Shown here: positions 1 through 64,000 of the stretch, piece after piece | Position numbering within the stretch: position 1 is the stretch's first letter | Layout of the letters: each line of letters opens with the position of its first letter | Source of the DNA: Acutalibacteraceae bacterium | GTDB lineage: Bacteria; Bacillota; Clostridia; Oscillospirales; Acutalibacteraceae | Assembly (NCBI GenBank): GCA_045602785.1 | Contig: JAZSCF010000049.1 | Coordinates: forward strand, 487-64,486 | Direction of reading: 5' to 3' | Length of the DNA: 64,000 bases | Notes under the pieces: generated by a model | The model's database searches: none | What the model was told of the DNA's origin: nothing | The model's input: the letters and a program-made list of their open reading frames with translations, nothing else | Made by a program: the position numbers and the translations under genes

Positions 1-26
1 ATTTAAAATTTAAAGAAATTTATTAG

Positions 27-73
27 TTTTCAGGCACATTTAATTCGTGCCGTTAAGTTCAAACTACCCAAAA
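27..73 (+). repeat. 47-nt intergenic repeat, copy A (ttttcaggcacatttaattcgtgccgttaagttcaaactacccaaaa), contains a GGCAC/GTGCC hairpin
   Basis: 44/47 identical by hand alignment to 1166..1212, same orientation. Both copies lie directly 5' of a terminator hairpin. Confidence 0.8.
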
Positions 74-102
74 TCCCGTTTACGTAAGTGGGCGGGATTT
101 TT
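71..102 (+). terminator. Rho-independent terminator of an upstream off-window gene
   Basis: Stem aaatcccg (71-78) / cgggattt (93-100) followed by a T-run. The loop is large (14 nt). Confidence 0.5.
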
Positions 103-180
103 ACTTCTTACCTATTCACTCTTACCTAAAATGCAGGATTTTTTGGGAAGTAATAAGTAAAAATTAACAGGTAAGAAGTA

Positions 181-209
181 TTGCGGATTCGCCACTTTTA
201 TGTTATAAT
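181..209 (+). promoter_or_regulatory. Sigma-A type promoter for the YitT-family gene
   Basis: TTGCGG - 17 nt - TATAAT with TGt extended -10. The SD AGGTGG and the ATG follow at appropriate distance. Confidence 0.55.
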
Positions 210-230
210 ACACCAAAGGTGGCGATGATT

Positions 231-1124
231 ATGGAAACAAAAGTTAAAAATAAAGAAATTAATATAAAAAAAGAAATTGTAAACATCTTTATGCTATTAA
301 CTGCGGCTATTATTGGTGCGTTAGGAATGCATGTATTTGTGTATCCATCAAATTTTGCGCCGATGGGAGTAGATGGTATTGCCACTATGTTACAAACACT
401 CACAGGTGTGAATGCTGGTATTTACACCCTTGTATTAAATTTACCGCTCTTTATTTTGGCGTGGATTATTTTAAAAAAACGATATGTGATTTACACAATG
501 GTATTTATCATAGTTGTTTCAGGTGTACTGTTAATTTTAGACGAGATATCATTTTATCAATACATCACTGAGTCAGATAAAATGATATCGGCTATATTTT
601 CAGGAATTTTGTTGGGTGCTCGTACCGGTATTATGCTTAAAATAGGTGGTAGTGCGGGCGGTGCAGATATTATTGCTTGTGCAGTTCAAGCAAAAAAGCC
701 ATATATGAATGTAGAAAGAATTATCAGTTTAATATGTTATTTTATTATGGGATTATCCTTTTTTGTATATCGGGATTTAAACTGTATTTTCCTTTCGGTT
801 ATTCAGTTAATCGTATTCGAGTGGGTTATGAGAGTTATTTTAACACCAACAAGAAATGCCGTTGAAGTTAAGATAATAACAAAATATCCGAATGAAATTA
901 AACAAGAACTTTTATATATGCTAAAACACGGTGCAACTCATGTGGAGAGTCGAGGGATGTATACCGACGAAGAAAATAATATTATTTTTTCGGTAATAAA
1001 CATAAGGCAGATATCTGAATTTATGGAAATGATTAAAGAATATCCAGATACTTTTGTATACTATTCTGACGTAAAAGGAGTTCGCGGAAATTTCCGTTGG
1101 AATAAAGATGATGCAGCAAAATGA
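231..1124 (+). CDS. YitT family membrane protein (with DUF2179-like C-terminal domain)
   Basis: ORF 219..1124. SD AGGTGG at 217-222 favours ATG 231. Multi-TM N-terminal part (GMHVFVYPSNFAPMGVDG, GGSAGGADI) plus a soluble C-terminal domain are typical of the YitT family. Confidence 0.75.
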   Translation: METKVKNKEINIKKEIVNIFMLLTAAIIGALGMHVFVYPSNFAPMGVDGIATMLQTLTGVNAGIYTLVLNLPLFILAWIILKKRYVIYTMVFIIVVSGVLLILDEISFYQYITESDKMISAIFSGILLGARTGIMLKIGGSAGGADIIACAVQAKKPYMNVERIISLICYFIMGLSFFVYRDLNCIFLSVIQLIVFEWVMRVILTPTRNAVEVKIITKYPNEIKQELLYMLKHGATHVESRGMYTDEENNIIFSVINIRQISEFMEMIKEYPDTFVYYSDVKGVRGNFRWNKDDAAK

Positions 1125-1165
1125 TTTGATTTTGCATTAAGTTGTATTTTTTGGAAAATTCTTGT

Positions 1166-1212
1166 TTTTCAGGCACATTTCATTCGTGCCACTAAGTTCA
1201 AACTACCCAAAA
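1166..1212 (+). repeat. 47-nt intergenic repeat, copy B
   Basis: 44/47 identical to 27..73. Lies between the yitT-like stop codon and its terminator. Confidence 0.8.
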
Positions 1213-1245
1213 AATAAAGCACTTCTTCGGAAGTGCTTTATTTTT
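1213..1245 (+). terminator. Rho-independent terminator after the YitT-family gene
   Basis: Perfect 10-bp stem aaagcacttc/gaagtgcttt, ttcg loop, T-run. Confidence 0.85.
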
Positions 1246-1247
1246 AT

Positions 1248-1407
1248 CCAATCCGAAGTATTGGCATGTAATCGCCATTAGGCGAATGTAATCACGCGTA
1301 GCGTGTATGGCATCACCGCAGGTGTATTTTCATCGGATTGATTACATACATTTCTTTGAAATGATTACATTCCGACTCCGTCGGATTACATACAATGCTC
1401 CGCATTG
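1248..1407. repeat. Array of five short GC-rich tri/tetraloop hairpins interleaved with the 8-mer ATGTAATC (2x) and its complement GATTACAT (3x)
   Basis: Hairpins: tcgcc-atta-ggcga (1272-1285), cacgc-gta-gcgtg (1293-1305), cacc-gca-ggtg (1314-1324), tccgac-tcc-gtcgga (1371-1385), caatgc-tcc-gcattg (1393-1407). ATGTAATC at 1266 and 1286; GATTACAT at 1340, 1363 and 1384. Confidence 0.7.
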
Positions 1408-1433
1408 ATTTATTGCCAATTTTATGCTATACT
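1405..1433 (+). promoter_or_regulatory. Sigma-A type promoter for the deacetylase gene
   Basis: TTGATT - 17 nt - TATACT with TGc extended -10. The -35 overlaps the last hairpin of the array. Confidence 0.5.
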
Positions 1434-1455
1434 AAATTAAGGCGGTGAAATATAT

Positions 1456-2235
1456 ATGGAAAAAGATAATTTTTCAAAATTCCAAAAAGGTACGGTTGTA
1501 ATCTCGATAGATGACGGCAATGCGGATGATTTTAGAATATATGAAAATGTATTATTAAAATATAATTTAGGTGCGACCTTTAATGTGGTGTCGGGTTGGA
1601 TTGACGGCGGCAACAGTCTTACAAAAGAACAACTACGCACTATATATAATAATCCTTTAATGGAAATCGCAGCTCACGGCTACTCGCATAAAAACGATGA
1701 CGAGGATATTAAAAAGGGAATAGCAATGCTTTATGATTGGCTTGATATTAAAGAAAAAACAATCGGCTTTGCTTCTCCCGGTAGCGTAATGAAAAATGAT
1801 TTTATTGAAGAAAATGAAGCGCATTTAAAAGATTTGGGACTTCTTTATGTCCGCACTTCGAGAAATTTAAACCCTAGTAAGCGTCAATTAGAAATTCAAA
1901 ACCAACTAAAAAGTGAAGGCGTATCAGATTATATTATAGAAAATATACCGCAATTAATTTTTTCTTTTGATGGGTTGGCTGTTAATTCGGCTGTGGTGTT
2001 ACACCATACAAATCTTGAAGATTTATATAAGCTTGTTGATATAGCAATTAAGGAAAAGGCTTGTATTGTGTTTATGTTTCACAGGACTAAGAAACAAGGC
2101 GAGTTGAATTACGATAGTCTTTGGAGCTATGATTACGATAAATTTGAAAAATTTGCTGAATATTTACATAATAAGAGAGCTAATGGCGAAATTGATGTTC
2201 TCACAAATAAACAGGCTTTTCTCTCTGATTTTTAG
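1456..2235 (+). CDS. Polysaccharide deacetylase (NodB-homology) family protein, no signal peptide
   Basis: VVISIDDGNADDF and HGYSH motifs; SD GGCGGTG upstream. Confidence 0.7.
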   Translation: MEKDNFSKFQKGTVVISIDDGNADDFRIYENVLLKYNLGATFNVVSGWIDGGNSLTKEQLRTIYNNPLMEIAAHGYSHKNDDEDIKKGIAMLYDWLDIKEKTIGFASPGSVMKNDFIEENEAHLKDLGLLYVRTSRNLNPSKRQLEIQNQLKSEGVSDYIIENIPQLIFSFDGLAVNSAVVLHHTNLEDLYKLVDIAIKEKACIVFMFHRTKKQGELNYDSLWSYDYDKFEKFAEYLHNKRANGEIDVLTNKQAFLSDF

Positions 2236-2244
2236 GGGATATGT

Positions 2245-2331
2245 ATGAATAGTATTTCGGGTAAATATATTTCAATTTTAGGCGCCAGTACTTATACCTT
2301 TAATGTTTGTAATGATTCAACGATACAATAG
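2245..2331 (+). pseudogene. Possible remnant of an SGNH/GDSL-type hydrolase N-terminus (28 codons)
   Basis: Translation MNSISGKYISILGASTYTF... resembles the ISILGDSxS block I N-terminus of SGNH hydrolases, then stops. Confidence 0.2.
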
Positions 2332-2382
2332 ACCAAGGGTTTAATATTTGTTAATTGTCATAGCAACAAATAAAATACATAC

Positions 2383-2416
2383 AAAACCATCACAAGTGGG
2401 CGGTTTTAATTTTTCA
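2383..2416 (+). terminator. Weak terminator-like hairpin, related in sequence to 71..102
   Basis: aaaacc / ggtttt stem with a loop ending aagtgggc, then a T-rich tract. Shares aagtgggcgg with the hairpin at 86-96. Confidence 0.4.
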
Positions 2417-2422
2417 AAAATA

Positions 2423-2451
2423 TTGCTACTTTACTATAAATGTGATATAAT
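2423..2451 (+). promoter_or_regulatory. Candidate sigma-A promoter
   Basis: TTGCTA - 17 nt - TATAAT with TGa extended -10. It sits very close to the start codon, so the mRNA would be almost leaderless. Confidence 0.4.
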
Positions 2452-2464
2452 CCACTAGGTGGTG

Positions 2465-3040
2465 TTAATGAGTTTTAATGTTGACGGACTAATTGCTACT
2501 TTAGGCATTAGTTATTATATAATTGTTTACGCTATTGGTATTCTTGCAATGGTACTTTCGGTTATAGCGTTTCAGTTCAAACATAGAGTCACCATTGTTT
2601 TAAGTAGCTTTTTTGGTCAAAGCAGTTGGGTTGCATACTTTCTTTTGCAAGGTGACCTTACAAGCGCAATTGCTTGTGGATTAAGTGCTATAATGCTTGC
2701 GGTTTTCTCTAAAAGTGATAAATGGAAATGGGCAACGCATCCTGTAAGTATTATATTTTTTATAGTTCTTCTGTCCGCTTTTTCTCTTCTATCCTTTAAA
2801 GGCTGGATGGATATTTTTCCGCTTTTGGCAGGCGTTTTTGCAGTTATTGCAAATAGCCGAAAAACCGAAAATAGTTTACGCCTATATTCTTTATTATGGT
2901 GCCTGTTTTGGCTTATGAATAGTATATTTAAGGCATATCCTGTAGCTTTTGTAAATGATGCGTTATGTACGGCATCTACTATAATTTCTTTAATACGCTA
3001 TAGAAATATGTCTACAAAGAGTGAAGATGATAATAAATAA
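2465..3040 (+). CDS. YgjV-like inner membrane protein
   Basis: ORF 2459..3040 (GTG), first ATG at 2465. About six hydrophobic segments and a size and pattern reminiscent of the YgjV family. Confidence 0.45.
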   Translation, partial: LMSFNVDGLIATLGISYYIIVYAIGILAMVLSVIAFQFKHRVTIVLSSFFGQSSWVAYFLLQGDLTSAIACGLSAIMLAVFSKSDKWKWATHPVSIIFFIVLLSAFSLLSFKGWMDIFPLLAGVFAVIANSRKTENSLRLYSLLWCLFWLMNSIFKAYPVAFVNDALCTASTIISLIRYRNMSTKSEDDNK

Positions 3041-3062
3041 GTTATAATTATAGGGTGAATTT

Positions 3063-3701
3063 ATGAATACATATCTTTTTGATTTTGACGGAACGCTGGT
3101 AGACTCGATGCCTACCTATGTTAATGCAATGCTTCGTATTTTAGATGAAAACGGCATTACTTACGGTGATGATATTGTAAAAATTATAACTCCGCTTGGC
3201 GTTTTAGGTACTGCTGATTATTATATTAAAATGGGGTTAAAACTTCCAAAAGATGAGATAATTGATTTAATGAAGCGTTATATGGCGGAAGAATATTTTT
3301 ATAATATTCCTGCTAAAAAGAATGTTATTTCGGTACTTAGGCAGTTAAAAGAAAATGGAGCTAACCTTAATGTTTTAACCGCTAGTCCGCATATAACCTT
3401 GGATGCTTGTTTAAAAAGACTTGGTATATACGATTTATTTACAAATGTATGGTCGTGTGATGATTTTAATACCACAAAGGCAGACCCAAATATTTATGTA
3501 ATGGCGGCAAAAGAAATAGGCGAAAAAGTTGAGAATGTTTTGTTTCTTGACGATAACTTTAATGCTGATAAAACCGCCAAAGCCGCAGGTATGAAGGTGT
3601 GCGGTGTTTATGATGCTTCATCGGATGAATACACCGAAGAAATTAAGGCAATTACTGATTATTATATATATGATTTTTCAGAATTACTTGAATTAGAATA
3701 A
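3063..3701 (+). CDS. HAD-superfamily hydrolase
   Basis: N-terminal LFDFDGTLVDS motif I and a late FLDDN motif. Confidence 0.8.
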   Translation: MNTYLFDFDGTLVDSMPTYVNAMLRILDENGITYGDDIVKIITPLGVLGTADYYIKMGLKLPKDEIIDLMKRYMAEEYFYNIPAKKNVISVLRQLKENGANLNVLTASPHITLDACLKRLGIYDLFTNVWSCDDFNTTKADPNIYVMAAKEIGEKVENVLFLDDNFNADKTAKAAGMKVCGVYDASSDEYTEEIKAITDYYIYDFSELLELE

Positions 3702-3712
3702 AGGGGACTAAA

Positions 3713-4465
3713 ATGGAAAATTTGTTTTCTTGTGCTATGGATATTGGTGAGCAAATGCTTATTTCGGGCGCCGAAGTTCATAGGGTTGAAGAAAGCATTA
3801 GCCGTATTTGCTACGCTTTAGGCGCAAAAAGGGTTGATGTTTTTATAATTACAAGCAGTATGGTTGTTACTATTCAAACCGAAGAAGATAAAACATACAC
3901 ACAAACAAGGCGTGTTGTTAGCAGTAATATTAATTTTGAAAGAGTGCATCTTTTAAATCAATTATCGAGAGAAATTTGTGAAAAATCTCTTTCAGAGCAG
4001 GAAATAAGAGAAAAATTTGAAAAAGCGGTTAATTGCAAAAAGTATTCATTTTGGTTAGAGCTTGCTTCTTATGCAGTAATTGCTGCCGTTTTCACACTGT
4101 TTTTTGGTGGTACTGTTATAGAGTCAATAGTCTCTTTATTTATTGGTGCAATTGTAAGAGTGGCACTTTTCTTGTGCGAGAAAATAATCTCTAACAAAAT
4201 TTTCGGCAAATTTCTTTCAACAATAATTATTACATTTTTAGCCTATTTATCCATTAAAGTTGGGTTTATAACTAACGTAGATAAAATTATCATAGGTAAT
4301 ATTATGACCCTTATTCCAGGTATTGGTTTAACAAATGCTTTGCGCGATTTATTTACAGGGGATAGCATAGCTGGTCTTTTGCGTTCAATTGAGGCGGTTT
4401 TAACCGCCCTTGCTATAGCGGCAGGATATATTCTTGTTGCCTTTTTTGGAGGATTTGCGCTATGA
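3713..4465 (+). CDS. Threonine/serine exporter family protein (ThrE/YjjP-like, DUF1212 part)
   Basis: ISGAEVHRVEESI motif and C-terminal TM bundle. Overlaps the partner gene by 4 nt. Confidence 0.75.
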   Translation: MENLFSCAMDIGEQMLISGAEVHRVEESISRICYALGAKRVDVFIITSSMVVTIQTEEDKTYTQTRRVVSSNINFERVHLLNQLSREICEKSLSEQEIREKFEKAVNCKKYSFWLELASYAVIAAVFTLFFGGTVIESIVSLFIGAIVRVALFLCEKIISNKIFGKFLSTIIITFLAYLSIKVGFITNVDKIIIGNIMTLIPGIGLTNALRDLFTGDSIAGLLRSIEAVLTALAIAAGYILVAFFGGFAL

Positions 4466-4917
4466 CAACAAATCAAATTATTCAAATTTTAGCAGGCTTT
4501 GTTGGGTCTATGGGCTTTGCAGTTCTATTTAATGTTCGCGGAATAAAGTTATTTATAGCATCTATTGGCGGATTAATATCTTGGTTATTATTTGTTCTTT
4601 TAAGCAAAGGAATAAGTAACGAGCCTGTAAATTACTTTATTGTAGCGTTGGTTATTTCTTTATATGCCGAAATAATGGCAAGGGTATTTAAAACCCCTGC
4701 ATCAACCTTTGTTACAACTTCCCTAATACCGCTAATTCCCGGTAGCTCGCTTTACTATACTATGACCTATGCCTTTAATCGAAGTTTTGAAGACTTTTTG
4801 CAAAAGGGTATTTACACTTTACAGTTAGCGGCAGCTTTGGCTTTGGGTATTATTGTATCAACCGCCCTCACTCGAATATTGTACCGAGTAAAGTTTAGAA
4901 AAAAGAATATTAATTAA
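4462..4917 (+). CDS. Threonine/serine exporter family protein (YjjB-like, DUF3815 part)
   Basis: Small 4-5 TM protein, ATGA-coupled to the preceding gene. This is the typical two-gene arrangement. Confidence 0.7.
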   Translation: MTTNQIIQILAGFVGSMGFAVLFNVRGIKLFIASIGGLISWLLFVLLSKGISNEPVNYFIVALVISLYAEIMARVFKTPASTFVTTSLIPLIPGSSLYYTMTYAFNRSFEDFLQKGIYTLQLAAALALGIIVSTALTRILYRVKFRKKNIN

Positions 4918-4920
4918 AAC

Positions 4921-4953
4921 AAAAAACTTCTCAAAAAAACTGAGAAGTTTTTT
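4921..4953. terminator. Bidirectional terminator between convergent genes
   Basis: aaaaaacttctca / tgagaagtttttt with an A-run and a T-run on either side. Confidence 0.8.
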
Positions 4954-5002
4954 AAACTTTTTGATTACAAAACATAAAAAATATGTTATAATATTCTAGA
5001 TA

Positions 5003-5845
5003 TTATTTTGGATAATAATGTTGACAAAATTTTTTAGGGCTTTCTCCCCAAAAACGCTTAAAGGTTTTGCTAAAGTAGTATTCATCGGGAAAATCTAAAG
5101 CTTCGGCAACCTCTCTAATATTATATTCGCCTGTAAGCAGTAGCTCAATGGCGCGTTGCGTTTTAAGATAATTTTTATATTCAATGGGTGTTTTGCCTGT
5201 AATTTCTTTAAACTTTTTTCTAAACGCGCTTTGACAAAGGCTGCAGCTTTCAGCCATAGCGGCTACATCAACCTTGGATAATGGGTTGTTTTCAATTTGG
5301 AAAATAGCGTTATAAATAGAGTCCCTTTTCTTAATTTCCTTTTTTATAGAGCTATTGAAAAGAACATATAATAGCTTTGTGAGCAGTGAAAGGCACATAA
5401 AATTAGAGCCGTAACTATGCTCAGAGCATAATTCGGTAATTTGATTAAAGTAGGAAAGATACATATCCCCATGGTCGTGCGCTATTACCGAAATATTGTT
5501 GGATATATTGATATTGGTATTATCTTTATTAGTAATTAAAAATAAAATTAAAACATGGTCAATGTTATTTTCATCTTCCCAAACCGAGTCGTATTCTACA
5601 TTGTGGGGAAGATATACAATATCACCCTTTGTAGCAGTAATTTTTCGGGTTTTAGTGCCTTGGTATTCAGTGAATTCGGTTTTGCCGTTTCTTACATAAA
5701 ACAATCGGCTATAAGGACGCATATTTTTTCTGCAAGAAAAGCTTTTTACCTGCTTTGTTTCCTTAGAGTCTTTGGCTAATATAAAGGAAATACTTATGTT
5801 TTCGTTAAAAATGTTAAAATCGTTGAACAATCCATAACACCTCAA
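5003..5845 (-). CDS. AraC family transcriptional regulator (cupin N-domain plus HTH), divergent from operon 1
   Basis: C-terminal AraC HTH (AFRKKFKEITGKTPIEYKNYLKTQRAIELL, FSKTFKRFWGESP). The start is a TTG in the ORF track and the N-terminus is uncertain. Confidence 0.8.
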   Translation of the reverse strand: MRCYGLFNDFNIFNENISISFILAKDSKETKQVKSFSCRKNMRPYSRLFYVRNGKTEFTEYQGTKTRKITATKGDIVYLPHNVEYDSVWEDENNIDHVLILFLITNKDNTNINISNNISVIAHDHGDMYLSYFNQITELCSEHSYGSNFMCLSLLTKLLYVLFNSSIKKEIKKRDSIYNAIFQIENNPLSKVDVAAMAESCSLCQSAFRKKFKEITGKTPIEYKNYLKTQRAIELLLTGEYNIREVAEALDFPDEYYFSKTFKRFWGESPKKFCQHYYPK

Positions 5846-5956
5846 TTCTTCTACTGTGTCATATTATACATTTTTTTAATTGATTTGTCTATGGTTAATT
5901 TCTTCAAAAATGATATATTTATATTAGAAAATTATTTTTGAAAGGCCGTGTGTTTT

Positions 5957-7225
5957 ATGAAACTTAATATTGGTATTGTTGGCTTTGGTGAGTTTTCTCG
6001 TACCTTTTTAGAGCTATTTTTACACCATCCTAATGTAGAAGCGGTAAAAGGTGCGGAAATTATGGATGACCGCCGCCAAGAGATTGCTAATCAGTTTGGA
6101 ATAACTATGTATTCATCGTTTGAAGAAATGCTCGAAAAAGACAAGGAACTTAATGCGGTTGCAATTTTTTCTCAAAGACATCAGCACGGTCCTATGGCGA
6201 TTGAAGCCTTAAAAGCAGGTAAGCACGTGTTCAGCGCCGTGCCTGTTGGCTGTACCGAAGAAGAAATTAAGGAAATTGTTCGTTTAGTAGAAGAAACGGG
6301 TCTTACTTATATGGCGGCTGAAACCTGCTATTATTTCCCTTGCGCAGTATTTTGCCGTGAAAAGTTTAAAACAGGCTATTTTGGTGAGTTTGTTTATGGC
6401 GAGAGCCAATATTATCATGATATTTCTGCTATGTTTGATTCATTCTCGGGTTCGGGTGGTAATGAATGGAAAAAGGTTGCAGGTGTTCCGCCTATGTATT
6501 ATTCAACCCACTCAATGTCTATGATGTTCTCTTCAATAAACGACCATCCTGTTTCAGTTACCTGCTTTGGTTATGAAGACAAAACAGGTGATGATATTTA
6601 CGGCGAAGGTAAAAACCATTGGGATAACCCATTCTCAAACGAAACTGCAATTTTCGAGATGTCTAAGGGTGGCTTTGCTAGAATAAACGAGTTTAGAAGA
6701 ATTGGTACCTTTAAACCTTCTTCTTACATAACAGGTCTTTACGGTAAGCTTGGCGCTTATGAAGGTAGCGGTATGAATCATTTTGTCATTCGTGGTGATG
6801 TAAATGAACACCCCGAAAGCGAAGATGTTAGTCACCTTATAAATGCTCAAAAATATGAAAGCGTAAAATCGCAAATAGACCAAAGTGAAGGTAGAATGAA
6901 TTATCTTAAATATCATACAGGCTATTCTGCTATTCATAATGTTGAGCGTTTGCCAAAAGAAATAGCACATTTAGAAAGTAAGTTTGGATATACACTTGAC
7001 GGGCATAATGGCACTCACGTATTCCTAGTTGATGACTTTGTGCGTGCAGTTTGTTCGAACCTTGTACCACCAAATAATATTTGGGATTCAGCCGTTTATG
7101 CTGTAGCAGGTATTACTGCGCATAATTCGGCTTTGCAGGGCGGTAAATCACTTCCTGTTCCGTTCTTTGGTAATGCGCCTGAAGGCTGGGAACAAAAGTG
7201 GGAAGAGGAATTAAAAAATAATTAA
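5957..7225 (+). CDS. Gfo/Idh/MocA family oxidoreductase (long C-terminal domain)
   Basis: IGIVGFGEFS Rossmann start and EKP-like block. ATG 5957 lies within ORF 5948..7225. Confidence 0.8.
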   Translation: MKLNIGIVGFGEFSRTFLELFLHHPNVEAVKGAEIMDDRRQEIANQFGITMYSSFEEMLEKDKELNAVAIFSQRHQHGPMAIEALKAGKHVFSAVPVGCTEEEIKEIVRLVEETGLTYMAAETCYYFPCAVFCREKFKTGYFGEFVYGESQYYHDISAMFDSFSGSGGNEWKKVAGVPPMYYSTHSMSMMFSSINDHPVSVTCFGYEDKTGDDIYGEGKNHWDNPFSNETAIFEMSKGGFARINEFRRIGTFKPSSYITGLYGKLGAYEGSGMNHFVIRGDVNEHPESEDVSHLINAQKYESVKSQIDQSEGRMNYLKYHTGYSAIHNVERLPKEIAHLESKFGYTLDGHNGTHVFLVDDFVRAVCSNLVPPNNIWDSAVYAVAGITAHNSALQGGKSLPVPFFGNAPEGWEQKWEEELKNN

Positions 7226-7244
7226 TTTTGAAAGGTTTGATTAT

Positions 7245-8030
7245 ATGAAAGTAAGCAGTTGTATTGATATGATGTTCGCAAATATGGATTTTAATGATAG
7301 AATTGAATCTGTCAAACAGTGCGGTCTGGATGGAATCGAGTTTTGGAAATGGACTAATAAGAATTTAGACGAGGTTATAGCGCTTAAAGATAAACACAAT
7401 TTAGGCTTTGCTGTATTTAATATTGATTCTACTGATGAAAAGCTTTCTTACGATCTTTCAAGGGGTATTTTAAATGCAGGTAGGGTAGAAGAGTTTTTAA
7501 AAGCTTTACAAGAAAGTATACCCGTATATAAAAGATTAAATGCATCGGCTATGATAGTGCTTGTTGGTGAAACCATAGCTGATATGCCATGTGAAGAACA
7601 AATTGAAAATGTTTATAAATGTCTTAAAGCAGCGGCACCTGTGGCTGAAGCAAACGGAATAATAATAGTGGTTGAACCGTTAAACTCTGTCGACCGCGAA
7701 AATTACTTTTTACCTTACGCTAAGGATCTTATGGATATACTTGACCGCGTAGACAGTAAAAATGTGAAAATGCTTTATGATATTTATCACCAAAATGTTA
7801 TGGGTGATTTTTCAATGGATTTCATTAAAGCTAATATTAATAGAATCGGTCATTTCCATGTTGCTGATTGCCCCGGTAGACACGAGCCAGGGACCGGTAA
7901 AGTTGATTATGTACCCATAATTGAAGAAATAAATAAAACTAATTATAGCGGTTTTATTGGTCTTGAATACAGAGCAACAAAACCCGACTGTGAAACTTTA
8001 GGTTTTTTGAAGGAGATAAAGAATGTTTAA
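7245..8030 (+). CDS. Hydroxypyruvate isomerase / inosose isomerase-like xylose-isomerase-fold TIM-barrel protein
   Basis: GLDGIEFW, VEPLNS.DRENYFL and IGHFHVADCPGRHEPGTG motifs are typical of the Hyi family. Confidence 0.7.
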   Translation: MKVSSCIDMMFANMDFNDRIESVKQCGLDGIEFWKWTNKNLDEVIALKDKHNLGFAVFNIDSTDEKLSYDLSRGILNAGRVEEFLKALQESIPVYKRLNASAMIVLVGETIADMPCEEQIENVYKCLKAAAPVAEANGIIIVVEPLNSVDRENYFLPYAKDLMDILDRVDSKNVKMLYDIYHQNVMGDFSMDFIKANINRIGHFHVADCPGRHEPGTGKVDYVPIIEEINKTNYSGFIGLEYRATKPDCETLGFLKEIKNV

Positions 8031-9096
8031 GGTTTGTATAATCGGTAGCGGTATGATAGCAAAAAGCGCTCACATACCCGCTTATAAAGAATATCCCGAA
8101 GATTTTTCAATAGTAGGTATATTTGATGTAAATAAGGAAGCTGCAAAAGAGGTTGCTAAAGAATTTGGTATTGAGAATGTATATACCGATGCTGAAACAA
8201 TGCTTAAAGAACAAAAGCCTGATTTGGTTTCGGTTTGTGCACCTAATATGTTCCATAAAACATACACATTGTTAGCGCTTAACTACGGTGCAAATGTTTT
8301 ATGTGAAAAGCCACTTGCTTTTACTTATGCGGATGCAAAAGAGATGTTTGATTTGGCTTCCGAAAAGGGCAAAACCCTTATGGCTTGCCAAAGCTTGCGT
8401 TTCTTACCTGAAAGATTAGCGGTATACGAACAGGTTAAAAATGGAAATGTTGGCGATGTTTACTATGCCGAGCTTTCAAGAATCCGCCGTAGAGGTATAC
8501 CCACTTGGGGTAAATTCCACTTAAAAGCGTTTAGCGGTGGCGGTGCACTTGTTGATATTGGTGTTCACGGTATAGATTCTGCTATTTGGCTTATGGGCAA
8601 CCCCGAACCACAAAGCGTTATCGCTAATATGAGCAAGGTTCACGCAAACGAACATGGCTCTGCCAAAAGCTCGGGCGCATTAAAGGATAATGTAACTGTT
8701 AATACTTTTGATCCTGAGCAAATGGATGTTGAATCTTTTTCAAGCGGTACAGTAAAATTCAAAAACGGCGCTGTGCTTTCGTTCAAGGTTTCTTGGGCAG
8801 CTAACTTGAAGGAAGAAAATAATATTGTTCTTTCAGGAAGCAACTGTGGTATTGATATGGAAAACCGCAAGATTTATTCAAATGCAGAAGATATTAATGA
8901 TTTAGCAGTTATTCCTAACGGCTTTAAGGATGAACCTTTTTATGGTCATTTTTGCATTGTTAAGAATATGTTAGATGTTTTAAAGGGTGTAGATGAACCG
9001 TTTATCAAACCCGAAGAAACACTTAATGTAACTGCAATACTTGAAGCGGCTTATAATTCGGCTGAGAAAGGCGAAGAGGTGGCTATTAATGTTTAG
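8023..9096 (+). CDS. Gfo/Idh/MocA family oxidoreductase
   Basis: VCIIGSGMIA Rossmann motif and CEKPLA motif. The start overlaps the preceding stop (ATGTTTAA). Confidence 0.85.
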   Translation: MFKVCIIGSGMIAKSAHIPAYKEYPEDFSIVGIFDVNKEAAKEVAKEFGIENVYTDAETMLKEQKPDLVSVCAPNMFHKTYTLLALNYGANVLCEKPLAFTYADAKEMFDLASEKGKTLMACQSLRFLPERLAVYEQVKNGNVGDVYYAELSRIRRRGIPTWGKFHLKAFSGGGALVDIGVHGIDSAIWLMGNPEPQSVIANMSKVHANEHGSAKSSGALKDNVTVNTFDPEQMDVESFSSGTVKFKNGAVLSFKVSWAANLKEENNIVLSGSNCGIDMENRKIYSNAEDINDLAVIPNGFKDEPFYGHFCIVKNMLDVLKGVDEPFIKPEETLNVTAILEAAYNSAEKGEEVAINV

Positions 9097-10186
9097 AGCA
9101 GTAATTATTGGTTTCGCACATATGCATGTTAATGAAATTGCAAAATATATTGATGAGTGTGAAGATTTTACACTTGTTGGTTTTGCAGATGTGCCTGCCG
9201 AAACCCCCGAAAAAACCGAAGCGAGATATACTCGTGCTTGGAATATTAAAAATAATGCAGAACTTTATAATATCACTCCACACGATGATTATAAAGCAAT
9301 GCTTGATGAGCTTAAACCCGATATTGCATTTATTCTTTGCGACAATGCTAATAAACCCGAGATTGTTGAAGAATGTGCTAAAAGGGGAGTTAATGTAAGC
9401 ATTGAAAAGCCTATGGCTGTAAGCTTAGAGGATGCGCTTAAGATTAAATCAAGTGTAGATAAATACGGCATTGAAGCAGTTGTAAACTGGCCTGTTATTT
9501 GGCGCCCGTTCTTACATAAACAAATTGCTGCGCTTGAAAGCGGTAAGTTTGGTAAGCTTATAAAAGCGTTTTATATTAACGGTCATACAGGTCCACTTGG
9601 TAAAGGCGCTAAGCATAGAGGCGTTACTGAAAAAGCACAGGAAATGACCGACCAAGAACGCGCATCTACTTGGTGGTATAAAAACGAAACAGGTGGCGGT
9701 GCATTTTTAGATATTGGCTGTTACGGTTGTTTCTTTAACGAATGGGTAAGGGATAACGATGATAAGCCGTTGTCGGTTATGGCATTCTCGGGCAATTATA
9801 ATCACCCTTATATGAACGCACCTGATAATATGGCAGGTATTATTGAATATAAAGATTCTTTTGGTGTTGTTGAAGGTACTTGGACTGTACCCCAGTCTTC
9901 TTTACCAAAGGGCCCTGTTTATATGTGCAGTGAAGGTGTTCTATTTTGCGATGAAAATATGGATGTAGTTGGTATGAATATTTATGGTGATAAGGTAGAA
10001 TTACCTGAATATGATATTCACCCTGCACTTAAGAATTTGCCTGACCATTATTCATATTGCAAAAAGACAGGTACACCACTATTAAAGACCGTAACTCTTG
10101 ATTTTAATATCCGCTTAATGCGACTTATTGATGCGGCTATGAAATCTGCTAAATCAGGTAAAAAAGAGATAGTTTGCGATGAATAA
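9089..10186 (+). CDS. Gfo/Idh/MocA family oxidoreductase (divergent)
   Basis: ATG 9089 (MFRAVIIGFAHMHV) overlaps the preceding stop (ATGTTTAG). Carries the SIEKPMA motif. The 9041 extension is unlikely. Confidence 0.75.
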   Translation: MFRAVIIGFAHMHVNEIAKYIDECEDFTLVGFADVPAETPEKTEARYTRAWNIKNNAELYNITPHDDYKAMLDELKPDIAFILCDNANKPEIVEECAKRGVNVSIEKPMAVSLEDALKIKSSVDKYGIEAVVNWPVIWRPFLHKQIAALESGKFGKLIKAFYINGHTGPLGKGAKHRGVTEKAQEMTDQERASTWWYKNETGGGAFLDIGCYGCFFNEWVRDNDDKPLSVMAFSGNYNHPYMNAPDNMAGIIEYKDSFGVVEGTWTVPQSSLPKGPVYMCSEGVLFCDENMDVVGMNIYGDKVELPEYDIHPALKNLPDHYSYCKKTGTPLLKTVTLDFNIRLMRLIDAAMKSAKSGKKEIVCDE

Positions 10187-10964
10187 AGCTGTGGTTGTAA
10201 ATATCCAAAGAGCTTCTGTACACGATGGCCCTGGGCTTCGTACTACTGTGTTTTTTAAAGGATGTCCTTTAAAATGCGCGTGGTGTCATAACCCCGAATC
10301 TATTGACCCTAAACCCCAAATTTTACACTATCCCGAAAAGTGCATTGGTTGCGGTTTATGTGAAGAAGGTTGCTTTTCGGGTGCTAAGGTTGTGTGTGGT
10401 AAGGAAATGACAGCAGAAGAAATATTTGCTGAAATTTTGCAAGATAAACCAAACTACGCTGGTAACGGCGGCGCTACCTTTTCGGGCGGTGAGCCGCTTA
10501 TTTACCCTAAAATTTTAAAAGAACTGATAACACTTTGCAAAAATAACGGAATTGGCACCGCTATTGAAACTTCGCTTTATCTTTTCGACCCGGAAATACT
10601 TAGTAGTGTTGATTTTGTTATGGCTGATTTTAAAATTTGGGATAACCACAAACACAAGCAATATACAGGTGTTAATAACGATATTATTAAGGAAAACTTT
10701 AAGCGGTTGGATGCACTTGGTACTCCTTTTATGGTTAGAACACCTATTATTCCTACAATTAACGATTCAGTTGATGAAATTGTAAAAATAAGAGATTTTA
10801 TAAAAGATTTTAAAAATATTGTGGATTATGAATTGTTACCATACCATTCACTTGGGGTGACAAAGCAAAAAGCTTTGGGAATTAGTGAAACGGTTTTCGA
10901 AATTCCCGAAAAAAGTAAAATGGAGTTGCTTAAGAGTTATGCTAACATTAAAGCAAAGAATTGA
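10179..10964 (+). CDS. Glycyl-radical enzyme activating protein (radical SAM)
   Basis: VHDGPGLRTTVFFKGCPLKCAWCHNPE (CxxxCxxC) plus a ferredoxin-like CIGCGLCEEGC and GGEPL. Confidence 0.9.
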   Translation: MNKAVVVNIQRASVHDGPGLRTTVFFKGCPLKCAWCHNPESIDPKPQILHYPEKCIGCGLCEEGCFSGAKVVCGKEMTAEEIFAEILQDKPNYAGNGGATFSGGEPLIYPKILKELITLCKNNGIGTAIETSLYLFDPEILSSVDFVMADFKIWDNHKHKQYTGVNNDIIKENFKRLDALGTPFMVRTPIIPTINDSVDEIVKIRDFIKDFKNIVDYELLPYHSLGVTKQKALGISETVFEIPEKSKMELLKSYANIKAKN

Positions 10965-13155
10965 TGCTATTCGTAAGACTAAGATAGACCATACACTAAT
11001 AAAGCGCGAACAAAACGGTTATACCGACCTTGATGATTTCGGCACAGTACCACTACCCGAAAATTATATAGTTAAGCCTTGGTATAACAGCGAAAACGGA
11101 AGTTTTTACGGGCTTGACGGTATGGCAGAAAACTTTTGTCGCGTAATGGATGCACACGCACCTTATGTGGACCCACTTGAGATGCTTTGTGGCAGATGGC
11201 GCGACATGCTTGTAAACTATCGCGGCGATATTCACTATATGCCTACTTGGAGAAAGGCACAACTTACTGAAGATGATTTTTCCGGTGTTACTGCTCAATG
11301 GAGTAAACGTTGGGATGAAAAGAGTTTTCCGTATGACCATTTAAAGCCTTTGCAAAAAAAATATAATATACAAACAGGTATTGATGGAGATGCCCATCTT
11401 GCTTGTGACTATACTATAGGCTTAAATTTAGGTTTTGGCGGTTTCCTTAGTAAAATAGAAAAGTACAGAAATATTAATCCCGACAAAAAGGATTTTTATG
11501 ATGCTGAGGAAAAGTGTGTTTTAGCTATTGTTCGTTTTATAGATAGACATATTGCTGAAATAGAAAAACAAATAGAGACTGAAACACGCCCCGAAATTAA
11601 GGAAAGCCTTGAAAAAATGCTTATTGTTAATAAAAACATAAGATTAGGCGCTCCTAAAACATTTTATGAAGCGTGTCAATGGGTAGCACATTTTAACTGT
11701 GCATCCCGTGTTTACACTCGCGATGGCGCAGGTTTTCAGCTTGATACCATACTTTTGCCGTATTATGAAAACGATGTTAAAAACGGCATTTTAGATGATG
11801 AAACGGCTAAGTTTTTAATCGCTAACCTTTTGCTTATTGACCCACATTATTATCAAATTTCGGGCGTGGACGTTGATGATAAGGATATAACAAATCATTT
11901 ATCTTACCTTATTCTTGAAGCGGCTGATATGATTGATATTTCCTGTAACTTAACCGTTCGTGTTCACGAAAACTGCGACAAAGCTTTCTTTGATAAGGCG
12001 GTTTATTACCTTTTGAAGAACAAAAACGGTTGGCCGCGTTTTTGTAGCGATAAAAATTTATGTGAAGGCTATATGAAAAACGGCATTTCTAAAGAGATTG
12101 CACGTAAGCGTATTGCTGTTGGTTGTAACTGGATGTGCGTTCCAGGAATAGAATTTCCTATGAACGACACTGTTAAAATTAACATTGCAAAGGTGCTTGA
12201 AAACGCTTTGGAAGATATGAAAGCAGAGCCTTTAAAGTCTACAAATAGACTTTTCGAGCTTTTTGAAGAGCATCTTAAAATAGCAACAGATGTAACTGCA
12301 CAAGGTATAAATCTTCATATAGACCATCAAGCAGAAGTAACACCCGAGCTTATTATGAATCTTATGATGGAGGATACACTCGAAAAAGGTCTTGATATTT
12401 CGCAGTGTGCAAAGCTTTATACAGTGGGCGTAGACGGTGCTGGGCTTGCCGTTGTTGCTGATAGCTTTGGTGCTTTGGAACTTCGCGTAGAAACTGAAAA
12501 GCTTCTTTCTTGGGATGAAGTTTACGAAAACCTACAAAACAATTTTGATGGTGTTAAGGGCGAGAGAACAAGACTTTTGCTTAATTCCACACCAAAGTAT
12601 TGCGGTGGTGATACTGTTTCGGATAAGTGGGCTAAAAAGATTACTGATATTTGGGTAAAAACAATTAAGGCTCAAGAAATGCCTGAGGGCAGACAGTTAG
12701 TTCCCGGTTGGTTTAGTTGGGCGCGTACTATTGAGTATGGTAAAGCAGTAGGTGCAACACCTAACGGCAGAAAAGCCTTTGAACCGATTTCACATGGCGC
12801 TAATCCAAATCCACATTTCAGAACAGACGGTGCGGTTACTGCGCAATCAAACGGTATTGCTGCAGTACAATGCGGTTACGGTAATACAGCACCATTGCAA
12901 ATTGAGTTTGACCCCAAGCTCGCTGATGACAGTAAGGGTGTTGAGGTTGTAGGTAACCTTGTTAAGAGCCATTTTGAACAGGGTGGTACACTAATAAACA
13001 TAAATGTTCTTGATACCGAAAAGCTTATGGAAGCACATAAAAACCCCGAAACACATCCCGATTTGGTTGTTCGTGTTACAGGCTTTACTGCTTATTTTGC
13101 AAGTTTGTCACCTGAATTTAGACAGCTTGTTGTTGAAAGATTTTTGACCGATTAG
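10939..13155 (+). CDS. Glycyl radical enzyme, PFL-like fold, divergent (738 aa)
   Basis: C-terminal glycyl radical motif VVRVTGFTAYF (Gly715), GATPNGR block and candidate Cys loop VGCNWMCVPG. ATG 10939 lies within ORF 10885..13155. Confidence 0.85.
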   Translation: MLTLKQRIDAIRKTKIDHTLIKREQNGYTDLDDFGTVPLPENYIVKPWYNSENGSFYGLDGMAENFCRVMDAHAPYVDPLEMLCGRWRDMLVNYRGDIHYMPTWRKAQLTEDDFSGVTAQWSKRWDEKSFPYDHLKPLQKKYNIQTGIDGDAHLACDYTIGLNLGFGGFLSKIEKYRNINPDKKDFYDAEEKCVLAIVRFIDRHIAEIEKQIETETRPEIKESLEKMLIVNKNIRLGAPKTFYEACQWVAHFNCASRVYTRDGAGFQLDTILLPYYENDVKNGILDDETAKFLIANLLLIDPHYYQISGVDVDDKDITNHLSYLILEAADMIDISCNLTVRVHENCDKAFFDKAVYYLLKNKNGWPRFCSDKNLCEGYMKNGISKEIARKRIAVGCNWMCVPGIEFPMNDTVKINIAKVLENALEDMKAEPLKSTNRLFELFEEHLKIATDVTAQGINLHIDHQAEVTPELIMNLMMEDTLEKGLDISQCAKLYTVGVDGAGLAVVADSFGALELRVETEKLLSWDEVYENLQNNFDGVKGERTRLLLNSTPKYCGGDTVSDKWAKKITDIWVKTIKAQEMPEGRQLVPGWFSWARTIEYGKAVGATPNGRKAFEPISHGANPNPHFRTDGAVTAQSNGIAAVQCGYGNTAPLQIEFDPKLADDSKGVEVVGNLVKSHFEQGGTLININVLDTEKLMEAHKNPETHPDLVVRVTGFTAYFASLSPEFRQLVVERFLTD

Positions 13156-13161
13156 TTAAAA

Positions 13162-13192
13162 ACGGAGTATAAGAGAATTTCTTATACTCCGT
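13162..13192. terminator. Bidirectional terminator between the GRE and the convergent AraC gene
   Basis: Perfect 12-bp stem acggagtataag/cttatactccgt. Confidence 0.85.
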
Positions 13193-13196
13193 AATT

Positions 13197-14024
13197 TTAT
13201 ATTGTTTTTATTGAATTTCTATAAATAGATGGCGCCACACCATATTCACGAGAAAAAATATTGCAAAAATGATTAGGATTTTCTATTCCAATTTCATTTG
13301 TTATTTCAGCGATTGACATATCAGTAAATGCAAGAAGTTCTGCCGCTTTTGTAAGGCGGAATTTTTTTATATATTTGTGAAGTGTAAGACCCGAATGGTG
13401 TTGTAAAACATTACTTAAATAAAACGAATGATAACCGAGTGCGTTGGCAACATCATCGTTTGATTTAATAGTTTTATAGTTGTTGGAAATATAATTTATA
13501 ATTTCATTGTAAAGGTGATTACCTTTTTGGTTTTTATATTCAGCAAGCTTTAATAATGCACATTTTAAGTACGATTCGGCAATTTCGTTAGCGTATATTG
13601 TATTTTTTTTGTACTCCTTTTCGGTGTTGATTAAAATTTCTTCAATAAATTGTGCATTAGGAATTACAAATGCTTCACGAAATAGCTCAATTTCACATTC
13701 GTTCTGTGAGAAAATTCCTAATTCATTAACAAATTTGTTGGATTTTATGGGTGTTAAGAAGTTTTGTATATGTTTGTTTTGGTGTGATAAGTCGAAGTTT
13801 ATAACAATGAATTTTAGCGGATTATCGCTTGAAGATAAGGGATAATATTCTATTCCCGTTGGACAGTAGCAAAAAGAACCTCTTGTAAGCGGGTAACGAT
13901 CATTTGCAAGTAATATTTCTCCTTCACCATCGAGAATATAAAATATTCTTAAATCGTAAGCCTTGGTTGGAAACTTGTTTGGCAGACAATCAGTTTTAGC
14001 TAAATATCGTATAAATAAATCCAT
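13197..14024 (-). CDS. AraC family transcriptional regulator, divergent from operon 2
   Basis: Cupin-like N-domain and C-terminal HTH (LHKYIKKFRLTKAAELL, FCNIFSREYGVAPS). Confidence 0.85.
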   Translation of the reverse strand: MDLFIRYLAKTDCLPNKFPTKAYDLRIFYILDGEGEILLANDRYPLTRGSFCYCPTGIEYYPLSSSDNPLKFIVINFDLSHQNKHIQNFLTPIKSNKFVNELGIFSQNECEIELFREAFVIPNAQFIEEILINTEKEYKKNTIYANEIAESYLKCALLKLAEYKNQKGNHLYNEIINYISNNYKTIKSNDDVANALGYHSFYLSNVLQHHSGLTLHKYIKKFRLTKAAELLAFTDMSIAEITNEIGIENPNHFCNIFSREYGVAPSIYRNSIKTI

Positions 14025-14175
14025 TTTTTAACTCCTTAAGTACTCATTGATTTAATTATATCACTAATTTAAACATTTTCAATAATAAATATTTGTTTTA
14101 GTGAGATTTTAATTTGATATGACTGTTTACTATAACGCAATTTAAAGGTAAAATATAATGGATGGGGTGTTATGA

Positions 14176-15189
14176 ATGAAATATTTGGTTGGATTACAAG
14201 TTAATAACGATGCTCTTATATCTGAAATAATTAAAAATAAAGAATCTATTAGCGAAGTATATTTTTCTTGGGGAGATTTTCCTAATGGAAGAAGCACCCT
14301 TGATACTACCGGCAGTCTTACATTATTTGAAATGCAACAGCTTATGGTTTCTAATTTAAATAAACTAATAGCTTCAGGCATTGATTTTAATTTATTATTA
14401 AATGCAAACTGCTATGGTGCAAATAGTCAGTCAAAAAGTTTTTTTAATAAAATAGGTAACACTCTCGATTATATTAAAACAAATTTTGGTTTAAAAGCAG
14501 TTACCACAACTTCGCCCTTAATTGCAAAGTTTGTAAAGCAAAATTTTCCGCAGCTAGAGGTTAGGGCTTCTGTAAATATGGAAATTGGTACAACTATTGG
14601 TATGGATTACATAGCAGATTTATTTGATAGTTTTTATCTTAAACGTGAATATAATAGAAACTTACAAATTGTTACTAAAGCAAGAGAGTGGTGTAATGCA
14701 AACGGTAAAAAGCTTTACGGACTTGCCAATAGTGGTTGCTTGAATTTTTGTTCTACCCATATTTTTCATGATAATTTAGTAGCACATGAAAGCGAAATTG
14801 CGGAAAAGGATAATGGATATCAGTTTGTTGGACAATGTTGGGATTATTTAAAGAAAGCAGAAAAACAAGAAAAATGGCTTTCGATTACAAATTTTATTCG
14901 CCCTGAGGATGTTTATTTATACGATGGCTTATTTGACGGATTAAAGCTTGCAACAAGGGTTAATAAAAATCCTGCTAAAATCATTCAATCGTATTGTAAT
15001 TCATCTTATAACGGTGCGATAACCGATTTGCTTGAGCCCAATCATTCAGGGGTATTTTATCCAAATGTTATTGATAATAAATCGATTTCGAAAGATTTCG
15101 CGCAAACGGTTCTTAAATGTTCGAAAAAGTGTGATGAGTGTAATTATTGCGATCAAATACAAAAAAATGCTACAGTTGTTTTAGAATAG
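14176..15189 (+). CDS. U32-peptidase-family-like protein (putative Fe-S TIM-barrel enzyme) with C-terminal CxxxCxxCxxC
   Basis: By-eye colinearity with U32 blocks (EVYFSWGDFPNGRS; FNLLLNAN; TTTSPLIAKFVKQNFPQLEVRASVN; YLKREYN; LANSGCLNFCS). C-terminal Cys315/319/322/325. Confidence 0.4.
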   Translation: MKYLVGLQVNNDALISEIIKNKESISEVYFSWGDFPNGRSTLDTTGSLTLFEMQQLMVSNLNKLIASGIDFNLLLNANCYGANSQSKSFFNKIGNTLDYIKTNFGLKAVTTTSPLIAKFVKQNFPQLEVRASVNMEIGTTIGMDYIADLFDSFYLKREYNRNLQIVTKAREWCNANGKKLYGLANSGCLNFCSTHIFHDNLVAHESEIAEKDNGYQFVGQCWDYLKKAEKQEKWLSITNFIRPEDVYLYDGLFDGLKLATRVNKNPAKIIQSYCNSSYNGAITDLLEPNHSGVFYPNVIDNKSISKDFAQTVLKCSKKCDECNYCDQIQKNATVVLE

Positions 15190-15200
15190 GAGTTTAAATT

Positions 15201-16283
15201 ATGCTTAGTAGTAAATTAATCAAAGAAGCAGCGCTTGCTGCAGGTGCCGATGTTTGCGGTATCGCGCCTATCAGTAGAATGAAGGGTGCTCCTGATGAAA
15301 TGAATCCAATGTTTCTATTCCCCGAAGCCAAAAGTATGATAGGATTTGTTTTTCGTATTCCACGTGGTGTTCAAAGGGGGATTGAAGAAGGAACTCAATT
15401 TTATCAGTATCCCTCTATGGCGTATGGTGGCATAAACGAGATTTTTGCCCCTGCAGTACTTTATAGCGTTGGCAAGGTTATAGAAGATAATGGTTATGAG
15501 GCGTTTGTATATAGAAATACAGGAGCCAGAGGCTGTGTTTCCGATATGGACGGCAGCGAGGGTAATACTCTTTCGCCTGAAGAACAAATTGAAGTAAACG
15601 AAAATGCCAAGACCTCTACCGCACATCATAGGAATGTGCAATTTACTCGCGCGACTAGGGAAGATAATGTTCCACCTGATTTACAGTTTCAGTTTAGATT
15701 AGCGGCTGTTGCTTGCGGCCTTGGTGAAATTGGTTGGAGTAAAATGCTATTAACACCCGAATTTGGTCCTTTACAGCGTGTGGCATTTATTTTTACTGAT
15801 GCAGAATTCGATGAATATGATGAAATGTATAACGGTGAGTCACTTTGCCGTAAGTGCGGTGCATGTGTCAGAGAATGCCCGGGCGGTTGTATTCCGGCAA
15901 TCAATTCGGGTAAAAAAATTACTGTTCAAATTGAAGACAAAATTTCTGAGTGGGGTGACATAGATATGTGGCGTTGCTATGCCTTTTATACCCACGCGGG
16001 AAGATACTATAACCCCTTTGTTCCTAAAGAAGTTTGGGATAAGAACGAGAACGGTGCGCTTGACTTAATGGAAGGTGTTACCAATATTGCTAATGAACAG
16101 GAAATTATGAAGGTTTATACTGCGCTTCAAAAATATTTTCCAAGCTGGGTTGGATACAATATGGCTAAATGTGGTGGTTGTATTAGAGCTTGCGTTTCTA
16201 TGCTTGAGAAAAAAGGCGGTTGTATGGAAGGACGTTTTAAAGAACCGTTAAGAACGAAAAAGGCTTGGAAGTTGGACAGATGA
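15201..16283 (+). CDS. QueG / reductive-dehalogenase superfamily Fe-S protein, paralogue 1 (360 aa)
   Basis: N-terminus LIKEAALAAGADVCGIA, CGLGEIGWSKMLLTPEFGPLQR block, CRKCGACVRECP ferredoxin motif and second Cys cluster KCGGCIRAC. Confidence 0.7.
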   Translation: MLSSKLIKEAALAAGADVCGIAPISRMKGAPDEMNPMFLFPEAKSMIGFVFRIPRGVQRGIEEGTQFYQYPSMAYGGINEIFAPAVLYSVGKVIEDNGYEAFVYRNTGARGCVSDMDGSEGNTLSPEEQIEVNENAKTSTAHHRNVQFTRATREDNVPPDLQFQFRLAAVACGLGEIGWSKMLLTPEFGPLQRVAFIFTDAEFDEYDEMYNGESLCRKCGACVRECPGGCIPAINSGKKITVQIEDKISEWGDIDMWRCYAFYTHAGRYYNPFVPKEVWDKNENGALDLMEGVTNIANEQEIMKVYTALQKYFPSWVGYNMAKCGGCIRACVSMLEKKGGCMEGRFKEPLRTKKAWKLDR

Positions 16284-16624
16284 TTGACATATCGAATTTT
16301 TGCGGCAAAGATTTTAAGGTTGTAACCGAAGCGGAAAAATGGAAAATAGGTTTTTTAAGATATTCCGATAGATTTTCAAAGTTTACTGCATTGGAACGGC
16401 ATTTGTTAACTGATGAAGCTTTTATTTTGCTAAAAGGCAAAGCGGTTCTTTATATCGAAAACGAAAATGGTGTTATAGTTAAGTATAAAATGAAAAAGCT
16501 ACAGGTATACAATGTTCGTGAAAAAGTGTGGCATCATATAACAGTTAGCAAAAATGCAACCGTAATGGTTGTAGAAAACCAAAACACAAGTAAGGAAAAT
16601 ACAGAAAGGCGGAGTCTAATATGA
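16280..16624 (+). CDS. Small cupin-fold protein (ERH motif, ureidoglycolate-lyase-like)
   Basis: ATG 16280 overlaps the paralogue 1 stop (ATGA). ALERHLLTDEAFILLKG and a beta-rich profile. Its stop overlaps the next start. Confidence 0.4.
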   Translation: MIDISNFCGKDFKVVTEAEKWKIGFLRYSDRFSKFTALERHLLTDEAFILLKGKAVLYIENENGVIVKYKMKKLQVYNVREKVWHHITVSKNATVMVVENQNTSKENTERRSLI

Positions 16625-17523
16625 ATCTTCTTACTAAAGAACAAATTAAAATAAAGGCTAAAGAATTAGGAGCCAGTGTATGTGGTGTTGGAAAGGTTTA
16701 TGAAGAGACTAACCCGCAGCGTGACCCTAAAATGATTTTACCAAATGCCAAATGTATTATTGGCTTTGGTTTTGCAGTACCAAAGGGATTATATCTTACA
16801 ATGGATATAAAATCTCAATACTATTCTTACACTTCAATGGGAGTTAAATATATCGACGAAGAAATGGCGGAGATATTTTTACTTAAAATAGGTGGTATAA
16901 TTGAAAACGAAGGTTACGATGCATGTCTTCAAAAAGCAATACCAAATCTTCGTATAAAGGGAGATACGACAACTAACCCAGAGGTAATGGATACATATGA
17001 GCTTATCCATGCACAAGCGGTAGAAGTCGGCAAGCCTGTACCTGACGTGATTATTGATTTTGGCAAGGCTGCCAAAGCTTGTGGCATTGGTGAAATGGGA
17101 CTTAGCGGTAAAATTATAAATAAAGATTATGGTCCTTTTATGCGTTACTGTTTTATTATTACGGATATGCCCTTAGAACCCGATGAAATAAAAAACGAAG
17201 TGATTTGTGATAATTGCGGTGAATGCATAAAGGCTTGCCCCGGTAATGCTATAAGTGATAACGGACTTGATACTTGGCAATGCGCTGTATACTATAAAGG
17301 TGCACATAAATCTAATCCCTTTATTACAGATGAATTTTTAAAGGGTAATCCCGAACGTGAAGCAATTCTTAACGGCGAAAAGCGTTTTGATGTTGAGAGC
17401 GCAAGAGAAATCTACAAAGAAATGAATTTCTTACCTAATACGCAATGGGGTTATGCACCTTGCCTTTGCGGTAAAAAATGCGATGTTGCTTGTTATAGGC
17501 ATTTGAAAGGGGAGTTGAAGTAA
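16621..17523 (+). CDS. QueG / reductive-dehalogenase superfamily Fe-S protein, paralogue 2 (300 aa)
   Basis: AKELGASVCGVG, CGIGEMGLSGKIINKDYGPFMRY, CDNCGECIKACPGNAIS and CLCGKKCDVAC. Confidence 0.7.
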   Translation: MNLLTKEQIKIKAKELGASVCGVGKVYEETNPQRDPKMILPNAKCIIGFGFAVPKGLYLTMDIKSQYYSYTSMGVKYIDEEMAEIFLLKIGGIIENEGYDACLQKAIPNLRIKGDTTTNPEVMDTYELIHAQAVEVGKPVPDVIIDFGKAAKACGIGEMGLSGKIINKDYGPFMRYCFIITDMPLEPDEIKNEVICDNCGECIKACPGNAISDNGLDTWQCAVYYKGAHKSNPFITDEFLKGNPEREAILNGEKRFDVESAREIYKEMNFLPNTQWGYAPCLCGKKCDVACYRHLKGELK

Positions 17524-18458
17524 TGAAACGTGAAATCATTAAGATTGCGAAAGAAAACTTTGCGGATATTGTTGGATTTGCAAGTGCTAAAAGTTTTGAC
17601 GAAAACGACCCTATTTTTAAAATATTTCCGGAAACTAAAACTGTTATTGGTCTAGCTTTCAGAGTTTTAAGAGGTGCATATAGAGGTACAGAAGAAGGAA
17701 CTACATATTATCAATATACAACTATGGCAGTTGAAAATATGGAAGAAACCATAATGCCAATGGCACAACTAAGAATTGCAAACTTTATTGAAAGTAAAGG
17801 CTATATTGCTGTTCCGCAACGACGCCATCAACAAATTATGGCAGAAGAAAATAGCACTAATCCCGAAGTTGCTTATGATGCGATTTTTAGAAACAAAACT
17901 GCCGAGAATCAAATGAATTTTGTTGACGCTGCTGTAAAATGCGGCATTGGTGAAAAGGGGCTTTCGGGTGCGATTTTAACAGATGATTATGGCCCTATGG
18001 TTAGATATTGCTTTATTCTAACCAATTTGGTAATTGAGCCTGATTCAGTTAAAGAAGCGCATCTTTGCGATAATTGTGGAAAATGTGTTATGGCGTGTCC
18101 TGGTAAAGCAATTAGTGAAAACGGCGTGCTCGACGCTTGGCAATGCGCAGTTTATTATAATGGTGCTAATGGTACTAAAAATCCTTTTATGCCACCGGAT
18201 GCTTTTTCTAAATTAGATAACCGACTTGAAATTATTGCCGGTGAAGCAAGAGTTACACCTGAAACCGCTAAGAAAATCCTTGATGAAATTTTCTTTTATC
18301 CGCCGGCACAGCATGCATATCAATGTTCAATATGTGGCAGAGCGTGCGATACTGCTTGTTATATCCATTTGGAAGAAAAGGGTGTTTTAAACAAAAAATT
18401 CAAACGTCCTTTTAGAACACGGGATGAATGGAAATTTGATATAACTGATTTTGAATAA
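17523..18458 (+). CDS. QueG / reductive-dehalogenase superfamily Fe-S protein, paralogue 3 (311 aa)
   Basis: CGIGEKGLSGAILTDDYGPMVRY, CDNCGKCVMACPGKAIS and CSICGRACDTAC. The start overlaps the paralogue 2 stop by 1 nt. Confidence 0.7.
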   Translation: MKREIIKIAKENFADIVGFASAKSFDENDPIFKIFPETKTVIGLAFRVLRGAYRGTEEGTTYYQYTTMAVENMEETIMPMAQLRIANFIESKGYIAVPQRRHQQIMAEENSTNPEVAYDAIFRNKTAENQMNFVDAAVKCGIGEKGLSGAILTDDYGPMVRYCFILTNLVIEPDSVKEAHLCDNCGKCVMACPGKAISENGVLDAWQCAVYYNGANGTKNPFMPPDAFSKLDNRLEIIAGEARVTPETAKKILDEIFFYPPAQHAYQCSICGRACDTACYIHLEEKGVLNKKFKRPFRTRDEWKFDITDFE

Positions 18459-18479
18459 TTATTTAAATAGGTGTTTAAT

Positions 18480-20189
18480 ATGAACATTAGAGTAGTGAAA
18501 AAAGATAATACTATTATCGAACTGCAACCCGAAATTACTATCAATAAAGAAAAAACTATAGTCAAACTATCAAAGGATAAAATTCCAACTGATATTAAAT
18601 ACGTTGATTTTCTTTATGATTTTTTTGTTGCAAATATTGGTGATAAAGGCTATTTTGTACTACCCTTAAACTGCGAACAGGGGGTATGCGTAACATATTT
18701 TAAAAATAGAAACGATACCGAGTTTGCTACTAATTTTTCTCATATATGCTGCTATGGTTATAAAAAAGAAAACGGTGGTATTATGGGTATAATAACAGGC
18801 TGCAGAGAGTATTATGCTGTTGTCGCAGGTGTTAAGGATGGCATATATTATGCATATCCACGATTTATGCTTGATGGTTTTAAAGCCTATGAAGATATTG
18901 TGATAGAATACTACAACCTTGAAAACGGCGATTATTCCGAAATGGCAAGTCTTTATAGAAAAATACAGTTAGAGCGTTACGGCTGTATACCTTTGAGCGA
19001 AAGGGTGAAAAATAACGAAATACTTGCAAAGGCCGCTAAAAGTATAGCAGTACGTGTGCGCCAAGGATGGAAGCCGGCACCGAGTGCTGTTGAAAATCAA
19101 ACACTTGAAACTGAACCCGAAATGTATGTCGCTTGTGATTTTGATAGAACAACACAGCTTGTTGAAGAATTTTCAAAGCAGGGTATAGACGGTGCTGAAT
19201 TTTGTCTTGTTGGTTGGAGTCGTATGGGTCACGATGGCAGGTATCCGCAAATATTTCCTGTAGAGCCATTACTCGGTGGTGAAGAAAAGCTTAAAGAACT
19301 TATTAGTAAGACAAAATCGCTTGGATATAATATTGTTGGTCACGATAATGCTTCGGATGCTTATACAGTATCAGAGCTTTGGGATGAAGAATATCTTTTA
19401 AAGAATAATGACGGAAGTCTACATAAAATTGATATATGGTCAAGCGGTAGAGCACATAAAATTTGTCCAAAGCGTTATTATGAGCTTTTCGGTAAGGAAC
19501 ACTTGACACAATTAAAAGAGCTTGGCTTTGAGGGTGTACACTATATTGATGTAATAACAATTCTTTCTTTGTTAGAATGTCACGATAAAAACCACCCACT
19601 TACCCGTAAAGAAACAGCCGAGTGGTATAATAGACTTATGCAAGAGTCAAAAGAAACCTTTGGCGGTATTTCTTCTGAATCGGGTTATGATTATGCGGCG
19701 GCAGTACTCGATTTTGCGCTATATACATCTTTTTTCTTATCAGGTGTAGGGCTGCCTGAAATTTGTGATAAACCAATTCCATTTTGGCAAATTGTATTCC
19801 ATGGTATTATTCTTTATAATCCCGGTACATTTACGTTGAACTATGCTGCAAAGGGTACAGAAAACCGTTTAAGGTATTTCGAATACGGCGGTAGACCGCT
19901 TGTATGCGTATATGCTAACTTTGCTAACGGTAAAGATTGGATGGGACTTGAAGACTTCCGTTGTGATACTGATGCCGAAATGCAAGAGTCTGTTTCAAAG
20001 ATAAAAACTATGTATAACGATTATAAATGGATGGAAGAAGTCCGTTTTGCCTTTATAGAAAGCCATAATGAAGTTAGCGATAATGTTTTTGAAATTATGT
20101 ATTCTAACGGCATAAAAATCACTGTTGACTATAATACTGCAACCGTCACTATGAACGGAAATGGCATAGAAAAGGTTTTAAAAATTTAA
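18480..20189 (+). CDS. Hypothetical 569-aa cytoplasmic protein, possibly a glycoside-hydrolase-like TIM barrel (DUF5696-like from memory)
   Basis: SD AGGTG then ATG 18480. No signal peptide. The segment GAEFCLVGWSRMGHDGRYPQIFPVEPLLGGEEKLKELI..LGYNIVGHDN resembles GH-type (beta/alpha)8 proteins. Confidence 0.3.
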   Translation: MNIRVVKKDNTIIELQPEITINKEKTIVKLSKDKIPTDIKYVDFLYDFFVANIGDKGYFVLPLNCEQGVCVTYFKNRNDTEFATNFSHICCYGYKKENGGIMGIITGCREYYAVVAGVKDGIYYAYPRFMLDGFKAYEDIVIEYYNLENGDYSEMASLYRKIQLERYGCIPLSERVKNNEILAKAAKSIAVRVRQGWKPAPSAVENQTLETEPEMYVACDFDRTTQLVEEFSKQGIDGAEFCLVGWSRMGHDGRYPQIFPVEPLLGGEEKLKELISKTKSLGYNIVGHDNASDAYTVSELWDEEYLLKNNDGSLHKIDIWSSGRAHKICPKRYYELFGKEHLTQLKELGFEGVHYIDVITILSLLECHDKNHPLTRKETAEWYNRLMQESKETFGGISSESGYDYAAAVLDFALYTSFFLSGVGLPEICDKPIPFWQIVFHGIILYNPGTFTLNYAAKGTENRLRYFEYGGRPLVCVYANFANGKDWMGLEDFRCDTDAEMQESVSKIKTMYNDYKWMEEVRFAFIESHNEVSDNVFEIMYSNGIKITVDYNTATVTMNGNGIEKVLKI

Positions 20190-20205
20190 TGAAATGATTT
20201 ATTTA

Positions 20206-20236
20206 AAAACCGTACTAAAATGAGTACGGTTTTTGG
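20206..20236 (+). terminator. Rho-independent terminator of operon 2
   Basis: aaaaccgtact / agtacggtttt stem followed by a T-run. Confidence 0.85.
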
Positions 20237-20290
20237 TTGCAATATATTTTTTGGTGTGCTATACTGAACAGGATAAAGGAAGTGACACCT

Positions 20291-21337
20291 ATGTACAAAA
20301 ACGCTTGCGAAAAATTAGATAATTTTATTGCGGATTATTATAATCGTTATAAAAATTCAGGTAGCCTTAGAGTTACTTATAAAGACGAAATAATTTATGA
20401 AAAAAGCTTTGGCTTTGCGAATATTGAAAAGGAACTTCCTTTTACAAAAGAATCAATTTTTTCTTTTTACTCACTATCAAAGCCTTTTTGTGCTATAGGT
20501 CTTCTAAAACTAAAAGATAAAAAGCTTGTTGATATAGATGCTCATCCGTCTAAATATCTTCCCGAAACAAAAGGCTTTGATGAAAATGTAACAATCAGGC
20601 AAATGCTACACCATATTAGCGGTTTGCCTGATTTTAATCAAACGGCAAAGTTTGAGCAAAAATATAAGACAGGTTTTTCGTTCGAGTTGCGTGACCATTT
20701 AAAAGAACTAACTAATTATTCAATGGTATTTGCACCCGGCACAAAGGGAATGTATGCCAATATTAACTTTATAATTCCCGCTTTGATTATTGAAATTGTT
20801 ACGGGTATGAGTTACGGAGAATATATGAAAAAGGAAGTTTTCGAGCCTCTTGGAATGAGAACCGCAATGGTTGATAATGAAAACTTGTTGTCGGATAATC
20901 GCGTAACAGGTTACGAATTATCGAAAGATAAAAAAATTATTCCCATTGACAGAATGCTTAACTGGACTTTTGGTGCAGCAGATATTGTTGGAACTGTAGA
21001 AGATGTTTATTGCTTAAATAAGGCTATTAAACACAAGCTTATATTAAGCCCGGAAATTTGGGATGAGGTTTTAATACCGTCGCCAATTAATTCTATGGGT
21101 ATGGGCTGTACAGTGAGCACTTGGCATAACAAAAAGCGCATAACCCATAATGGCGGTTGGGATGGCTTTAGAACGCTTCATATACAACTACCCGAAGATG
21201 ATTTTGATATAATATTTTTATCAAACTCGGCTTGGGGTAATGCACGAAATGATATTGCTGAAGCAGTTTATGAAGCTTTTTACGGTGATGATAATGCTGT
21301 ATCTGAAGAAGTGAAAATGGATGCAGGCTATATTTGA
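20291..21337 (+). CDS. Serine hydrolase / beta-lactamase-related family protein
   Basis: SxxK motif (FYSLSKPF) and HHISGLPD. SD AAGGAAGTG precedes ATG 20291. Confidence 0.75.
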   Translation: MYKNACEKLDNFIADYYNRYKNSGSLRVTYKDEIIYEKSFGFANIEKELPFTKESIFSFYSLSKPFCAIGLLKLKDKKLVDIDAHPSKYLPETKGFDENVTIRQMLHHISGLPDFNQTAKFEQKYKTGFSFELRDHLKELTNYSMVFAPGTKGMYANINFIIPALIIEIVTGMSYGEYMKKEVFEPLGMRTAMVDNENLLSDNRVTGYELSKDKKIIPIDRMLNWTFGAADIVGTVEDVYCLNKAIKHKLILSPEIWDEVLIPSPINSMGMGCTVSTWHNKKRITHNGGWDGFRTLHIQLPEDDFDIIFLSNSAWGNARNDIAEAVYEAFYGDDNAVSEEVKMDAGYI

Positions 21338-21360
21338 TTTAAAAAACTTAATAAAAAACT

Positions 21361-21391
21361 AAAAATCCTCGTTCTTTGGAACGATGATTTT
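21361..21391. terminator. Bidirectional terminator between convergent genes
   Basis: aatcctcgttc / gaacgatgatt stem (one mismatch) flanked by an A-run and a T-run. Confidence 0.65.
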
Positions 21392-21400
21392 ATATATGCC

Positions 21401-21952
21401 TTATTTTGTTAATAAATCAATAATAGTTGAGTAAATTTCGGTAGGATTATTTAAAAACCTTTCCTTAATGTGTATTGCTTGCTCTTCATCAGATACCATA
21501 AGCTTTATGCTCATAAAAGGTGTATCATCGTCAATAGCAGAGCAGGTGATAAAGGTTTTATTGTCTTCGCGCGAAATTTTAATGTCGGTTTCTTTGGTAT
21601 TTTTAAAACGAGTATACATTTTTAGCGCAGCATTATAAGCCCTTTCTTTCACAACAATTGAAAGGGTTGTTTTAAGGGTATTGGCAATATCCTTTCCACT
21701 TTCGGTAATTAGGTAAGTATCGTCTTCTGCACTTACTTGTTTTAACTGACCGTTTTTGCAAAGGTAATCTATAGAATCGTTAACCTCAAAGCAGTTAGCT
21801 ATACCTTCGTAATGTAAGGTATTTGCTAATAGATTACCGGGCACAGGGGCGTTTATGGTAGAAAAAATATAACAAATTAAAACCCGTATTTCAGCAGTGG
21901 TAAATAATCCGCCAACCTCTGAAACGCCTGCGGCTAATGCATCTTTTTCCAA
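21401..21952 (-). CDS. DUF4364-like winged-helix protein
   Basis: N-terminal wHTH-like segment (EIRVLICYIFSTINAPVPGNLLANTLHYEG..YLCKNGQL). Begins 19 nt after the lysC stop. Confidence 0.4.
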   Translation of the reverse strand: MEKDALAAGVSEVGGLFTTAEIRVLICYIFSTINAPVPGNLLANTLHYEGIANCFEVNDSIDYLCKNGQLKQVSAEDDTYLITESGKDIANTLKTTLSIVVKERAYNAALKMYTRFKNTKETDIKISREDNKTFITCSAIDDDTPFMSIKLMVSDEEQAIHIKERFLNNPTEIYSTIIDLLTK

Positions 21953-21971
21953 GGAAACAATCTCCTTTATA

Positions 21972-23183
21972 TTAGTTTACAAATTTATCATGAACAGCTA
22001 TAACTGCTGCATCTGCTTGATTTTCATCTATAAGGACAGAAACCTTGATTTCGCTTGTGGAAATCATACGAATGTTGATACCTGCATCAAATAATGCTTC
22101 AAACATTTTAGCAGCAACACCAGGGTTACTTTCCATACCTGCACCAACAATAGATACCTTTGAAACATTTTCATCAAAGGTTACTTCTTTAAAATCAAGA
22201 CTATCTTTAAGTGCTTCAATAACTGCAACGGCATCTTCGCGGTTGTCTTGAGATACGGTGAAGGTGATATCTTTTGTGTTGTTACGGCCGATTGACTGTA
22301 AGATTATATCTACATTGATTTTTGCTTGAGCTAATTTGTTGAAAATTTTAAAAGCAATACCCGGTTTATCTTCTAATTCAACTATTGAAATACTTGCTAC
22401 ATTATTGTCTTTAGCAACGCCCTTAATTAAAGTTTTTTCCATTTTAACAATCTCCTTCACAATTGTACCTGATTTATGTGGTTCAAGGCTTGAACGAACT
22501 TCAAGCTCAACATTATATTTTTTTGCCATTTCAACTGAACGGTTATTTAAAACCTGTGCACCTAAGGTGGCAAGCTCTAACATTTCGTCATAGCAAATTT
22601 CTTCCATCTTTTGCGCATTGGGGACTTTACGCGGGTCGGCAGTGTATACACCGTCAACATCAGTATAAATTTGGCAAAGGTCTGCTTTTAATGCGGCGGC
22701 AATAGCAACTGCACTGGTATCAGAACCGCCACGTCCCAATGTGGTAACATCGTCATATTTATTTAAGCCTTGGAAGCCTGCAACAATAACGATTTTTTTC
22801 TTTTCAATTTCATTTTTTAGGCGTTCGGCGTTAATGTTTTTGATACGTGCCACCGAGTGGTGTGAGTCGGTATTAAAGCCTGCTTGCCAACCTAAAAGAG
22901 AAATTACGGGACTGCCCATAGTTTCAATAGCCATCGCTAAGAGTGCAATAGAAATTTGTTCACCTGCTGAAAGTAGCATATCCATTTCACGCTTAGATGG
23001 GTTTTTTGGGTTGATTTCTTTTGCTTTTTCGATAAGGTCATCAGTAGTATCGCCTTGGGCTGAAACTACAACTATAACATCGTTACCTTTTTTGTAATCT
23101 TCTACAATAAGGTTAGCAACATTGAAAACCTTTTTTGCGTCAGCAACTGAAGAGCCGCCGAACTTTTTAACTATTAATGCCAT
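21972..23183 (-). CDS. lysC: Aspartate kinase
   Basis: MALIVKKFGGSSVA N-terminus, TLGRGGSDTSA motif and two C-terminal ACT domains. Confidence 0.95.
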   Translation of the reverse strand: MALIVKKFGGSSVADAKKVFNVANLIVEDYKKGNDVIVVVSAQGDTTDDLIEKAKEINPKNPSKREMDMLLSAGEQISIALLAMAIETMGSPVISLLGWQAGFNTDSHHSVARIKNINAERLKNEIEKKKIVIVAGFQGLNKYDDVTTLGRGGSDTSAVAIAAALKADLCQIYTDVDGVYTADPRKVPNAQKMEEICYDEMLELATLGAQVLNNRSVEMAKKYNVELEVRSSLEPHKSGTIVKEIVKMEKTLIKGVAKDNNVASISIVELEDKPGIAFKIFNKLAQAKINVDIILQSIGRNNTKDITFTVSQDNREDAVAVIEALKDSLDFKEVTFDENVSKVSIVGAGMESNPGVAAKMFEALFDAGINIRMISTSEIKVSVLIDENQADAAVIAVHDKFVN

Positions 23184-23197
23184 TATAATACCTCCGA

Positions 23198-24430
23198 TTA
23201 GAGCATTGTGTTAAGTATTTTCACAGAAATTCCGCTTTTGAAAAGTGCAAGCTTTTGTTCTATTACACTACGTTTAGCCTTTTCTGTAATGAAAGCAATT
23301 TCGCCTCTTTGGGCGTTTTTGATACTTGTGTCGGTATTACCAAAAATATCATTAAACTGAGCTTGTATTCCATCAAAATCATCTGATTTTATAACAACAT
23401 AAAGGCGAGTTTCAGGGTCGAAGCTTTGGTCGACATAATCGTTTTCGCCCTCTTCCCAAGAAAGATACTTTCTTGTATTCAGATGCTTAATGCAGTCCAT
23501 AATATCAGCCACAACTGCGCTTGCAGTTGCCTCCTTACCGGCGCCCTTGCCATAAAATACAACTTCGCCTGTTTGGTCGCCGTTTAGCATAACTGCATTA
23601 AATACGCCGTTAACGCTTGAAAGAATACAGTCTTTGCCCACAAGTGTAGGTGCAACCGATGCAGTAATTTTACCGTTTGGAAGTTTCTTGGCGTGACCGA
23701 TGAGTTTTATTACTGCGCCGAATTTTTCAGCGTAATCAATATCGTCTAATGTGATATTTGTGATACCTTCGGTTTTAACTTGGTTGGGATAAACATGCTT
23801 ATTAAAAGCTAAAGCCGCTAAAATACAAACCTTGCGGCAAGCGTCGTGACCTTCAATATCTGCAGTTGGATCTTTTTCTGCAAATCCTAAATCTTGAGCT
23901 AGCTTTAAAGCGGTATCAAAATCCATATTATCCACTATCATTTTATTTAAGATGTAGTTGGTTGTTCCATTTAGTATGCCCCAAATTTCATCAATATCAT
24001 TAGCAGCCATGCATTGAACCATTGGACGAAGGATTGGAATACCACCGCCAACACTTGCTTCAAAAAGGAAGTTGACGTTATTATCTTCGGCAATTTTTAT
24101 AAGCTCGGCACCTTTGGCAGCCACAAGTTCTTTATTAGAAGTAACAACGCTTTTGCCGTTTTGTAAACATTTTTTTACAAAATCGTAAGCGGGGTTAACT
24201 CCGCCCATAACTTCGGCAACAACCTTAACATCCTTATCATTAAGTATAATATTAAAATCCTTAATGAATTTTTCGCTGTATGTAAGGTCTTTAAATTCCC
24301 TTAAATCTAAAATGTATTTTACGTTTATAGGGGTTTTAACTCGGCTTGAGATACGGTCGTTATGGTTAATTAAAATCTCGGCAACACCAGAGCCTACAAC
24401 ACCGTGCCCCATAATAGCAACATCAATCAT
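23198..24430 (-). CDS. hom: Homoserine dehydrogenase
   Basis: IMGHGVVGSGV Rossmann motif, KGAGKEATASAV and a C-terminal ACT-like domain. SD AGGAG favours the ATG at 24430. Confidence 0.9.
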   Translation of the reverse strand: MIDVAIMGHGVVGSGVAEILINHNDRISSRVKTPINVKYILDLREFKDLTYSEKFIKDFNIILNDKDVKVVAEVMGGVNPAYDFVKKCLQNGKSVVTSNKELVAAKGAELIKIAEDNNVNFLFEASVGGGIPILRPMVQCMAANDIDEIWGILNGTTNYILNKMIVDNMDFDTALKLAQDLGFAEKDPTADIEGHDACRKVCILAALAFNKHVYPNQVKTEGITNITLDDIDYAEKFGAVIKLIGHAKKLPNGKITASVAPTLVGKDCILSSVNGVFNAVMLNGDQTGEVVFYGKGAGKEATASAVVADIMDCIKHLNTRKYLSWEEGENDYVDQSFDPETRLYVVIKSDDFDGIQAQFNDIFGNTDTSIKNAQRGEIAFITEKAKRSVIEQKLALFKSGISVKILNTML

Positions 24431-24499
24431 TTTAATCTCCTGCAATAATTCTTAAAATTTAAGAAAATAATATATAATATAATATTATATTAAAACTTA

Positions 24500-25633
24500 A
24501 TGGAAAAATCAAGTAATTTAATTATTTTAGTAATGCCGCATAAAAAAATTAAAATTTGGGTGATATCTTTGGAACGAAATTCAAAAAAAGAGTTTTTAAT
24601 TAATGTTTTTTACTGTATTACAGTTTTTTTAATAGTAATTGCGGTGTATTATGTGCTAATAAAATTTTTATTTCCTTTTGTTATTGGCGCCGTTATAGCC
24701 TTTGCTGTACAACCATTGGCTAATAGAATAAGTCAAAAAATAAGGCTTTCGCAAGGGGTGTGGTCGGTTATATTTGCCCTTATGCTTTATGCCTTGGTGG
24801 GTACTATCCTTTGCTTTTTGGCTTATAGGATTATTGTATTGGCAATAGATTTCACAGAATATTTACCGAGCTTTTTTGAAAAAGCGCGAACGGTTTTTAT
24901 AAATATTGGTGATAGGTATGCTAATGTTTTTAAGCATTTTCCTGAAGAATTAAGGCTTTCTACCGAAAATTTTTGGGTAGAAACTATTGAAAAATTTGTT
25001 TTGTCACTTGGTAATATTATCACAAAAGGTGTAAGTGGTTTTATAAAGAAAATGCCATTGTTTTTTATAAGCGGAATTGTTACACTTGTTGCTTCTTGCT
25101 ATATTTCTAAGGATTTTTTACAGCTTAAAAGGTTTGTAAAAGAGCTTATAGGCGAAAAAATTGCACAAAAGGGAGTAAAAATTAAAAATATTCTTATAGG
25201 TAGCGTTTTTAAGATTTTAAAAGGTTATGTACTTTTATATCTTATTACCACGATAGAGTTGTATTTGGGGTTCTTAATTCTTGGGATAAAAAGAGCCTTT
25301 TTATTTTCCGTAATTATTGCGGTTGTTGACCTTTTGCCTGTTTTAGGAACAGGTACTATATTGGTGCCCTGGGCGATTTTAAGTATACTTTCCGACAATT
25401 TACAGTTGGGAATAGCTATTGCAGTTTTATATATAATTATCGTTTTAGTTCGTAATTTTTTAGAACCAAAAATTATTGGTATGCAAGTAGGGGTAAATTC
25501 ACTTTTTACTTTAATGGCAATGTTTTTAGGTCTTAAGGTTTTAGGCTTTTGGGGTTTAATACTATTTCCTGTTATTCTAATTGTAACAATACAATATTAT
25601 AAAAGCGAAATGAAAGAGGGGTTGTCAGTTTAG
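24500..25633 (+). CDS. ytvI: Sporulation integral membrane protein YtvI (AI-2E transporter family)
   Basis: Multi-TM AI-2E-like profile. The N-terminus is uncertain, with alternative GTG 24560 and TTG 24569 starts. Confidence 0.6.
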   Translation: MEKSSNLIILVMPHKKIKIWVISLERNSKKEFLINVFYCITVFLIVIAVYYVLIKFLFPFVIGAVIAFAVQPLANRISQKIRLSQGVWSVIFALMLYALVGTILCFLAYRIIVLAIDFTEYLPSFFEKARTVFINIGDRYANVFKHFPEELRLSTENFWVETIEKFVLSLGNIITKGVSGFIKKMPLFFISGIVTLVASCYISKDFLQLKRFVKELIGEKIAQKGVKIKNILIGSVFKILKGYVLLYLITTIELYLGFLILGIKRAFLFSVIIAVVDLLPVLGTGTILVPWAILSILSDNLQLGIAIAVLYIIIVLVRNFLEPKIIGMQVGVNSLFTLMAMFLGLKVLGFWGLILFPVILIVTIQYYKSEMKEGLSV

Positions 25634-25671
25634 TGACTTTTGCATAGTATGGAATAACGGAGTGACTTAAA

Positions 25672-25887
25672 ATGAAAAGATATGTAGTAGCAACCGGTAC
25701 TGTGACCTATGCTATAAAAGGTAGGGATTTATTGCGAAAAAAAGGATATAAAGCAAAAATTGAGCGTAAATCGGGAGAAAATGTACACGGCTGCGGTTAT
25801 GTAATAATTTTTGAAGGGGATCTTGACACTGCTAAGTTACTGCTTAGACAAAACGGTGTTAAAATTCTCGAAATCAGTGAAAATTGA
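25672..25887 (+). CDS. DUF3343-like small protein (putative S/Se carrier-like)
   Basis: 71 aa, pattern YVVATGTVTYAIKGRDLLRKKGY...GCGY. Lies next to a class-V aminotransferase. Confidence 0.55.
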   Translation: MKRYVVATGTVTYAIKGRDLLRKKGYKAKIERKSGENVHGCGYVIIFEGDLDTAKLLLRQNGVKILEISEN

Positions 25888-25892
25888 CATTA

Positions 25893-25925
25893 AGGCATCT
25901 CGGCTTTACGGGGTGCCTATTTTTT
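25893..25925 (+). terminator. Terminator-like hairpin between the DUF3343 gene and the desulfurase gene
   Basis: aggcatc / ggtgcct stem (one G-U pair) followed by a T-run. Confidence 0.5.
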
Positions 25926-25935
25926 GGAGGAAAAT

Positions 25936-27069
25936 ATGATATATTTTGATAATGCCGCGACAAGCGGCAAGAAACCTGAAAGCGTTATTAATGCAGTAAA
26001 TTTTGCGCTTAAAAATCTATCGGCTAATCCGGGGAGAAGTGGACACGATTTGTCTTTAAAAACCGCCGATGCCGTTTATAAAGTTAGGACAAAAGTTGCT
26101 GATTTTTTTGGGGCAGATGGACCTGAAAATGTTGTGTTCACACAAAACTGTACTCATGCGATAAACTTATGTTTGAAAGGAATAGCTAGTAAAGGCGACC
26201 ATATTGTTGTTTCAAATTTAGAACATAATTCGGTTATGAGACCGCTCAAACAGTGTAAAATTGCCTATTCAGTTGCTAAAGTTGACGAAACTGTTGACAA
26301 GACAATAGAAAATTTTAAAAATGCAATACAGCCTAATACAAGGCTTGTTTTTGTAACAGGCGCTTCTAATGTGACAGGACAAATTTTGCCGTTTCGCGAA
26401 ATTGGAGAAATATGTAAAAAACGAGGTATTTTATTTGGCGTGGATGCTGCTCAGATAGCGGGTGTTGTGCCGATTAATATGCAAAAAGATAATATTGATT
26501 TTTTGTGTATAGCGCCGCATAAGGGACTTTATGCACCTATGGGAATAGGTATACTGATATCCAGAAAACCGCTAAAAAACACCATTATTGAAGGTGGTAC
26601 AGGAACAGATTCTTATAATTATTCACAGCCTTTAGATATACCTGAAGGTTTTGAAAGTGGAACAATTAATGTACCTGCGATTATGGGCGTTGGTGCAGGT
26701 ATCGATTTTATAGAAAAATTGACACTTAAAAAAATTTATAAGCATGAATTTTTGCTTTTGGAAAAACTTTATAAAAAGCTTTCATCAATTGAAAATATTT
26801 TGCTTTATACAAAACCACCAATCTTTAGTGAAAATGTTGCAGTTTTGCCTTTTAATGAAAAGAATCTTGATAGTTATAAGTTGGCTGAAGTTTTAAATTC
26901 TTACGGTGTTGCGGTGCGTTCGGGACTTCATTGTGCACCAACCTCTCATATAGCAATCGGAACACCTGAAAGTGGTGCTTGCAGGGTAAGTTTTAGCGTT
27001 TTTAATAATTTACAAGAAGTTGAAAAATTAGCTTTCGTTTTGAGTAATAAAAATTTGAATAAAATCTAA
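25936..27069 (+). CDS. Class-V aminotransferase / cysteine desulfurase family protein
   Basis: MIYFDNAATS N-terminus, PLP-Lys block APHKGLYAP, GLHCAP. SD GGAGG precedes ATG 25936. Confidence 0.85.
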   Translation: MIYFDNAATSGKKPESVINAVNFALKNLSANPGRSGHDLSLKTADAVYKVRTKVADFFGADGPENVVFTQNCTHAINLCLKGIASKGDHIVVSNLEHNSVMRPLKQCKIAYSVAKVDETVDKTIENFKNAIQPNTRLVFVTGASNVTGQILPFREIGEICKKRGILFGVDAAQIAGVVPINMQKDNIDFLCIAPHKGLYAPMGIGILISRKPLKNTIIEGGTGTDSYNYSQPLDIPEGFESGTINVPAIMGVGAGIDFIEKLTLKKIYKHEFLLLEKLYKKLSSIENILLYTKPPIFSENVAVLPFNEKNLDSYKLAEVLNSYGVAVRSGLHCAPTSHIAIGTPESGACRVSFSVFNNLQEVEKLAFVLSNKNLNKI

Positions 27070-27077
27070 AAAAGGTG

Positions 27078-27106
27078 TTGAATGAAAGTATAAAGTATGA
27101 TACAAT
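27078..27106 (+). promoter_or_regulatory. Sigma-A type promoter for cdaA-cdaR
   Basis: TTGAAT - 17 nt - TACAAT with TGa extended -10. Confidence 0.55.
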
Positions 27107-27167
27107 ATACTTGAAATAATATTATTTAATAATATATAGACTTAAAGAAACGGAAGGCATTTTTAAA

Positions 27168-28091
27168 GTGAGTGGTATTTTTAATGCGATTTATGCAACG
27201 ATAAATCAAATAATTTACGCTATTTCGCACATTCGCGTGTTCGATATTTTGGACATACTGGTTATCGCTTTTATTATTTATAAAGCGATAGGCTTTTTGC
27301 GTGATTCAAGGGCTGGTCAGCTTGTAAAGGGTATAGTTGTTTTATTTGTTGTTTATGCTATTGCTGATTGGTGGAATCTTGTAACAGTACAGTGGATGCT
27401 TTCTAAGGTTATGAATTCTGTACTATTGGCTGCAGTTGTTATCTTTCAACCAGAGCTTAGAAGAATACTTGAAAATGTTGGTAAAACAAAATTTTCACGT
27501 GACCGCTTTTTTGATGATGAAAGCGTAATTTCCGAAAGTGTTGATAAAATAAGTAAAGCAGCAGGCTTTATGTCTGAAAAGAGAATTGGCGCGCTTATTG
27601 TTTTTGAACGCACAACGCAGTTGGGTGAAATTGTAAATACAGGCACCCATATTGATGCCGCTGTTTCTGTTTCAATTATAAATAACATTTTCTTCCCAAA
27701 ATCTCCGCTACACGATGGTGCAATGATTATTCGCGACGGTAGAGTTTTGGCGGCAGGCTGTATTTTACCGCTTACCCAAAACGATAATTTAAATTCTCAG
27801 CTTGGTACACGCCATAGAGCTGCTATTGGTATGAGTGAAAACTCTGATGCGGTGGTGCTTGTTGTTTCAGAAGAAACAGGTATTATTTCAATTGTTGAAG
27901 GTGGCAAAATTACGCGTAATTATAATTCGGTTACTGCAAGCGCTGAGCTTCGCCGTTTATTAATAGCTGATGAAAATCTCGACAAGAAGAATACCCTAAT
28001 TACAGCTATCAAAAACATTAATCCCTTTAAAAAGCACAAAATTGATGATGCGTTAACGGAAGCTATTCCAGAAGAAAGGACGGATGAATAA
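27168..28091 (+). CDS. cdaA: Diadenylate cyclase CdaA
   Basis: Three N-terminal TM segments and the DAC domain motifs HDGAMIIRDGRV and GTRHRAAIGMSE. Confidence 0.9.
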   Translation: MSGIFNAIYATINQIIYAISHIRVFDILDILVIAFIIYKAIGFLRDSRAGQLVKGIVVLFVVYAIADWWNLVTVQWMLSKVMNSVLLAAVVIFQPELRRILENVGKTKFSRDRFFDDESVISESVDKISKAAGFMSEKRIGALIVFERTTQLGEIVNTGTHIDAAVSVSIINNIFFPKSPLHDGAMIIRDGRVLAAGCILPLTQNDNLNSQLGTRHRAAIGMSENSDAVVLVVSEETGIISIVEGGKITRNYNSVTASAELRRLLIADENLDKKNTLITAIKNINPFKKHKIDDALTEAIPEERTDE

Positions 28092-29371
28092 TGGCTAAAA
28101 TTTCAAAATTTATTTCTTCCTTTTCTTTAAGAAAATTGCTTAACAATAAGCGGTTTACCATTCCGTTTTCTATACTTTTAGCCTTTATAATTTGGCTTGT
28201 TATTGTAACAAAAGAAAACCCAATTATTGACCGCAGCTTTGCTGATATGACAGTAAATGTAAACCTTGATAATACAATAGCTTCTGAAAATGGAATGAGT
28301 ATGATTGGTGATATTTCATCTCAAAAGTTTACTGTAATAGCACGCGGTCCAACATACCTTATAAATTCCCTTAAAAGTGAAAACTTTAATGTTTACGCTT
28401 CTGCGGCGGCTGTCGATGCACCGGGTGAATATGATTTAGATGTTGTGGCACTTCCGGTAGATGCTAATAAGGGTTACGAAGTACTAAAGGTAGTACCATC
28501 TACAGTCAAGGTTTCTTTTGACTATATTGATACTAAAGAATTTACTGTAAAAGCATTGGCTGAAGGTGTTACTGCAAGCGAGGGTCTTATTGCTGAAAAC
28601 TCGGTTGTGAGCGGTGCAGAAAGTGATACAATAACTATTCAAGGTCCCCGTACAGTACTTAATAAGATTGATTCGGTTGTTGCATTCACTAATGTTAATA
28701 AAACACTTTCCGCAAGCCAAACCTTTGATGCTACAATTAAGCTGTACGATAAGGACAATAAAGAGCTTCCTTTGGAAAATTTAACATTAAGTGCTACAAA
28801 GGTTAAGGTTACGGTTCCTATTTCAAAAAAGAAAACTGTTTCGGTTAAGGTTGCATTTTCTAATTTGCCTGAAGGCTTTGATACTTCAACATTGTCTTAT
28901 ACAATCAATACCAAATCGGTTACTGTAATAGGTACACCCGAAACTGTTGATAAAATAAAAAATATTACTCTTTCACCAATAGATATTTCTAAGGTTGACA
29001 GGCAAAATAACAGCTTTGATGTTTCGGCTACACTGCCTGACGGTGTTCGTTTGCTTGATAATATTGAACATTTTACGGTTAAATTTAATCTTTACAATTA
29101 TATTACCCGTAAGATTGATGTTTCAAAGTTTTCATTTAAAAACTTGAATAATGACCTTAAGGCTTCGGGATATAAGCTTAAAAATATTGTTGTTTTCGGT
29201 CCAAGAAGAGCAGTAAATAATCTTGATACTAAAGATGTTTATGCTGCTGTTGATCTTGCTAACAAAAAAGCAGGTGAACACACAGTACAGGTTGTGTTAG
29301 GCTTTAAGGAAGATAATAATATTTGGGCATTAGGCAGTTACGATACAAGTGTTACTGTTAAGAAAAAATAA
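28091..29371 (+). CDS. cdaR: CdaR (YbbR-domain) regulator of CdaA
   Basis: N-terminal TM segment and repeated YbbR-like beta domains. ATG overlaps the cdaA stop. Confidence 0.8.
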   Translation: MAKISKFISSFSLRKLLNNKRFTIPFSILLAFIIWLVIVTKENPIIDRSFADMTVNVNLDNTIASENGMSMIGDISSQKFTVIARGPTYLINSLKSENFNVYASAAAVDAPGEYDLDVVALPVDANKGYEVLKVVPSTVKVSFDYIDTKEFTVKALAEGVTASEGLIAENSVVSGAESDTITIQGPRTVLNKIDSVVAFTNVNKTLSASQTFDATIKLYDKDNKELPLENLTLSATKVKVTVPISKKKTVSVKVAFSNLPEGFDTSTLSYTINTKSVTVIGTPETVDKIKNITLSPIDISKVDRQNNSFDVSATLPDGVRLLDNIEHFTVKFNLYNYITRKIDVSKFSFKNLNNDLKASGYKLKNIVVFGPRRAVNNLDTKDVYAAVDLANKKAGEHTVQVVLGFKEDNNIWALGSYDTSVTVKKK

Positions 29372-29380
29372 TAGGGCAAT

Positions 29381-29416
29381 TGCCCAACTTCTCTAAGGGG
29401 AGTTGGGCAGTTTTTT
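29381..29416 (+). terminator. Rho-independent terminator after cdaR
   Basis: 9-bp stem tgcccaact/agttgggca followed by T6. Confidence 0.85.
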
Positions 29417-29468
29417 GAATACACTGTCAAATTCCTTTTATTTGCGTATTATGTTTTGGGGGGATTTG

Positions 29469-29759
29469 ATGGAGTTATTTTGTTTATTAAGCTTACTTGC
29501 TTTCGCAGTTTTTGGTTTTAGTGAATTTTTACATATTATAAGGCTTTATATTGTTTTTCCAAAAGCTAAAATTAATTCATGTCTTGTAATAAAATTAAGG
29601 GATGCTAATGCCGAAAAGCAAGCATTATACGCTTGCGAACAATTTCGTTGGTACGGTAGAAGATTTGCCGATTCAATTAGTTTTGACTGTGATAGTTTAA
29701 GTAAGGACGTATATAATCGTTGTCAAAAAATTTGCGAAAAATATGGTATAGAAATTTGA
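29469..29759 (+). CDS. Hypothetical small membrane-anchored protein (96 aa)
   Basis: ATG 29469 after GGGGG. One N-terminal TM segment and a Cys-rich soluble tail. The 29403 start would lie inside the terminator. Confidence 0.45.
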   Translation: MELFCLLSLLAFAVFGFSEFLHIIRLYIVFPKAKINSCLVIKLRDANAEKQALYACEQFRWYGRRFADSISFDCDSLSKDVYNRCQKICEKYGIEI

Positions 29760-29774
29760 AAGGAAGGTAATTTT

Positions 29775-31979
29775 GTGGAAACTATAAATGCTGAAGTTGT
29801 AAAAATTACCTTTCGTAATGAATCTAATTATTATACAGTAGCTGTACTAAGGAATGGAACAGAAGAGTTTATAGGTGTAGGCACAATGCCCTTTTTAAAC
29901 GAGGGCGATTTTGCTGATTTTACGGGTGATTTTACTGTTCACCAAACCTACGGTGAACAATTTAAGGTTGAAAGCTTTGAAAAAAATGCACCTAAAAGCG
30001 CTGCGGCAATTTTAAAATATTTGTCATCAGGCGCGATAAAAGGTGTAGGCCCATCTACCGCAGGGCGTATAGTTGAAAAATTTGGTGAACAAAGCTTAGA
30101 AATTATACAAAATAGTCCGCAGTCGCTTGCAACCATTAAAGGTATTTCGCTTAATAAAGCTATGAGCATATCCCAAGAATACGCTAAGCAGTATGGTATT
30201 CGCGATATTATGCTTATGCTTTCAAAGTTTAATGTCACACCCGATAGATGTGTTGATATTTATAAAAAATACGGTCAAAAGTCTATTGAATATATAAAGT
30301 CCAACCCTTATTTACTTTGTCAGGAGGGTATTGATTTTAGTTTTGAGCTTGTGGAAGATATTGCTAACGACTTTGGCTTTGATATGGCTAGTGAGACCCG
30401 TATAAGCGCGGGAATAGAATACGTTTTGCGCAGGAATTTATATAACGGACATACCTGTCTTCCGCGTAAAAAATTTGTACCTGTTGCTTGCAAGCTTTTG
30501 GGTTGCAGTGAGTCAATGGTAGAAACTTGCTGTGATACATTACTGTCAACTTTTTCACTTTGCAGTAAAGAAATCGGCGGGGTTGAATATTTATCAATAC
30601 CGTCGTACTTCAATGCCGAGCAGTATATTGCGGCACGGCTTGTTTCGGTTAAGGATTTTATTAACTCTAAAATAATGGTGGACGAGCTTGAAATTAAAGC
30701 TGTTGAAAATAGTTTAGGTATTAAGTTTGAAGCACTACAGCGCGATGCTATTTTTGAAACCTTTAAAAATGGTATTTTGGTGCTTACAGGTGGACCCGGT
30801 ACAGGTAAAACCACCACTTTAAATGCTATAATAAAGCTTTTTCAAAATAGGGATATGATAATAGAGCTTGCCGCCCCCACAGGCAGAGCTGCCAAGCGTA
30901 TGACCGAGCTTACTGGTAGGGAAGCTAAAACTATCCATAGGTTGCTTGAAGTAGAGTGGGTAGATGGGGATAAACAGCAGTTTTGCCGTAATGAAAGAAA
31001 TCCGCTTGACTGTGATGTTATAATAATTGATGAAGCATCTATGATTGATGCTTTATTATTTGAAAATCTTTTAAAAGCATTGCGGCTTAATTGCCGAATA
31101 ATTTTGGTGGGTGATTCTGACCAATTACCAAGTATTGGTGCAGGTAATGTTTTAGGTGATATTTTAGCGGCTGATGTTTTTCCGGCTATAAGGCTTAACA
31201 AAGTATTCCGCCAAGCTAATGAGAGTATGATTGTTCGTAATGCTCATGCTATTATCAAAAACGAAGAAGTTGATTTTAGCAATAAAAAGTCGGACTGCTT
31301 TTTTATGGAAAGGCTTGATAAATACTCTGTGGTAGAAACGGTGTTATCACTCGTGACCGAGCGTTTACCCGCGGCCTATAACTTCGACCCTATTACCGAT
31401 ATTCAGGTGCTTTGCCCATCAAGAATGCTTGATACTGGTGCTAATAACCTTAATAATTTGCTGCAAGAAAAACTTAATCCGCGCGTTAGAAATGCTCCGC
31501 AATTAGCGTATAAGGGCGTATATTTTCGCGAAGGCGATAAGGTTATGCAAATTAAAAATAACTATGATATTGAGTTTAAAAAAGATGACGGTACATACGG
31601 TAGCGGCGTTTTTAACGGCGATATGGGTTGCATTACCGAGATTGATAACCGCGCAGGTATTATGAAAGTAAGGTTTGAAGACCGTGTTGTTACATATTTT
31701 AATGAAGATTTTAATCAGTTAGAGCTTGCGTACGCGGTAACAGTTCATAAAAGCCAAGGAAGTGAATATCCCTGTGTAATAGTACCGCTTTTGGATATAC
31801 CTTCAAAGCTTATGTACCGCAATCTGCTTTATACAGCGGTTACAAGGGCTAAGGATTTACTTGTTTTAGTGGGGAGTAAATCAGTTTTTGCAAAAATGTC
31901 AGAAAACGACCGTAAAACCTTAAGGTACACCTTGCTTGAGGAATTTTTAAAGGAAAACTTACGTGATGAAAGTTTTTGA
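29775..31979 (+). CDS. recD2: ATP-dependent RecD-like DNA helicase (RecD2)
   Basis: Walker A GGPGTGKTT, DEASM, VGDSDQLPS and AVTVHKSQGSEY. Confidence 0.9.
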   Translation: METINAEVVKITFRNESNYYTVAVLRNGTEEFIGVGTMPFLNEGDFADFTGDFTVHQTYGEQFKVESFEKNAPKSAAAILKYLSSGAIKGVGPSTAGRIVEKFGEQSLEIIQNSPQSLATIKGISLNKAMSISQEYAKQYGIRDIMLMLSKFNVTPDRCVDIYKKYGQKSIEYIKSNPYLLCQEGIDFSFELVEDIANDFGFDMASETRISAGIEYVLRRNLYNGHTCLPRKKFVPVACKLLGCSESMVETCCDTLLSTFSLCSKEIGGVEYLSIPSYFNAEQYIAARLVSVKDFINSKIMVDELEIKAVENSLGIKFEALQRDAIFETFKNGILVLTGGPGTGKTTTLNAIIKLFQNRDMIIELAAPTGRAAKRMTELTGREAKTIHRLLEVEWVDGDKQQFCRNERNPLDCDVIIIDEASMIDALLFENLLKALRLNCRIILVGDSDQLPSIGAGNVLGDILAADVFPAIRLNKVFRQANESMIVRNAHAIIKNEEVDFSNKKSDCFFMERLDKYSVVETVLSLVTERLPAAYNFDPITDIQVLCPSRMLDTGANNLNNLLQEKLNPRVRNAPQLAYKGVYFREGDKVMQIKNNYDIEFKKDDGTYGSGVFNGDMGCITEIDNRAGIMKVRFEDRVVTYFNEDFNQLELAYAVTVHKSQGSEYPCVIVPLLDIPSKLMYRNLLYTAVTRAKDLLVLVGSKSVFAKMSENDRKTLRYTLLEEFLKENLRDESF

Positions 31980-32682
31980 TATTGTTGTAAATGCTTTATT
32001 CCCAAATAAATGTATTGCTTGCGGTACAATTATTAATCGCGAAGAAGCTTTGTGCGATTACTGTTATAGTAAAATCGAGCGTGTTGATTTTTTTAGTGCT
32101 TGTAAGCGTTGCGGTGCGCCTAAAAAACTGTGTGAGTGTAAATACCGCGTTTTTCATTTTAGCGGAATGACAGCACCTTTTTATAATGGTGATGTTGCAA
32201 AAGCGGCAATGTACAAATATAAGTTTGAAAAATTAACTATTTGTGCGAATTATTTCGCTTATGAGATGGCTAAAGCTATTAAAAACACTTATTTTGATAT
32301 TGAATTTGATGGTATAGTTTACGTTCCAATGTCTAACCGCAAAAGGTTAAAGCGTGGTTTTAATCAGTCACAAGAGCTTGCAAAAAGACTTTCTAAATTA
32401 CTCGGTGTAGCAGTATATAATGATGTGCTTTTGGCAAGGCATAAGCCACAGCAACAACACGATATGCACCTTAAAGAGCGATTTAAAAATGTTAAGGGTA
32501 TATACTATTACAATAAAAAGGTAACAGGTAAAACAATTTTACTTGTTGATGATATTAAGACTACGGGCGCAACCTTGGATGAATGCGCAAAGCAGTTACT
32601 ATTAGCAGGTGCTAATGATGTGTATTGTGTAACGGGTCTTTTGACAAAACCTAAGGAAAGGAAAAAAACAAATGGCAGTTGA
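31966..32682 (+). CDS. comFC: ComF family protein (phosphoribosyltransferase domain)
   Basis: N-terminal Cys-pairs zinc finger and PRT motif LLVDDIKTTGATL. Overlaps the recD2 end. Confidence 0.85.
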   Translation: MKVFDIVVNALFPNKCIACGTIINREEALCDYCYSKIERVDFFSACKRCGAPKKLCECKYRVFHFSGMTAPFYNGDVAKAAMYKYKFEKLTICANYFAYEMAKAIKNTYFDIEFDGIVYVPMSNRKRLKRGFNQSQELAKRLSKLLGVAVYNDVLLARHKPQQQHDMHLKERFKNVKGIYYYNKKVTGKTILLVDDIKTTGATLDECAKQLLLAGANDVYCVTGLLTKPKERKKTNGS

Positions 32683-33694
32683 TGTAGGAATAGATTTAGG
32701 TTCTTCTAAAACAGTTATTTTTTCAAGTTCAAAAGTAGTATTGGAAGTGCCTAATGTTGTTACTGTTGATAGCGATAGTTGGGAAGTGGTTTATACAGGT
32801 GAAAAGGCTAAACAAACCTTGGGTAGAACGCCTGAGAGTATGCAAACCGTTTTTCCTATAGAACACGGTGTTATTTCTGATTATGATTTAGCAGAATATA
32901 TGCTAAAAGAATATATGGGAGAAGCTTTTGGTAATAAGATTATGCGCCCACGTATTATGGCAACACTACCTGCAGGTCTTACTGAATTGCAACACCACTC
33001 GCTTTCTAATGTGTTAGAGTCGGCAGGGGGTAGGAATATTACAGTTATTGAAAGCCCTTTGGCAATAGCTTTTGGTTTAGGTCTTGATTTTTCAACACCG
33101 CACGGAAGTCTTATTGTGGATATAGGCGCTGGTACCACTGATGTTGCGGTGATTTCTATGGGTGATATTTCGGTTTGCAACTCGTTTAAAACTGCGTCTT
33201 ATGATATTGATGCGCAAATTATGCGTTATGTTAGAAAAGAGTTTAATATAGAAATAGGTCAGCTTACTGCTGAGTCTATAAAAATAAAGGTTGGCACGGC
33301 GGTTGAACGCGATGTTGAAATCGCTGTTATTGCGAAGGGTAGAAATGTGTTTACAGGCTTGCCTGAAAGCTTTGAAATTACTTCAAGCGAAGTATATGAA
33401 GCTATTAGAGATACTGTTGATACAATTTGTAACGCTATTCGCGAAGTGCTAAATAAAACCGACCCTGATTTAGTCGCTGATATTATGGCTGACGGTATGT
33501 ACCTTGCAGGCGGAGGCTCGCAGCTTTTAGGCTTCCCACAAAAGATTAGCGAGTATTTAGGTATAGAAGTTCATCATTTAAGCGACCCTGCACATAGTGT
33601 TGTTAGAGGTGCTGCCGTGGCGCTTAAGAATAGCGATTTACTTAAAAATGTTGATTATCAAATGCGTTCTATTAAAGAACTTGAAATAGAATAG
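32672..33694 (+). CDS. MreB/Mbl-like actin-family rod-shape protein (divergent)
   Basis: GIDLGSSKTVIF, DIGAGTTDVAV and LAGGGSQLLG actin-fold motifs. Confidence 0.75.
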   Translation: MAVDVGIDLGSSKTVIFSSSKVVLEVPNVVTVDSDSWEVVYTGEKAKQTLGRTPESMQTVFPIEHGVISDYDLAEYMLKEYMGEAFGNKIMRPRIMATLPAGLTELQHHSLSNVLESAGGRNITVIESPLAIAFGLGLDFSTPHGSLIVDIGAGTTDVAVISMGDISVCNSFKTASYDIDAQIMRYVRKEFNIEIGQLTAESIKIKVGTAVERDVEIAVIAKGRNVFTGLPESFEITSSEVYEAIRDTVDTICNAIREVLNKTDPDLVADIMADGMYLAGGGSQLLGFPQKISEYLGIEVHHLSDPAHSVVRGAAVALKNSDLLKNVDYQMRSIKELEIE

Positions 33695-33705
33695 AGGTTA
33701 AGTTT

Positions 33706-34887
33706 ATGTTAAATGAAAAAATGCTACAATTAGGTGAAAATCGTTCGGTTATACGCGAGATTTTTGAGTACGGCAATAAAAGAAGAGCAGAAATTGGCGC
33801 CGAAAATGTGTATGATTTTAGTCTTGGTAATCCAAGTATACCGGCGCCAAAGGAAGTAAATGAAGCAATGATAAAGTTGCTTACCGAAACCGACCCTGTA
33901 AAGCTACATGGCTATACTTCTGCACAGGGAGCACCCGATGTTCGTAAGACTATTGCCGATAGTATTAACCGCCGTTTTGGTGTAAACGCTGACCCTAATT
34001 TAATTTATATGACCTGCGGTGCGGCAGCTTCATTAACAATAAGTCTTAACGCTATTTGTAATAATGGGGATGAGGTTATAGCACTAGCGCCGTTTTTCCC
34101 TGAATACCGCGTTTTTGCTGAAAAAGCAGGCGCAAAATTGGTTGTTGCAAAGTGTAGTGAAAGTGATTTTCAAATTGATTTCTCGGTGCTTGAAAACGCA
34201 ATTACCCCTAATACAAAGGCTATTATTGTAAACTCTCCAAATAATCCTACGGGTGTTGTTTTATCAAAGGATACTATAATTAAATTGGCAAGCCTTTTAA
34301 ATAAAAAACAACAAGAATACGGAAAACGTATTTTCATTATTTGCGATGAGCCTTACCGTGAGTTAGCTTACGGGGTAGAAGTGCCTTACATACCCGAATT
34401 TTACAATAATACTATAGTTTGCTATTCTTATAGTAAATCGTTATCCCTACCCGGTGAGCGTATAGGCTATATTTTTGTTTCCCCTAATATTGATAACTGC
34501 AATAAGGTTTATGCCGCTGTTTGCGGTGCAGGTAGAGCATTAGGCTTTGTTTGTGCGCCAAGTCTTTTACAGTTTACAGTAAAGGACTGTGTTGACTTAA
34601 CGGGTGATGTTAGCGCTTATAAAAAGAACCGTGATTTGCTTTATAATGCGCTTACTGAATATGGCTATACTGCCGCTAAGCCGGATGGTGCATTTTATCT
34701 GTTTATAAAATCTCCCGAACCTGATGCAAACGCTTTTTGTGAAAAAGCTAAAAAGTACGATTTGTTATTAGTACCTAGTGATTCCTTTGGCTTTGAAGGT
34801 TATGTTAGAATAAGCTATTGTGTATCATATAGCCAAATTGAAAAATCACTTCCTTATTTTAAAAAGTTAATAGAAGAATATAAGTAA
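33706..34887 (+). CDS. PLP-dependent aminotransferase (class I, aspartate aminotransferase-like)
   Basis: NSPNNPTG and SYSKSLSLPGERIGY (PLP Lys). Confidence 0.85.
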   Translation: MLNEKMLQLGENRSVIREIFEYGNKRRAEIGAENVYDFSLGNPSIPAPKEVNEAMIKLLTETDPVKLHGYTSAQGAPDVRKTIADSINRRFGVNADPNLIYMTCGAAASLTISLNAICNNGDEVIALAPFFPEYRVFAEKAGAKLVVAKCSESDFQIDFSVLENAITPNTKAIIVNSPNNPTGVVLSKDTIIKLASLLNKKQQEYGKRIFIICDEPYRELAYGVEVPYIPEFYNNTIVCYSYSKSLSLPGERIGYIFVSPNIDNCNKVYAAVCGAGRALGFVCAPSLLQFTVKDCVDLTGDVSAYKKNRDLLYNALTEYGYTAAKPDGAFYLFIKSPEPDANAFCEKAKKYDLLLVPSDSFGFEGYVRISYCVSYSQIEKSLPYFKKLIEEYK

Positions 34888-34892
34888 AGAAA

Positions 34893-34926
34893 GCAGCTTG
34901 AAGTTGATTTTCAAGGTGCGTTTTTT
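34893..34926 (+). terminator. Rho-independent terminator
   Basis: gcagcttgaa / ttcaaggtgc stem (one mismatch) followed by T6. Confidence 0.7.
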
Positions 34927-34986
34927 CTTAAAATTTTCATAAATTTAATGTGTTAAAAACTTTTTTAAAAAAATGTAAAATTTGTA

Positions 34987-35014
34987 TTGACTTTTATTAT
35001 TAATTAGTTATAAT
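34987..35014 (+). promoter_or_regulatory. Sigma-A type promoter for the ABC exporter gene
   Basis: TTGACT - 16 nt - TATAAT. Confidence 0.6.
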
Positions 35015-35061
35015 GAAAGCAAACAAAATAAACTTTCGCACTTGAAAGTGGGGGCGATGTC

Positions 35062-36888
35062 ATGAAAAATGTCAGAAACAAACCCGATTTCGTAAACTTC
35101 ACCGATGATAACACAACGGTTTTTGAAGATGAATTTTTAAGGCGGCATAAATCATCCGCTGAAAATGGTTCATTTTTTAAAAACATTTTTTATCTTTGTA
35201 AAGGTTATTACAAGGATATTGTTATTACGGTGATTTTTTGTACCTTGCAGTTAAGCGTGCTTTTGTTTTTGCCAATTGCTACTGCAAATATTATTAACGC
35301 GCTTGTTGATAATCAGCCAAATAAAATGGATTTAATTATGCTTAATGCCGGTATAGCGGGATTTTTGCTTTTAATAAATTATCCGCTTCAAATTATTTAT
35401 CAAAAGCGGCTTGATTATTTAACCCGTTCAATAGAAGCTAAGCTGCGCGGTTCAATAGTTCGTAAGCTACAAAGACTTAATATTGCTTTTAGTAAGCAAA
35501 TGCCTTCGGGTAAGATACAGTCTAAGCTTATGCGTGATGTTGATTCTATTCGCGCGTCAATTATACATGTAATTCGTTGGGGTACCCACATCATTGTTAA
35601 TCTAGCAACCATAATCACAGTTATATTGATTAAGGGCTGTTGGCAACTACTTGTTTTCTTTATTTGTTGTATTCCTGTTTTGATTTTAATTTCAACCTTG
35701 CGTAAGGGTATGCGCGAAAAAAACCGTGCTTACCGTATTGAAATGGAAAAAACCACTTCAAAAGTTGTTGATATGGTTGATTTGATTCCTGTTACAAAAG
35801 CACACTCGGTTGAGGAATACGAAATCAAAAAAATGTCAAAGCTGCTTAATAAAACTGCAAAATCGGGTTATGAAATCGACTTTGCAAACAATAAGTTTAA
35901 TACAGCAGTTTGGCTTGTAGTTCAATGTATAAATGTTTTATGCTTGTTGTTTATCGTTTATATGGCATATAACGGATATATAAAAATAGGTGATATAACG
36001 CTTTACCAAACCTATTTTTCACGTTTGCTTGATAATGCAAACTCGGTTTTAAGCTTTTTGCCGCAAATTATGGCAGGTGCTGAAGCAATTAACTCGGTAG
36101 CTGAAATACTTAAATCCGACCAAGTTGAAGATAATGAAAATAAAATTAAAATTAAAGAGCTTCGCGGCGAATTTGTATTCGAAGATGTTGGTTTTAAGTA
36201 TGATGATGACGACCAAACCATTCTTAATGGCTTATCATTAAAGGTAAACCCCGGTGAAACAATTGCCTTTGTTGGTGAATCGGGTTCGGGTAAATCGACT
36301 GCAATAAATCTTGTTACAGGCTTTTATTTTCCAACACTCGGTTCTCTTAAAATTGATGGCGTAAGTATTAAGGATATTGACCTACAGTCCTACCGTCAGC
36401 ATATTGCAGTGGTGCCGCAAAACAGTGTATTGTTTTCTGGTACGGTACGCGAAAACATTACATACGGCTTGCCTAATACTAATGAGGAATTTTTACAAAA
36501 GATTATTGATTTGGCCTGTCTTAGAGATGTTATTGATAATCTTCCAAAAGGGCTTGATACCTTTGTAGGGGAACACGGATATAATCTTTCGGGCGGACAA
36601 CGACAGCGTATTTCAATAGCGCGTGCACTTATTAGAAACCCCAAGGTAATTATTTTCGATGAGGCGACAAGTGCACTTGATACTGTATCCGAAAAGCATA
36701 TTCAAACCGCTATAGATAACCTTTCTAAAGATAAGACGACCTTTATAGTAGCGCATAGACTTTCTACAATTAAGAACGCTGATAAAATTGCGGTTATTGA
36801 TAACGGTAAATGTGTTGAGTTTGGCACTTATGATGAGCTTGTTGCTAAAAAAGGCGCGTTTTATAAGTTCAGGCAATTACAAATTTAA
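35062..36888 (+). CDS. ABC transporter permease/ATP-binding fusion (exporter type)
   Basis: Six-TM domain, Walker A GESGSGKST, signature LSGGQRQR and Walker B IIFDEATSALD. Confidence 0.9.
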   Translation: MKNVRNKPDFVNFTDDNTTVFEDEFLRRHKSSAENGSFFKNIFYLCKGYYKDIVITVIFCTLQLSVLLFLPIATANIINALVDNQPNKMDLIMLNAGIAGFLLLINYPLQIIYQKRLDYLTRSIEAKLRGSIVRKLQRLNIAFSKQMPSGKIQSKLMRDVDSIRASIIHVIRWGTHIIVNLATIITVILIKGCWQLLVFFICCIPVLILISTLRKGMREKNRAYRIEMEKTTSKVVDMVDLIPVTKAHSVEEYEIKKMSKLLNKTAKSGYEIDFANNKFNTAVWLVVQCINVLCLLFIVYMAYNGYIKIGDITLYQTYFSRLLDNANSVLSFLPQIMAGAEAINSVAEILKSDQVEDNENKIKIKELRGEFVFEDVGFKYDDDDQTILNGLSLKVNPGETIAFVGESGSGKSTAINLVTGFYFPTLGSLKIDGVSIKDIDLQSYRQHIAVVPQNSVLFSGTVRENITYGLPNTNEEFLQKIIDLACLRDVIDNLPKGLDTFVGEHGYNLSGGQRQRISIARALIRNPKVIIFDEATSALDTVSEKHIQTAIDNLSKDKTTFIVAHRLSTIKNADKIAVIDNGKCVEFGTYDELVAKKGAFYKFRQLQI

Positions 36889-36896
36889 TAAAGTAC

Positions 36897-36926
36897 AAAA
36901 AGAACTGCCGTCGGGCAGTTCTTTTT
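36897..36926. terminator. Bidirectional terminator
   Basis: Perfect 13-bp stem aaaaagaactgcc/ggcagttcttttt. Confidence 0.9.
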
Positions 36927-36931
36927 GTATG

Positions 36932-38413
36932 TTAGTTATCTTTTATAATGTAAGCAAAGTCTATGCATCCGTCACCTTTATCTAGTTTTACATTACTAAG
37001 CTCTGTACCGTAAGCAATTACGGTGTCTTGGGTGAATAGGGGAGTAATATTTTTTGATTTTAGTAGTTCTTCTTGAATCTCGGATAAAGATTTACCGCTA
37101 TAGCTCACATCAAAGTTTTCAAGATATTCATCACTGCTTTGACTATTTGCAGTTAATGGGAAAACACTTAAAGCGTAGGTTTGGTTTTTTAATTGCGGAA
37201 GTAGAACTTCAGGTGCAGATACTGATTCAATATTAACAAAAGCGCTTAATTGATTTTGCCAATGCCCTACAATGTCTGTAACAATATTCTTTGAAAAACC
37301 GTTATCATAATAGTAAAGTACTACATCGGTAGGGAATTTTTTATCGCTAAGATTTGCTACAGCGCTTGCAAATATGTCTTTTGAGTTTTGCAAATCATAT
37401 GGTGTAATACCTTTTTTAATAGTCTTGTCAGTAACAATGCCAGGGTAAATGCTATTTGGCTTATAATAGCCGTCGGTTAAATTTTTGCTGAATATTTTCG
37501 GGTTTGCAAGTGATATAAGCGATTTTCTAATATCGCTTGAAAAACCGTCACTAATAGTTAAATACCAAACAATGTTATTGTATGTATCGGTAATAAAACC
37601 GTTTTCCTTGGCTTCTTTTATTTCGTTTGAGTTTATAAAAGCAATATCGGCATCGCTTTCTTTAAGTGCTAGTAGGGGAGTTTGCTTATCGTTCATTGTG
37701 AAGAACACAGCGGCATTTTTTGCAACAAAGTCGCCGTTGTAAAATTTGTTGCGGTATAGTCGTATACCAAAAATTTCTTTATTCCATTTTGAAAAACGGT
37801 AGCTGCCGTTTGAAAGTGTTGTTTCATTTTCTAAACCGTATCTGCCTGCGGTGCTTTCAAAAAATTCCTCATTGCACGGCATTGCGATACTGGTTGTTAG
37901 TGTTTTTTCAAAATTTTTATCCTTTTTTGTAAGTGTGATTTGAAGCGTGTAATCATCAATGGCTTTAACACCTAAAGTATCAATATCTTTTTCACCTTTA
38001 TTAATTGCTTTTGCGTTTTTAATGGAATATAGTCTTTTCACAAATGGAGATTTTGTTTTTGGATTAACTGCACGTTTAAAGCCGAAAACAAAATCGTGTG
38101 CAGTAATAGGAGTTTCATCACTCCAAACAACATCTTTTTTAAGTTTAAAGGTGTAGGTAAGACCGTTAAGGCTATAGCTTTCTGCAACACCGCATTCAAG
38201 CTTGCCGTTTTCATCAATTCTGAGTAGACCTTCAAAAATATTTCGCACAAGCATTAATTCAACATCACTTTTTGCTGTTTGTGGGTCAACAGTTTCAGGC
38301 TGTTCGTTTAAATAAAAGTAAATATATGCACTATCACTTCCGTCGCAGGCGGTTAGCGAAAATAGAAGAACAATTGAAATTGCTATTGAGATAAGCTTTT
38401 TATATAAATTCAT
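36932..38413 (-). CDS. ABC transporter substrate-binding lipoprotein, peptide/nickel (family 5)
   Basis: Lipobox LFSLTAC and a family-5 SBP profile (WSDETPITAHDFVF). It is an orphan: no adjacent permease genes. Confidence 0.8.
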   Translation of the reverse strand: MNLYKKLISIAISIVLLFSLTACDGSDSAYIYFYLNEQPETVDPQTAKSDVELMLVRNIFEGLLRIDENGKLECGVAESYSLNGLTYTFKLKKDVVWSDETPITAHDFVFGFKRAVNPKTKSPFVKRLYSIKNAKAINKGEKDIDTLGVKAIDDYTLQITLTKKDKNFEKTLTTSIAMPCNEEFFESTAGRYGLENETTLSNGSYRFSKWNKEIFGIRLYRNKFYNGDFVAKNAAVFFTMNDKQTPLLALKESDADIAFINSNEIKEAKENGFITDTYNNIVWYLTISDGFSSDIRKSLISLANPKIFSKNLTDGYYKPNSIYPGIVTDKTIKKGITPYDLQNSKDIFASAVANLSDKKFPTDVVLYYYDNGFSKNIVTDIVGHWQNQLSAFVNIESVSAPEVLLPQLKNQTYALSVFPLTANSQSSDEYLENFDVSYSGKSLSEIQEELLKSKNITPLFTQDTVIAYGTELSNVKLDKGDGCIDFAYIIKDN

Positions 38414-38528
38414 AAGTAAAACCTCGTAAAAAATATGTATTATTATATATTATTTTGTTTATAAATTCAACCGTTCTAGTAATAATTAAAAAAATTTGTA
38501 AAAAAAGCAAAAAAGTGATATTTTTTCA

Positions 38529-38557
38529 TTGTAAAATGAAATATGTTGTGTTATAAT
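38529..38557 (+). promoter_or_regulatory. Sigma-A type promoter of the hydrogenase operon
   Basis: TTGTAA - 17 nt - TATAAT with TGt extended -10. Confidence 0.6.
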
Positions 38558-38575
38558 AAATTAGTGTGTGGGAGT

Positions 38576-38593
38576 ATGTTATATTTTTAACAA
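38576..38593 (+). promoter_or_regulatory. Candidate Rex (redox-sensing repressor) operator
   Basis: ATGTTATATTTTTAACAA matches 12 of the 14 specified positions of TTGTTAANNNNTTAACAA. Located between the -10 and the SD of hydC. Confidence 0.5.
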
Positions 38594-38628
38594 TCTCACT
38601 AACGGATTATACAAGGAGGATTTAGTTT

Positions 38629-39132
38629 ATGCTCAAAAAAATCAGTAACTTACCCTTTAAGGGTACTGCCGAACAGGAAGCAAAGCTTATGAGTCTTATC
38701 GAAGCTAACAAGCATGACAAAAGTCTTTTAATGACTGTTATGCAAGAAGCTCAGGAAATTTATGGCTATCTTCCAATGGAAGTGCAGACAAAGATTGCCG
38801 AAGGTATGGATGTACCGCTTGAAAAGGTTTACGGTGTTGCAACATTCTATGCACAGTTTTCCTTGTCACCAAAAGGTGAGTACAACATTTCGGTATGTTT
38901 AGGTACCGCTTGCTACGTTAAAGGTTCAGGCGATATTTTCGACAAGTTAAGCGAACGTCTTGGTATTGGCTCTGACGAATGTACAGCTGACGGTAAATTT
39001 TCACTTACCGCTTGCCGTTGCATTGGTGCCTGCGGCTTAGCACCTGTTTTAACTGTTAATGAAGAAGTTTACGGTCGTCTTACTGTTGACGATGTAGACG
39101 GAATTTTGGAAAAATACGGTTTTTCTAAATAA
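38629..39132 (+). CDS. hydC: NuoE-like [2Fe-2S] subunit of NAD(P)-dependent [FeFe] hydrogenase
   Basis: Thioredoxin-like 2Fe-2S motif CLGTAC ... CRCIGACGLAP. Confidence 0.9.
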   Translation: MLKKISNLPFKGTAEQEAKLMSLIEANKHDKSLLMTVMQEAQEIYGYLPMEVQTKIAEGMDVPLEKVYGVATFYAQFSLSPKGEYNISVCLGTACYVKGSGDIFDKLSERLGIGSDECTADGKFSLTACRCIGACGLAPVLTVNEEVYGRLTVDDVDGILEKYGFSK

Positions 39133-39149
39133 TCCGAAAGGTAAATAAT

Positions 39150-39506
39150 ATGAAAATCAGCGCGATTAAAGATTTACTTGAAGCAGAAGTTGTATGTAAT
39201 GAAGATGGTCTTGGTCACCATGTATATTCCGCTTGCGGAAGCGATATGATGAGTGACGTTTTGGCCTATGTAAAGGACCAAGCAGTATTGCTTACCGGTC
39301 TTGTTAACTCTCAGGTTATAAGAACAGCTGAAATGATGGATATGAACTGCGTTGTTTTTGTTCGTTCTAAAATGCCTACTGCCGAAATGATTGAGTTAGC
39401 AAAAGACAGTGGTATTGTCCTTTTAACTACAACTAAAAGATTATACGAGGCTTGCGGTATTTTATACAGCAATGGCCTTGTAAGTAATGCGGTTAAAGAT
39501 GCCTGA
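39150..39506 (+). CDS. DRTGG domain-containing protein
   Basis: 118 aa. GSDMMSDVL and LLTGL patterns are typical of DRTGG proteins in hydrogenase loci. Confidence 0.6.
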   Translation: MKISAIKDLLEAEVVCNEDGLGHHVYSACGSDMMSDVLAYVKDQAVLLTGLVNSQVIRTAEMMDMNCVVFVRSKMPTAEMIELAKDSGIVLLTTTKRLYEACGILYSNGLVSNAVKDA

Positions 39507-39924
39507 GGTTTTAAATTTTCATTTCAATGTAGACGGTGATGATTTTAAGTCGGCAGGTCACGCATCGTTTATGATGAAAAAAAACCTAAGACAGTTGGGA
39601 ATTTCTCCCGAAATAATTCGCCGCGTTTCTATTGCAATGTACGAAGGTGAAATTAATATGGTAATACATGCAAGAGGCGGTACCGCTGATGTTAATGTTT
39701 ATGAAGACTGTATTGAAATTATCCTTGCGGACAATGGCCCTGGTATTAAAAATATCAATCAGGCTATGCAGGAAGGTTATTCTACCGCTACCGATAATAT
39801 CCGTTCTTTAGGTTTCGGTGCTGGTATGGGTCTTCCTAATATGAAACGTTATACCGATTATATGGATATTAAATCCACGGTAGGCGAGGGCACAACCATT
39901 ACTATGAAGGTAAATTTTGAATAA
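39499..39924 (+). CDS. GHKL/HATPase_c-type ATP-binding protein (anti-sigma-factor-kinase-like)
   Basis: DNGPGI and GFGAGMGLPN ATP-lid motifs. ATG 39499 overlaps the preceding gene. Confidence 0.7.
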   Translation: MPEVLNFHFNVDGDDFKSAGHASFMMKKNLRQLGISPEIIRRVSIAMYEGEINMVIHARGGTADVNVYEDCIEIILADNGPGIKNINQAMQEGYSTATDNIRSLGFGAGMGLPNMKRYTDYMDIKSTVGEGTTITMKVNFE

Positions 39925-39944
39925 CTTTTTGGCAGGTATGATAA

Positions 39945-41204
39945 ATGAATACATATAAACATTCGGTTTTTTTGGATGTAGAAAAATGTAACGGCTGCAC
40001 TACCTGTCTTAAGCATTGTCCTACAGAGGCAATTCGCATAAAAGATGGACACGCTGTTATAAACGAAGAAAGATGTATTGATTGCGGTGAATGTATTCGC
40101 GTTTGCCCAAATAGTGCTAAAAAAGCTAAATGCAGTCCACTTTCTTCAATGGATAAATTCAAATGGAAGATTGCATTACCCGCCCCAACACTTTACGGTC
40201 AGTTTGATAATCTTGATGATGTTGATTATGTATTAGACGGTCTTTTAAAATTAGGCTTTAACGATGTTTATGAGGTTTCCGCCGCGGCTGAGCTTGTATC
40301 AGCATATACGCGTAAATACTTAAAAACAAGCGGTGTAGTAAAGCCTGCTATCAGCTCGGCTTGTCCTGTTGTAACAAGACTTATTGCGCTTCGTTTCCCG
40401 TCTTTACTTGACCATGTAATACATATGCTTCCTCCAATGGAGGTTGCAGCCCATTTGGCTCGTGAAAAAGCTAAACGTGAACATCCTGAGCTTACTGACA
40501 ATGAAATTGGTGTATGCTTCATTTCTCCCTGTCCTGCAAAGGCAAGCTATGTTAATAACGGCTTTGCTGATTATAAAAGTAAGGTAGATGTTGTAGTTTC
40601 TATTAGTGACCTATATTTTTATCTTATTAGTGTTATGAAATATGGCAGTGATGTTGAGTCACTATCTAATTCAGGTATAATTGGTATTAGCTGGGCTTCC
40701 TCAGGTGGAGAGGCTACTGCAATTTTCAATGAAAATTATCTTGCTGCTGACGGTATTGATAATGTTATGCGCGTTCTTGACCAAATGGAAAACGGTAATA
40801 TCCCACCGCTTGATTTTATCGAGCTTAATGCTTGTACGGGTGGTTGCGTAGGCGGTGTGCTTACAATACAAAATCCGTTTATTGCAAAAGCTAGATTACG
40901 TTCTTTGCGAAGATATTTGCCCGTTTCTGAACATTTCAATGCCGAAGATGATGAATATCTACCAAGTGAGTTTTTATTTGATGATATGCCAACATATCGA
41001 CCAATTTCTCGCCTTTCTGCAAGTATGGCGGAATCAATGCGTATGATGGCAGACATTCAAAAAATTAAAGAAACTTTACCTGGTATAGACTGCGGTTCTT
41101 GCGGTGCTCCAAATTGCCGCGCACTTGCAGAGGATATCGTTAAAGGGCAGTCAAATATTGAAAAATGTCTTATAAGACTGCGTGGTGTAAAGGATGAAGG
41201 TTAA
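39945..41204 (+). CDS. [FeFe] hydrogenase-like protein, putative sensory type (HydS-like, group D-like architecture)
   Basis: Two N-terminal 4Fe-4S motifs. H-domain motifs are SSACP (L1 lacking the first Cys), SPCPAK (L2) and ELNACTGGCVGG (L3). C-terminal Cx2Cx4Cx16C (C383-C408). Confidence 0.75.
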   Translation: MNTYKHSVFLDVEKCNGCTTCLKHCPTEAIRIKDGHAVINEERCIDCGECIRVCPNSAKKAKCSPLSSMDKFKWKIALPAPTLYGQFDNLDDVDYVLDGLLKLGFNDVYEVSAAAELVSAYTRKYLKTSGVVKPAISSACPVVTRLIALRFPSLLDHVIHMLPPMEVAAHLAREKAKREHPELTDNEIGVCFISPCPAKASYVNNGFADYKSKVDVVVSISDLYFYLISVMKYGSDVESLSNSGIIGISWASSGGEATAIFNENYLAADGIDNVMRVLDQMENGNIPPLDFIELNACTGGCVGGVLTIQNPFIAKARLRSLRRYLPVSEHFNAEDDEYLPSEFLFDDMPTYRPISRLSASMAESMRMMADIQKIKETLPGIDCGSCGAPNCRALAEDIVKGQSNIEKCLIRLRGVKDEG

Positions 41205-41520
41205 GGATTTAGCAAATAGTGACCTTTTTAGCGTAATAACCTTGCCGCAAGGCGAAAGGGAAATTGACGGTGTTTATGTTGGTGACCTTTTAAGTTGGGT
41301 TATGGGACGCGCTCAAAGCGATAACGCGTGGGTTACTATTATGTCAAATATGAATATATTGGCTGTAGCATCTCTTTCAGATACTTCCTGCATTATTTTA
41401 GCAGAAGGAGTTAAATTGGAAGAAGAAGTTATTAATACCGCTTTGGATAAAGAAATTAATATTCTTTCAACCAATATGGATATTTATAACACAGCAGTAT
41501 ATTTAAGCAAAGTAATATGA
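41194..41520 (+). CDS. DRTGG domain-containing protein
   Basis: 108 aa with VGDLLSWVM and ILAEG patterns. Overlaps its neighbours at both ends. Confidence 0.6.
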   Translation: MKVKDLANSDLFSVITLPQGEREIDGVYVGDLLSWVMGRAQSDNAWVTIMSNMNILAVASLSDTSCIILAEGVKLEEEVINTALDKEINILSTNMDIYNTAVYLSKVI

Positions 41521-42230
41521 AAAAGTATTATTACGATTTACATATTCATTCTTGCTTGTCGCCCTGTGGCGATGATGATTCTACACCAAACAGTATTGCA
41601 GGTATGGGGGAGCTAAACGGTCTTTCAATTATGGCACTTACCGACCATAATACTGTTAAAAACTGCCCATACTTTTTTGAGGCTGCAAAAAATCACGGCA
41701 TTATCCCAATTGCAGGGATGGAGCTTACTACTGCGGAAGAAATTCACGTTATATGTCTTTTTGAAAATTTGAACGATGCGCTGGCTTTTGATAGTGAAAT
41801 TGAAAAAAGACGTATAAAAATCAAAAACCGTACTGATATTTTCGGAAATCAACTTATTTGTGATAGCTTAGATAATATTGTTGGTAATGATGAATTTTTG
41901 CTTTCGAATGCGACTACGCTTTCCTTTGATGAGGTACCGCAGTTGGTAGAACAGTTTGGCGGTGTGTGCTATCCTGCACATATCGACCGCGATTCTAACT
42001 CTGTAACGGCTGTTTTAGGCGGTCTTCCGCCCGAGCATCCTTTCAAGTTTGCAGAGCTTCACAACAAAGATAAAGCTGATAACTTTTTAGGTATCGGTTG
42101 TGATTTTGTTGTAAGTAGTGATGCACACTATCTTTGGGATATAAGTGAAAAAGAAAATTATTTTTTACTGCCTGATGATGACGAAAATGCAGTTAAAAAT
42201 CTTTTTAAGCTTTTGAGGAAAACGCTATGA
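41517..42230 (+). CDS. PHP domain-containing phosphoesterase
   Basis: YDLHIHSCLSPCGDDD and ALTDHNT metal-binding motifs. Confidence 0.8.
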   Translation: MKKYYYDLHIHSCLSPCGDDDSTPNSIAGMGELNGLSIMALTDHNTVKNCPYFFEAAKNHGIIPIAGMELTTAEEIHVICLFENLNDALAFDSEIEKRRIKIKNRTDIFGNQLICDSLDNIVGNDEFLLSNATTLSFDEVPQLVEQFGGVCYPAHIDRDSNSVTAVLGGLPPEHPFKFAELHNKDKADNFLGIGCDFVVSSDAHYLWDISEKENYFLLPDDDENAVKNLFKLLRKTL

Positions 42231-42775
42231 AGGAATTATCACTAAATATTCTTGATATAACTGAAAATTCGGTTAAAGCCGGAGCAACGCTAACCGAAAT
42301 TTTAATAGAAGAAATAGGTGATACCTTAACCCTAACCATTAAGGATAATGGTTGCGGTATGACGGATGAAGTACTACAAACGGTATTAAATCCGTTTTAT
42401 ACTACTCGTACTACTCGCAAGGTAGGAATGGGGCTTCCTTTGTTAATGCTTGCTGCTGAGCAAACAGGTGGCAGCTTGTCGATTTCTTCAAAGCATATTG
42501 ATAAATACCCTGACAGTCACGGCACAACCGTTAAGACTGTGTTCTTTAAAAACCATATCGACTGTGCGCCGCTTGGTGATATTGTTGAAACGGTTAAAAC
42601 TATTATTCAAGGTCACCCTGATACCGATTTTTTGTTTACTCATAAAAATGAAAAAGGTGAGGTATTGTTAGATACCAGAGAACTAAGACAAGTTCTCGAA
42701 GGCGTACCCTTGAATACTTATGAAGTAATTAAATGGATTGAAGAATGCTTAAAAGAACAGTATTCGGAAATCTAA
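42227..42775 (+). CDS. GHKL/HATPase_c-type ATP-binding protein
   Basis: NILDITENSVKAGA (N-box), DNGCGM (G1) and GMGLPLL (G2). Confidence 0.7.
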   Translation: MKELSLNILDITENSVKAGATLTEILIEEIGDTLTLTIKDNGCGMTDEVLQTVLNPFYTTRTTRKVGMGLPLLMLAAEQTGGSLSISSKHIDKYPDSHGTTVKTVFFKNHIDCAPLGDIVETVKTIIQGHPDTDFLFTHKNEKGEVLLDTRELRQVLEGVPLNTYEVIKWIEECLKEQYSEI

Positions 42776-42799
42776 TAAGGATAGAAAGGAAAATCCATT

Positions 42800-43162
42800 A
42801 TGAAATCTTTAGCTGAATTACAAGCAATTAAAGAAAAAATGAAGAATAAGGTTATTCTTCGTGAAGGTACTAATGACACTCGCGTTGTTGTTGGTATGGC
42901 TACTTGCGGTATTGCAGCAGGTGCAAGACCTGTGCTTAACGCATTGGTAGAAGAGGTTAACGCGCTTGGCCTTGCTGATACTGTTACAGTATCTCAAACA
43001 GGCTGTATCGGTATTTGTGAGTACGAACCTGTTGTAGAAGTATTTGAAGCAGGCAAGGAAAAGGTTACATACGTTAAAATGGATGCCGAAAAAGCAAAGA
43101 GAGTAGCAAAAGAGCATTTACAAGAAGGCAAAGTTGTTACTGAATTTGTAATAAAAGCTTAA
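42800..43162 (+). CDS. Thioredoxin-like [2Fe-2S] ferredoxin
   Basis: VVGMATCGIAAG ... TGCIGICEYEPV. Confidence 0.8.
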   Translation: MKSLAELQAIKEKMKNKVILREGTNDTRVVVGMATCGIAAGARPVLNALVEEVNALGLADTVTVSQTGCIGICEYEPVVEVFEAGKEKVTYVKMDAEKAKRVAKEHLQEGKVVTEFVIKA

Positions 43163-43188
43163 GCTATTAAGATATTGGAGGTAAAAAA

Positions 43189-45009
43189 ATGATTCGTGCA
43201 CATGTATTGATTTGCGGCGGTACGGGTTGTACTTCTTCAGGTAGTGCTTCTATTCAAAAAGCTTTTGAAGAAAATATTAAGGCTTTTGACTTAGCAGAAG
43301 AAGTAAAGCTTGTTCAAACCGGTTGTTTCGGCCTTTGCGAATTAGGTCCTGTTGTTATCGTTTATCCTGACGGTACCTTCTACAGCCGTGTTACCCCCGA
43401 AGATGTAAAGGAAATTGTTGAAGAACATCTCTTAAAGGGTCGTCCTGTTGATCGTTTGGTTTACAACGATACAGGTAAAGATGCTCCTAAGGTGGAAGGC
43501 CATGTTGCTTTAGGCGATACTGCTTTCTATAAGTCACAAAATCGTGTTGTTCTTCGTAATTGCGGTGTTATTGACCCTGAAAACATTGACGAGTATATCG
43601 CAATGGACGGTTATGCAGCACTTGGTAAGGTTCTTACCGAAATGAAGCCAGAAGACGTTATTAAGGTTATTTCTGATTCAGGTCTTCGCGGACGCGGAGG
43701 CGGCGGATTCCCGACAGGCTTTAAGTGGTCTTTATGTGCTCCTAATAAGGCTGACCAAAAGTACGTTGTATGTAATGCCGACGAAGGTGACCCTGGTGCA
43801 TTTATGGACCGTTCCGTTTTGGAAGGTGACCCACACTGCTTAGTAGAAGCTATGGCCATTGCTGGTTATGCTATCGGCGCTACAATTGGTTATGTTTATG
43901 TTCGTGCTGAATATCCTATCGCTGTAAAGCGTTTACAAAAAGCTATCGACCAAGCTCGTGAATACGGTCTTTTAGGTAAAAATATCTTTGGCTCAGGCTT
44001 TGATTTTGATTTGTTCATCCGTTTGGGTGCAGGTGCATTCGTTTGCGGTGAAGAAACTGCTCTTATGACCTCTATTGAAGGTAACCGTGGTGAACCTAGA
44101 CCTCGTCCGCCTTATCCGGCAGTTAAGGGTCTATTTGGCAAGCCTACAGTTGAAAATAACGTTGAAACCTTTGCTAACGTACCACAGATTATTCTTCGCG
44201 GTGCTGAATGGTTTGCTTCTATGGGTACCGAAAAATCTAAGGGTACTAAGGTATTCGCATTAGGCGGTAAGATTAAGCATACCGGTCTTGTTGAAATACC
44301 TATGGGTACAACTCTTCGCCACATTATTGATGAAATCGGTGGCGGTATTCCTAACGGTAAAAAGTTCAAGGCTGCTCAAACAGGTGGTCCTTCAGGCGGA
44401 TGTATTCCTGCTCGCCTTATTGATACAGAAGTTGACTATGATAACTTAACTGCTATCGGTTGTATGATGGGTTCAGGCGGTCTTATCGTTATGGACGAAG
44501 ACAACTGTATGGTTGATATGGCTAAATTCTTCCTTGAATTTACTGTAGATGAATCTTGCGGTAAGTGTACTCCTTGCCGTGTAGGTACAAAGAGACTTCT
44601 TGAATTGCTTGATAAGATTACTTCAGGTAAGGGTACTCTCGAAGACGTTGACCGTCTTGAAGAACTTTGCTACTACATTAAGCAAAACTCACTTTGCGGT
44701 CTTGGTCAGACTGCACCTAACCCTGTACTTTCTACACTCAACTTCTTCCGTGATGAATATATTGCTCACGTTGTTGATAAGAAGTGTCCTGCAGGTGTAT
44801 GTAAAGATCTACTTACATTTGTTATCGATCAGGATAAGTGTATTGGTTGTGGTCTTTGTGCTAAAAACTGTCCTGTTAATGCTATCACTAAGACTGATTA
44901 TGTTGCACCAGGTCACAAGCTTCCTTCTTACGTTATTGATGCTGACAAGTGCGTTAAGTGCGGTGTTTGTATGGGTAACTGTAAGTTTAAAGCAATCTCT
45001 AAGCAATAA
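43189..45009 (+). CDS. hydB: NuoF-like FMN/NAD(P)H-binding subunit of [FeFe] hydrogenase
   Basis: N-terminal 2Fe-2S domain, GRGGGGFPTG FMN site, ESCGKCTPCR and a C-terminal 2x[4Fe-4S] ferredoxin domain. Confidence 0.95.
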   Translation: MIRAHVLICGGTGCTSSGSASIQKAFEENIKAFDLAEEVKLVQTGCFGLCELGPVVIVYPDGTFYSRVTPEDVKEIVEEHLLKGRPVDRLVYNDTGKDAPKVEGHVALGDTAFYKSQNRVVLRNCGVIDPENIDEYIAMDGYAALGKVLTEMKPEDVIKVISDSGLRGRGGGGFPTGFKWSLCAPNKADQKYVVCNADEGDPGAFMDRSVLEGDPHCLVEAMAIAGYAIGATIGYVYVRAEYPIAVKRLQKAIDQAREYGLLGKNIFGSGFDFDLFIRLGAGAFVCGEETALMTSIEGNRGEPRPRPPYPAVKGLFGKPTVENNVETFANVPQIILRGAEWFASMGTEKSKGTKVFALGGKIKHTGLVEIPMGTTLRHIIDEIGGGIPNGKKFKAAQTGGPSGGCIPARLIDTEVDYDNLTAIGCMMGSGGLIVMDEDNCMVDMAKFFLEFTVDESCGKCTPCRVGTKRLLELLDKITSGKGTLEDVDRLEELCYYIKQNSLCGLGQTAPNPVLSTLNFFRDEYIAHVVDKKCPAGVCKDLLTFVIDQDKCIGCGLCAKNCPVNAITKTDYVAPGHKLPSYVIDADKCVKCGVCMGNCKFKAISKQ

Positions 45010-45027
45010 GAAAGGAGCCTTATAATA

Positions 45028-46779
45028 ATGGATATGATAAATGTTAAAATTAACGGTATTGCTGTAAGTGTACCTAAGGGCTCTACTGTATTAGATGCTG
45101 CCCGTAAAGCAGGTATTGAAATTCCTACCCTTTGCTTTATGAAGGAAAAGAACGAAATCGGCGCTTGCCGTATTTGCGTTGTTGAAGTAAACGAAGGAAG
45201 AGGTTTCCGTATTGTTACCGCTTGCGTTTACCCTGTAAGCGAAGGTATGGAAGTTCTTACCAATACTGAAAAAATTCAAAAAGCTAGAAAAACTACTCTT
45301 GAACTTATTCTCTCTACTCACGATAAAAAGTGTCTTTCTTGCTCACGTTCTACCAACTGCGAGCTTCAAAAGCTTTGCCTTGACTATGGCGTAGATGAAA
45401 GCGCTTTCGGTGGCTTTAAGCCTGTTTATGAGCTTGATAACAGCACACCTCATCTTGTAAGAGATAATAATAAATGTATTCTTTGCCGTCGTTGTGTTGC
45501 TGCTTGTAACGAACAGTACGTAGGTGTTATCGGCGCTAACAATCGTGGTATTGATACAAGCATTGGTACCCCATTTGAAGTTGGTCTTTCTAATGTTCCT
45601 TGTATTTCCTGCGGTCAGTGTACTGTTGTATGCCCCACAGGTGCATTAGTTGAAAAAGACGATACTGATAAGATTTGGGATGCTTTGGCTGACAGCACTA
45701 AGCATGTAGTTGTTCAAACTGCACCTTCTGTACGTGCTACCTTAGGCGAATGCTTTGGTAATCCTATTGGTTCTAATGTTGAAGGTAAAATGGTTGCAGC
45801 TCTTAGAAGACTCGGTTTTGATAAGGTATTCGACACCGACTTCGCTGCTGACCTTACTATTGTTGAAGAAGCAAACGAATTAGTAGAACGCATCAATAAT
45901 GGCGGTACTTTACCGATGATTACTTCTTGCTCACCAGGTTGGGTTAAGTTCTGCGAATACTATTATCCTGATATGATTAATCATCTTTCAACCTGTAAGT
46001 CTCCACAACAAATGGCAGGCGCTGTTATTAAGACTTACTATGCTGAAAAGATGGGTATTGATCCTAAGGATATCGTTTCTGTTTCTGTTATGCCTTGTAC
46101 TGCTAAGAAATTTGAAATCGGCCGCGAAGATCAATCTGCTGCAGGTGTACCTGATGTTGATATTGCTATCACAACACGTGAGCTTGGCAAAATGATTGAA
46201 CGCGCAGGTATTCAGTTCAATATGTTACCTGATGAAGAGTTTGACTCTCCTTTAGGCGAAGATACCGGTGCTGCTGTTATCTTCGGTGCAACCGGCGGTG
46301 TTATGGAAGCTGCTTTACGTACTGCTAACGACTGGCTTACCGGTAAAGACAATACTGATATTGACTTTACTGCAGTTCGCGGTACACAAGGCTTAAAAGA
46401 AGCTACTGTTAATATTAACGGTATGGATATTAATGTTGCTGTTGCTTCTGGCGCAGCTGCTGCTAAGTGCGTAATGGATATGATGAAGAACGGCAATCCT
46501 AAGAATTGGACCTTCGTTGAAATTATGGGATGCCCCGGCGGGTGTGTAAACGGCGGCGGTCAGCCTATCCATCCACAAAGTGTTCGTGATACAGTTGACC
46601 TTAAGGCTGTTCGCGCTAAGGCTTTATATGATCAGGATGCTGCAATGGCTATTCGTAAGTCACACGAATCTCCTGTTGTTAAGAAGCTTTATGAAGAATG
46701 GTATGACGGTTTTGGCGGCCACAAGGCTCACCACGACTTACATACAAGCTATGTAGCAAGAGAAAAATATTCTAAATAA
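45028..46779 (+). CDS. hydA: [FeFe] hydrogenase catalytic subunit (M3-type, trimeric or bifurcating class)
   Basis: N-terminal 2Fe-2S and F-cluster domains. H-cluster motifs TSCSPGW (L1 variant), MPCTAKKFE (L2) and EIMGCPGGCVNGGGQP (L3). Confidence 0.95.
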   Translation: MDMINVKINGIAVSVPKGSTVLDAARKAGIEIPTLCFMKEKNEIGACRICVVEVNEGRGFRIVTACVYPVSEGMEVLTNTEKIQKARKTTLELILSTHDKKCLSCSRSTNCELQKLCLDYGVDESAFGGFKPVYELDNSTPHLVRDNNKCILCRRCVAACNEQYVGVIGANNRGIDTSIGTPFEVGLSNVPCISCGQCTVVCPTGALVEKDDTDKIWDALADSTKHVVVQTAPSVRATLGECFGNPIGSNVEGKMVAALRRLGFDKVFDTDFAADLTIVEEANELVERINNGGTLPMITSCSPGWVKFCEYYYPDMINHLSTCKSPQQMAGAVIKTYYAEKMGIDPKDIVSVSVMPCTAKKFEIGREDQSAAGVPDVDIAITTRELGKMIERAGIQFNMLPDEEFDSPLGEDTGAAVIFGATGGVMEAALRTANDWLTGKDNTDIDFTAVRGTQGLKEATVNINGMDINVAVASGAAAAKCVMDMMKNGNPKNWTFVEIMGCPGGCVNGGGQPIHPQSVRDTVDLKAVRAKALYDQDAAMAIRKSHESPVVKKLYEEWYDGFGGHKAHHDLHTSYVAREKYSK

Positions 46780-46797
46780 TAGAAACACATAAAAATT

Positions 46798-46825
46798 GGG
46801 CTCGGTTTTACCGAGCCCGTTTTTC
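46798..46825 (+). terminator. Rho-independent terminator of the hydrogenase operon
   Basis: gggctcgg / ccgagccc stem followed by a T-run. Confidence 0.9.
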
Positions 46826-46846
46826 TTAGGTATAATTGTTGATTAA

Positions 46847-47047
46847 TTATTCTTCCATAGCGTGTCTTCTGAATAATAGTGATATACACCATACACCTGC
46901 AAGCGCAATTACGGTGTAGATAATTCTGCTGATTATTGCAGTACTACCACCAAACGCCCATGCAACAAGGTCAAAACTGAATAGACCTACAAGACCCCAG
47001 TTAAGCGCACCAATAATTACGAGAATTAAACAAAGTTTATCAAACAT
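46847..47047 (-). CDS. DUF378 domain-containing membrane protein
   Basis: IGALNWGLVGLFSFDLVAWAFGG signature, 66 aa. Confidence 0.85.
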   Translation of the reverse strand: MFDKLCLILVIIGALNWGLVGLFSFDLVAWAFGGSTAIISRIIYTVIALAGVWCISLLFRRHAMEE

Positions 47048-47113
47048 TTTTTATCAACTCCTTTAGTTACTAATATAATTGACAAAAAAAGTTTTCTTAT
47101 TCAAAAAGTTTAT

Positions 47114-47150
47114 AAAAAAATAAAGCAGTTTTCAAAACTGCTTTATTTTA
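47114..47150 (-). terminator. Terminator after dapB
   Basis: aaagcagt / actgcttt stem, followed by a T-run on the minus strand. Confidence 0.8.
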
Positions 47151-47152
47151 TG

Positions 47153-47908
47153 TTAGTTAAAGTTCATAATACTGTTCATATCGTAAAGACCGCAAGGTTT
47201 ATTTCTTAAAAACTTTGCAGCAGTTATTGCACCTGTGGCGAAAACTTGTTTAGAATGTGCCGCGTGCGAAAGGGTGATTACTTCATCGCAACCTGCGAAT
47301 ATAACATCATGTTCACCGACTATTGTGCCACCCCTTATGGAATGAATACCAATTTCATTTTTCGGGCGCTTAGCGCGTTTTGAATGGCGGTCATATTCGA
47401 ATGTAAGTTTATCGTCAAAAACGGTGTTAATCGAATTTGCAAGCATTATAGCAGTACCCGAAGGTGCATCAAGCTTTTGGTTGTGGTGTTTTTCAACAAT
47501 TTCAATATCGAATCCATCACCAAGGATACTTGCTGCTTTTTTCGCAAGCGAGCATAAAAGGTTAACACCTATTGACATATTAAAGGTGAAAAATACAGGA
47601 ATAATTTTAGCGGTTGCTTTGATTTTTTCAATCTGAGCATCGGTGTATCCTGTTGTAGCAATAACAATTGGTAACTTTTTAGCAGTCGCATATTCTAATA
47701 AATCATCAAGCAATGAGGGGTTAGAAAAATCAATAATAACATCTGCAGCCACATTAATTTCATTAAAAGAAGGGAATACAGGGTACTCCATACCACAATT
47801 ATATTTATCAACACCTGCAACTATTTTAATTTCACTATCCTCTTTAGCACGCGAGGTAACATTAATTCCCATTTTACCGCAAGCGCCAACTAATATTGCT
47901 TTTATCAT
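47153..47908 (-). CDS. dapB: 4-hydroxy-tetrahydrodipicolinate reductase
   Basis: LVGACGKMG Rossmann motif and EKHHNQKLDAPSGTA motif. Confidence 0.95.
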   Translation of the reverse strand: MIKAILVGACGKMGINVTSRAKEDSEIKIVAGVDKYNCGMEYPVFPSFNEINVAADVIIDFSNPSLLDDLLEYATAKKLPIVIATTGYTDAQIEKIKATAKIIPVFFTFNMSIGVNLLCSLAKKAASILGDGFDIEIVEKHHNQKLDAPSGTAIMLANSINTVFDDKLTFEYDRHSKRAKRPKNEIGIHSIRGGTIVGEHDVIFAGCDEVITLSHAAHSKQVFATGAITAAKFLRNKPCGLYDMNSIMNFN

Positions 47909-47932
47909 TTTTTCACATCCATTTAATTTTTA

Positions 47933-48820
47933 CTAAAGTAAATTACATTCAATAAGCTTTTGTTTTAAAGCTTCAGTGGTCTTTTCATCCATTGGGAATA
48001 GGGGAGGTCTACATTCACCAACGTTCATTCCCATAAGATTCATTGCAGTCTTAACGGGAATGGGGTTAACATCATAGAAAAGTGCTTTTAATAGACCTAA
48101 ATATTTATTCTGCATCTCACGTGCAACAGTAGTATTGCCATTTAAATACTCATGGCAAAGTTTACTCATTTCGCTTGGAATAATATTTGATGCAACCGAA
48201 ATTACACCAATGCCGCCAAGTGAGAGTACGGGTACTGTTTGGTCATCATTACCTGAATAAATATCCAAATCATCACCACAAAGGTATTTGATTTCGGCAA
48301 TCTGTGAAATATCACCCGATGCTTCTTTGGTAGCAACTATTCTTTCGTGCTTTGCAAGCTCTTTATAGGTTTGGGGTGCAATATTAACACCTGTTCGCGA
48401 AGGCACATTATAAAGAATAATTGGCTTTGTAACGCGGTCTGCAATATAGTTATAATGGTTTACAAGACCTCTTTGCGAAGTTTTATTGTAATAAGGTGTG
48501 ACCATTAAAAGCGCATCGGCACCTAAAGCTTCGGCATCGCGGCAAAGCTCAACCGAATATACGGTATCATTACTACCGGTACCTGCAATAATCGGAACAC
48601 GCTTATTGCAAGTTTTAGCCGCAACTTCAATAACTTTTAAATGCTCGTCATAACGAAGAGTGGATTTTTCGCCCGTTGTACCGCAAATAACCAAAGCGTC
48701 AATACCGTCTTTGATTTGGGTATCAACAAGCTGTTCAAGACGGGGAAAGTCAACCTTTCCGTCAGGTAGCATAGGGGTAATTAAAGCCGTAGCACATCCT
48801 TCGAATATCCGATTTTTCAT
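47933..48820 (-). CDS. dapA: 4-hydroxy-tetrahydrodipicolinate synthase
   Basis: CGTTGE, YYNK and the active-site Lys block ATKEASGD. Confidence 0.95.
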   Translation of the reverse strand: MKNRIFEGCATALITPMLPDGKVDFPRLEQLVDTQIKDGIDALVICGTTGEKSTLRYDEHLKVIEVAAKTCNKRVPIIAGTGSNDTVYSVELCRDAEALGADALLMVTPYYNKTSQRGLVNHYNYIADRVTKPIILYNVPSRTGVNIAPQTYKELAKHERIVATKEASGDISQIAEIKYLCGDDLDIYSGNDDQTVPVLSLGGIGVISVASNIIPSEMSKLCHEYLNGNTTVAREMQNKYLGLLKALFYDVNPIPVKTAMNLMGMNVGECRPPLFPMDEKTTEALKQKLIECNLL

Positions 48821-48843
48821 ACAATCACTCCTAAAAATAAGAA

Positions 48844-49923
48844 TTAGTCCATATAACCTTTAGCGCAAAGTAATTCAGCAAGTAATACAGCGCCGCCTGC
48901 GGCACCTCTTAAGGTGTTGTGAGAAAGACAAACAAACTTATAATCATACTGACTGTCCTCTCTAAGACGGCCAATGGAAACTGCCATACCTTTTTCAAGG
49001 TCGCGATTTAACTTTGTTTGAGGCATATCATCTTCTGTAAAGTAGTTAAGGAACTGCTTTGGAGCAAGCGGTAAATCCAAATCCTGAGGCTCGCCTTTAA
49101 AGTTTGCCCAAGTATCAATAATTTCTTCCTTAGTGGGTTTGTTTTTAAAGCTAACATAAACTGCAGCCATATGACCGTCAGATACAGGAACACGCAAACA
49201 TTGTGCAGTAAACTTCGGGTTTTCGGAAGGCACAATTGCACCGTTTTCAATTTTACCCCAAATCTTAAGCGGTTCTTTTTCGCTCTTTTCTTCTTCGCCG
49301 CCTATGTAGGGGATAACATTATCTATCATTTCAGGCCAACGTTCAAAGGTTTTACCTGCGCCAGAGATTGCTTGATAAGTACAAACAAGTACTTTGTCTA
49401 CACCAAATTTATCTAGCGGATATATAGCAGGAACATAGCTTTGAAGTGAACAATTAGACTTAACTGCAATAAAGCCGCGTTTTGTACCAAGGCGTTCTCT
49501 TTGTGATTTAATAACTTCCGCGTGGTCGGCATTGATTTCGGGAATAATCATAGGAACATCGGGAGTAAAGCGATGAGCCGAGTTGTTAGAAATAACAGGA
49601 CATTCGTGCTTAGCATAGGTTTCTTCCAAAGCCTTGATTTCATCCTTTTTCATATTAACTGCGCAAAAAACAAAATCAACATTAGAAACGATTGTTTCAA
49701 TATCCTTTTCGGCATCTAAAACAGTCATACCACTAAACTTTTCAGGCATTTCCGTTTTCATAGCCCAACGGTTACCTACTGCTTCTTTATAAGTCTTACC
49801 GGCAGAGTTTGCACTTGCAGCAAGTGTAGTAACATTAAACCAAGGATGGTTTTCAAGTAATAAAGCAAAACGCTGACCAACCATACCTGTAGCGCCTATA
49901 ATACCTACATTAAATTTTTTCAT
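48844..49923 (-). CDS. asd: Aspartate-semialdehyde dehydrogenase
   Basis: IIGATGMVGQRF and active-site SNCS. Confidence 0.9.
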   Translation of the reverse strand: MKKFNVGIIGATGMVGQRFALLLENHPWFNVTTLAASANSAGKTYKEAVGNRWAMKTEMPEKFSGMTVLDAEKDIETIVSNVDFVFCAVNMKKDEIKALEETYAKHECPVISNNSAHRFTPDVPMIIPEINADHAEVIKSQRERLGTKRGFIAVKSNCSLQSYVPAIYPLDKFGVDKVLVCTYQAISGAGKTFERWPEMIDNVIPYIGGEEEKSEKEPLKIWGKIENGAIVPSENPKFTAQCLRVPVSDGHMAAVYVSFKNKPTKEEIIDTWANFKGEPQDLDLPLAPKQFLNYFTEDDMPQTKLNRDLEKGMAVSIGRLREDSQYDYKFVCLSHNTLRGAAGGAVLLAELLCAKGYMD

Positions 49924-49958
49924 TTTTTAAACAATCCTTTCAAAGATGTAAAATTTGC

Positions 49959-49987
49959 TTGCTATATTAAGCAATTTACAATATAAT
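49959..49987 (+). promoter_or_regulatory. Sigma-A type promoter for queA
   Basis: TTGCTA - 17 nt - TATAAT. Confidence 0.55.
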
Positions 49988-50008
49988 ATATATTATACAT
50001 ACTAAATT

Positions 50009-50037
50009 ATGATACCATTATTTTTGTTATTTGTCAA
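50009..50037 (-). promoter_or_regulatory. Sigma-A type promoter for asd-dapA-dapB
   Basis: On the minus strand: TTGACA - 17 nt - TATCAT with TGg extended -10. Confidence 0.6.
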
Positions 50038-50055
50038 TTTTTTATGGGAGTTTTT

Positions 50056-51078
50056 ATGAAAACAAGTGACTTTTTTTACGATTTACCGCCTGAGCTTATT
50101 GCTCAAACCCCAATTGAGCCGCGTAACACTTCGCGACTTTTGAATTTGGACAAAAAAACGGGCGAGATTAAGCACACAAGCTTTAATAATTTAAGCGACT
50201 TTTTGAAGGTGGGTGACTGCCTTGTGCTTAATAACACAAGGGTTTTACCTGCTCGTATTTATGGCACAAGAGAAGACACAGGCGCAGTTGTTGAGTTTCT
50301 TTTGTTAAAGCAAAAGGGAGTTAATTTATGGGAATGCTTGGCAGGACCTGGCAAAAAGGCAAAGGTGGGCCATAATTTCAAGTTTTCTGATGAATTAACA
50401 GCTAGTGTTCGGGAAGTTTTGCCCGATGGTAACCGCGTAGTAGAATTTTTCCCACAAGGTGAATTTTATTCGGTTCTTGATAAGGTTGGACAAATGCCAT
50501 TACCGACTTATATTAAAGAAAAATTAGAAGATAAAGAGCGTTACCAAACAGTTTATTCTAAAGAGATTGGTTCGGCGGCGGCACCTACTGCAGGTCTTCA
50601 TTTTACTAATGAAATGCTCAATGAATTAAAGGCTAAAGGCATTAAAATTGCTTACGTTACTTTACATGTGGGCTTAGGTACATTCCGCCCTGTTAAAGTG
50701 GATAATATTGATGAACATAAAATGCATTCAGAACATTATATTATACCGCAAGAAACTGCAGATATTATAAATGATACCAAGAAAAACGGCGGTAGAATAA
50801 TTTGTGTAGGTACTACAAGCTGCCGTACACTTGAAAGCGCTATGCAAAAATTTGGTGAAATTAAAGAGTGCTCGGATGATACAAGTATTTTTATTTATCC
50901 CGGTTATAAATTCGGTTGTATGGATGGTCTTATTACTAATTTCCATTTACCCGAAAGTACACTCATAATGTTAGTATCGGCTTTTGCAGGGTACGATAAT
51001 ACAATGAACGCATACAAGCAAGCCGTTTTAGAAAAATACCGTTTCTTTAGTTTCGGCGACGCGATGCTTATTTTATAA
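50056..51078 (+). CDS. queA: S-adenosylmethionine:tRNA ribosyltransferase-isomerase
   Basis: [16 protein letters not shown]-terminus and [17 protein letters not shown] precedes ATG 50056. Confidence 0.95.
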
Positions 51079-51080
51079 GT

Positions 51081-51199
51081 GAAGAATGAATAATGAAAAA
51101 TGAATGATGAAAAATTAAGGAGTGCCTTCGGCACGGATTATAAATTGTCGGCAAAGCCGACACCGAAATTATTCATTATTCAATATTCACTATTCATTG
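51081..51199. repeat. About 120-nt palindromic element: heptad repeats (ATGAANN x5) / two GC mini-hairpins / inverted heptads (ATTCANT x4)
   Basis: Left arm 51081-51116 and right arm 51165-51199 pair imperfectly over about 30 positions by hand folding. The tip holds gtgcc-ttc-ggcac (51122-51134) and gtcggc-aaa-gccgac (51147-51161). Confidence 0.7.
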
Positions 51200-51264
51200 T
51201 TTACGGCATCACATATCCTGTAAACTTCGATGACGCAATGATTATTTTATAGTTTGGTGAAAAT

Positions 51265-51915
51265 ATGTATAATTATATACTTTTTGATTTAGACGGTACT
51301 ATATCCGATAGTGGCAGGGGCATTTGTAACGGTGTGCTTTATGCCTTAGATAAATTTGGTATTAAAGAAACTGACCAGAATGTCTTAAATACTTTTATTG
51401 GTCCGCCACTTGTTGATGCTTTTATGGCAAATTATTCTTTTTCTAACGAAAAAGCTTTAAAGGCGGTTGAATACTATCGCGAGTTTTATCGTAAAGATGG
51501 TATCTACCAAAACTCTTTGTATGATGGTGTTAAAGATCTTATTATAAAATTAAAGCAACAGGGTAAAATCCTTGTTTTAGCAACATCTAAACCACAACCC
51601 TTTGCAGAAATAGTTTTAAACCAGTATAATTTATTGGGATATTTTGATTACATAATTGGCGCTACATTTGATGGTAAACTTAACTATAAAAATGATGTTA
51701 TTCGTGTAGCGTTGGAAATAAGCGGTATTTCCGATAAATCACAAGCGATTATGATAGGTGATAGACATCACGATATTGAAGGTGCTAAAGAAAATGGTTT
51801 GGATTCAATAGGTGTGCTTTACGGTTATGGTGATTTAGTTGAACTTCAAAATGCAGGCGCTAATTTTATTGCCGAAACCCCACAAGATATTTTAAAAATA
51901 ATAAACGATAATTAG
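51265..51915 (+). CDS. HAD-superfamily hydrolase (phosphoglycolate phosphatase-like)
   Basis: LFDLDGTISDS motif I and GDRHHDIEGA motif IV region. Confidence 0.8.
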   Translation: MYNYILFDLDGTISDSGRGICNGVLYALDKFGIKETDQNVLNTFIGPPLVDAFMANYSFSNEKALKAVEYYREFYRKDGIYQNSLYDGVKDLIIKLKQQGKILVLATSKPQPFAEIVLNQYNLLGYFDYIIGATFDGKLNYKNDVIRVALEISGISDKSQAIMIGDRHHDIEGAKENGLDSIGVLYGYGDLVELQNAGANFIAETPQDILKIINDN

Positions 51916-51923
51916 GAGTTAAA

Positions 51924-53054
51924 ATGTATAAACTATTAAAACAAGAAGGAGCCGCACGCAGAGCCGAATTTCAAACAAATCGCGGCATTGTACAAACACC
52001 CGCTTTTATGAATGTGGCAACCTGCGGTGCAATAAAGGGTGCAGTTTCTGCCGAAGACCTTAAAACACTTGGTTGTCAGGTAATGCTTTCTAACACTTAT
52101 CATTTACACATAAGACCTGGCGATGAAGTAGTTAAACAATGCGGTGGACTTCACACATTTTCTACATGGGATGGTCCGATTTTGACCGATAGTGGCGGAT
52201 TTCAGGTTTTCTCACTTTCTTCGCTTAGAAAAATTGAAGAAGAAGGTGTAACCTTTGCTTCGCATGTTGACGGTAAACGGATTTTTATGGGTCCTGAAGA
52301 AAGTATGCGTATACAGTCAAATTTAGGTTCAACAATTGCTATGGCTTTTGATGAGTGCGTTGAAAACCCTGCTGAGTATTCTTATTCAAAGCAATCATGC
52401 GAGCGTACAATACGTTGGTTAAAGCGCTGTAAAGATGAAATGGCGCGACTTAATTCACTTGAAACCACAATCAATAAAGAACAAATGCTATTTGGTATTA
52501 ATCAAGGCTGTACCTATAACGATTTGCGTATAAACCATATGAAAGCGATTGCGGAATTAGACCTTGATGGTTATGCAATTGGTGGCTTAGCTGTAGGTGA
52601 GCCTGCAGAAGTTATGTATGATGTTATTGAACATGTTGAACCATATATGCCTAAGGATAAAATAAGATATTTAATGGGAGTAGGTACTCCTGCCAATATT
52701 CTTAACGCTGTTGAGCGTGGCGTTGATTTGTTTGACTGTGTAATGCCAAGCCGTAATGCTCGTCACGGGCATTTATTCACAAGTGAAGGTATTATTAATA
52801 TTAATAATAAAAAGTACGAATATGATATGCGCCCAATTGATGAAAATTGCGGTTGTCCCGTTTGTCAAAGATATAGCCGAGCGTATATTCGTCACTTGCT
52901 TAAAAGCCAAGAAATGCTTTCTCAAAGGCTTTTGGTTATGCATAATTTATGGTTTTACAATCATCTAATGGAAGACATAAGAAACGCTTTAGATAACGGT
53001 ACATTTAAAGAATTTAAGCGTGAAAAAGAAATTATTTATTCCAAAAGGATATAA
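51924..53054 (+). CDS. tgt: Queuine tRNA-ribosyltransferase (tRNA-guanine transglycosylase)
   Basis: TPAFMNV, LTDSGGFQV and Zn site CGCPVC ... H. Confidence 0.95.
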   Translation: MYKLLKQEGAARRAEFQTNRGIVQTPAFMNVATCGAIKGAVSAEDLKTLGCQVMLSNTYHLHIRPGDEVVKQCGGLHTFSTWDGPILTDSGGFQVFSLSSLRKIEEEGVTFASHVDGKRIFMGPEESMRIQSNLGSTIAMAFDECVENPAEYSYSKQSCERTIRWLKRCKDEMARLNSLETTINKEQMLFGINQGCTYNDLRINHMKAIAELDLDGYAIGGLAVGEPAEVMYDVIEHVEPYMPKDKIRYLMGVGTPANILNAVERGVDLFDCVMPSRNARHGHLFTSEGIININNKKYEYDMRPIDENCGCPVCQRYSRAYIRHLLKSQEMLSQRLLVMHNLWFYNHLMEDIRNALDNGTFKEFKREKEIIYSKRI

Positions 53055-53088
53055 ATTATAAATTAATTGTTAAATATTTACTTGATAC

Positions 53089-53117
53089 TTGCATTTTGTG
53101 AGATAATGCGGTATAAT
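53089..53117 (+). promoter_or_regulatory. Sigma-A type promoter for yajC
   Basis: TTGCAT - 17 nt - TATAAT. Confidence 0.55.
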
Positions 53118-53148
53118 GTACAGGATAAATTTTTGGAGGAATTTTAAA

Positions 53149-53496
53149 ATGAATTTTCAATTTTTAACTCTTGCTGATAATGCAGCAACTACCGGTAATC
53201 CAGCTGGCAGTTCAAGTATGATTGTAATGATTATTATCTATGCTTTAATTTTCGGCGCACTTTACTTCTTTATGATTCGTCCACAGAAGAAAAAACAAAA
53301 AGAAGAAAAGTTAATGCGTGAAAATCTTCAAGTTGGTGATGAAATTGTTACCATCGGCGGTATCCACGGTAAAGTAATTTCTTTAAAAGAGGATTCTATG
53401 GTTATTGAATCTCAGGTTGACCGCAGTAAAATGACTATTGCTCGTTGGGCTTTACAAACCAATTTAACAGTTCACGACCAACCTGCACAAAAGTAG
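53149..53496 (+). CDS. yajC: Preprotein translocase subunit YajC
   Basis: ATG 53149 after SD GGAGG. Single TM segment, then IRPQKKKQKE and GDEIVTIGGIHGKV. Confidence 0.9.
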   Translation: MNFQFLTLADNAATTGNPAGSSSMIVMIIIYALIFGALYFFMIRPQKKKQKEEKLMRENLQVGDEIVTIGGIHGKVISLKEDSMVIESQVDRSKMTIARWALQTNLTVHDQPAQK

Positions 53497-53511
53497 TAAT
53501 AAAATTTTTCT

Positions 53512-53550
53512 CTCCCGAATACACTTTACTGTTCGGGAGGGAATTTTTTT
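53512..53550 (+). terminator. Terminator-like hairpin after yajC whose 3' arm carries the SD of the next gene
   Basis: ctcccgaa / ttcgggag stem, then ggaattttttt directly abutting ATG 53551. Confidence 0.55.
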
Positions 53551-53940
53551 ATGGATGAAAATAAAATTGGATATATTACGCTAATTAAAACAGCGCTTAT
53601 TTTTATTGTGTCTTTTGTAGCGGTAGCTTTTCTTTTTGCGGTAGCACTTTATTATTTAGAAGGTGGATATGAATATTCCCCACTACTTGCAACCCTTGCT
53701 TTAAGCTTGGGTGGTTTTGCATCTTCACTATATTTAGGAAATTTTAAAGGGGAGAAGGGCATTTTATTAGGCGGTGCAGTGGCACTAGTTATATTTATTG
53801 TTACTGCTTTAATTACACTTTTAGTTAATAACGGCGCTGTTAGTATTCATTTAGTGTTAAGGTTTGTAATAATTCTATTATCATCTCTAATCGGCGCAAT
53901 AATAGGTGTTAACAAAAAAGCAAATAAAAAGTTTATATAA
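53551..53940 (+). CDS. TIGR04086/YrzE-like small membrane protein
   Basis: Four hydrophobic segments. The position after yajC matches the Bacillus yrzE context. Confidence 0.5.
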   Translation: MDENKIGYITLIKTALIFIVSFVAVAFLFAVALYYLEGGYEYSPLLATLALSLGGFASSLYLGNFKGEKGILLGGAVALVIFIVTALITLLVNNGAVSIHLVLRFVIILLSSLIGAIIGVNKKANKKFI

Positions 53941-53973
53941 AAAACGGTTCAGCAAAACTGAACCGTTAATTTT
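53941..53973. terminator. Bidirectional terminator
   Basis: 10-bp stem aacggttcag/ctgaaccgtt flanked by an A-run and a T-run. Confidence 0.85.
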
Positions 53974-54504
53974 TTATTCTGTCACAATGCTTTCATAAAC
54001 CTTTTCAAAGTTTTCTATAGCGTTATTAGATTCGGCAATGTTTTCGTTAATTTGCTCGCGAGTAGTAGCAAGAGAAGAAAGTAATGTATCAACCTCATTA
54101 ATAAAGTTATCAGAAGTTTTTATTATATTAGCTCTTAGCTCGTTTAAGGAAGCGTGAGCTTCATCAATAGCCGAAAGGTTTTTATCTACTTCTTGCTGTG
54201 ATTTTGCGTTATTTTCTTCGGCATTACTCATAATGGCCTGAGCGCTGCTTTGCGAAACTAAATACAACTTACCGATTTTTTCGGATAGCATTTCAATTTC
54301 ATCTGCTTTTTTAATAAACTCGTTAAGCTTTTCGTTAATTTCATCTTTTTCTTTTGAAAGGGTTTCGTAATCCTTTTTAGCTATTTCAAGCTTATTATTA
54401 AGCTCATCAGTTTGTAATTTGAATTTTTTATGAGTTTTTTCTATATAATCAACAACATCGTTTTGATTAAATCCAAATAGACTTTTTCTAAATCCTATAG
54501 CCAT
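53974..54504 (-). CDS. DivIVA-domain-like coiled-coil protein
   Basis: N-terminal FRKSLFGFNQNDVVDYI, followed by a long heptad-rich acidic coiled coil. Confidence 0.45.
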   Translation of the reverse strand: MAIGFRKSLFGFNQNDVVDYIEKTHKKFKLQTDELNNKLEIAKKDYETLSKEKDEINEKLNEFIKKADEIEMLSEKIGKLYLVSQSSAQAIMSNAEENNAKSQQEVDKNLSAIDEAHASLNELRANIIKTSDNFINEVDTLLSSLATTREQINENIAESNNAIENFEKVYESIVTE

Positions 54505-54623
54505 TTTTTACTTCCTCTCAGTACATATATAACGATTGTAGAGTGCAGATAAAGTACTTTTTTCTACGTTTGAAGACCATTATAACACAGCCGCATATCA
54601 ATTTCAAGTAGCAAATTTTTTAG

Positions 54624-54652
54624 TTGACATAATCAAGTTTTTGTAGTATAAA
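54624..54652 (+). promoter_or_regulatory. Orphan consensus-like promoter in a 328-bp intergenic region
   Basis: TTGACA - 17 nt - TATAAA, about 190 nt upstream of spoIIM. Confidence 0.4.
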
Positions 54653-54737
54653 TATATTACGCCTATAAAAATATTCTTTTTATAACGGCAAAAATAAAAC
54701 GATGATATTTTTCAATCAAGAATTTTAGTTTACATAA

Positions 54738-54775
54738 CAACATAACCACTTTATGTGGTTGTTGGACTGTTTTTA
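54738..54775 (+). terminator. Weak terminator-like hairpin downstream of the orphan promoter
   Basis: aaccac/gtggtt plus a caac/gttg extension with a 2-nt bulge. The T5 run begins 5 nt after the stem. Confidence 0.3.
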
Positions 54776-54844
54776 AAGCACTAAATATAGCTTGGAATAT
54801 CTTGTCCTACGAATGCATAGTATTTCTTAAAGGTGAGTGATACA

Positions 54845-55474
54845 ATGCAAAAGGGAAGAGTATTAAGCATAAAAAATTTTGGGATTTTAGAGTTTTTTAA
54901 AAATAATTCTTTTTTAATTATTGTAACTGTAATTTTTACTGTTGGCTTTTTTATTGGGATTTTCTCAATAAATAATTTTTCCTTCTTAAAAGGTTATTCT
55001 ACTGACTATATAGCTGAATATATTTCTTTAAGAAGCGATACAAGTTTTGGAAGTATTTTTATAAGTTCTTTTTTTGGTTTTTTGTCGGAACTATTTGTTT
55101 TGTTTCTTTTAGGTGCATCGCTTTTTGGAATTATTACTGTTCCTGCAGCAATGCTTATAAAGGGAATAACGCTTGGTGGAGTTACTGCTTATTTATATTC
55201 TACATTCTCATTAAAGGGAATAGCCTTTAATGCAGTTATTATAATACCGCCAACACTTGTGTTTTTAATAATTTTACTTTTGTGTACAAGAGAATCGGTA
55301 CGCTTTTCTATAAAGCTTTCAAGCCTTACTCTACCAAAAGGCCTACCAGTCAATTTGGCATTGGATTTTAAAGATTACACTATAAAATATCTAATTTTAG
55401 CGCTTAGCACAGTTGTATGTGCTTTAATTGATGCAATTATTTCTACAGGACTAATAAAACATTTTACTTTGTAA
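54845..55474 (+). CDS. spoIIM: Stage II sporulation protein M
   Basis: About five TM segments. SD AGGTGA precedes ATG 54845. The conserved spoIIM-xerD adjacency is present. Confidence 0.65.
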   Translation: MQKGRVLSIKNFGILEFFKNNSFLIIVTVIFTVGFFIGIFSINNFSFLKGYSTDYIAEYISLRSDTSFGSIFISSFFGFLSELFVLFLLGASLFGIITVPAAMLIKGITLGGVTAYLYSTFSLKGIAFNAVIIIPPTLVFLIILLLCTRESVRFSIKLSSLTLPKGLPVNLALDFKDYTIKYLILALSTVVCALIDAIISTGLIKHFTL

Positions 55475-55489
55475 AACAGGAGGTGCAAT

Positions 55490-56353
55490 ATGGACTGCTT
55501 GAGCGAGTTTTATAACTATTTATCAATTACTAAGAATTCTTCTGCAAGCACGTTAGAAGCGTATGTTCGTGATGTAAAGCAGTTTGTTACATATTGTCCA
55601 ATGGATTTCAAAATTATTGATACAAAAACGATTGAAAAGTATATTAAAAACCTTAATAAATCTGAGTCTACAAAGCTTCGTGTTTTAGCTTCTTTACGCT
55701 CGTTTTTTAAGTTTTTGTTAGAAAACGGTAAAGTAAATGAAAACCCAACAGATAGTATTAAACTTAAAAAAACTAAAACCCACGATTTAGGCGTTTTAAC
55801 TGCTGATGAAATTGTGCAATTGTTATCGCAACCTGATGGTGATGATTTTAAAAGTGTTCGTGATAAAGCAATGCTTGAGCTTCTTTACGCAACCGGTATA
55901 AAGGTTTCTGAGCTACTTGCAGTAAAGCTTAGTGATGTTAATTTAACTATTGGTATTCTTCACCTGGAAAACGGCGAAAAAGAGCGTATAGTGCCAATTT
56001 ATCCTGCGGCGGTAAAATCACTTACCGACTACATACAAAACGTAAGAAGCGCCATTGTAAGCGATAATGATAACGGTTATTTGTTCACTAATCTTACAGG
56101 TCTTCCAATGTCGCGCCAAGGTTTTTGGAAAATTATAAAATTTTATGCCAATAAAGCAGGTATTAAAAAAGAGATAACCCCCCAAACACTACGCCATTCC
56201 TTTGCGGCGCATTTGCTTGAAAACGGCGCAAAGCTTAAGGATATTAAGGAAATGTTAGGTCATAGTGATATCTCTTCAACTCAAGTATATGCTAAATTTG
56301 TAAAAGAAAAATATGCAAGTAAATATGCAAAATTTCATCCGCTTGCAAAATGA
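55490..56353 (+). CDS. xerD: Tyrosine site-specific recombinase XerD/XerC
   Basis: N-terminal SAM-like domain. Catalytic LRHSFAAHLLENG and GHSDISSTQVY (R..HxxR..Y). Confidence 0.85.
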   Translation: MDCLSEFYNYLSITKNSSASTLEAYVRDVKQFVTYCPMDFKIIDTKTIEKYIKNLNKSESTKLRVLASLRSFFKFLLENGKVNENPTDSIKLKKTKTHDLGVLTADEIVQLLSQPDGDDFKSVRDKAMLELLYATGIKVSELLAVKLSDVNLTIGILHLENGEKERIVPIYPAAVKSLTDYIQNVRSAIVSDNDNGYLFTNLTGLPMSRQGFWKIIKFYANKAGIKKEITPQTLRHSFAAHLLENGAKLKDIKEMLGHSDISSTQVYAKFVKEKYASKYAKFHPLAK

Positions 56354-56362
56354 ATTTATAGA

Positions 56363-56400
56363 ATTAACGGTGCAACTTTTGATTAAGCTGCACCGTTAAT
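56363..56400. terminator. Bidirectional terminator
   Basis: 12-bp stem attaacggtgca/tgcaccgttaat. Confidence 0.7.
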
Positions 56401-56432
56401 TAATTTTAGTATTTAAATTGTAGTTTAAAAAA

Positions 56433-57275
56433 TTATATCTCTAGCCATACACCGTTACTTTTTTCCGCGCTTATAAGGGCATCGCGTATACGCATTACTT
56501 CAAGTGTTTCCGCAGGATTAAAGGGTTCTTTATTTGTTTTAAAGAAATCCATTATTTTCTCTAGTAAATTAACAAAGAAATCAGATGTAATCTCTTTTTT
56601 GCTGAACTCACTATCGCTCATTTGAGCAGCTACGGAAAAGCTCAATTGAGGTGAATATATTATGCAAGATTCAAAATCGTTCAAGGTTTTAAGGTAGCAA
56701 ATTTTACTAGCACCCATTGTTTCCACCTTTACGCTTGTTACTTTATCAGAAAACATTGTAACAAACATTTCAATGGGATGAATCATATATTCATGAAAAT
56801 TACCGCCACCGCCTGTAATTATTGCGTTTTTGAGCCCTTTAAAAGTATCAAGCTCGTTGGCAAATCGTAGGGCGGAAGTTGAGAAAAATGGTGTATTGTA
56901 TTGCTTTGCAATTTGAAAAATTTGTTTTGCAGTTTCATAATCGGGCGCAAAGGTTTTATCTATATATGTGGGCTTGCCAAAGGGAAGCACAGCTTTTGCA
57001 TATTCAAGGTGTGTTTCAGGGTTTGAGGGTGCTAATATAAGAATATAGTCGCTTTTTTCACATAATTCTTCTATTGTATTGCATTTTTCTACGCCGTATT
57101 TTTCGCACCATTCATCTGTGGTTACATTATCGTTAGGGGAGACATCCTTTTGAGCCCATGCATAAGAAAGAACAAAATCAGTGCCAAGCTTTTTGTTTGC
57201 CATTTTTATCCAATCAGGATAATTGTTAGCGTGCCATTCGCTTATATAATAATCGACAAATCCAATTTTTTTCAT
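56433..57275 (-). CDS. Gfo/Idh/MocA-like protein lacking a clear GxGxxG motif
   Basis: KIGFVDYYISEWHANNYP start and YIDKTFA (EKP-like position). Lies 2 nt downstream of the oxidoreductase gene. Confidence 0.45.
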   Translation of the reverse strand: MKKIGFVDYYISEWHANNYPDWIKMANKKLGTDFVLSYAWAQKDVSPNDNVTTDEWCEKYGVEKCNTIEELCEKSDYILILAPSNPETHLEYAKAVLPFGKPTYIDKTFAPDYETAKQIFQIAKQYNTPFFSTSALRFANELDTFKGLKNAIITGGGGNFHEYMIHPIEMFVTMFSDKVTSVKVETMGASKICYLKTLNDFESCIIYSPQLSFSVAAQMSDSEFSKKEITSDFFVNLLEKIMDFFKTNKEPFNPAETLEVMRIRDALISAEKSNGVWLEI

Positions 57276-57277
57276 AA

Positions 57278-58342
57278 TTACAATGCAACCTCACTCTTGT
57301 TTTGTGCAGAGAGATAAAGTTTATCAAGCAGCTTTGCGCTTTCCAAAATATTATCAATATGATTTTTGTTTTTTACGCCTGTAATAACCGATTCGATGAA
57401 CGCCTTGTCTTCGCAAAGGTACATATTGGGTATATCATATTCGGGAGTAATAGTTTCAAGGGTTGAGCCATCATATATTTCAAATTTTCCACCGTATGTA
57501 AGACGGGCGCCACATTTATCGCCAAGAAAGTCAATGAACATTTCGTTTTTATTTATGTTTTGAGCCCAAGCTCCATTGAAAGAAATACTTGCTTTGTTTG
57601 TACGGATATGACCTGTAATAAAGTCATCAACATCATTTGTACCGTTTTCAATATCGGCGGTATCTTCTGCCCACATACCATTGTATTTATAAGATTTCAT
57701 ATCCTTAGCCATTTCACAATATGCGTCACAAGTAACATTCTTGATTTTTGCACCGCCAAGAATGTAAAGTATTAAATCAAGGAAATGAATACCCCAGTCA
57801 ATAAGAACACCACCACCTGATTGTTCTTTTGTTGTGAAAGCACCACCAAGTCCTGGGATGCTTCGGTGGCATCTAAACGAACAGTAAACATGGTATATAT
57901 TACCAAATTTTCCTTCTTTATTCATTTCTTTGAGTAACTCAACAGATTTATTGAAACGGTTGCAAACGCCAATATTAAGTAAAAGACCGCGTTTATTTGC
58001 TTCTTCTGCCATTTTGCAGGAAAGCTCATAGTTTACGGTAATTGGTTTTTCACAAAAGACGTGCTTGTTTGCAGCTAATGCATCCATAGTAATAGTATAG
58101 TGTGAATAGTTTGGAGTAAGCACATAAACAATTTCTACCTCAGGATCACTTAGCGCATCTTTGTAATCTACAATGCAGTTTTCAATTATCGGAAAATCTT
58201 CCTTCATTTTTTCTGCTTTTTGGGGAATAATGTCACAAGCGTACTTTATTCTGATATTATCCATTTGGGTAAAAGCGGGGAAGTGTGATAATCTTGCAAT
58301 TCTGCCGCATCCGATTACGGCAATAACTTTTTTATCGTTCAT
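57278..58342 (-). CDS. Gfo/Idh/MocA family oxidoreductase
   Basis: IAVIGCGRIA Rossmann motif and CEKPIT motif. Confidence 0.85.
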   Translation of the reverse strand: MNDKKVIAVIGCGRIARLSHFPAFTQMDNIRIKYACDIIPQKAEKMKEDFPIIENCIVDYKDALSDPEVEIVYVLTPNYSHYTITMDALAANKHVFCEKPITVNYELSCKMAEEANKRGLLLNIGVCNRFNKSVELLKEMNKEGKFGNIYHVYCSFRCHRSIPGLGGAFTTKEQSGGGVLIDWGIHFLDLILYILGGAKIKNVTCDAYCEMAKDMKSYKYNGMWAEDTADIENGTNDVDDFITGHIRTNKASISFNGAWAQNINKNEMFIDFLGDKCGARLTYGGKFEIYDGSTLETITPEYDIPNMYLCEDKAFIESVITGVKNKNHIDNILESAKLLDKLYLSAQNKSEVAL

Positions 58343-58546
58343 GATAAACCTCCATATGTATAAAAATTGTAAAGGTAATTTATACCCTAATTAAATTATA
58401 TTTAGATCGTAAGTTTAGTAAATGTCATTTTTACACAAAATAGATGTCAATTTTTAATATTCGGCAATATTTCAGCAAATTTTGATGTTAATTTTCAACT
58501 TTTTGTGTTGACATTAATTGATTGGTGAAGTATTCTTATTTAAGGG

Positions 58547-59434
58547 GTGATAACTATTAGCAAAGTTGATTTTCATTTAAGTAGAGTTTACTTTTCCAAT
58601 CCATTAAAGTTTGACAGTATTTTGCTTTTGCAAATTGGCAGAATGTTTTGTAAAGGCGATACCGTTATTGAGCCACATATTCATACAAATTTATATGAAC
58701 TAACAATAGTAACTGACGGTAAAGCAATTATTTCAACTAACGATGTTCCAACTCGGGTAAAAAAGGGAGATATTTATCTATCCCACCCTGGTGATATTCA
58801 TAAAATAGAGTCAGATAAGAATGAACCGCTCAAGTACGATTTTTTTGCTTTTAGACTTAATAACCAAGAGTTTATGGAAGCATTTCATAAAATTGCTCAG
58901 GATTATGCTCCTCCAAATACACGTCTATTCCATGACGACCGAATTCGAACCTTGATAGGCAATGCGATTACTGAACTTGATTCTGATGACCGATTCAAAT
59001 ATGAGCTTTTAAATTTACTTTTTAAACAAATAATGATATATGTTATAAGAGGTTTTGAAAATATTACACCTAAGAAAAACATTCCATATGCCAGAAAATC
59101 TGAACTTTTGTGTCAACGCCTTATGAATTATATTGATACCCATATATATTCAATTAAAAATTTGGAAGAAATATGCTCTGTATTTAACTATAGTTACGGA
59201 TATCTTTCTTCCATATATAAAAAAACAACCAATAATACTTTATTTGATTATTTTCACGGAAAAAGGCTTGATGCAGCAAGATTATTATTAATGGAAAACA
59301 GGCTTTCAATTACAGAAATTTCTGAACTATTAAACTATACTTCTGTGTATTCTTTCAGTAAAGCTTTTAAGGAGTATTATGGCTTATCACCAAAGAATTA
59401 TCAAATATTAAAAAATCAAAACACCGAGAATTGA
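58547..59434 (+). CDS. AraC family transcriptional regulator
   Basis: Cupin N-domain (GDIYLSHPGDIHKIES) and C-terminal HTH (FSKAFKEYYGLSP). The GTG start is uncertain. Confidence 0.8.
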   Translation: MITISKVDFHLSRVYFSNPLKFDSILLLQIGRMFCKGDTVIEPHIHTNLYELTIVTDGKAIISTNDVPTRVKKGDIYLSHPGDIHKIESDKNEPLKYDFFAFRLNNQEFMEAFHKIAQDYAPPNTRLFHDDRIRTLIGNAITELDSDDRFKYELLNLLFKQIMIYVIRGFENITPKKNIPYARKSELLCQRLMNYIDTHIYSIKNLEEICSVFNYSYGYLSSIYKKTTNNTLFDYFHGKRLDAARLLLMENRLSITEISELLNYTSVYSFSKAFKEYYGLSPKNYQILKNQNTEN

Positions 59435-59456
59435 TTTTCTCGGTGTCTCATTTTTT
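59421..59456. terminator. Bidirectional terminator overlapping the AraC stop codon
   Basis: 10-bp stem acaccgagaa/ttctcggtgt followed by T6. Confidence 0.75.
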
Positions 59457-59928
59457 AGTCTTTTTTCTTTTTAATTTCTTCAAGTATTTCTGCTAATAAC
59501 TCTTCAGTAGTAGGAGCTTTTTCTTCTTCCGCTTCTTCTACTACTTCTTCTTTCTTGGCTAATGCTTTTTCGGAAAGCTCTCTTGCCTTAGCAAACATTT
59601 TAATAATAACAAATACAATAAAAGCAATAATCAAGAAGTCGATAATAGTAACAAGTAATGTACCAATGCCAATTGTTACTGCGGGTTCAACAACTGCGCC
59701 GGCTTCATCTAAAACCTCGGGCTTTAAAAGAATGTTAAGCTGGCTTAAATCAAAACCACCGATTAACCAACCAATAAATGGCATAAACACATCGTTTACA
59801 ATGCTTGTAGTAATTTTACCAAAGGCACCTGCAATAATAACACCGACTGCCATATCAATAACGTTACCACGCATTACAAATGCTTTAAAATCCGCAATAA
59901 ATCCTTTAGTTTTCTTAAACATAATCAA
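59455..59928 (-). CDS. mscL: Large-conductance mechanosensitive channel with acidic C-terminal extension
   Basis: FKAFVMRGNVIDMAVGVIIAGAFGKI signature. Confidence 0.9.
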   Translation of the reverse strand: MIMFKKTKGFIADFKAFVMRGNVIDMAVGVIIAGAFGKITTSIVNDVFMPFIGWLIGGFDLSQLNILLKPEVLDEAGAVVEPAVTIGIGTLLVTIIDFLIIAFIVFVIIKMFAKARELSEKALAKKEEVVEEAEEEKAPTTEELLAEILEEIKKKKD

Positions 59929-59934
59929 CTCTCC

Positions 59935-60819
59935 TTAAATATTTTGATATTCTCCGTTTTCTATCATTTGGCCAATAGCCTTTACAACTAAATCCTTGTC
60001 TTCTTTATAGGTAACACCGTACCATTTGTCTTCTGCAACTAAAACATCAACAGTTTTTTCACCTGTTTCAATTAGTGAGGATACAACACTTGGGAGATAG
60101 TATTCACTTTTAGGAGTATTAATTTTTTCATCTAAAAACTCTTTGAAGCCTTTTTCTATGTAGTTAAAAATATCTGGCATAAAGCCCCAAAGGTTCATAG
60201 AAACAACAGTATCGGGTGCTAATGGTTCCCAAGTTTTACCATCATCTTCAGTGAATTTGCAGTCAATTATTTTTGTGCGTTCTGTGATAGATTTAAGGTG
60301 ATTATCATCATCAGCAACACAAACACCGCGTGAAACATAGCCGTTTTCGGTGAGTGTATTTACTAGGCGGAAGCCTACCATACAGTAGTTATTGTCTTCA
60401 CTTTGTAAATACACGGCAGTTTTTTGGAAAGCGCCTGCGCCGTAGAAATCGTCAGCATTAACAACCGCAAAAGGTTCTTTTACAACATCCTTGCAGCAAA
60501 GAATTGCATGTGCAGTACCCCAAGGTTTTTCGCGGTCTTCGGGGACTTTGTAGCCTTCAGGTAGGGCATCAATTTCTTGGAAAACATATTCAACCTTTAT
60601 TTTCTTTTCAATTTTTTTACCAACAATTTCCTTGAAATCTTTTTCAATTGCTTTTTTGATTACAAAAACAACCTTGGTAAAGCCGGCTTTTATAGCATCA
60701 TAAACCGAGAAATCTAGTATAACTTCACCGTTTTTGCCAATAGGCTCAAGTTGTTTTAGGGAGCCAAAGCGACTTCCCATACCTGCTGCCATAACAACTA
60801 AAGTAATATCTTTTTTCAT
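59935..60819 (-). CDS. Sugar-phosphate nucleotidyltransferase family protein
   Basis: VVMAAGMGSRFG motif. ATG 60819 lies within ORF 59935..60828. Confidence 0.75.
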   Translation of the reverse strand: MKKDITLVVMAAGMGSRFGSLKQLEPIGKNGEVILDFSVYDAIKAGFTKVVFVIKKAIEKDFKEIVGKKIEKKIKVEYVFQEIDALPEGYKVPEDREKPWGTAHAILCCKDVVKEPFAVVNADDFYGAGAFQKTAVYLQSEDNNYCMVGFRLVNTLTENGYVSRGVCVADDDNHLKSITERTKIIDCKFTEDDGKTWEPLAPDTVVSMNLWGFMPDIFNYIEKGFKEFLDEKINTPKSEYYLPSVVSSLIETGEKTVDVLVAEDKWYGVTYKEDKDLVVKAIGQMIENGEYQNI

Positions 60820-60846
60820 AAATAACAACTTCTTTCAAAAGTTTTA

Positions 60847-61188
60847 TCAACCGGGAGGCCAAGCTAAATTTCTGCGTGCTAGTAGGTGGAAATGTATGTG
60901 ACCAACGGTTTGACCACCGTCTTTGCCGCAGTTATTAACAACACGGTAGCCATCTTTTAAATTTTCATTTTTTGAAATTTCAGCTACAGCTTCAAAAATT
61001 TTTGCAATATAAATACTGTTTTCAGCGTTTATTTCATCGGCTGATGAAATATGAACCTTTGGTACTATAATTGCATGGAAAGGGGCTTGTGGTTCAATAT
61101 CTAGAAAAGCGTAAACATAATCATTTTCGTAAACCTTGGTTGAAGGAATATCGCCCTTAATTATTTTACAAAATAAGCAATCACTCAT
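60847..61188 (-). CDS. HIT (histidine triad) family protein
   Basis: CLFCKII N-terminus and HIHFHLL triad. Confidence 0.9.
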   Translation of the reverse strand: MSDCLFCKIIKGDIPSTKVYENDYVYAFLDIEPQAPFHAIIVPKVHISSADEINAENSIYIAKIFEAVAEISKNENLKDGYRVVNNCGKDGGQTVGHIHFHLLARRNLAWPPG

Positions 61189-61197
61189 AACTTAACC

Positions 61198-63822
61198 TCA
61201 CTTAATTTGGGATTGAACAACAGATACAACGCTTTCAAGAGCCGATGCAAGCTTTGTAATATCCTTGCCGCCTGCCATAGCGCTATCGGGCTTACCGCCA
61301 CCGTTACCGCCTGTGAACTTAGCAATTTCGCGTACAAGGTTACCTGCATGTACACCCTTAGCAATAGCATCCTTACCGCAAGCAGCACAGAATGTAAGCT
61401 TTTCACCGTTAATACCTGCAAGCAATGCAACAGTATCGGGATTATCTGCTTTAATAATATCACACATTTTGCGTAATTCGTCAGCATTAACACCTTTAAG
61501 CTCTTTTGCGATTACGCGAATATCGTCTAAAGCAACAGCGCCGTCTAAAATACTAGAAAGCTTACTGTTGGCAAGCTGTGCTTCAGCCTTTTCTAATGCT
61601 TTTTGTGTATCCTTTAATTCGTTTATTACAATGTTTGCACGCTTAGCAATATCGTTGATATTAGCAGATTTTAGCGCATCAGCAGTATCGGTTGCTAGCT
61701 TGATGTAGTTTTCAATTACTGAAAGCACATTTGCACCTGTAACTGCTTCAATACGTCTTACACCTGCAGCAACACTTGATTCGGAGTTGATGTGGAACAG
61801 TCCAATTTTTGATGTGTTATCAACATGGGTACCGCCGCAAAGCTCAACTGATACACCTAAAGCATTTACAACACGAACAACTTCGCCGTATTTTTCACCA
61901 AACAATGCCATTGCGCCAAGTTTTTTAGCTTCAGCAATTGGCATTTCGGTATTTTCTACTGTAATAGCGCCAAGTATTGCATTGTTTACATTATCTTCAA
62001 CTGCTTTAAGTTCCTCGGGTGTTAAAGCGGAGAAATGTGTAAAGTCAAAACGAACAATCTTATCGTTTACAAGTTGACCGGCTTGTTCAACATGGTTGCC
62101 TAGCACTGAACGTAAAGCAGCTTGTAAAAGGTGAGCGGCTGTATGATTACGGCGAATAGCAGCGCGTTTTACTGTATCAATTTGAGCCGAAACAGTATCC
62201 CCAACCGAGATAACACCACTTATGAGTGTGCCGTAATGTACAAATATTCCGTTTGTGGTTTTGGTAGTATCGTTTACTGTAAACTCTGCATTTGGGGTTT
62301 TAATAACACCGCTGTCACCAATCTGACCGCCGCTTTCAGCGTAGAAAGGTGTTTTATCAAGCACAATAACAACTTTTTGACCCTCAAAAGCACTTTCTAA
62401 ATGCTCGTTATCAACAACTATATCCAAAACTTTAGCATTTGTACTGTTTTCTGTATAGCCAACAAATTCAGTAGCATCAATGTTTTCAAAGGTAATGCCG
62501 TCACTCTTCCAGCTTTCGCCATCAGATGCCTTACGTGCGTTACGAGCCTTTTGTTTTTGCTCTTCCATTAATTCCTTAAAGCGTTCTTCATCCAAAGTAA
62601 TGCCTTTTTCGTTAAGAATATCTTTAGTAAGGTCGATTGGGAAGCCGTAGGTATCGTAAAGCTTAAATGCATCTTCACCCGAGAAGGTTTTACTGTCTTT
62701 TGTTAATTCTTCAAGCATTGAAAGACCTTGGTCAACAGTTTTGTTGAATGATGCTTCTTCGTTGTTTATAACCTTTGCAATTAGCTGTTGCTTTTCAACT
62801 AGCTCGGGGTAGCCTTGCTTGTTTTCATTGATTACAGTATCGCAAAGTTCCATAAAGAATGGGCGGTTAATACCAATAATTTTACCGTGGCGAACTGCTC
62901 TTCTAATAATACGGCGAAGAACATATCCGCGACCTTCATTAGAGGGGATAATACCGTCGCTAATCATAAATGTAGCGGCTCTTGCATGGTCGGTAATAGC
63001 ACGAATAGAAATATCGGTATTATTGTCTTTACCGTATTCTTTACCTGAAATACGACAAACATTATCTAAAATGTTGCGAATGGTATCAACCTCGAACATA
63101 TTGTCAACATTTTGCATAACACAAGCAAGACGCTCAAGACCCATACCTGTATCAATATTTTTATGTTCAAGTTCGGTATAAGTGCCATCACCCATATTGT
63201 TAAACTGCGAGAATACGTTGTTCCAAATTTCCATATATCTGTCGCAGTCACAACCCGGCTTACAGTCAGGAGAGCCACAACCGTATTTTTCACCGCGGTC
63301 AAAGTAAATTTCACTACAAGGACCGCAAGGACCTGTTCCGTGTTCCCAGAAGTTATCTTCTTTGCCCATTCTTACAATACGTTCTTCGGGTACGCCAATT
63401 ACATCACGCCAGAAGTTATATGCTTCATCATCTTCTTCATAAACGGAAGGCCATAAAAGCTCAGCCGGAATTTCAAGTGTTTTGGTTAAAAATTCCCAAG
63501 CCCAAGTAATAGCTTCGGTTTTAAAGTAGTCACCGAATGAGAAATTACCAAGCATTTCGAAAAATGTACCATGGCGTGCAGTAATACCTACGCGCTCAAG
63601 GTCGGGGGTTCTAATACACTTTTGGCAAGTAGTAACTCGAACACTTGGAGGTGTAACTTCGCCTGTGAAGAACTTTTTCATAGGTGCCATTCCCGAGTTA
63701 ATAAGTAATAAAGATTTATCGTTATTAGGAACCAAAGAGAAGCTTCCAAGCCTTAAATGGTCTTTAGACTCAAAAAATGAGAGATACATTTCTCTAAGGT
63801 CGTTAAGTGAAGTCCATTTCAT
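61198..63822 (-). CDS. alaS: Alanine--tRNA ligase
   Basis: Class II motifs (FFEMLGNFSFGDYF), editing-domain HTAAHLL and CGGTH, and a C-terminal DHHA1 domain. SD AAGGA favours the ATG at 63822. Confidence 0.97.
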   Translation of the reverse strand: MKWTSLNDLREMYLSFFESKDHLRLGSFSLVPNNDKSLLLINSGMAPMKKFFTGEVTPPSVRVTTCQKCIRTPDLERVGITARHGTFFEMLGNFSFGDYFKTEAITWAWEFLTKTLEIPAELLWPSVYEEDDEAYNFWRDVIGVPEERIVRMGKEDNFWEHGTGPCGPCSEIYFDRGEKYGCGSPDCKPGCDCDRYMEIWNNVFSQFNNMGDGTYTELEHKNIDTGMGLERLACVMQNVDNMFEVDTIRNILDNVCRISGKEYGKDNNTDISIRAITDHARAATFMISDGIIPSNEGRGYVLRRIIRRAVRHGKIIGINRPFFMELCDTVINENKQGYPELVEKQQLIAKVINNEEASFNKTVDQGLSMLEELTKDSKTFSGEDAFKLYDTYGFPIDLTKDILNEKGITLDEERFKELMEEQKQKARNARKASDGESWKSDGITFENIDATEFVGYTENSTNAKVLDIVVDNEHLESAFEGQKVVIVLDKTPFYAESGGQIGDSGVIKTPNAEFTVNDTTKTTNGIFVHYGTLISGVISVGDTVSAQIDTVKRAAIRRNHTAAHLLQAALRSVLGNHVEQAGQLVNDKIVRFDFTHFSALTPEELKAVEDNVNNAILGAITVENTEMPIAEAKKLGAMALFGEKYGEVVRVVNALGVSVELCGGTHVDNTSKIGLFHINSESSVAAGVRRIEAVTGANVLSVIENYIKLATDTADALKSANINDIAKRANIVINELKDTQKALEKAEAQLANSKLSSILDGAVALDDIRVIAKELKGVNADELRKMCDIIKADNPDTVALLAGINGEKLTFCAACGKDAIAKGVHAGNLVREIAKFTGGNGGGKPDSAMAGGKDITKLASALESVVSVVQSQIK

Positions 63823-63861
63823 AAAAAACATCCTTTTTTCTATATTTAAACATACAAATTA

Positions 63862-63890
63862 ATTATATACTAATAGGTCTAATTTGTCAA
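63862..63890 (-). promoter_or_regulatory. Perfect-consensus sigma-A promoter for alaS
   Basis: On the minus strand: TTGACA - 17 nt - TATAAT, about 35 nt upstream of the start codon. Confidence 0.7.
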
Positions 63891-63968
63891 TAAAATTGGG
63901 GCGTTTTTCGCCCGTTATATATATTTTTGATTTATCGTTTTATCAAAAAAAATTCATCTTTAGAATTC

Positions 63969-63997
63969 TTGAAAAATTAATAAAAATGTGATATTAT
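63969..63997 (+). promoter_or_regulatory. Candidate promoter reading out of the window
   Basis: TTGAAA - 17 nt - TATTAT with TGa extended -10. Confidence 0.4.
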
Positions 63998-64000
63998 GAA

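Follow-up and report, generated by a model that had tools for sequence, protein, structure and literature searches.

The only characterised glycyl radical enzymes (GREs) that act on sugars are YbiW and PflD, the 1,5-anhydroglucitol-6-phosphate and 1,5-anhydromannitol-6-phosphate isomerases of 'anhydroglycolysis'. Like the B12-independent glycerol and 1,2-propanediol dehydratases, which are GRE 1,2-eliminases, they have the motif G-C-x-E at the cysteine loop, as do all characterised GRE eliminases and isomerases. A different chemistry is found in DgpA/DgpB/DgpC, BT2156-2160 and the levoglucosan enzymes LgdA-C, where a Gfo/Idh/MocA-fold (GFO) 3-dehydrogenase, xylose-isomerase-fold TIM barrels and further GFO reductases follow a redox-neutral logic of oxidation, cleavage and reduction, the cleavage being a polar beta-elimination in which no radical enzyme takes part. 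The operon analysed here shares the protein set and presumably the redox-neutral logic of these latter systems, but it lacks DgpB/C-type subunits, its TIM barrel is Hyi/OtnI-like, its proteins score far under the equivalog cut-offs for LgdA and BT_2158/2159, and it ends in a GRE.

Six co-directional genes, g1 to g6, span positions 5957-13155 on the forward strand of the window (the whole stretch of 64,000 nucleotides that was analysed), as obtained both from the listing of open reading frames and from direct reading of the sequence. A gap of 19 nt separates g1 from g2, and the other junctions are start/stop overlaps, namely, ATGTTTAA for g2/g3, ATGTTTAG for g3/g4, ATGAATAA for g4/g5, and 26 nt for g5/g6. 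The ATG starts of g4 (9089) and g6 (10939) are backed by proteins in the databases that match at 99% identity and are 365 and 738 residues long, respectively. The operon is closed by a bidirectional intrinsic terminator at 13162..13192, an inverted repeat with a perfect 13-bp stem and a 5-nt loop, which separates the stop codons of the GRE and of a convergent AraC-type gene and has a terminator score on both strands. The tight coupling of the six genes, their four overlaps and single gap, and the strong terminator had all been described in an earlier note on this DNA, and each was recovered upon re-reading; likewise, as that note had stated, no transporter, kinase or aldolase gene was found in the window operon.

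The last gene, g6 (10939..13155, forward strand), encodes a GRE of 738 residues with PFL-like and Gly_radical domains, which belongs to a clade without characterised members. Its glycyl loop places Gly715 in R-V-T-G, and its catalytic Cys396 lies in A-V-G-C-N-W; AVGCNW and RVTGF are invariant across 41 members of the family, and are the same in every operon architecture. The gene immediately before it, g5 (10179..10964, forward strand), encodes a radical-SAM glycyl-radical activating enzyme with the cluster motif CPLKCAWC, which scored 269.8 bits against the curated profile TIGR02494, above its cut-off of 174. Judged from sequence, the GRE is thus shown to have the full catalytic hardware of the superfamily, that is, Gly715, Cys396 and a cognate activase. 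Where the CXE motif carries its catalytic Glu, however, g6 has Trp398, the cysteine loop reading G-C-N-W. All 13 of the 50%-identity representatives that cluster with the window GRE carry C[N/H]W, without a single CxE, and the C-x-W motif is, on these alignments, the mark of a distinct GRE lineage. The residues W87, W121, W125, W248, W398, W591 and W594 are invariant in the family, and so many invariant tryptophans suggest a carbohydrate-sized active site.

None of the curated family cut-offs was reached by g6 in profile searches, every equivalog being far below threshold, and its best curated model, the PFL2-3 subfamily, gave 271 bits where 678 are required. Its nearest solved structures, namely, PflD, propanediol dehydratase, PFL2 and glycerol dehydratase, are equidistant from it, at 19-23% identity and a TM of about 0.7. 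By structure PflD (8yjo) ranks first, and by sequence it is one of the top matches; g6 has in common with YbiW/PflD the domain order, the glycine loop, the position of the catalytic cysteine and, presumably, a logic in which a C-O bond is opened radically without an acidic neighbour. Yet identity to these enzymes is only 19-22%, the Glu of their G-C-V-E loop, which deprotonates the C2-OH, is replaced by Trp398, and g6 is shorter by 40-70 residues, its N-terminal 140 residues being unalignable. Their PTS and FSA-aldolase neighbours are also missing from the window operon, where the partners are GFO oxidoreductases, and the substrate is therefore presumably unphosphorylated. The best profile match of g6 is to the glycerol/1,2-propanediol dehydratases (1r8w, 3.9e-67), whose activase is likewise of the TIGR02494 type. 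In the alignment, His153, Asp262 and Asp410 of g6 map to positions 164, 282 and 447 of glycerol dehydratase; His164 and Asp447 are kept, whereas Ser282 has become Asp262 and Glu435 has become Trp398, and the window operon has no microcompartment or aldehyde-processing partner. Archaeoglobus fulgidus PFL2 (2f3o), a solved GRE without an assigned function, is also one of the best matches in both sequence and structure, but it has the canonical G-C-V-E loop, 23% identity and no GFO context. The placement of the GRE outside any characterised family, as proposed in the earlier note, therefore agrees with the identities, the sub-threshold curated scores and the invariant Trp, and clustering with a characterised enzyme was looked for and not found.

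The four genes that precede the activase, all on the forward strand, encode three GFO proteins and one TIM barrel. The first, g1 (5957..7225; 422 residues), is an atypical GFO-fold protein with an N-terminal PF01408 domain and a C-terminal extension, which has S-A-V-P where E-K-P is expected and so lacks the EKP lysine, while retaining His185; its family profile aligns to DgpA1, dimeric dihydrodiol dehydrogenase, GH109 and YjhC (E 1e-17 to 1e-19). The TIM barrel g2 (7245..8030; PF01261, 8e-38) belongs to the Hyi/OtnI clade. It matches TIGR03234 over its full length with 175 bits, under the cut-off of 353, hydroxypyruvate isomerase being closest, and its PDB matches are 3ngf, YgbM and the 3-keto-glucoside epimerase YcjR; of the 'Hyi/IolI-like' label previously given to it, the Hyi part holds and IolI is not specifically supported. 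In turn, g3 (8023..9096) encodes a canonical, DgpA-like GFO dehydrogenase of the pyranoside/glycoside 3-dehydrogenase type, with full-length matches to DgpA1 (9m3d, 3.6e-56) and DgpA (7xr9, 3.1e-51). The divergent GFO protein g4 (9089..10186; 365 residues) is a near-universal partner of activase and GRE. E106-K107-P108 is retained, Tyr212 stands where His is usual, and the N-terminal motif reads IGFAHMH. Its AF2 model (pLDDT 93) gave as best Foldseek matches TM_0425, aldose-aldose oxidoreductase (AAOR), GFOR and 1,5-anhydrofructose reductase (AFR), and g4 is assigned as a GFOR/AAOR/AFR-like oxidoreductase. Thus, all three proteins taken for GFO dehydrogenases in the earlier note do have GFO_IDH_MocA domains, but only g3 is canonical.

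Upstream of g1, and divergent from it, an AraC-family regulator with HTH_18 and HTH_AraC domains (5003..5845, reverse strand) is the probable activator of the GRE operon, and a divergent AraC gene occupies this place in 19 of the 28 related loci with enough flank. The control region between them (5846..5956) includes an inverted repeat (5903-5914/5931-5942), the g1 ribosome-binding site GAAAGG and, for the AraC gene, a -10/-35-like site at 5891-5863; it may function as an operator, and no Rfam element was found in it. A second AraC-family regulator (13197..14024, reverse strand; cupin and HTH domains) is convergent with the GRE. In loci L002, L014 and L040 it co-travels with the next operon (14176-21337; d1-d7), which, rather than the GRE operon, is its probable target. 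The flanking AraC genes noted before are both AraC-type by their domains, the second probably lying outside the unit. Within the downstream operon, d3 (16265..16624, forward strand) is a small cupin with a weak WbuC-cupin match and 35% identity (E 5e-23) to a protein at 8730-9167 of locus L047, which sits between g4 and the activase. Because distant relatives, L068, L074, L077 and L130 among them, have homologues of it within or next to their GRE operons, in these four adjoining the GRE, d3 is possibly an accessory component of the GRE system.

Synteny was evaluated in 41 related genomic loci. In 38 of 39 loci the gene directly 5' of the GRE encodes the activase, in 29/37 the activase gene has g4 before it, any GFO gene is near the GRE in 32/37, g1 adjoins a TIM-barrel gene in 14-15/29, and the complete six-gene set occurs in 13/29; the cultured Qingrenia yutianensis carries the same operon. 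Identity among the GREs is 70-83% in cases where that of the adjoining proteins is close to 50%. In most loci, distant relatives included, g4 has g3 or g3' next to it, and relatives from unrelated habitats whose GREs are only 37-54% identical again show this g3'/g4 pair, as well as a PF12831 flavoprotein, sugar ABC/MFS transporters and sugar kinases. For instance, a relative of 44% identity has a CUT1 ABC transporter, a PF12831 flavoprotein, g3', g4 in the equivalent position, a cupin, activase and GRE; one of 50% has an ABC transporter, a TIM barrel, three GFOs, activase, GRE and a YesMN-type regulator; and one of 49% has an RbsB-like CUT2 ABC transporter, activase, GRE and ROK. Further distant relatives add ROK/FGGY/PFK kinases, PMI-like cupins, and mannitol-dehydrogenase-family and GH38 genes. 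In three loci, a GRE with an identical active site accompanies a BNR_2 sialidase-like protein and a NanA-like aldolase, with no GFO. With the same gene order present in dozens of independent genomes, the arrangement is not due to chance, and the association between GRE and GFO genes is shown to be ancient and widespread.

On balance, the explanation that we favour as a whole, as the somewhat probable one, is that the window operon is a catabolic, AraC-controlled unit from uncultured gut Clostridia (an Acutalibacteraceae-like MAG lineage); that its core is a four-gene module of g3, g4, the radical-SAM activase and the GRE; and that the GRE represents a new sugar-directed lineage, which would perform radical C-O cleavage inside a redox-neutral GFO pathway. 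A neutral sugar-like compound would be imported by a transporter encoded elsewhere in the genome, relatives encoding ABC or MFS sugar transporters inside the locus. With hydride shuttled through bound NAD(P), g3 and g4 would act on a ring hydroxyl, whether before or after the radical step, by oxidising it or by epimerising it via a keto intermediate. The Cys396 thiyl radical would take the carbinol hydrogen adjoining the scissile bond, and the beta C-O bond, a ring ether or a hydroxyl beyond the reach of polar chemistry, would break, with His153 as the acid and with Asp262, or acidity from the neighbouring keto group, replacing the missing Glu. The carbonyl product would be reduced or isomerised by g4, g1 and the Hyi-like g2 to an ordinary sugar, which would be phosphorylated and enter glycolysis, the sequence of steps being redox-neutral overall.

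Our leading guess at the substrate is an unphosphorylated anhydro-hexitol or keto-sugar. In a concrete version, which we offer tentatively, the operon would be a non-phosphorylative counterpart of the YbiW/PflD pathway, where GFO enzymes interconvert compounds of the 1,5-anhydrofructose, 1,5-anhydroglucitol and 1,5-anhydromannitol type and opening of the pyran ring falls to the GRE. The GFO fold is that of the known 1,5-anhydrofructose reductases, and a C1 oxygenase is needed in the aerobic route. However, with the C2-OH-deprotonating Glu absent, a simple YbiW-like mechanism cannot be assumed. Also counting against the favoured pathway are the g2 clade, which is known for C3/C4 keto-acid isomerisation and not for hexoses, the missing catalytic Lys of g1, and an operon without transporter, kinase or aldolase; the three sialidase-like/aldolase loci are left unexplained by it.

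Among the alternatives, it is possible, if unlikely, that the GRE dehydrates a polyol (an inositol isomer, methyl-inositol or hexitol) and that the GFOs and TIM barrel, like IolG/IolX/IolW/IolI, interconvert isomers and inososes. Up to six GFO paralogues with TIM barrels are reminiscent of inositol clusters, IolG is among the best NCBIfam matches of g1 and g3, a GDPD-domain protein inserted in the operon at L045 and L007 could free a polyol phosphate, His153 and Asp410 are kept as in glycerol dehydratase, and a mannitol-dehydrogenase-family gene adjoins one distant GRE. Nevertheless, IolG, IolE and IolO score far under cut-offs (108 vs 355; 33 vs 290), IolD, IolB, IolC and IolJ were not found by profile search, and g3 is far nearer DgpA (E-56) than inositol dehydrogenases (E-10 to E-18); moreover, inosose dehydration is already solved by the polar IolE route, and the CUT1 disaccharide-type transporters of relatives suit glycosides better than cyclitols. 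The full-length DgpA homology of g3 would instead fit a glycosidic substrate, g3 making a 3-keto-glycoside, as DgpA does, and the GRE, not a DgpBC-type metal enzyme, either detaching the aglycone by breaking a C-C, C-O or C-S bond or deoxygenating the keto-sugar. As DgpB/DgpC-type subunits were not found, cleavage would have to fall to another enzyme; with a keto group beside the radical site, the enzyme might do without the Glu; and GH2, GH30, GH36, rhamnosidase, GH65 and GH38 genes and CUT1 transporters lie near related loci. This we regard as improbable, since cleavage of such bonds is not known for any GRE, the glycosidase neighbours vary from locus to locus, and the 49%-identity relative, accompanied only by a monosaccharide-type (RbsB-like) ABC transporter and a ROK protein, suggests a free monosaccharide-like substrate.

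Very improbable is a dehydratase of the glycerol/1,2-propanediol type acting on a C2-C4 diol or keto-acid supplied by the GFO and Hyi-like enzymes. It would fit the high rank of the glycerol and propanediol dehydratases among the matches by sequence and by structure, and a g2 clade active on C3/C4 hydroxy-keto acids, but the CXE Glu essential in those dehydratases is Trp here, equivalog and subfamily cut-offs are unmet, genes for a microcompartment shell, aldehyde dehydrogenase and 1,3-propanediol dehydrogenase were not found, and the many invariant Trp residues suggest a carbohydrate-sized site. A pyruvate or 2-keto-acid formate-lyase, as implied by the public annotation 'formate acetyltransferase', hardly deserves credence: its case consists of database source names and of the NanA-like, pyruvate-releasing aldolase that adjoins the GRE in three loci, whereas the adjacent Cys-Cys pair is missing (the loop being G-C-N-W-M-C), and the PFL equivalog TIGR01255 gives 74 bits against a cut-off of 994, in an alignment confined to the C-terminal Gly-radical region. 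We give equally little weight to a meaningless juxtaposition, with GRE and GFO genes serving unrelated processes. Accessory genes around the activase-GRE pair do vary, and five of the 37 loci have no GFO among the upstream genes on the GRE strand and the three downstream genes; yet g2 through g6 are joined by start/stop overlaps, and both the position of g4 before the activase and the recurrence of the g3'/g4 pair beside distant GREs speak against it.

No enzyme of the g6 clade is listed in a June 2026 review of GREs, and we found no PDB entry or NCBIfam model covering it, nor any paper in open-access PMC and bioRxiv. Within this library, no paper joined 'glycyl radical' with 'DgpA', or with 'Gfo' and 'MocA'. 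The candidate new anaerobic route put forward in the earlier note is thus supported by a GRE that clusters with no characterised enzyme and by conserved gene order. The conserved operon ties an uncharacterised GRE branch, without the usual catalytic glutamate, to sugar oxidoreductases in a gut anaerobe, and points to an undescribed anaerobic breakdown route for a sugar-like compound.

The GRE operon comprises six coupled genes on the forward strand: g1 (5957-7225), g3 (8023-9096) and g4 (9089-10186), which have the Gfo/Idh/MocA (GFO) fold; g2 (7245-8030), a TIM barrel; g5 (10179-10964), the radical-SAM activase; and g6 (10939-13155), the glycyl radical enzyme (GRE) of 738 residues. A gap of 19 nt separates g1 from g2, the g2/g3, g3/g4 and g4/g5 overlaps are ATGTTTAA, ATGTTTAG and ATGAATAA, respectively, and g5 and g6 share 26 nt; database proteins of 365 and 738 residues, each 99% identical, back the internal ATG starts chosen for g4 and g6, respectively. 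Between the GRE stop and the stop of a convergent AraC gene lies a hairpin with a perfect 13-bp stem (13162-13192), which scores as a terminator on both strands, and a divergent AraC gene (5003-5845) is found upstream of g1. The ORF listing, direct reading of the junctions and a repeat scan thus reproduced the arrangement described in the earlier note, namely, six co-directional coupled genes, a terminator and two AraC genes. The operon is inducible, and no Rfam riboswitch or leader RNA was found upstream of it. The AraC/g1 intergenic region holds, immediately 5' of the g1 ribosome-binding site, a 12-nt inverted repeat with arms 16 nt apart (TTCAAAAATGAT ... ATTATTTTTGAA; 5903-5914/5931-5942), which could be an operator or a chance occurrence in AT-rich DNA, the window being low in GC.

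The AraC gene downstream (13197-14024, reverse strand) was rejected as a regulator of the GRE operon and assigned instead to a second operon of seven genes, d1-d7 (14176-21337, forward strand). The proposal that the GRE operon is flanked by AraC genes stands for the presence of both genes, but the downstream one probably goes with d1-d7. This second operon encodes three reductive-dehalogenase/QueG-like Fe-S paralogues (d2, d4 and d5), a small cupin (d3), a DUF5696 protein that is weakly GH101-like (d6) and a beta-lactamase fold (d7), d1 having no family match; between loci whose GREs share 73-92% identity, d2 is 88-96% identical. Because d3 homologues occur in or beside the GRE operons of distant relatives, and DUF5696 within the GRE operon of one related locus (L006), the two operons may be functionally linked.

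The GRE has a PFL-like barrel (PF02901, 2e-85) followed by a C-terminal glycine-radical domain (PF01228, 8e-15), a Gly loop, R712-V713-T714-G715, and a Cys396, both invariant in family alignments, and an adjacent activase, features which, at the level of sequence, assign it to the PFL-like branch of the GRE superfamily. Neither the Cys loop, A-V-G-C-N-W, nor the Gly loop, R-V-T-G-F, varies across 41 family members. Mapping by profile alignment places Cys396, His153, Asp410, Asp262 and Trp398 at the positions of glycerol dehydratase Cys433, His164, Asp447, Ser282 and Glu435, respectively, Cys396 also aligning with the PflD Cys. The Glu of the C-x-E motif, two residues past the catalytic Cys, hydrogen-bonds to and deprotonates the substrate hydroxyl, and Ser282 and Asp447 also have roles in glycerol dehydratase. 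According to the June 2026 GRE review, from which the roles of Glu435 and His164 were taken, C-x-E is kept in every characterised eliminase of the C-O, C-N or C-S type and in the three isomerases. Since these enzymes keep C-x-E, and the invariant Trp398 of the G-C-N-W loop sits at the Glu position, the GRE lacks a defining feature of the GRE 1,2-eliminases and isomerases, among them GD, PD, HypD, CutC, IslA, HpsG, HplG, YbiW and PflD. Residues 617-650 (SHGANPNPHFR.DGA.TAQSNGIA.VQCGYGN), near-invariant in the family and modelled with a pLDDT of 33-40, may form a mobile or partner-dependent loop by the active site.

The best sequence and profile matches among solved structures are glycerol dehydratase, E. 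coli PflD and Archaeoglobus PFL2, and the AF2 model (pLDDT 81) matches PflD, propanediol dehydratase, PFL2, glycerol dehydratase and HypD about equally, with TM scores of 0.70-0.74. Known families were rejected on PDB sequence, profile and fold, the matches being equidistant at 19-23% identity. Curated scores fall well under their cut-offs for the PFL2-3 subfamily (TIGR01774, 271 vs 678 bits), HypD (202/1100), HpfG (191/1000) and CutC (150/1050), and the NCBIfam scores for HpfG/HpsG, the decarboxylases and PFL are likewise far below threshold. With all curated cut-offs missed, such low identity to solved GREs and C-x-E lost, the GRE clusters with no characterised enzyme, in line with the original failure to place it in a known pathway. 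Curated models, solved structures, the June 2026 review and searchable papers, a set that leaves out many subscription-journal papers, include none on this clade and none tying a GRE to GFO proteins. The open-access literature, with subscription journals mostly outside its coverage, returned nothing pairing a GRE with DgpA, or with Gfo and MocA; searches on inositol or on keto, glycoside and gut themes gave only unrelated papers, and the 2024-2026 GRE papers no such enzyme. A very recent report of the clade in the subscription literature is possible.

The closest relatives come from gut MAGs labelled Acutalibacteraceae or Clostridia, with a GRE identity of 92-94%. More than 120 clusters (at 90% identity) contain proteins of 735-744 residues that are 75-99% identical to the window GRE and are annotated as 'formate acetyltransferase' only. 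An exhaustive search of 50%-identity representatives returned full-length relatives at 36-52% identity, the next others at about 30%, and then ordinary GREs at 27-30%. When the 91 full-length representatives nearest to it are compared, the motif is C-x-W in 24 (x = N, H, F, Q, G or P) and C-x-E in 57; C[N/H]W is present in all 13 representatives that cluster with the window GRE. C-x-W thus marks one or more separate lineages of short GREs (~700-760 residues). The clade is found in gut metagenomes of humans, the Hadza among them, and of ruminants, and in sediments and digesters. It differs from every characterised GRE class in a defining catalytic residue and in its pathway context, but its members are still GREs and not categorically new.

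Pfam and NCBIfam identify the partners of the GRE as three GFO-fold proteins, a xylose-isomerase-fold TIM barrel and a GRE activase. The latter, g5, passes its curated cut-off (TIGR02494, 269.8 vs 174 bits) and has the radical-SAM motif CPLKCAWC (CX3CX2C). The earlier note had counted three Gfo/Idh/MocA dehydrogenases; the fold is indeed present in g1, g3 and g4, but only g3 is a canonical dehydrogenase. With three GFO Pfam domains, N- and C-terminal, g3 matches over its full length DgpA1 (9m3d, 3.6e-56, residues 6-354) and DgpA (7xr9, 3.1e-51), which are gut C-/O-glycoside 3-dehydrogenases, and by this similarity it is a putative DgpA-type glycoside 3-dehydrogenase. Strongly divergent, g4 has a top PDB sequence match of only ~1e-5; it keeps E-K-P, begins with IGFAHMH, and has Tyr212 at the position of a His in most family members, as in glucose-fructose oxidoreductase (GFOR). 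Its AF2 model (pLDDT 93) points to no specific functional neighbour; its matches are generic GFO ones at 15-18% identity, and it resembles TM_0425, aldose-aldose oxidoreductase, GFOR and 1,5-anhydrofructose reductase to a similar degree. In g1, which has a C-terminal extension, S-A-V-P takes the place of E-K-P and the His is kept; a GH109-like glycosidase is the less likely reading of it, as the Rossmann half alone matches and its profile is best with DgpA1 and dihydrodiol dehydrogenase. Levoglucosan LgdA (NF052479, 93/650 for g3 and 46/650 for g1) and BT2158/9 were also ruled out for the GFO proteins by curated scores. Finally, g2 (261 residues) has full-length, sub-cut-off matches to TIGR03234 (175/353) and NF043033 (144/325), and is probably a member of the hydroxypyruvate isomerase / 2-oxo-tetronate isomerase clade.

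Synteny was followed by tblastn and ORF clustering in 41 loci, obtained by scanning one genome per species, plus four more from two look-ups, each count being relative to the loci whose flanks are long enough. The GRE is preceded by the activase in 38/39 loci and the activase by g4 in 29/37; a GFO gene is within the operon in 32/37, a divergent AraC gene is upstream in 19/28 and the full six-gene set recurs in 13/29. The same operon is present in the cultured human isolate Qingrenia yutianensis (GCA_014385105.1). GRE identity is 70-83% where neighbours are about 50% identical. Conservation of gene order, on which the earlier note had staked its proposal, is therefore evident both in these loci and, with GFO genes, at GRE identities of 37-54%. 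Besides the window's architecture (type A: AraC, then g1, TIM barrel, g3, g4, activase, GRE), type B has two further GFO paralogues, with g3' replacing g3, and often a PF12831 flavoprotein; type D has other GFO genes and PF12831; and type C, at three loci, has no GFO gene. The candidate active-site positions are identical in every type, so that one and the same reaction is set in differing contexts.

Several features of these neighbourhoods may be recorded. The genes cdaA (DAC) and ybbR are near the operon both in the window and in Q. yutianensis (window 27168-29371; locus L042, 20387-22170), which suggests a conserved chromosomal location and not a mobile island. The PF12831 FAD-dependent oxidoreductase is the second commonest accessory partner of the GRE, at 9/41 family loci and six distant loci (for example, L003, 5524-6735; L030, 12223-13395; L047, 3880-5094), and its sole match in the PDB is the FAD-binding motif, with no curated function. 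At locus L045 (3964-6303), and in an equivalent gap at L007, the gene for a 779-residue protein with a glycerophosphodiester-phosphodiesterase (GDPD) domain separates g1 from the TIM-barrel gene, the operon being otherwise the same. At locus L028 (7044-9182), a second, divergent GRE of 712 residues (~23% identical; Cys loop GCGVLC, Gly loop RVGGF) lies directly 5' of the activase, the only one there, which is followed by the family GRE, and the two GREs may share this activase.

Contexts were also examined for GREs 37-54% identical to that of the window. A GRE at 44% identity is accompanied by a CUT1 ABC transporter, PF12831 and LacI, followed by g3' (55-59% identical to type-B g3'), a g4 orthologue (VGFAHVH), a small cupin and the activase. 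On a human gut contig, a GRE at 50% identity occurs with an ABC transporter, a TIM barrel, three GFO genes, an activase and a YesMN-type regulator, that is, the gene set of the window plus a transporter, and one at 49% has an RbsB-like monosaccharide ABC transporter, an activase and a ROK protein, with no other partners. Further partners at distant loci are ROK/FGGY/PFK-family kinases, PMI-like cupins, an MFS sugar transporter, a mannitol-dehydrogenase-family gene and GH38. Of 76 contigs, many of them short, 17 have a GFO gene no more than six genes away. Given these sugar-type partners, the clade is carbohydrate-associated and the g3'/g4-activase-GRE module is old. The binding proteins of the relatives' transporters, one RbsB-like and one sophorose/maltose-like, name no ligand.

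The three type-C loci (L016, 1976-6946; L017, 8222-13192; L030, 8246-14330) encode GREs 72-81% identical to that of the window, with an identical active site, in an operon that reads AraC, BNR_2 (sialidase-like, no signal peptide), activase, GRE, sometimes PF12831, and a NanA-like aldolase, with GDSL esterases nearby. A sialic-acid reading of the family, to which these neighbours pointed, was not adopted, since amino-sugar genes are absent from the GFO-type loci and the active site is the same in both contexts. The BNR_2/NanA-type loci are not accounted for by the sugar model that we favour.

The firm part of our results is a complete GRE/activase pair with an altered Cys loop, whose association with two oxidoreductases, one DgpA-like and one GFOR-like, is conserved. 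In the reaction that we propose, a neutral sugar-like molecule would be oxidised or epimerised by g3 and g4 via a keto intermediate, and the Cys396 thiyl radical would abstract a carbinol hydrogen. A beta C-O bond would then be broken with His153 as the acid, the missing Glu being replaced by Asp262 or by the acidity that an adjacent carbonyl confers, and g4, g1 and g2 would turn the carbonyl product, by reduction or isomerisation, into a sugar that can be phosphorylated. The version that we favour, a lead and not a result, is by analogy a non-phosphorylative counterpart of anhydroglycolysis, because every sugar-acting GRE known to date opens a 1,5-anhydrohexitol-6-phosphate, the known 1,5-anhydrofructose reductases are GFO-fold enzymes, and the aerobic route requires a C1 oxygenase. 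A simple copy of the YbiW mechanism is disfavoured, because the Glu is absent. In YbiW/PflD anhydroglycolysis, PTS and fructose-6-phosphate-aldolase-type genes lie beside the GRE, whereas the window and the related loci examined have neither, and the YbiW/PflD substrates are phosphorylated, whereas that of our model is not.

Two other readings were weighed against this analogue of anhydroglycolysis. The GRE could be a dehydratase of a cyclitol or polyol, substrates with which GFO and xylose-isomerase folds are compatible; for myo-inositol catabolism itself, which was rejected, IolG scores 108/355 (g3) and IolE 33/290 (g2), and Pfam and NCBIfam found no IolD, IolB, IolC or IolJ gene. It could also cleave by radical chemistry a 3-keto-glycoside of the kind that a DgpA-type g3 would produce; the DgpABC C-glycoside deglycosidase system as such was rejected, the sole TIM barrel being the Hyi/OtnI-like g2, with no small subunit. 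The features tested contradict three further explanations: a small-diol dehydratase, despite the match to glycerol dehydratase; a pyruvate or keto-acid formate-lyase, despite the database annotation, as the loop is GCNWMC, without adjacent Cys-Cys, and TIGR01255 scores 74/994 and aligns only with the C-terminal region; and a coincidental association of the genes.

It is tempting to speculate, although we hold this rather doubtful, that C-x-W GREs constitute a new mechanistic class for unphosphorylated, possibly keto, sugars, which would work without the catalytic Glu and with an obligate GFO redox couple. Such a class might catalyse a type of reaction new to GREs, such as the opening of an ether ring, deoxygenation of an unactivated position or C-glycosidic bond cleavage, and represent a widespread 'radical sugar catabolism' of gut, rumen and sediment anaerobes. 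Earlier GRE discoveries showed that gut anaerobes use choline, hydroxyproline, isethionate and anhydro-hexitols, beyond polar chemistry. Here, an abundant clade is without the residue held as the hallmark of eliminase/isomerase catalysis, and is accompanied by GFO oxidoreductases, an enzyme family never before tied to GREs in the literature searched. With Q. yutianensis as a cultured carrier, the question is directly testable; once the substrate is identified, anaerobic metabolism would gain a further carbohydrate pathway, and this would also probe whether the C-x-E Glu is dispensable with a pre-oxidised substrate.

Follow-up and report, generated by a model that had tools for sequence, protein, structure and literature searches.

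The window (the whole 64,000-nucleotide stretch of DNA that was analysed) carries, at 10939..13155 on the forward strand, a gene for a 738-residue glycyl radical enzyme (GRE) of what is called here the Cys-x-Trp clade, with matches to the Pfam PFL-like (288 bits) and Gly_radical (55.7 bits, against a cut-off of 22.2) domains. Homologues of 735-744 residues cover 100% of the query, which supports the ATG at 10939 as its start. The gene of its radical SAM activating enzyme (activase; 10179..10964, forward strand; TIGR02494, 269.8 bits against a cut-off of 174) overlaps the GRE start by 26 nucleotides; its product has a CX3CX2C motif at residues 29-36 and a ferredoxin-type CX2CX2CX3C motif at residues 55-65.

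Directly upstream lies GFO_C (9041..10186, forward strand; likely start at ATG 9089), a divergent Gfo/Idh/MocA oxidoreductase by Pfam, with EKP motif retained and GxGxxG motif degenerate, whose PDB matches are weak and solely to GFOR (E 1e-5). GFO_B (8023..9096, forward strand) is a DgpA-like glycoside 3-dehydrogenase that matches PDB entries 9m3d (E 3.6e-56) and 7xr9 (E 3.1e-51) over its full length. (The position at which DgpA oxidises C- and O-glycosides is C3; PMC11239390, PMC9939296). It is preceded by a xylose-isomerase-like TIM barrel (7245..8030, forward strand; Pfam AP_endonuc_2) of the Hyi/OtnI-like keto-sugar isomerase or epimerase kind and by the 425-residue Gfo/Idh/MocA oxidoreductase GFO_A (5948..7225, forward strand; Pfam). 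The TIM barrel scores 175 bits, under cut-off, with the NCBIfam hydroxypyruvate isomerase model, and its PDB matches are 3ngf, YgbM and the 3-keto-D-glucoside 4-epimerase YcjR; the top PDB match of GFO_A is 2ixa, an NAD-dependent GH109 alpha-N-acetylgalactosaminidase (E 6e-14). An inositol (iol) pathway was considered for these genes and rejected: the IolG, IolE and IolO models match far under their cut-offs, and GFO_B is much closer to DgpA.

A divergent AraC-family regulator (5003..5845, reverse strand; Pfam HTH_18 and HTH_AraC), of a type that recurs upstream in type-1 operons, precedes these genes. Downstream of the GRE, a convergent AraC/cupin regulator (13197..14024, reverse strand; Pfam) separates its operon from a U32/QueG-like operon, an arrangement that is repeated in loci L008, L053 and L079. 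In one bovine metatranscriptome library, contigs of 158-248 nt that are 95-99% alike fall on GFO_A, the TIM-barrel gene, the activase and the GRE. (Expression is only weakly hinted at by these, because DNA carry-over is possible and the contigs cannot show a transcript). The genome also encodes, elsewhere, a separate canonical PFL with an ACCVS loop.

The glycyl radical enzyme and its cysteine loop

To judge from its motifs, the gene product is an intact, activase-partnered and presumably oxygen-sensitive GRE. The glycyl radical site, Gly715, lies in the Gly loop V711-R-V-T-G715-F-T-A-Y719 (13069..13095, forward strand), which was located by motif and Pfam and in which R712-V-T-G715-F conforms to RVxG[FWY]; the intact VRVTGFTAY motif of the preliminary description is thus confirmed in translation and by Pfam. 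Gly715 is invariant in the 106-sequence alignment A2, and the AF2 model of the GRE that was built from this alignment (pLDDT 92.9) has the GRE fold. Foldseek superposes it on propanediol dehydratase (PD), B12-independent glycerol dehydratase (GDH), PflD and YbiW with TM 0.82-0.85 at ~20% identity (0.81-0.85 over the YbiW and PflD entries), and on >40 GRE chains with TM 0.78-0.85; the ten-stranded barrel is present.

Membership of a named family is another matter: in the profile search the GRE scores far under all NCBIfam equivalog and subfamily cut-offs. It fails the PFL2-3 subfamily model TIGR01774 (271.5 bits against 678.2), the HypD, HpfG, HpsG and CutC equivalogs (150-202 bits against cut-offs >=1000), the PFL model TIGR01255 (73.7 against 994), the indoleacetate decarboxylase model (114 against 1100) and the HPAD large subunit model (102 against 1150). 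Similarity to X-succinate synthases amounts to merely 45-52 bits (TutD, MasD), and there are no small-subunit genes of the X-succinate synthase type in the conserved neighbourhood. The length of 738 residues had been offered as a further sign of different chemistry; the shortness is real, but it is a trait of the clade (677-775 residues) and has no clear mechanistic meaning.

The Cys loop, G395-C396-N397-W398-M399-C400-V401-P402-G403, is encoded at 12121..12147 on the forward strand (codons ggt tgt aac tgg atg tgc gtt cca gga). In ungapped HMMER alignments Cys396 coincides with the catalytic Cys of PFL2 (2f3o), PflD (8yjo), GDH (1r8w) and HypD (6vxc), bearing out the earlier proposal that GCNWMCVPG is the thiyl loop, and it is invariant in 106 of the 106 sequences of A2. 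Trp398 aligns with the CXE Glu of the solved GREs (Glu435 in GDH). Cys396 is accordingly the predicted thiyl-radical Cys, with Trp398 in the place of the Glu whose loss had been proposed from the window sequence. A canonical loop hidden elsewhere in the protein, which would have undone that proposal, was sought and is rejected: there are 15 Cys residues and zero C-x-E in the entire 738 residues. The loop sequence is not a chance one, because CNWM is found in 120 of 120 homologue clusters (>=75% identity) and the segment R391-G403 is invariant in a 16-sequence alignment.

Cys400 had also been given weight, as one of two Cys spaced by three residues. That position (+4) is Cys in 119 of the 120 close clusters and Ala in the remaining one; it is Ala, Ser, Asn, Gly or Val in clade relatives of 36-53% identity, and Cys again in distant members, whose loops read GCQWYC, GCFWYC or CNWFC. 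Cys400 is, as far as the alignments tell, a trait of the narrow subfamily and not a catalytic residue of the clade, and a two-Cys mechanism as a clade-wide feature is rejected on account of the many members that have another residue there.

Other residues that set the GRE apart emerge from comparison of the non-redundant C-x-W set with CXE representatives. Trp398 is present in 100% of the former and 0% of the latter, Glu470 in 100% and 5%, Glu405 in 92% and 19%, and Asn622 in 88% and 2%; in the Gly loop, Thr714 is present in 92% of the clade and 12% of the CXE representatives. Arg257 is conserved in 83% of the C-x-W set and Arg261 in the subfamily. His153 aligns with GDH His164 in the β1 loop (HypD His160) in the PFL2, PflD and GDH alignments; 88% of the C-x-W set and 93% of the CXE representatives have His there. 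Asp410 aligns with GDH Asp447; it is not clade-specific, being common to GDH, PflD and PFL2.

Alignment with the residues described for GDH and HypD (PMC7077986) predicts aromatic side chains at known substrate-contact positions: Tyr304 (GDH F333, HypD S334), Tyr305 (GDH Y339, HypD F340), Phe592 (GDH Y640) and Trp594 (HypD T645). This pocket map comes from HMMER pairwise alignments at ~20% identity and is ambiguous at residues 255-265. Glu405, Glu470 and Arg257 could be active-site residues. The CXE Glu itself is essential in HypD, whose E436Q mutant is inactive (PMC7077986), and is kept by every characterised GRE eliminase and isomerase (PMC13450708).

The Cys-x-Trp clade and its gene neighbourhood

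All 38 C-x-W tips of a sampled tree are monophyletic (support 1.0), with no non-W tip among them; C-x-H or C-x-Q loops characterise the sister group. Cys-x-Trp can thus be thought of, on alignment and tree, as the signature of a deep, monophyletic and uncharacterised GRE clade. (The clade is one defined in the present analysis and not a curated family). The full signature, G-C-x-W followed by P-G-x-E-[YF]-x3-D, with Glu470, Asn622 and an RVTG Gly loop, is present in the GRE of the window. The preliminary description had suggested a different substrate class, and the class does appear to be a separate one, its members being no known eliminase, isomerase, PFL or X-succinate synthase (alignments and tree; PMC13450708). 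A literature search for GREs with MocA, inositol, 3-keto glycoside, fucosidase, DgpA or anhydroglucitol did not find the clade described.

Identity across the clade extends down to ~27%. Among Clostridia of animal guts, no fewer than 193 species-level genomes contain the subfamily of the window GRE, with 75-99% identity over >120 clusters; a cultured carrier is Qingrenia yutianensis (76% identity). A distant subclade has the Cys-x-Trp loop on 74 metagenome contigs, from habitats without record, and 73 of 73 environmental relatives are C-x-W.

Neighbourhoods were counted in 80 species-level loci. The core found in ~60 of the 80 combines GRE and activase with a DgpA-like 3-dehydrogenase and a divergent oxidoreductase of the GFOR kind; most of the 80 have the order gfoC-AE-GRE or gfoB-gfoC-AE-GRE. 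The activase adjoins the GRE in 68 loci; GFO_C, directly upstream of the AE-GRE pair in 61, is the gene linked most tightly to activase and GRE; GFO_B is present in 55, and its counterpart in the second operon type is DgpA-like as well. In gut and rumen Clostridia, then, the GRE gene is in fixed linkage with genes of a DgpA-like 3-dehydrogenase and of another, divergent Gfo/Idh/MocA enzyme. A TIM barrel may accompany this core or be missing. Transporter and kinase genes are not a constant part of the operon, and no CoA-dependent or acyl-handling gene is conserved near the GRE. Neighbours in other loci include lyxose/mannose isomerase, a PfkB kinase of the fructokinase type, aldose epimerase (mutarotase), GH2, GH88 and GH5-like genes; a few loci have GH88, a BNR sialidase-like gene and a NanA-like (DHDPS family) lyase beside the GRE. 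The distant C-x-W subclade adjoins GH29 fucosidases and MFS or ABC sugar transporters, and has no Gfo/Idh/MocA neighbours.

Possible chemistry

From the adjacency of GRE genes to genes of sugar-ring dehydrogenases we infer a role in sugar breakdown, of which the GRE probably performs an undescribed anaerobic step. The chances are about even that this step is radical cleavage of a C-O bond (less likely a C-C bond) on the ring of a sugar or glycoside that is neutral and not phosphorylated, in a pathway that oxidises, cleaves and reduces. The Cys396 thiyl radical would abstract hydrogen from the sugar ring, and a carbonyl put in place by the partner dehydrogenase would make the resulting radical a stabilised and acidic one of the semidione type. 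Relocated acid/base residues (His153 and Asp410, which are kept, and the clade-specific Glu405 and Glu470) might do the work instead of the carbonyl; by either means the loop Glu would become dispensable. Trp398 together with Tyr304, Tyr305, Phe592 and Trp594 may form an aromatic pocket on which the sugar stacks, and the other oxidoreductases and the TIM-barrel isomerase would convert the product back to an ordinary sugar. The GRE step could come before or after the dehydrogenases. Since the distant subclade lacks Gfo/Idh/MocA neighbours, a pre-installed carbonyl cannot be the general reason for loss of the Glu, which favours the relocated acid/base residues.

A moved base would also suit a conventional ketyl-type eliminase or isomerase that acts first, on the diol of an unoxidised sugar or polyol (for example a 1,5-anhydro-alditol, a deoxy-sugar or a cyclitol) in the manner of GDH, PD, YbiW and PflD, with Glu405, Glu470 or Asp410 deprotonating a hydroxyl and the Gfo/Idh/MocA enzymes processing the keto or deoxy product downstream. 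This is somewhat unlikely, although the closest solved relatives in sequence and fold are precisely PFL2, PflD, GDH, PD and YbiW, His153 and Asp410 are retained, the clade has acidic residues of its own in Glu405 and Glu470 (92% and 100%), and the fucosidase-linked subclade has the same loop without dehydrogenase partners. Against these stand the lack of any characterised eliminase or isomerase from which the CXE Glu is missing (PMC13450708), the tight gfoB-gfoC-AE-GRE order in gut genomes, which speaks for dehydrogenases that supply the GRE or work as its partners, and the fact that placement of Glu405 and Glu470 in the pocket is a prediction from alignment.

A reaction on an acidic sugar (uronate, aldonate or sialic-acid-like), such as a decarboxylation comparable with those of the arylacetate decarboxylases, is improbable. 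Of these enzymes PAD also has no Glu, the +2 residue being Gln. Arg257 of the clade and Arg261 of the subfamily could bind a carboxylate, the sister group has C-x-H and C-x-Q loops, and the GH88, sialidase-like and NanA-like genes of a few loci would fit, but the contexts are mostly those of neutral sugars (DgpA-like dehydrogenase, mutarotase, mannose/lyxose isomerase, fructokinase-type PfkB kinase, GH2, GH29), and the GRE is far less similar to HPAD and IAD than to the eliminases. Chemistry by a Cys396-Cys400 pair (either radical hand-over as in PFL, with thiyl addition to a carbonyl leading to C-C cleavage, or hydrogen donation from opposite faces for epimerisation) is more improbable still: the near-constancy of the +4 Cys in close clusters (119 of 120), its recurrence in the distant GCQWYC, GCFWYC and CNWFC loops and a keto-sugar setting that could supply a carbonyl for attack have to be set against its replacement by Ala, Ser, Gly, Asn or Val in many lineages of the clade, relatives of 44-53% identity and one of the 120 close clusters among them, against the adjacency of the pair in PFL and TdcE, the sole known users of two loop Cys (PMC13450708), and against the absence of a conserved CoA-dependent or acyl-handling gene nearby. 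That the protein is catalytically dead, or purely structural, is scarcely credible. A residue essential in its relatives is indeed lost; the Gly715 and Cys396 motifs are nevertheless invariant, as is the replacing Trp, a dedicated activase gene that scores above its family cut-off overlaps the GRE, and 75-99% identity is maintained over >120 clusters and 193 species.

Radical cleavage on a sugar ring, the preferred reading, has a more far-reaching form that is possible but doubtful, namely that the Cys-x-Trp GREs constitute a new functional class, lyases that cleave sugars by radical chemistry. A DgpA-type 3-dehydrogenase would supply the substrate, a keto-sugar or glycoside, the bond would be one in the ring or to a substituent that is beyond the ionic (E1cB) TIM-barrel lyases (the ether of a 1,5-anhydro sugar, an unactivated C-OH, an O-methyl ether or a C-C bond are candidates), and a Trp platform with a relocated acid/base pair would replace the CXE Glu. 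Were this so, gut and rumen Clostridia would break down recalcitrant dietary sugars anaerobically by a route not seen before, with a sister route, perhaps in sediments, linked to fucosides.

GREs execute chemically hard anaerobic reactions that touch host health (formation of TMA, p-cresol, skatole and H2S). An entire clade with Trp for Glu points to a different catalytic solution and an undescribed substrate class, and the fixed pairing with a DgpA-like 3-dehydrogenase makes gfoB-gfoC-AE-GRE a concrete four-gene module. Solving the function of the clade would extend the reaction repertoire of GREs and fill a gap in anaerobic carbohydrate and glycoside catabolism.

Relation to known systems

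The top PDB sequence match of the GRE is PFL2 of Archaeoglobus fulgidus (2f3o; E 9.6e-51), a GRE without known function that has a GCVE loop. The best structural matches are GDH (1r8w), which also gives the sole full-length HMMER alignment (residues 149-733), and propanediol dehydratase (5i2g). GDH His164 and Asp447 match His153 and Asp410, whereas Glu435 is replaced by Trp398; the GRE further differs from both dehydratases in its aromatic pocket positions (Tyr304, Tyr305, Phe592, Trp594) and in a locus without microcompartment or aldehyde dehydrogenase context. PFL and TdcE belong to the same superfamily and have two Cys in the loop, but these are adjacent (Cys418-Cys419 in PFL) and not spaced i/i+4 as in the GRE, in which the second Cys is dispensable in the clade.

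YbiW and PflD (8id7, 8id0, 8yjo) are GRE isomerases that open the rings of 1,5-anhydroglucitol-6-P and 1,5-anhydromannitol-6-P. They are like the GRE in fold, in having a sugar-ring substrate, in catalytic Cys and glycyl motif, and in their equivalents of His153 and Asp410; PflD is the second-best PDB sequence match (E 9e-50). On the other hand, identity to the GRE is ~19-22%, their substrates are phosphorylated, and their operons have PTS and aldolase genes and no Gfo/Idh/MocA dehydrogenases. They also keep the CXE Glu, which deprotonates the C2-OH (PMC13450708).

The remaining comparison is with the DgpA / DgpB-C system, which cleaves C-glycosides, and other 3-keto-glycoside pathways (YcjS/YcjR, BT2156-2160, levoglucosan Lgd). 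A literature search found no paper joining DgpA with a glycyl radical enzyme. The logic of oxidation, transformation and reduction is shared; GFO_B is homologous to DgpA along its whole length, and the TIM-barrel gene is similar to the isomerases and epimerases that act on keto-sugars there. In those pathways, however, it is a metal-dependent TIM-barrel lyase that breaks the bond, and in the conserved core described here that place is held by the GRE.

The window enzyme and its Cys loop

The glycyl radical enzyme (GRE) gene of the window (10939-13155, +) is a real and intact member of an uncharacterised clade that carries Trp two residues after the catalytic Cys (Cys-x-Trp, C-x-W), and its reaction is probably sugar-related. 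The start of the gene overlaps by 26 nt the stop of the upstream gene for a radical-SAM GRE-activating enzyme (the activase, AE; 10179-10964, +). The listed open reading frame opens at GTG 10885, which is set aside in favor of 10939 because homologues of 735-744 residues cover 100% of the 738-residue form. Both motifs of the preliminary description are recovered on re-reading the DNA: nucleotides 12121-12147 (ggt tgt aac tgg atg tgc gtt cca gga) encode G395-C396-N397-W398-M399-C400-V401-P402-G403 (numbering from ATG 10939), and the C-terminal glycyl motif is V-R-V-T-G715-F-T-A-Y. The loop is ungapped in HMMER alignments to PFL2 (2f3o), PflD (8yjo), the B12-independent glycerol dehydratase (GDH; 1r8w) and HypD (6vxc); the catalytic Cys pairs with C396 and the Glu of G-C-V-E with W398, which bears out the absence of Glu at +2. 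The objection anticipated at that stage, that a canonical Cys loop might lie elsewhere in the protein, fails because no C-x-E occurs anywhere in its 738 residues, 15 of which are cysteines.

Pfam assigns PFL-like (288 bits) and Gly_radical (55.7 bits) domains to the protein, and all the curated NCBIfam GRE models that were tried score far under their cut-offs (271 bits vs 678 for the PFL2-3 subfamily; 74-211 bits vs ~1000 for HypD, HpfG, HpsG, CutC, IAD, HPAD and PFL). The activase clears the GRE-activase model (270 bits vs 174), with a CX3CX2C and one ferredoxin-type cluster motif. From the single GRE sequence AF2 reaches a pLDDT of 39.9; the model used, built from a 106-sequence alignment (pLDDT 92.9, pTM 0.93), superposes in Foldseek on propanediol dehydratase, GDH, PflD, YbiW, HypD, HplG and CutC with TM 0.78-0.85 at ~20% identity.

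In the HMMER alignments, H153 corresponds to GDH His164 and HypD His160, Y304 to GDH Phe333 and HypD Ser334, Y305 to GDH Tyr339 and HypD Phe340, D410 to GDH Asp447, K413 to HypD Tyr450, F592 to GDH Tyr640 and W594 to HypD Thr645; segment 255-265 aligns ambiguously to the solved GREs. (In GDH, Asp447, Tyr339 and Tyr640 contact glycerol.) When residue roles from PMC7077986 and PMC13450708 are read onto these alignments (~20% identity), the pocket appears to have retained His and Asp, to have lost the Glu, and to be lined with many aromatic side chains.

Extent of the Cys-x-Trp clade

The loop is CNWM in all 120 of the closest clusters (at least 75% identity). When 1.84 billion representatives were searched exhaustively, full-length relatives down to ~27% identity were still G-C-x-W (CHW, CQW, CFW, CGW, CPW); C-x-E loops first appear among matches at ~30% identity. 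A FastTree phylogeny of 111 sequences, sampled from top matches only and rooted on the source genome's own canonical PFL, places 38 of 38 C-x-W sequences in one clade (support 1.0) with no non-W sequence inside and a small C-x-H/C-x-Q group as its sister. Scanning metagenomes with the most distant subclade adds 73 enzymes, every one of them C-x-W. The source genome (a 2.18-Mb MAG) encodes six PFL-like GREs; on other contigs (loci L001, L002, L004, L005 and L006) are one canonical PFL (ACCVS loop, RVSGY) and four with the unusual loops TTCAE, AACWE (RIWGW Gly loop), SACCT and GGCTE.

When 24 non-redundant C-x-W sequences are set against 57 representatives of C-x-E, the residues that stand out as conserved in the clade are W398 (100% vs 0%), E470 (100% vs 5%), E405 (92% vs 19%) and N622 (88% vs 2%; Ser in CXE enzymes), together with T714 of the Gly loop; R257 (83% of C-x-W) lies inside a clade-specific indel. 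D410 is invariant in the clade and is also present in GDH, PflD and PFL2.

The preliminary description had further taken two cysteines spaced by three residues, along with the loss of the Glu, as a hint of a different catalytic solution or substrate class. The +4 position is Cys in 119 of the 120 close clusters (Ala in one) and in many distant enzymes with GCQWYC, GCFWYC and CNWFC loops, but in the lineages in between, 44-53%-identity relatives included, the residue varies among Ala, Ser, Asn, Gly and Val. Given this variability, and given that a pair of loop cysteines, adjacent to each other, is used by PFL and TdcE alone (2026 review, PMC13450708), two-Cys catalysis is unsupported as a property of the clade. 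Selection at +4 seems to be for a small side chain; a role of Cys400 specific to the subfamily is conceivable.

Operons and partner enzymes

The subfamily is encoded by 193 species-representative genomes in a genome scan, nearly all of them uncultured gut Clostridia of humans, ruminants and other animals (Acutalibacteraceae, Oscillospiraceae and Lachnospiraceae, e.g. Faecalimonas, Tyzzerella and Acetatifactor); the nearest are an Acutalibacteraceae faecal MAG (94% identity) and a goat-colon MAG (92%). The activase gene adjoins the GRE gene in 68 of 80 loci. GFO_C, a Gfo/Idh/MocA oxidoreductase gene (gfoC; 9041-10186, +), is directly upstream in 61, and a gene of the type of GFO_B (gfoB; 8023-9096, +) is present in 55. 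Two operon types recur. That of the window reads AraC, gfoA (GFO_A; 5948-7225, +), TIM (a TIM-barrel gene; 7245-8030, +), gfoB, gfoC, AE, GRE; the other reads AraC, gfoE, gfoD, gfoB, gfoC, AE, GRE, and an FAD oxidoreductase often comes next. GFO_A, the TIM gene, the activase and the GRE are matched by short contigs (95-99% alike) in one bovine metatranscriptome library, a weak hint of expression.

Over its full length GFO_B is homologous to DgpA (E 3.6e-56 and 3.1e-51), and the same is true of the second operon type's gfoB (E 5.5e-55). DgpA is a Gfo/Idh/MocA enzyme that oxidises sugar C3 of C- and O-glycosides and passes the hydride to a 3-oxo-sugar (PMC11239390, PMC9939296). The sole match of GFO_C, a weak one, is to GFOR, whose D-x-G-x-Y motif it shares; it keeps EKP and has G-F-A-H-M-H where the GxGxxG dinucleotide motif is expected, and may carry its cofactor tightly bound or serve as a partner without redox function. 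The TIM-barrel protein resembles Hyi/OtnI and, in addition, the 3-keto-glucoside epimerase YcjR.

Right after the GRE, other genomes carry, among others, a lyxose/mannose isomerase with PfkB kinase and aldose epimerase, an SDR, GH2, GH5-like, GH42-like or GH88 enzymes, or a NanA-like lyase. The distant subclade (L087-L166, metagenome contigs; mostly GCQWYC loops) has the order GRE, AE and adjoins GH29 alpha-L-fucosidases in 24 loci, with an MFS transporter, ABC sugar permeases, URO-D-like proteins and AraC/LacI regulators as neighbours and no Gfo/Idh/MocA genes in its loci; its enzyme may be tied to fucose or fucosides. The theme common to the whole clade is neutral sugars, free or glycosidic.

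Several loci vary the arrangement. An operon of U32-like, triple QueG-RdhA-like, cupin and 569-aa TIM-like genes (14176-20189 in the window) also occurs beside the GRE operon in 5 of 80 loci. L008, L053 and L079 have it downstream and L063 and L071 upstream, in varying orientation; this recurrence on differing sides suggests a functional link. Modules without Gfo genes (L080:1976-6946, L084:8222-13192) consist of a BNR sialidase-like protein, activase, CNW GRE and a DHDPS/NanA-family lyase. WbsX-like (PF14307) proteins, one with a CBM_4_9 carbohydrate-binding domain, precede the module in L062, L069 and L076, and in an Acutalibacteraceae MAG the CNW GRE is followed after 138 nt by a canonical PFL-type GRE (L015:12361-14538; 747 bits to PFL-like). 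Two gfoB-gfoC-(AE)-GRE copies occur within 22 kb in L045 and on two contigs per MAG in L042/L060 and L025/L084; paralogous specificities of these modules are therefore likely.

Proposed catalysis with Trp at the Glu site

The Glu of CXE hydrogen-bonds to and usually deprotonates a substrate hydroxyl, and the ketyl radical so formed drives out the adjacent group (PMC13450708); HypD E436Q is inactive (PMC7077986). A clade with Trp fixed at this site must obtain deprotonation otherwise or need none, and two routes are compatible with the data. The DgpA-like partner might place a carbonyl on the sugar ring, so that H abstraction at the adjacent CH-OH would yield a stabilised, acidic radical whose fragmentation needs no dedicated base; the rigid gfoB-gfoC-AE-GRE order favors this route in the gut subfamily. 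On the other hand, E405, E470 or D410 might have taken over as base while H153 acts as acid, and this is favored as the general solution because the fucosidase-linked subclade is without dehydrogenases. Under either scheme Trp398 and the other aromatics would be the platform on which a pyranose-type ring stacks. The bond cleaved could be a ring ether, as it is for YbiW and PflD, or else an unactivated C-OH, an O-alkyl ether or C-C, among which sequence alone does not select.

No paper in the literature searched, which covers subscription journals only in part, links a GRE to DgpA or Gfo/Idh/MocA enzymes. The June 2026 GRE review (PMC13450708) describes no Cys-x-Trp enzyme: its eliminases and isomerases are all CXE, PFL and TdcE are Cys-Cys, and PAD has Gln at +2.

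Follow-up and report, generated by a model that had tools for sequence, protein, structure and literature searches.

A conserved and undescribed gene cluster of anaerobic gut and rumen bacteria combines a U32-like protein with three QueG/RdhA-like modules

The window analyzed during this work, a 64,000-nucleotide stretch of an Acutalibacteraceae contig (JAZSCF010000049.1), contains six co-directional genes on the plus strand (g1 to g6, positions 14176-20189), which diverge from an AraC-family regulator gene on the minus strand (13197..14024). The regulator has a cupin sensor domain at its N-terminus and a double HTH at its C-terminus (Pfam: HTH_18, E 3.5e-18; HTH_AraC; Cupin_2). It is separated from g1 by a divergent control region of 151 bp (14025..14175), where promoter-like hexamers are found on the minus strand at 14082-14055 (11/12 matches, with TG) and on the plus strand at 14126-14154, both as consensus matches only. 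Downstream of g1 (14176..15189, 337 aa) and g2 (15201..16283, 360 aa), the genes g3 (16280..16624, 114 aa, ATG start), g4 (16621..17523, 300 aa) and g5 (17523..18458, 311 aa) follow with stop/start overlaps that are read directly in the sequence (ATGA for g2/g3, ATATGA for g3/g4 and TAATG for g4/g5), g3 being translationally coupled on both sides. The last gene, g6 (18480..20189), encodes 569 aa from its ATG start, or 572 aa from an alternative GTG located upstream at 18471. An intrinsic terminator closes the operon on the same strand (20203..20236; 14-bp stem, 6-nt loop, then a T-run). Its hairpin (-16 kcal/mol, z = -4.9) was equaled in 0/200 shuffles and was not picked up by a simple terminator scan. 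This organization, including the overlaps and the strength of the terminator, agrees with the first-pass annotation of the locus, which had also reported that the six products lack signal peptides and TAT motifs. Indeed, neither an RR motif nor a hydrophobic leader is present at the N-termini of g1-g6 and no RdhB-like anchor gene is found in the operon; as judged from their translations, the operon products are cytoplasmic. No cobalamin riboswitch was detected within the whole window, and no electron-donor or cobamide gene in the operon or the annotated part of the window.

Three of the products, g2, g4 and g5, are supported as paralogues in the QueG/RdhA superfamily, of the class III cobamide-enzyme type. 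Together with g1, they match no Pfam or NCBIfam family above its cutoff, the NCBIfam scores of the trio being 36-49 bits for RDH (cutoff 160) and 23-48 bits for QueG (cutoff 200). Their sequence relatives are restricted to QueG, PceA and NpRdhA. g2, which combines a nitroreductase-type N-domain with a 2x[4Fe-4S]-type cysteine set, matches RDH (E 6e-9) and QueG under their cutoffs and aligns with PceA (PDB 8q4h, E 4.6e-12) through a region that includes a ferredoxin insert of the RdhA type and, at the N-terminus, the 'GADLVGIAP' motif. g4, which is 43% identical to g5, matches QueG (E 1.7e-12) and RDH (E 1.9e-12), again under both cutoffs. For g5, the PDB match is QueG 5d08 (E 1.9e-10, or 1.8e-13 with a profile), and hhalign against E. 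coli QueG gave a probability of 95.9% (E 6e-9) spanning both Fe-S motifs, while no significant hhalign alignment with QueG was obtained for the N-terminal domains. The AF2 model of g5 (pLDDT 73) points in the same direction: all fold matches at E <= 0.001 (46/46) are QueG, PceA or NpRdhA, and the next ones are the B12-handling proteins MMACHC and CblD at E 0.02-0.08. The initial assignment of three QueG/RdhA-like proteins was therefore borne out by the sequence matches and by the g5 fold search.

The three paralogues each carry the eight cysteines of the QueG/RdhA pattern, arranged as a CxxCxxCxxxCP motif, a W-x-C motif and a C-terminal triplet. In g2, these are C216xxCxxCxxxCP, W-R-C259 and C324xxCxxxC331; in g4, they are C196xxCxxCxxxCP, W-Q-C221 and C283x3C287x3C291. 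With totals of 13, 14 and 11 cysteines in g2, g4 and g5, and 10 in g1, the expectation of at least four Cys-rich products holds. An invariant arginine in 'GPxxR' (g2 R193, g4 R175, g5 R161) is aligned by HMMER with PceA Arg305. Neither the DYH motif of QueG nor its catalytic Asp is retained; at the DYH place, just ahead of a long helix, the trio displays an invariant Y-x-Y whose register was set manually and which lies in a loop modeled with low confidence for g5 (pLDDT < 50 over residues 54-67). Since cobalamin binding has no sequence signature in class III enzymes (PMC4646009), we can only infer the presence of a corrinoid in g2, g4 and g5.

The first gene of the operon had been described as U32-like, and the evidence supports g1 as a divergent U32-type TIM barrel that is distantly related to U32 enzymes. 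No family of Pfam or NCBIfam matches it; Peptidase_U32 (PF01136) does not match g1 itself and gives weak matches in 11/49 of its homologues. The AF2 model (pLDDT 91) has the U32 protein Mk0906 (5d88) as its top PDB fold match (E 2.7e-11, TM 0.72), while the hhalign match to a U32 alignment is weak (E 7e-4, probability 26%). In a MAFFT alignment with UbiU, UbiV, TrhP and RlhA, residues Y29, R39, S132, R157-E158, C188, C221 and K257..R261 of g1 are aligned. Nine of its ten cysteines are invariant among homologues (Cys79/173/188/192/221 and a C-terminal C315x3C319x2C322x2C325), which makes g1 a probable Fe-S protein. Finally, the 4471 and 2500 database homologues found for g1 and g5, respectively, indicate that these are not chance ORFs.

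The two remaining genes encode proteins of other types. The cupin assignment of g3 was corroborated by weak matches to Ureidogly_lyase, Cupin_2 and WbuC-cupin, and by homology to PDB 3d0j, the uncharacterised protein CA_C3497 (E 1.4e-8). The TIM-barrel-like g6 could be specified further as a predicted cytoplasmic GH129/GH101-like (beta/alpha)8 glycosidase, supported by Pfam matches to DUF5696 (E 2.7e-44) and DUF6259, by an alignment of ~420 residues with the GH129 enzyme NagBb (PDB 5wzn, E 3.6e-15), and by weaker matches to GH101 and 3,6-anhydro-D-galactosidase. Residues D357 ('YIDV') and E400 ('SSES') of g6, invariant in 16 orthologues, align with NagBb 435 and 478, which we take to be the nucleophile and the acid/base, making them candidate catalytic residues. 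NagBb is an alpha-N-acetylgalactosaminidase, whereas g6 has not kept several of the residues mutated to Ala in the NagBb variant 5wzq and reads 'LVGW' instead of 'LDGW'; given these losses and its placement in DUF5696, g6 probably has a different specificity.

How much of this operon is conserved was assessed in 80 species-representative loci, sampled from at least 524 matching stretches. The core g1+g2+g4+g5 is complete in 63 of them, 16 others being cut by contig ends and one containing g1 alone, and among the complete loci 58 are collinear and 5 divergent. They are spread over Clostridia, Lentisphaeria and Verrucomicrobia, in gut and rumen anaerobes that ferment polysaccharides and whose hosts are herbivores, both wild and domestic, and hunter-gatherers. 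The order g2-(g3)-g4-g5 is fixed, and an AraC gene lies inside the fetched flanks of 48/63 complete loci (median identity 29%). In the same 63 loci, median identity reaches 87% for g2, 73% for g4 and 55% for g1; g2 is the cluster's most conserved protein. The conserved unit, composed of the AraC gene and four genes, is smaller than the six-gene operon that had been put forward as a module: the four-gene core stands, while the cupin g3 (19/63) and the glycosidase g6 (16/63) are optional accessories. Besides these two, 134 Pfam families were counted among 126 neighbors, none in more than five. GH88/105-like, GH28, GH43 and beta-helix genes adjoin the core in several lineages, and in some loci, such as L001, it sits amid housekeeping genes. 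This heterogeneity and the housekeeping surroundings reduce the glycan link to a tendency. RdhB, RdhC and RdhK were never associated with the cluster in the loci surveyed. As anticipated, literature searches aimed at the cluster yielded neither a description nor an assigned pathway.

In other metagenomes, proteins of 750-813 aa unite three related modules in a single chain, the middle one being deprived of the Cys motifs. This fusion family adjoins genes for sugar ABC transporters and pectate-lyase-like beta-helix proteins, under the control of IclR or GntR regulators, and it occurs without any g1-like partner. In one single case, a fused relative shares its operon with a URO-D-family gene (MtaA-type fold). 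These three-in-one fusions argue for a hetero-complex of g2, g4 and g5, and the four-protein cluster probably forms one cytoplasmic reductase complex. Translational coupling and the fixed gene order were counted on the same side as the fusions. Toward the glycan link, we counted the candidate Asp/Glu pair of g6, the glycan genes near the core and the sugar and pectin neighbors of the fusion family.

Comparison with known systems outlines what is particular to this cluster. In both sequence and fold, g5 and g4 are closest to QueG (5d08, 5d6s; class III). QueG shares with the window modules a cytoplasmic location and the succession of a nitroreductase-type N-domain and a 2x[4Fe-4S] ferredoxin domain in which the first Cys of the second motif is displaced. 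By contrast, the window proteins are devoid of the HEAT-like tRNA-binding domain, the DYH motif and the catalytic Asp of QueG (PMC4646009), carry a ~60-residue insert between the Fe-S motifs, and form a set of three paralogues that is accompanied by a U32-like protein and controlled by an AraC regulator. g2 is closest to PceA (4uqu, 8q4h), down to the insert in the ferredoxin domain and the motif at the N-terminus. Unlike RdhA systems, the cluster lacks a TAT signal, an RdhB anchor and an NAD(P)H-reductase module, contains three full modules of eight Cys each, and keeps the company of glycosidases and a U32-like protein; its carriers are gut fermenters rather than organohalide respirers. The cytoplasmic NpRdhA (4ras, 6zxu) possesses an extra vestigial cobalamin-type module (PMC12219181), which sets a precedent for multi-module assemblies. 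As for the U32 enzymes (UbiU/UbiV, TrhP, RlhA; Mk0906), g1 has in common with them the TIM-barrel fold, counterparts of their motifs (GADAVY..R, RELS, HGALC, KIEGR), two cluster Cys and an anaerobic context. It differs by its additional C-terminal Cx3Cx2Cx2C, by the lack of a UbiT-like partner and of any RNA or quinone context, and by being encoded with three QueG/RdhA-like proteins.

On these grounds, we tentatively propose, with a probability of about 0.45, that the cluster specifies a cytoplasmic reductase with multiple Fe-S clusters, whose expression is inducible and which performs a reductive cleavage, driven by ferredoxin and probably mediated by a cobamide, of a small molecule derived from glycans or glycosides. 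Alternatively, g2, g4 and g5 could have lost the corrinoid, or never had it, and form a multi-[4Fe-4S] electron scaffold, with one or more modules possibly vestigial as in NpRdhA, that feeds g1 as the catalyst of an O2-independent hydroxylation (like UbiU/V, TrhP and RlhA) or of a dehydration. The near-constant association of g1 with the trio, its preserved U32 motif residues and Cys, the vestigial cobalamin-type domains known in catabolic RdhAs (PMC12219181), the Cys-free middle module of the fused relatives and the absence of the QueG DYH motif and catalytic Asp are all consistent with such a scaffold. We nevertheless consider it rather unlikely, since the eight cysteines, the Arg of RdhA type and the Y-x-Y are kept in full by all three modules, the strongest constraint bears on g2 and not on g1, and the fused systems show that the modules can work without a U32 protein.

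A role for the corrinoid in methyl transfer or O-demethylation appears improbable. There, a metal-bearing g1 would activate a methylated substrate (e.g., a pectin- or xylan-derived sugar bearing a methyl ether), and the modules would carry Co(I)/CH3-Co(III) and be reactivated reductively by their Fe-S clusters. Corrinoid methyltransferases canonically consist of a TIM barrel teamed with a protein that carries the corrinoid, one fused relative has the URO-D neighbor mentioned above, and pectin/hemicellulose genes are close by in some loci. Yet the operon encodes neither a pterin or CoM methyltransferase as methyl acceptor nor a B12-binding domain of the Rossmann type, the URO-D neighbor is a lone case, and class III enzymes are not known to act in methyl transfer. 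The kinship of g2 with PceA and the invariant Arg305 equivalent could rather evoke a cytoplasmic, catabolic-type dehalogenase set, whose three RdhA paralogues would strip halogens from a natural product or a glycoside, either to detoxify it or to dispose of electrons, all the more so as TAT-less cytosolic RdhA-like proteins are known (PMC12219181). This is very doubtful in view of RDH scores far under the cutoff, of glycosidases and a U32 protein as companions instead of Rdh partners, and of carriers that ferment polysaccharides in gut and rumen, where organohalides are scarce. Finally, QueG, TrhP and RlhA act on modified RNA bases, and this family resemblance might suggest a nucleoside/RNA-modification or queuosine-related salvage system. 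Such a function is highly improbable for proteins of 300-360 aa whose QueG match stops at the Fe-S domain, ahead of the tRNA-binding domain (layout: PMC4646009), and which lack the DYH motif; in addition, AraC control, patchy distribution and glycosidase company are what one expects of an accessory catabolic system rather than of housekeeping RNA modification.

In the reductive cleavage that we favor, the AraC sensor would turn the operon on once a small-molecule inducer is present. Fermentation would then provide, through its ferredoxin pool, low-potential electrons that enter the [4Fe-4S] chains of g2, g4 and g5 and reduce a base-off cobamide to Co(I), which would reductively cleave a C-O bond (a C-halogen bond being less likely) of a cyclic small molecule. 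The chemistry of QueG, a reductive C-O cleavage from epoxide to alkene, serves as a model for this reaction, in which the RdhA-type Arg and probably also a Tyr would act as proton donor. g1 may prepare or further convert the same molecule, or act as a terminal catalyst fed by the modules, with the small cupin g3 as an optional helper. In loci that have them, g6, a membrane protein of the YgjV type or GH88/105-like proteins could provide this substrate, starting from glycans or glycosides of plants or of the host that have been imported. The cluster itself is a real, widely conserved and so far undescribed system of strictly anaerobic gut and rumen bacteria.

The operon faces an AraC-family gene on the minus strand (13197-14024), whose product combines a double HTH with an N-terminal Cupin_2 domain, and the 151-bp spacer between this gene and g1 carries promoter-like hexamers on each strand. 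Six plus-strand genes follow: g1 for the U32-like protein (14176-15189, 337 aa), g2 for the first QueG/RdhA-like paralogue (15201-16283, 360 aa), g3 for a small cupin (16280-16624, 114 aa, ATG start), g4 and g5 for the other two paralogues (16621-17523, 300 aa; 17523-18458, 311 aa) and g6 for a putative glycosidase (18480-20189, 569 aa, ATG start). This is the layout that the first-pass annotation had described. The junctions within g2-g5 read ATGA, ATATGA and TAATG in the sequence, and g2 to g5 are therefore translationally coupled. A hairpin at 20203-20236 closes the operon; its 14-bp stem precedes a T-run, and its free energy is -16 kcal/mol (z = -4.9). Downstream of this terminator lies a beta-lactamase-fold, D-aminopeptidase-like gene (20279-21337; Pfam Beta-lactamase, E 1e-42), also found downstream in the close relative L007 and probably unrelated to the operon.

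When one genome per species was scanned, at least 524 stretches were found to encode g1 relatives, with thousands of protein clusters, and the best 80 were examined. These loci belong to Clostridia (Oscillospiraceae, Acutalibacteraceae, Christensenellaceae and others), Lentisphaeria/Victivallales and one verrucomicrobial MAG, and their host sources are the guts of goat, sheep, deer, buffalo and human. The core, i.e. g1 together with g2, g4 and g5, is complete in 63 of the 80, while 16 loci are cut by contig ends and one holds g1 alone. Among the complete loci, an AraC gene is nearby in 48, the cupin g3 is present in 19 and the DUF5696 glycosidase g6 in 16. Since g3 and g6 occur in so few of them, the conserved unit consists of four genes plus the regulator, not of the six genes initially grouped together. 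Gene order is collinear in 58 of the 63, and in the remaining five (L035, L037, L041, L054 and L073) g2-g4-g5 are divergent from g1, with AraC between the trio and g1 in four and none in L073. In these five loci, which show the same system in a second and more distant arrangement, the trio proteins are only 56-63% identical to those of the window. Compared with the window proteins, median identity decreases from g2 (87%) through g4 (73%), g5 (67%), g1 (55%), g3 (51%) and g6 (38%) to AraC (29%). The near-invariance of g2 is a mark of selection and not of recent transfer, as g1 and AraC show normal divergence in those very loci.

The product of g1 matches no Pfam or NCBIfam family, PF01136 included. 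Its AlphaFold model (pLDDT 91) has the U32 protein Mk0906 (5d88) as top PDB match (E 2.7e-11, target-normalised TM 0.72), ahead of all other fold matches by five orders of magnitude, so that the U32-like label of the first reading is borne out by a model-based match to the U32 TIM-barrel fold. At the sequence level, PF01136 is matched weakly by 11 of 49 g1 homologues (best E 4e-4, the gathering cutoff not being reached), and hhalign of g1 against a small U32 alignment is collinear but weak (probability 26%, E 7e-4). A MAFFT alignment with UbiU, UbiV, TrhP and RlhA, which carries no statistical support in itself, brings Y29, R39, S132, R157-E158, C188, C221, K257 and R261 into register, with two of four Cys columns coinciding between g1 and U32; the [4Fe-4S]-binding Cys of UbiU are C169, C176, C193 and C232. 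Nine Cys are invariant in g1, including a C-terminal Cx3Cx2Cx2C. With its homologues, g1 forms a large protein family that lacks a current Pfam or NCBIfam model.

As for the two accessories, g3 has a homologue of solved structure in the uncharacterised Clostridium acetobutylicum protein CA_C3497 (PDB 3d0j). The g6 product is a DUF5696 protein homologous to the GH129 enzyme NagBb (E 3.6e-15, residues 141-562) and more distantly to GH101. Its D357 and E400, invariant in 16 orthologues, align with NagBb positions 435 and 478, which we take to be the nucleophile Asp and the acid/base Glu. Barrel homology and the retention of these candidate catalytic residues thus mark g6 as a predicted GH129-like protein.

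The products of g2, g4 and g5 are paralogues with pairwise identities of 38-43%. In NCBIfam they match only reductive-dehalogenase and QueG models, all well under the family cutoffs (23-48 bits for QueG TIGR00276 against a cutoff of 200; 36-49 bits for RdhA TIGR02486 against 160). An exact-sequence lookup of the window g5 returned no record, and relatives 80-99% identical to it were used instead. Fold comparison was made on the g5 model alone (AF2, pLDDT 73, N-domain core >90), g2 and g4 being tied to it through their identity. All 46 PDB fold matches at E ≤0.001 are QueG, PceA or NpRdhA (best E 4.6e-10), followed by the B12-handling proteins MMACHC and CblD (E 0.02-0.08), and these matches reveal in the model a nitroreductase-type, cobalamin-binding N-terminal fold followed by a ferredoxin domain. 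An eight-Cys pattern, CxxCxxCxxxCP ... C ... CxxCxxxC, is invariant in the three proteins and their orthologues, each paralogue keeping CxxCxxCxxxCP, W-x-C and the C-terminal Cys triplet. This set would suffice for two [4Fe-4S] clusters of the QueG/RdhA pattern. For g2, identity to the window protein reaches 96%, and a g2-specific loop, 'YRNTGARG.VSDMDG..GN.LSPEE' (residues 103-127), is also conserved.

When 1.8 billion representative proteins were searched exhaustively with a profile, 5201 relatives were returned. About 20 of the best 150 carry three such modules in one chain of 750-813 aa, the middle module being devoid of Cys motifs (metagenomic proteins P0301, P0305, P0327, P0349 and others; loci L091-L095). 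At L093, a g2-like protein is encoded separately after the fusion. The protein downstream of fusion P0301 was considered as a g1-like partner and rejected (hhalign E 0.17). Gene fusions are a classical sign that the separate proteins interact, and we also count the coupled translation and fixed gene order of g2-g5 toward a complex. The catabolic NpRdhA is itself a multi-module unit that includes a vestigial cobalamin-type domain (PMC12219181).

Apart from g3 and g6, the surroundings of the core are heterogeneous. In 126 flanking proteins, taken for scanning from the first 41 related loci (L001-L051), each family is seen five times at most, and the idea of a fixed pathway around the core was dropped; at L001, as in some other genomes, the core stands alone amid housekeeping genes. 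Gfo/Idh/MocA oxidoreductases are recurrent neighbours, GH88/105-like (alpha/alpha)6 proteins lie beside the core in about seven loci, and GH28, GH43, beta-helix and PF12831 FAD-oxidoreductase genes are met occasionally. The fused relatives are accompanied at one locus by a sugar ABC transporter, a PF12831 FAD oxidoreductase and a URO-D-like gene, at another by an IclR regulator and pectate-lyase-like beta-helix genes, and their regulators across L091-L095 are of the IclR or GntR type. Glycan-type neighbours of both core and fusions thus place this branch repeatedly in loci through which fermentative anaerobes inducibly use glycans or glycosides. YgjV-family membrane proteins, which could be substrate importers, are encoded within the core operon or next to it in six further loci; at L020 such a gene (12120-12701) is inserted between g2 and g3, and the window has an Imp-YgjV protein at 2459-3040.

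A separate AraC-controlled operon lies upstream in the window (5003-13155). It encodes three Gfo/Idh/MocA oxidoreductases (5948-7225, 8023-9096 and 9041-10186), a xylose-isomerase-like TIM barrel (7245-8030), a glycyl-radical activase (10179-10964) and a short glycyl radical enzyme (GRE) of 756 aa (10885-13155) that scores under every NCBIfam equivalog cutoff. As listed, the GRE ORF starts at a GTG (10885) and shares 80 nt with the end of the activase gene; its true start probably lies further downstream. The same operon adjoins the core in three of the 80 loci (L007, L081 and L056) and other GREs do so in two more, which is by rough estimate close to the chance rate; the GRE operon was not retained as part of the system. 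Anthropogenic substrates, e.g. chlorinated sweeteners, were also set aside, since this ancient cluster is spread over three phyla and is found in wild herbivores and hunter-gatherers.

A queuosine- or RNA-related role would fit a QueG relative: g5 and g4 are nearest to QueG among PDB sequences (E 1.8e-13 with a profile), and the family aligns with E. coli QueG over both Fe-S motifs (hhalign probability 95.9%). The QueG DYH motif with its catalytic Asp is absent from all three paralogues, as is the C-terminal HEAT-like tRNA-binding domain, the proteins ending soon after the Fe-S domain, and we find such a role hardly probable, the least so of the alternatives. All three have an acidic residue at -12 from an (A/C)G(L/I)G motif, a candidate equivalent of the QueG Asp, although topology suggests that the true counterpart directly follows strand 3, at a site that varies among the paralogues. 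Organohalide dehalogenation would suit an RdhA relative. Indeed, g2 is nearest to PceA (PDB sequences, E 4.6e-12) over the RdhA-type ferredoxin-domain insert and the N-terminal 'GADLVGIAP' motif, and the Arg of a 'GPxxR' motif invariant in all three paralogues (g2 R193, g5 R161) falls in the HMMER column of PceA Arg305, the catalytic Arg that partners a Tyr. The conserved Tyr above the corrin is Tyr101/105 in QueG and Tyr246 in PceA, and an invariant Y-x-Y (g5 Y63/Y65) just before a long helix occupies the place of the QueG DYH in a manual register over a low-confidence loop. QueG has no residue equivalent to PceA Arg305 (PMC4646009). The operon genes and their domains include no TAT signal with RdhB anchor and no fused NAD(P)H-reductase module; neither a twin-arginine (RR) motif nor a hydrophobic leader was found at the six N-termini, and dehalogenation appears very unlikely. 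By sequence and by the g5 model, g2, g4 and g5 therefore belong to the class III superfamily, without being QueG or RdhA in the strict sense.

We favor, at a probability of about 45%, a model in which three class III modules would form a ferredoxin-fed hetero-complex that cleaves a C-O bond of a small molecule with the assistance of g1. Fe-S chains, probably together with a Co(I) cobamide, would drive reductive C-O cleavage (C-halogen cleavage being less likely) of a cyclic substrate that glycosidases would release in the cytoplasm, protonation would be performed by the RdhA-type Arg/Tyr pair, and the U32-type g1 may act on the same molecule or be the terminal catalyst. The family assignments and the conservation are firm, which cannot be said of cobamide use, stoichiometry, bond type or substrate. 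The core is accompanied by no gene for an electron donor or for cobamide, and scanning the whole window against Rfam yielded no hits, hence no cobalamin riboswitch; class III enzymes have no sequence motif for cobalamin binding (PMC4646009). The trio might instead be an Fe-S scaffold that lacks cobamide and serves g1, which we consider unlikely. A corrinoid methyl-transfer or O-demethylation system is quite unlikely. Returning to the ferredoxin-fed complex, a broader proposal is tentative and, as we see it, doubtful: the core may represent a fourth functional branch of class III cobamide enzymes, a heterotrimeric (elsewhere fused three-in-one) Co/Fe-S reductase that works together with a divergent U32 Fe-S TIM barrel. 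The reaction would be a new O2-independent transformation, such as ether cleavage or reductive deoxygenation on a ring of phenolic or sugar origin, as a step by which hundreds of gut and rumen species from three phyla catabolise glycans or glycosides.

The components are members of known superfamilies; for the three QueG/RdhA-like proteins, this part of the first-pass annotation holds on sequence, g5 fold and the eight Cys. It had also called the module undescribed, and we found no description of the cluster in the literature on DUF5696, QueG/RdhA with AraC and gut, U32 with QueG, uncharacterised QueG homologues, and gut or rumen RdhA-like genes. No curated family covers g1, and g2, g4 and g5 miss the family cutoffs of QueG and of RdhA alike. 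To our knowledge, only two class III B12 activities are established, dehalogenation and epoxyqueuosine reduction, and we know only of O2-independent hydroxylations for the U32 family. The authors of the QueG structure predicted further class III families, hard to find in a class without a cofactor motif (PMC4646009). The cluster is a concrete candidate for such a family, because it is abundant, occurs in mostly uncultured gut and rumen fibre degraders, includes one strongly constrained subunit and is tied to a U32-type protein. Its substrate, once found, could expose a new anaerobic step in the breakdown of glycans or glycosides from the diet or the host, and could also bring to light a demand for cobamide that is new to the gut ecosystem.
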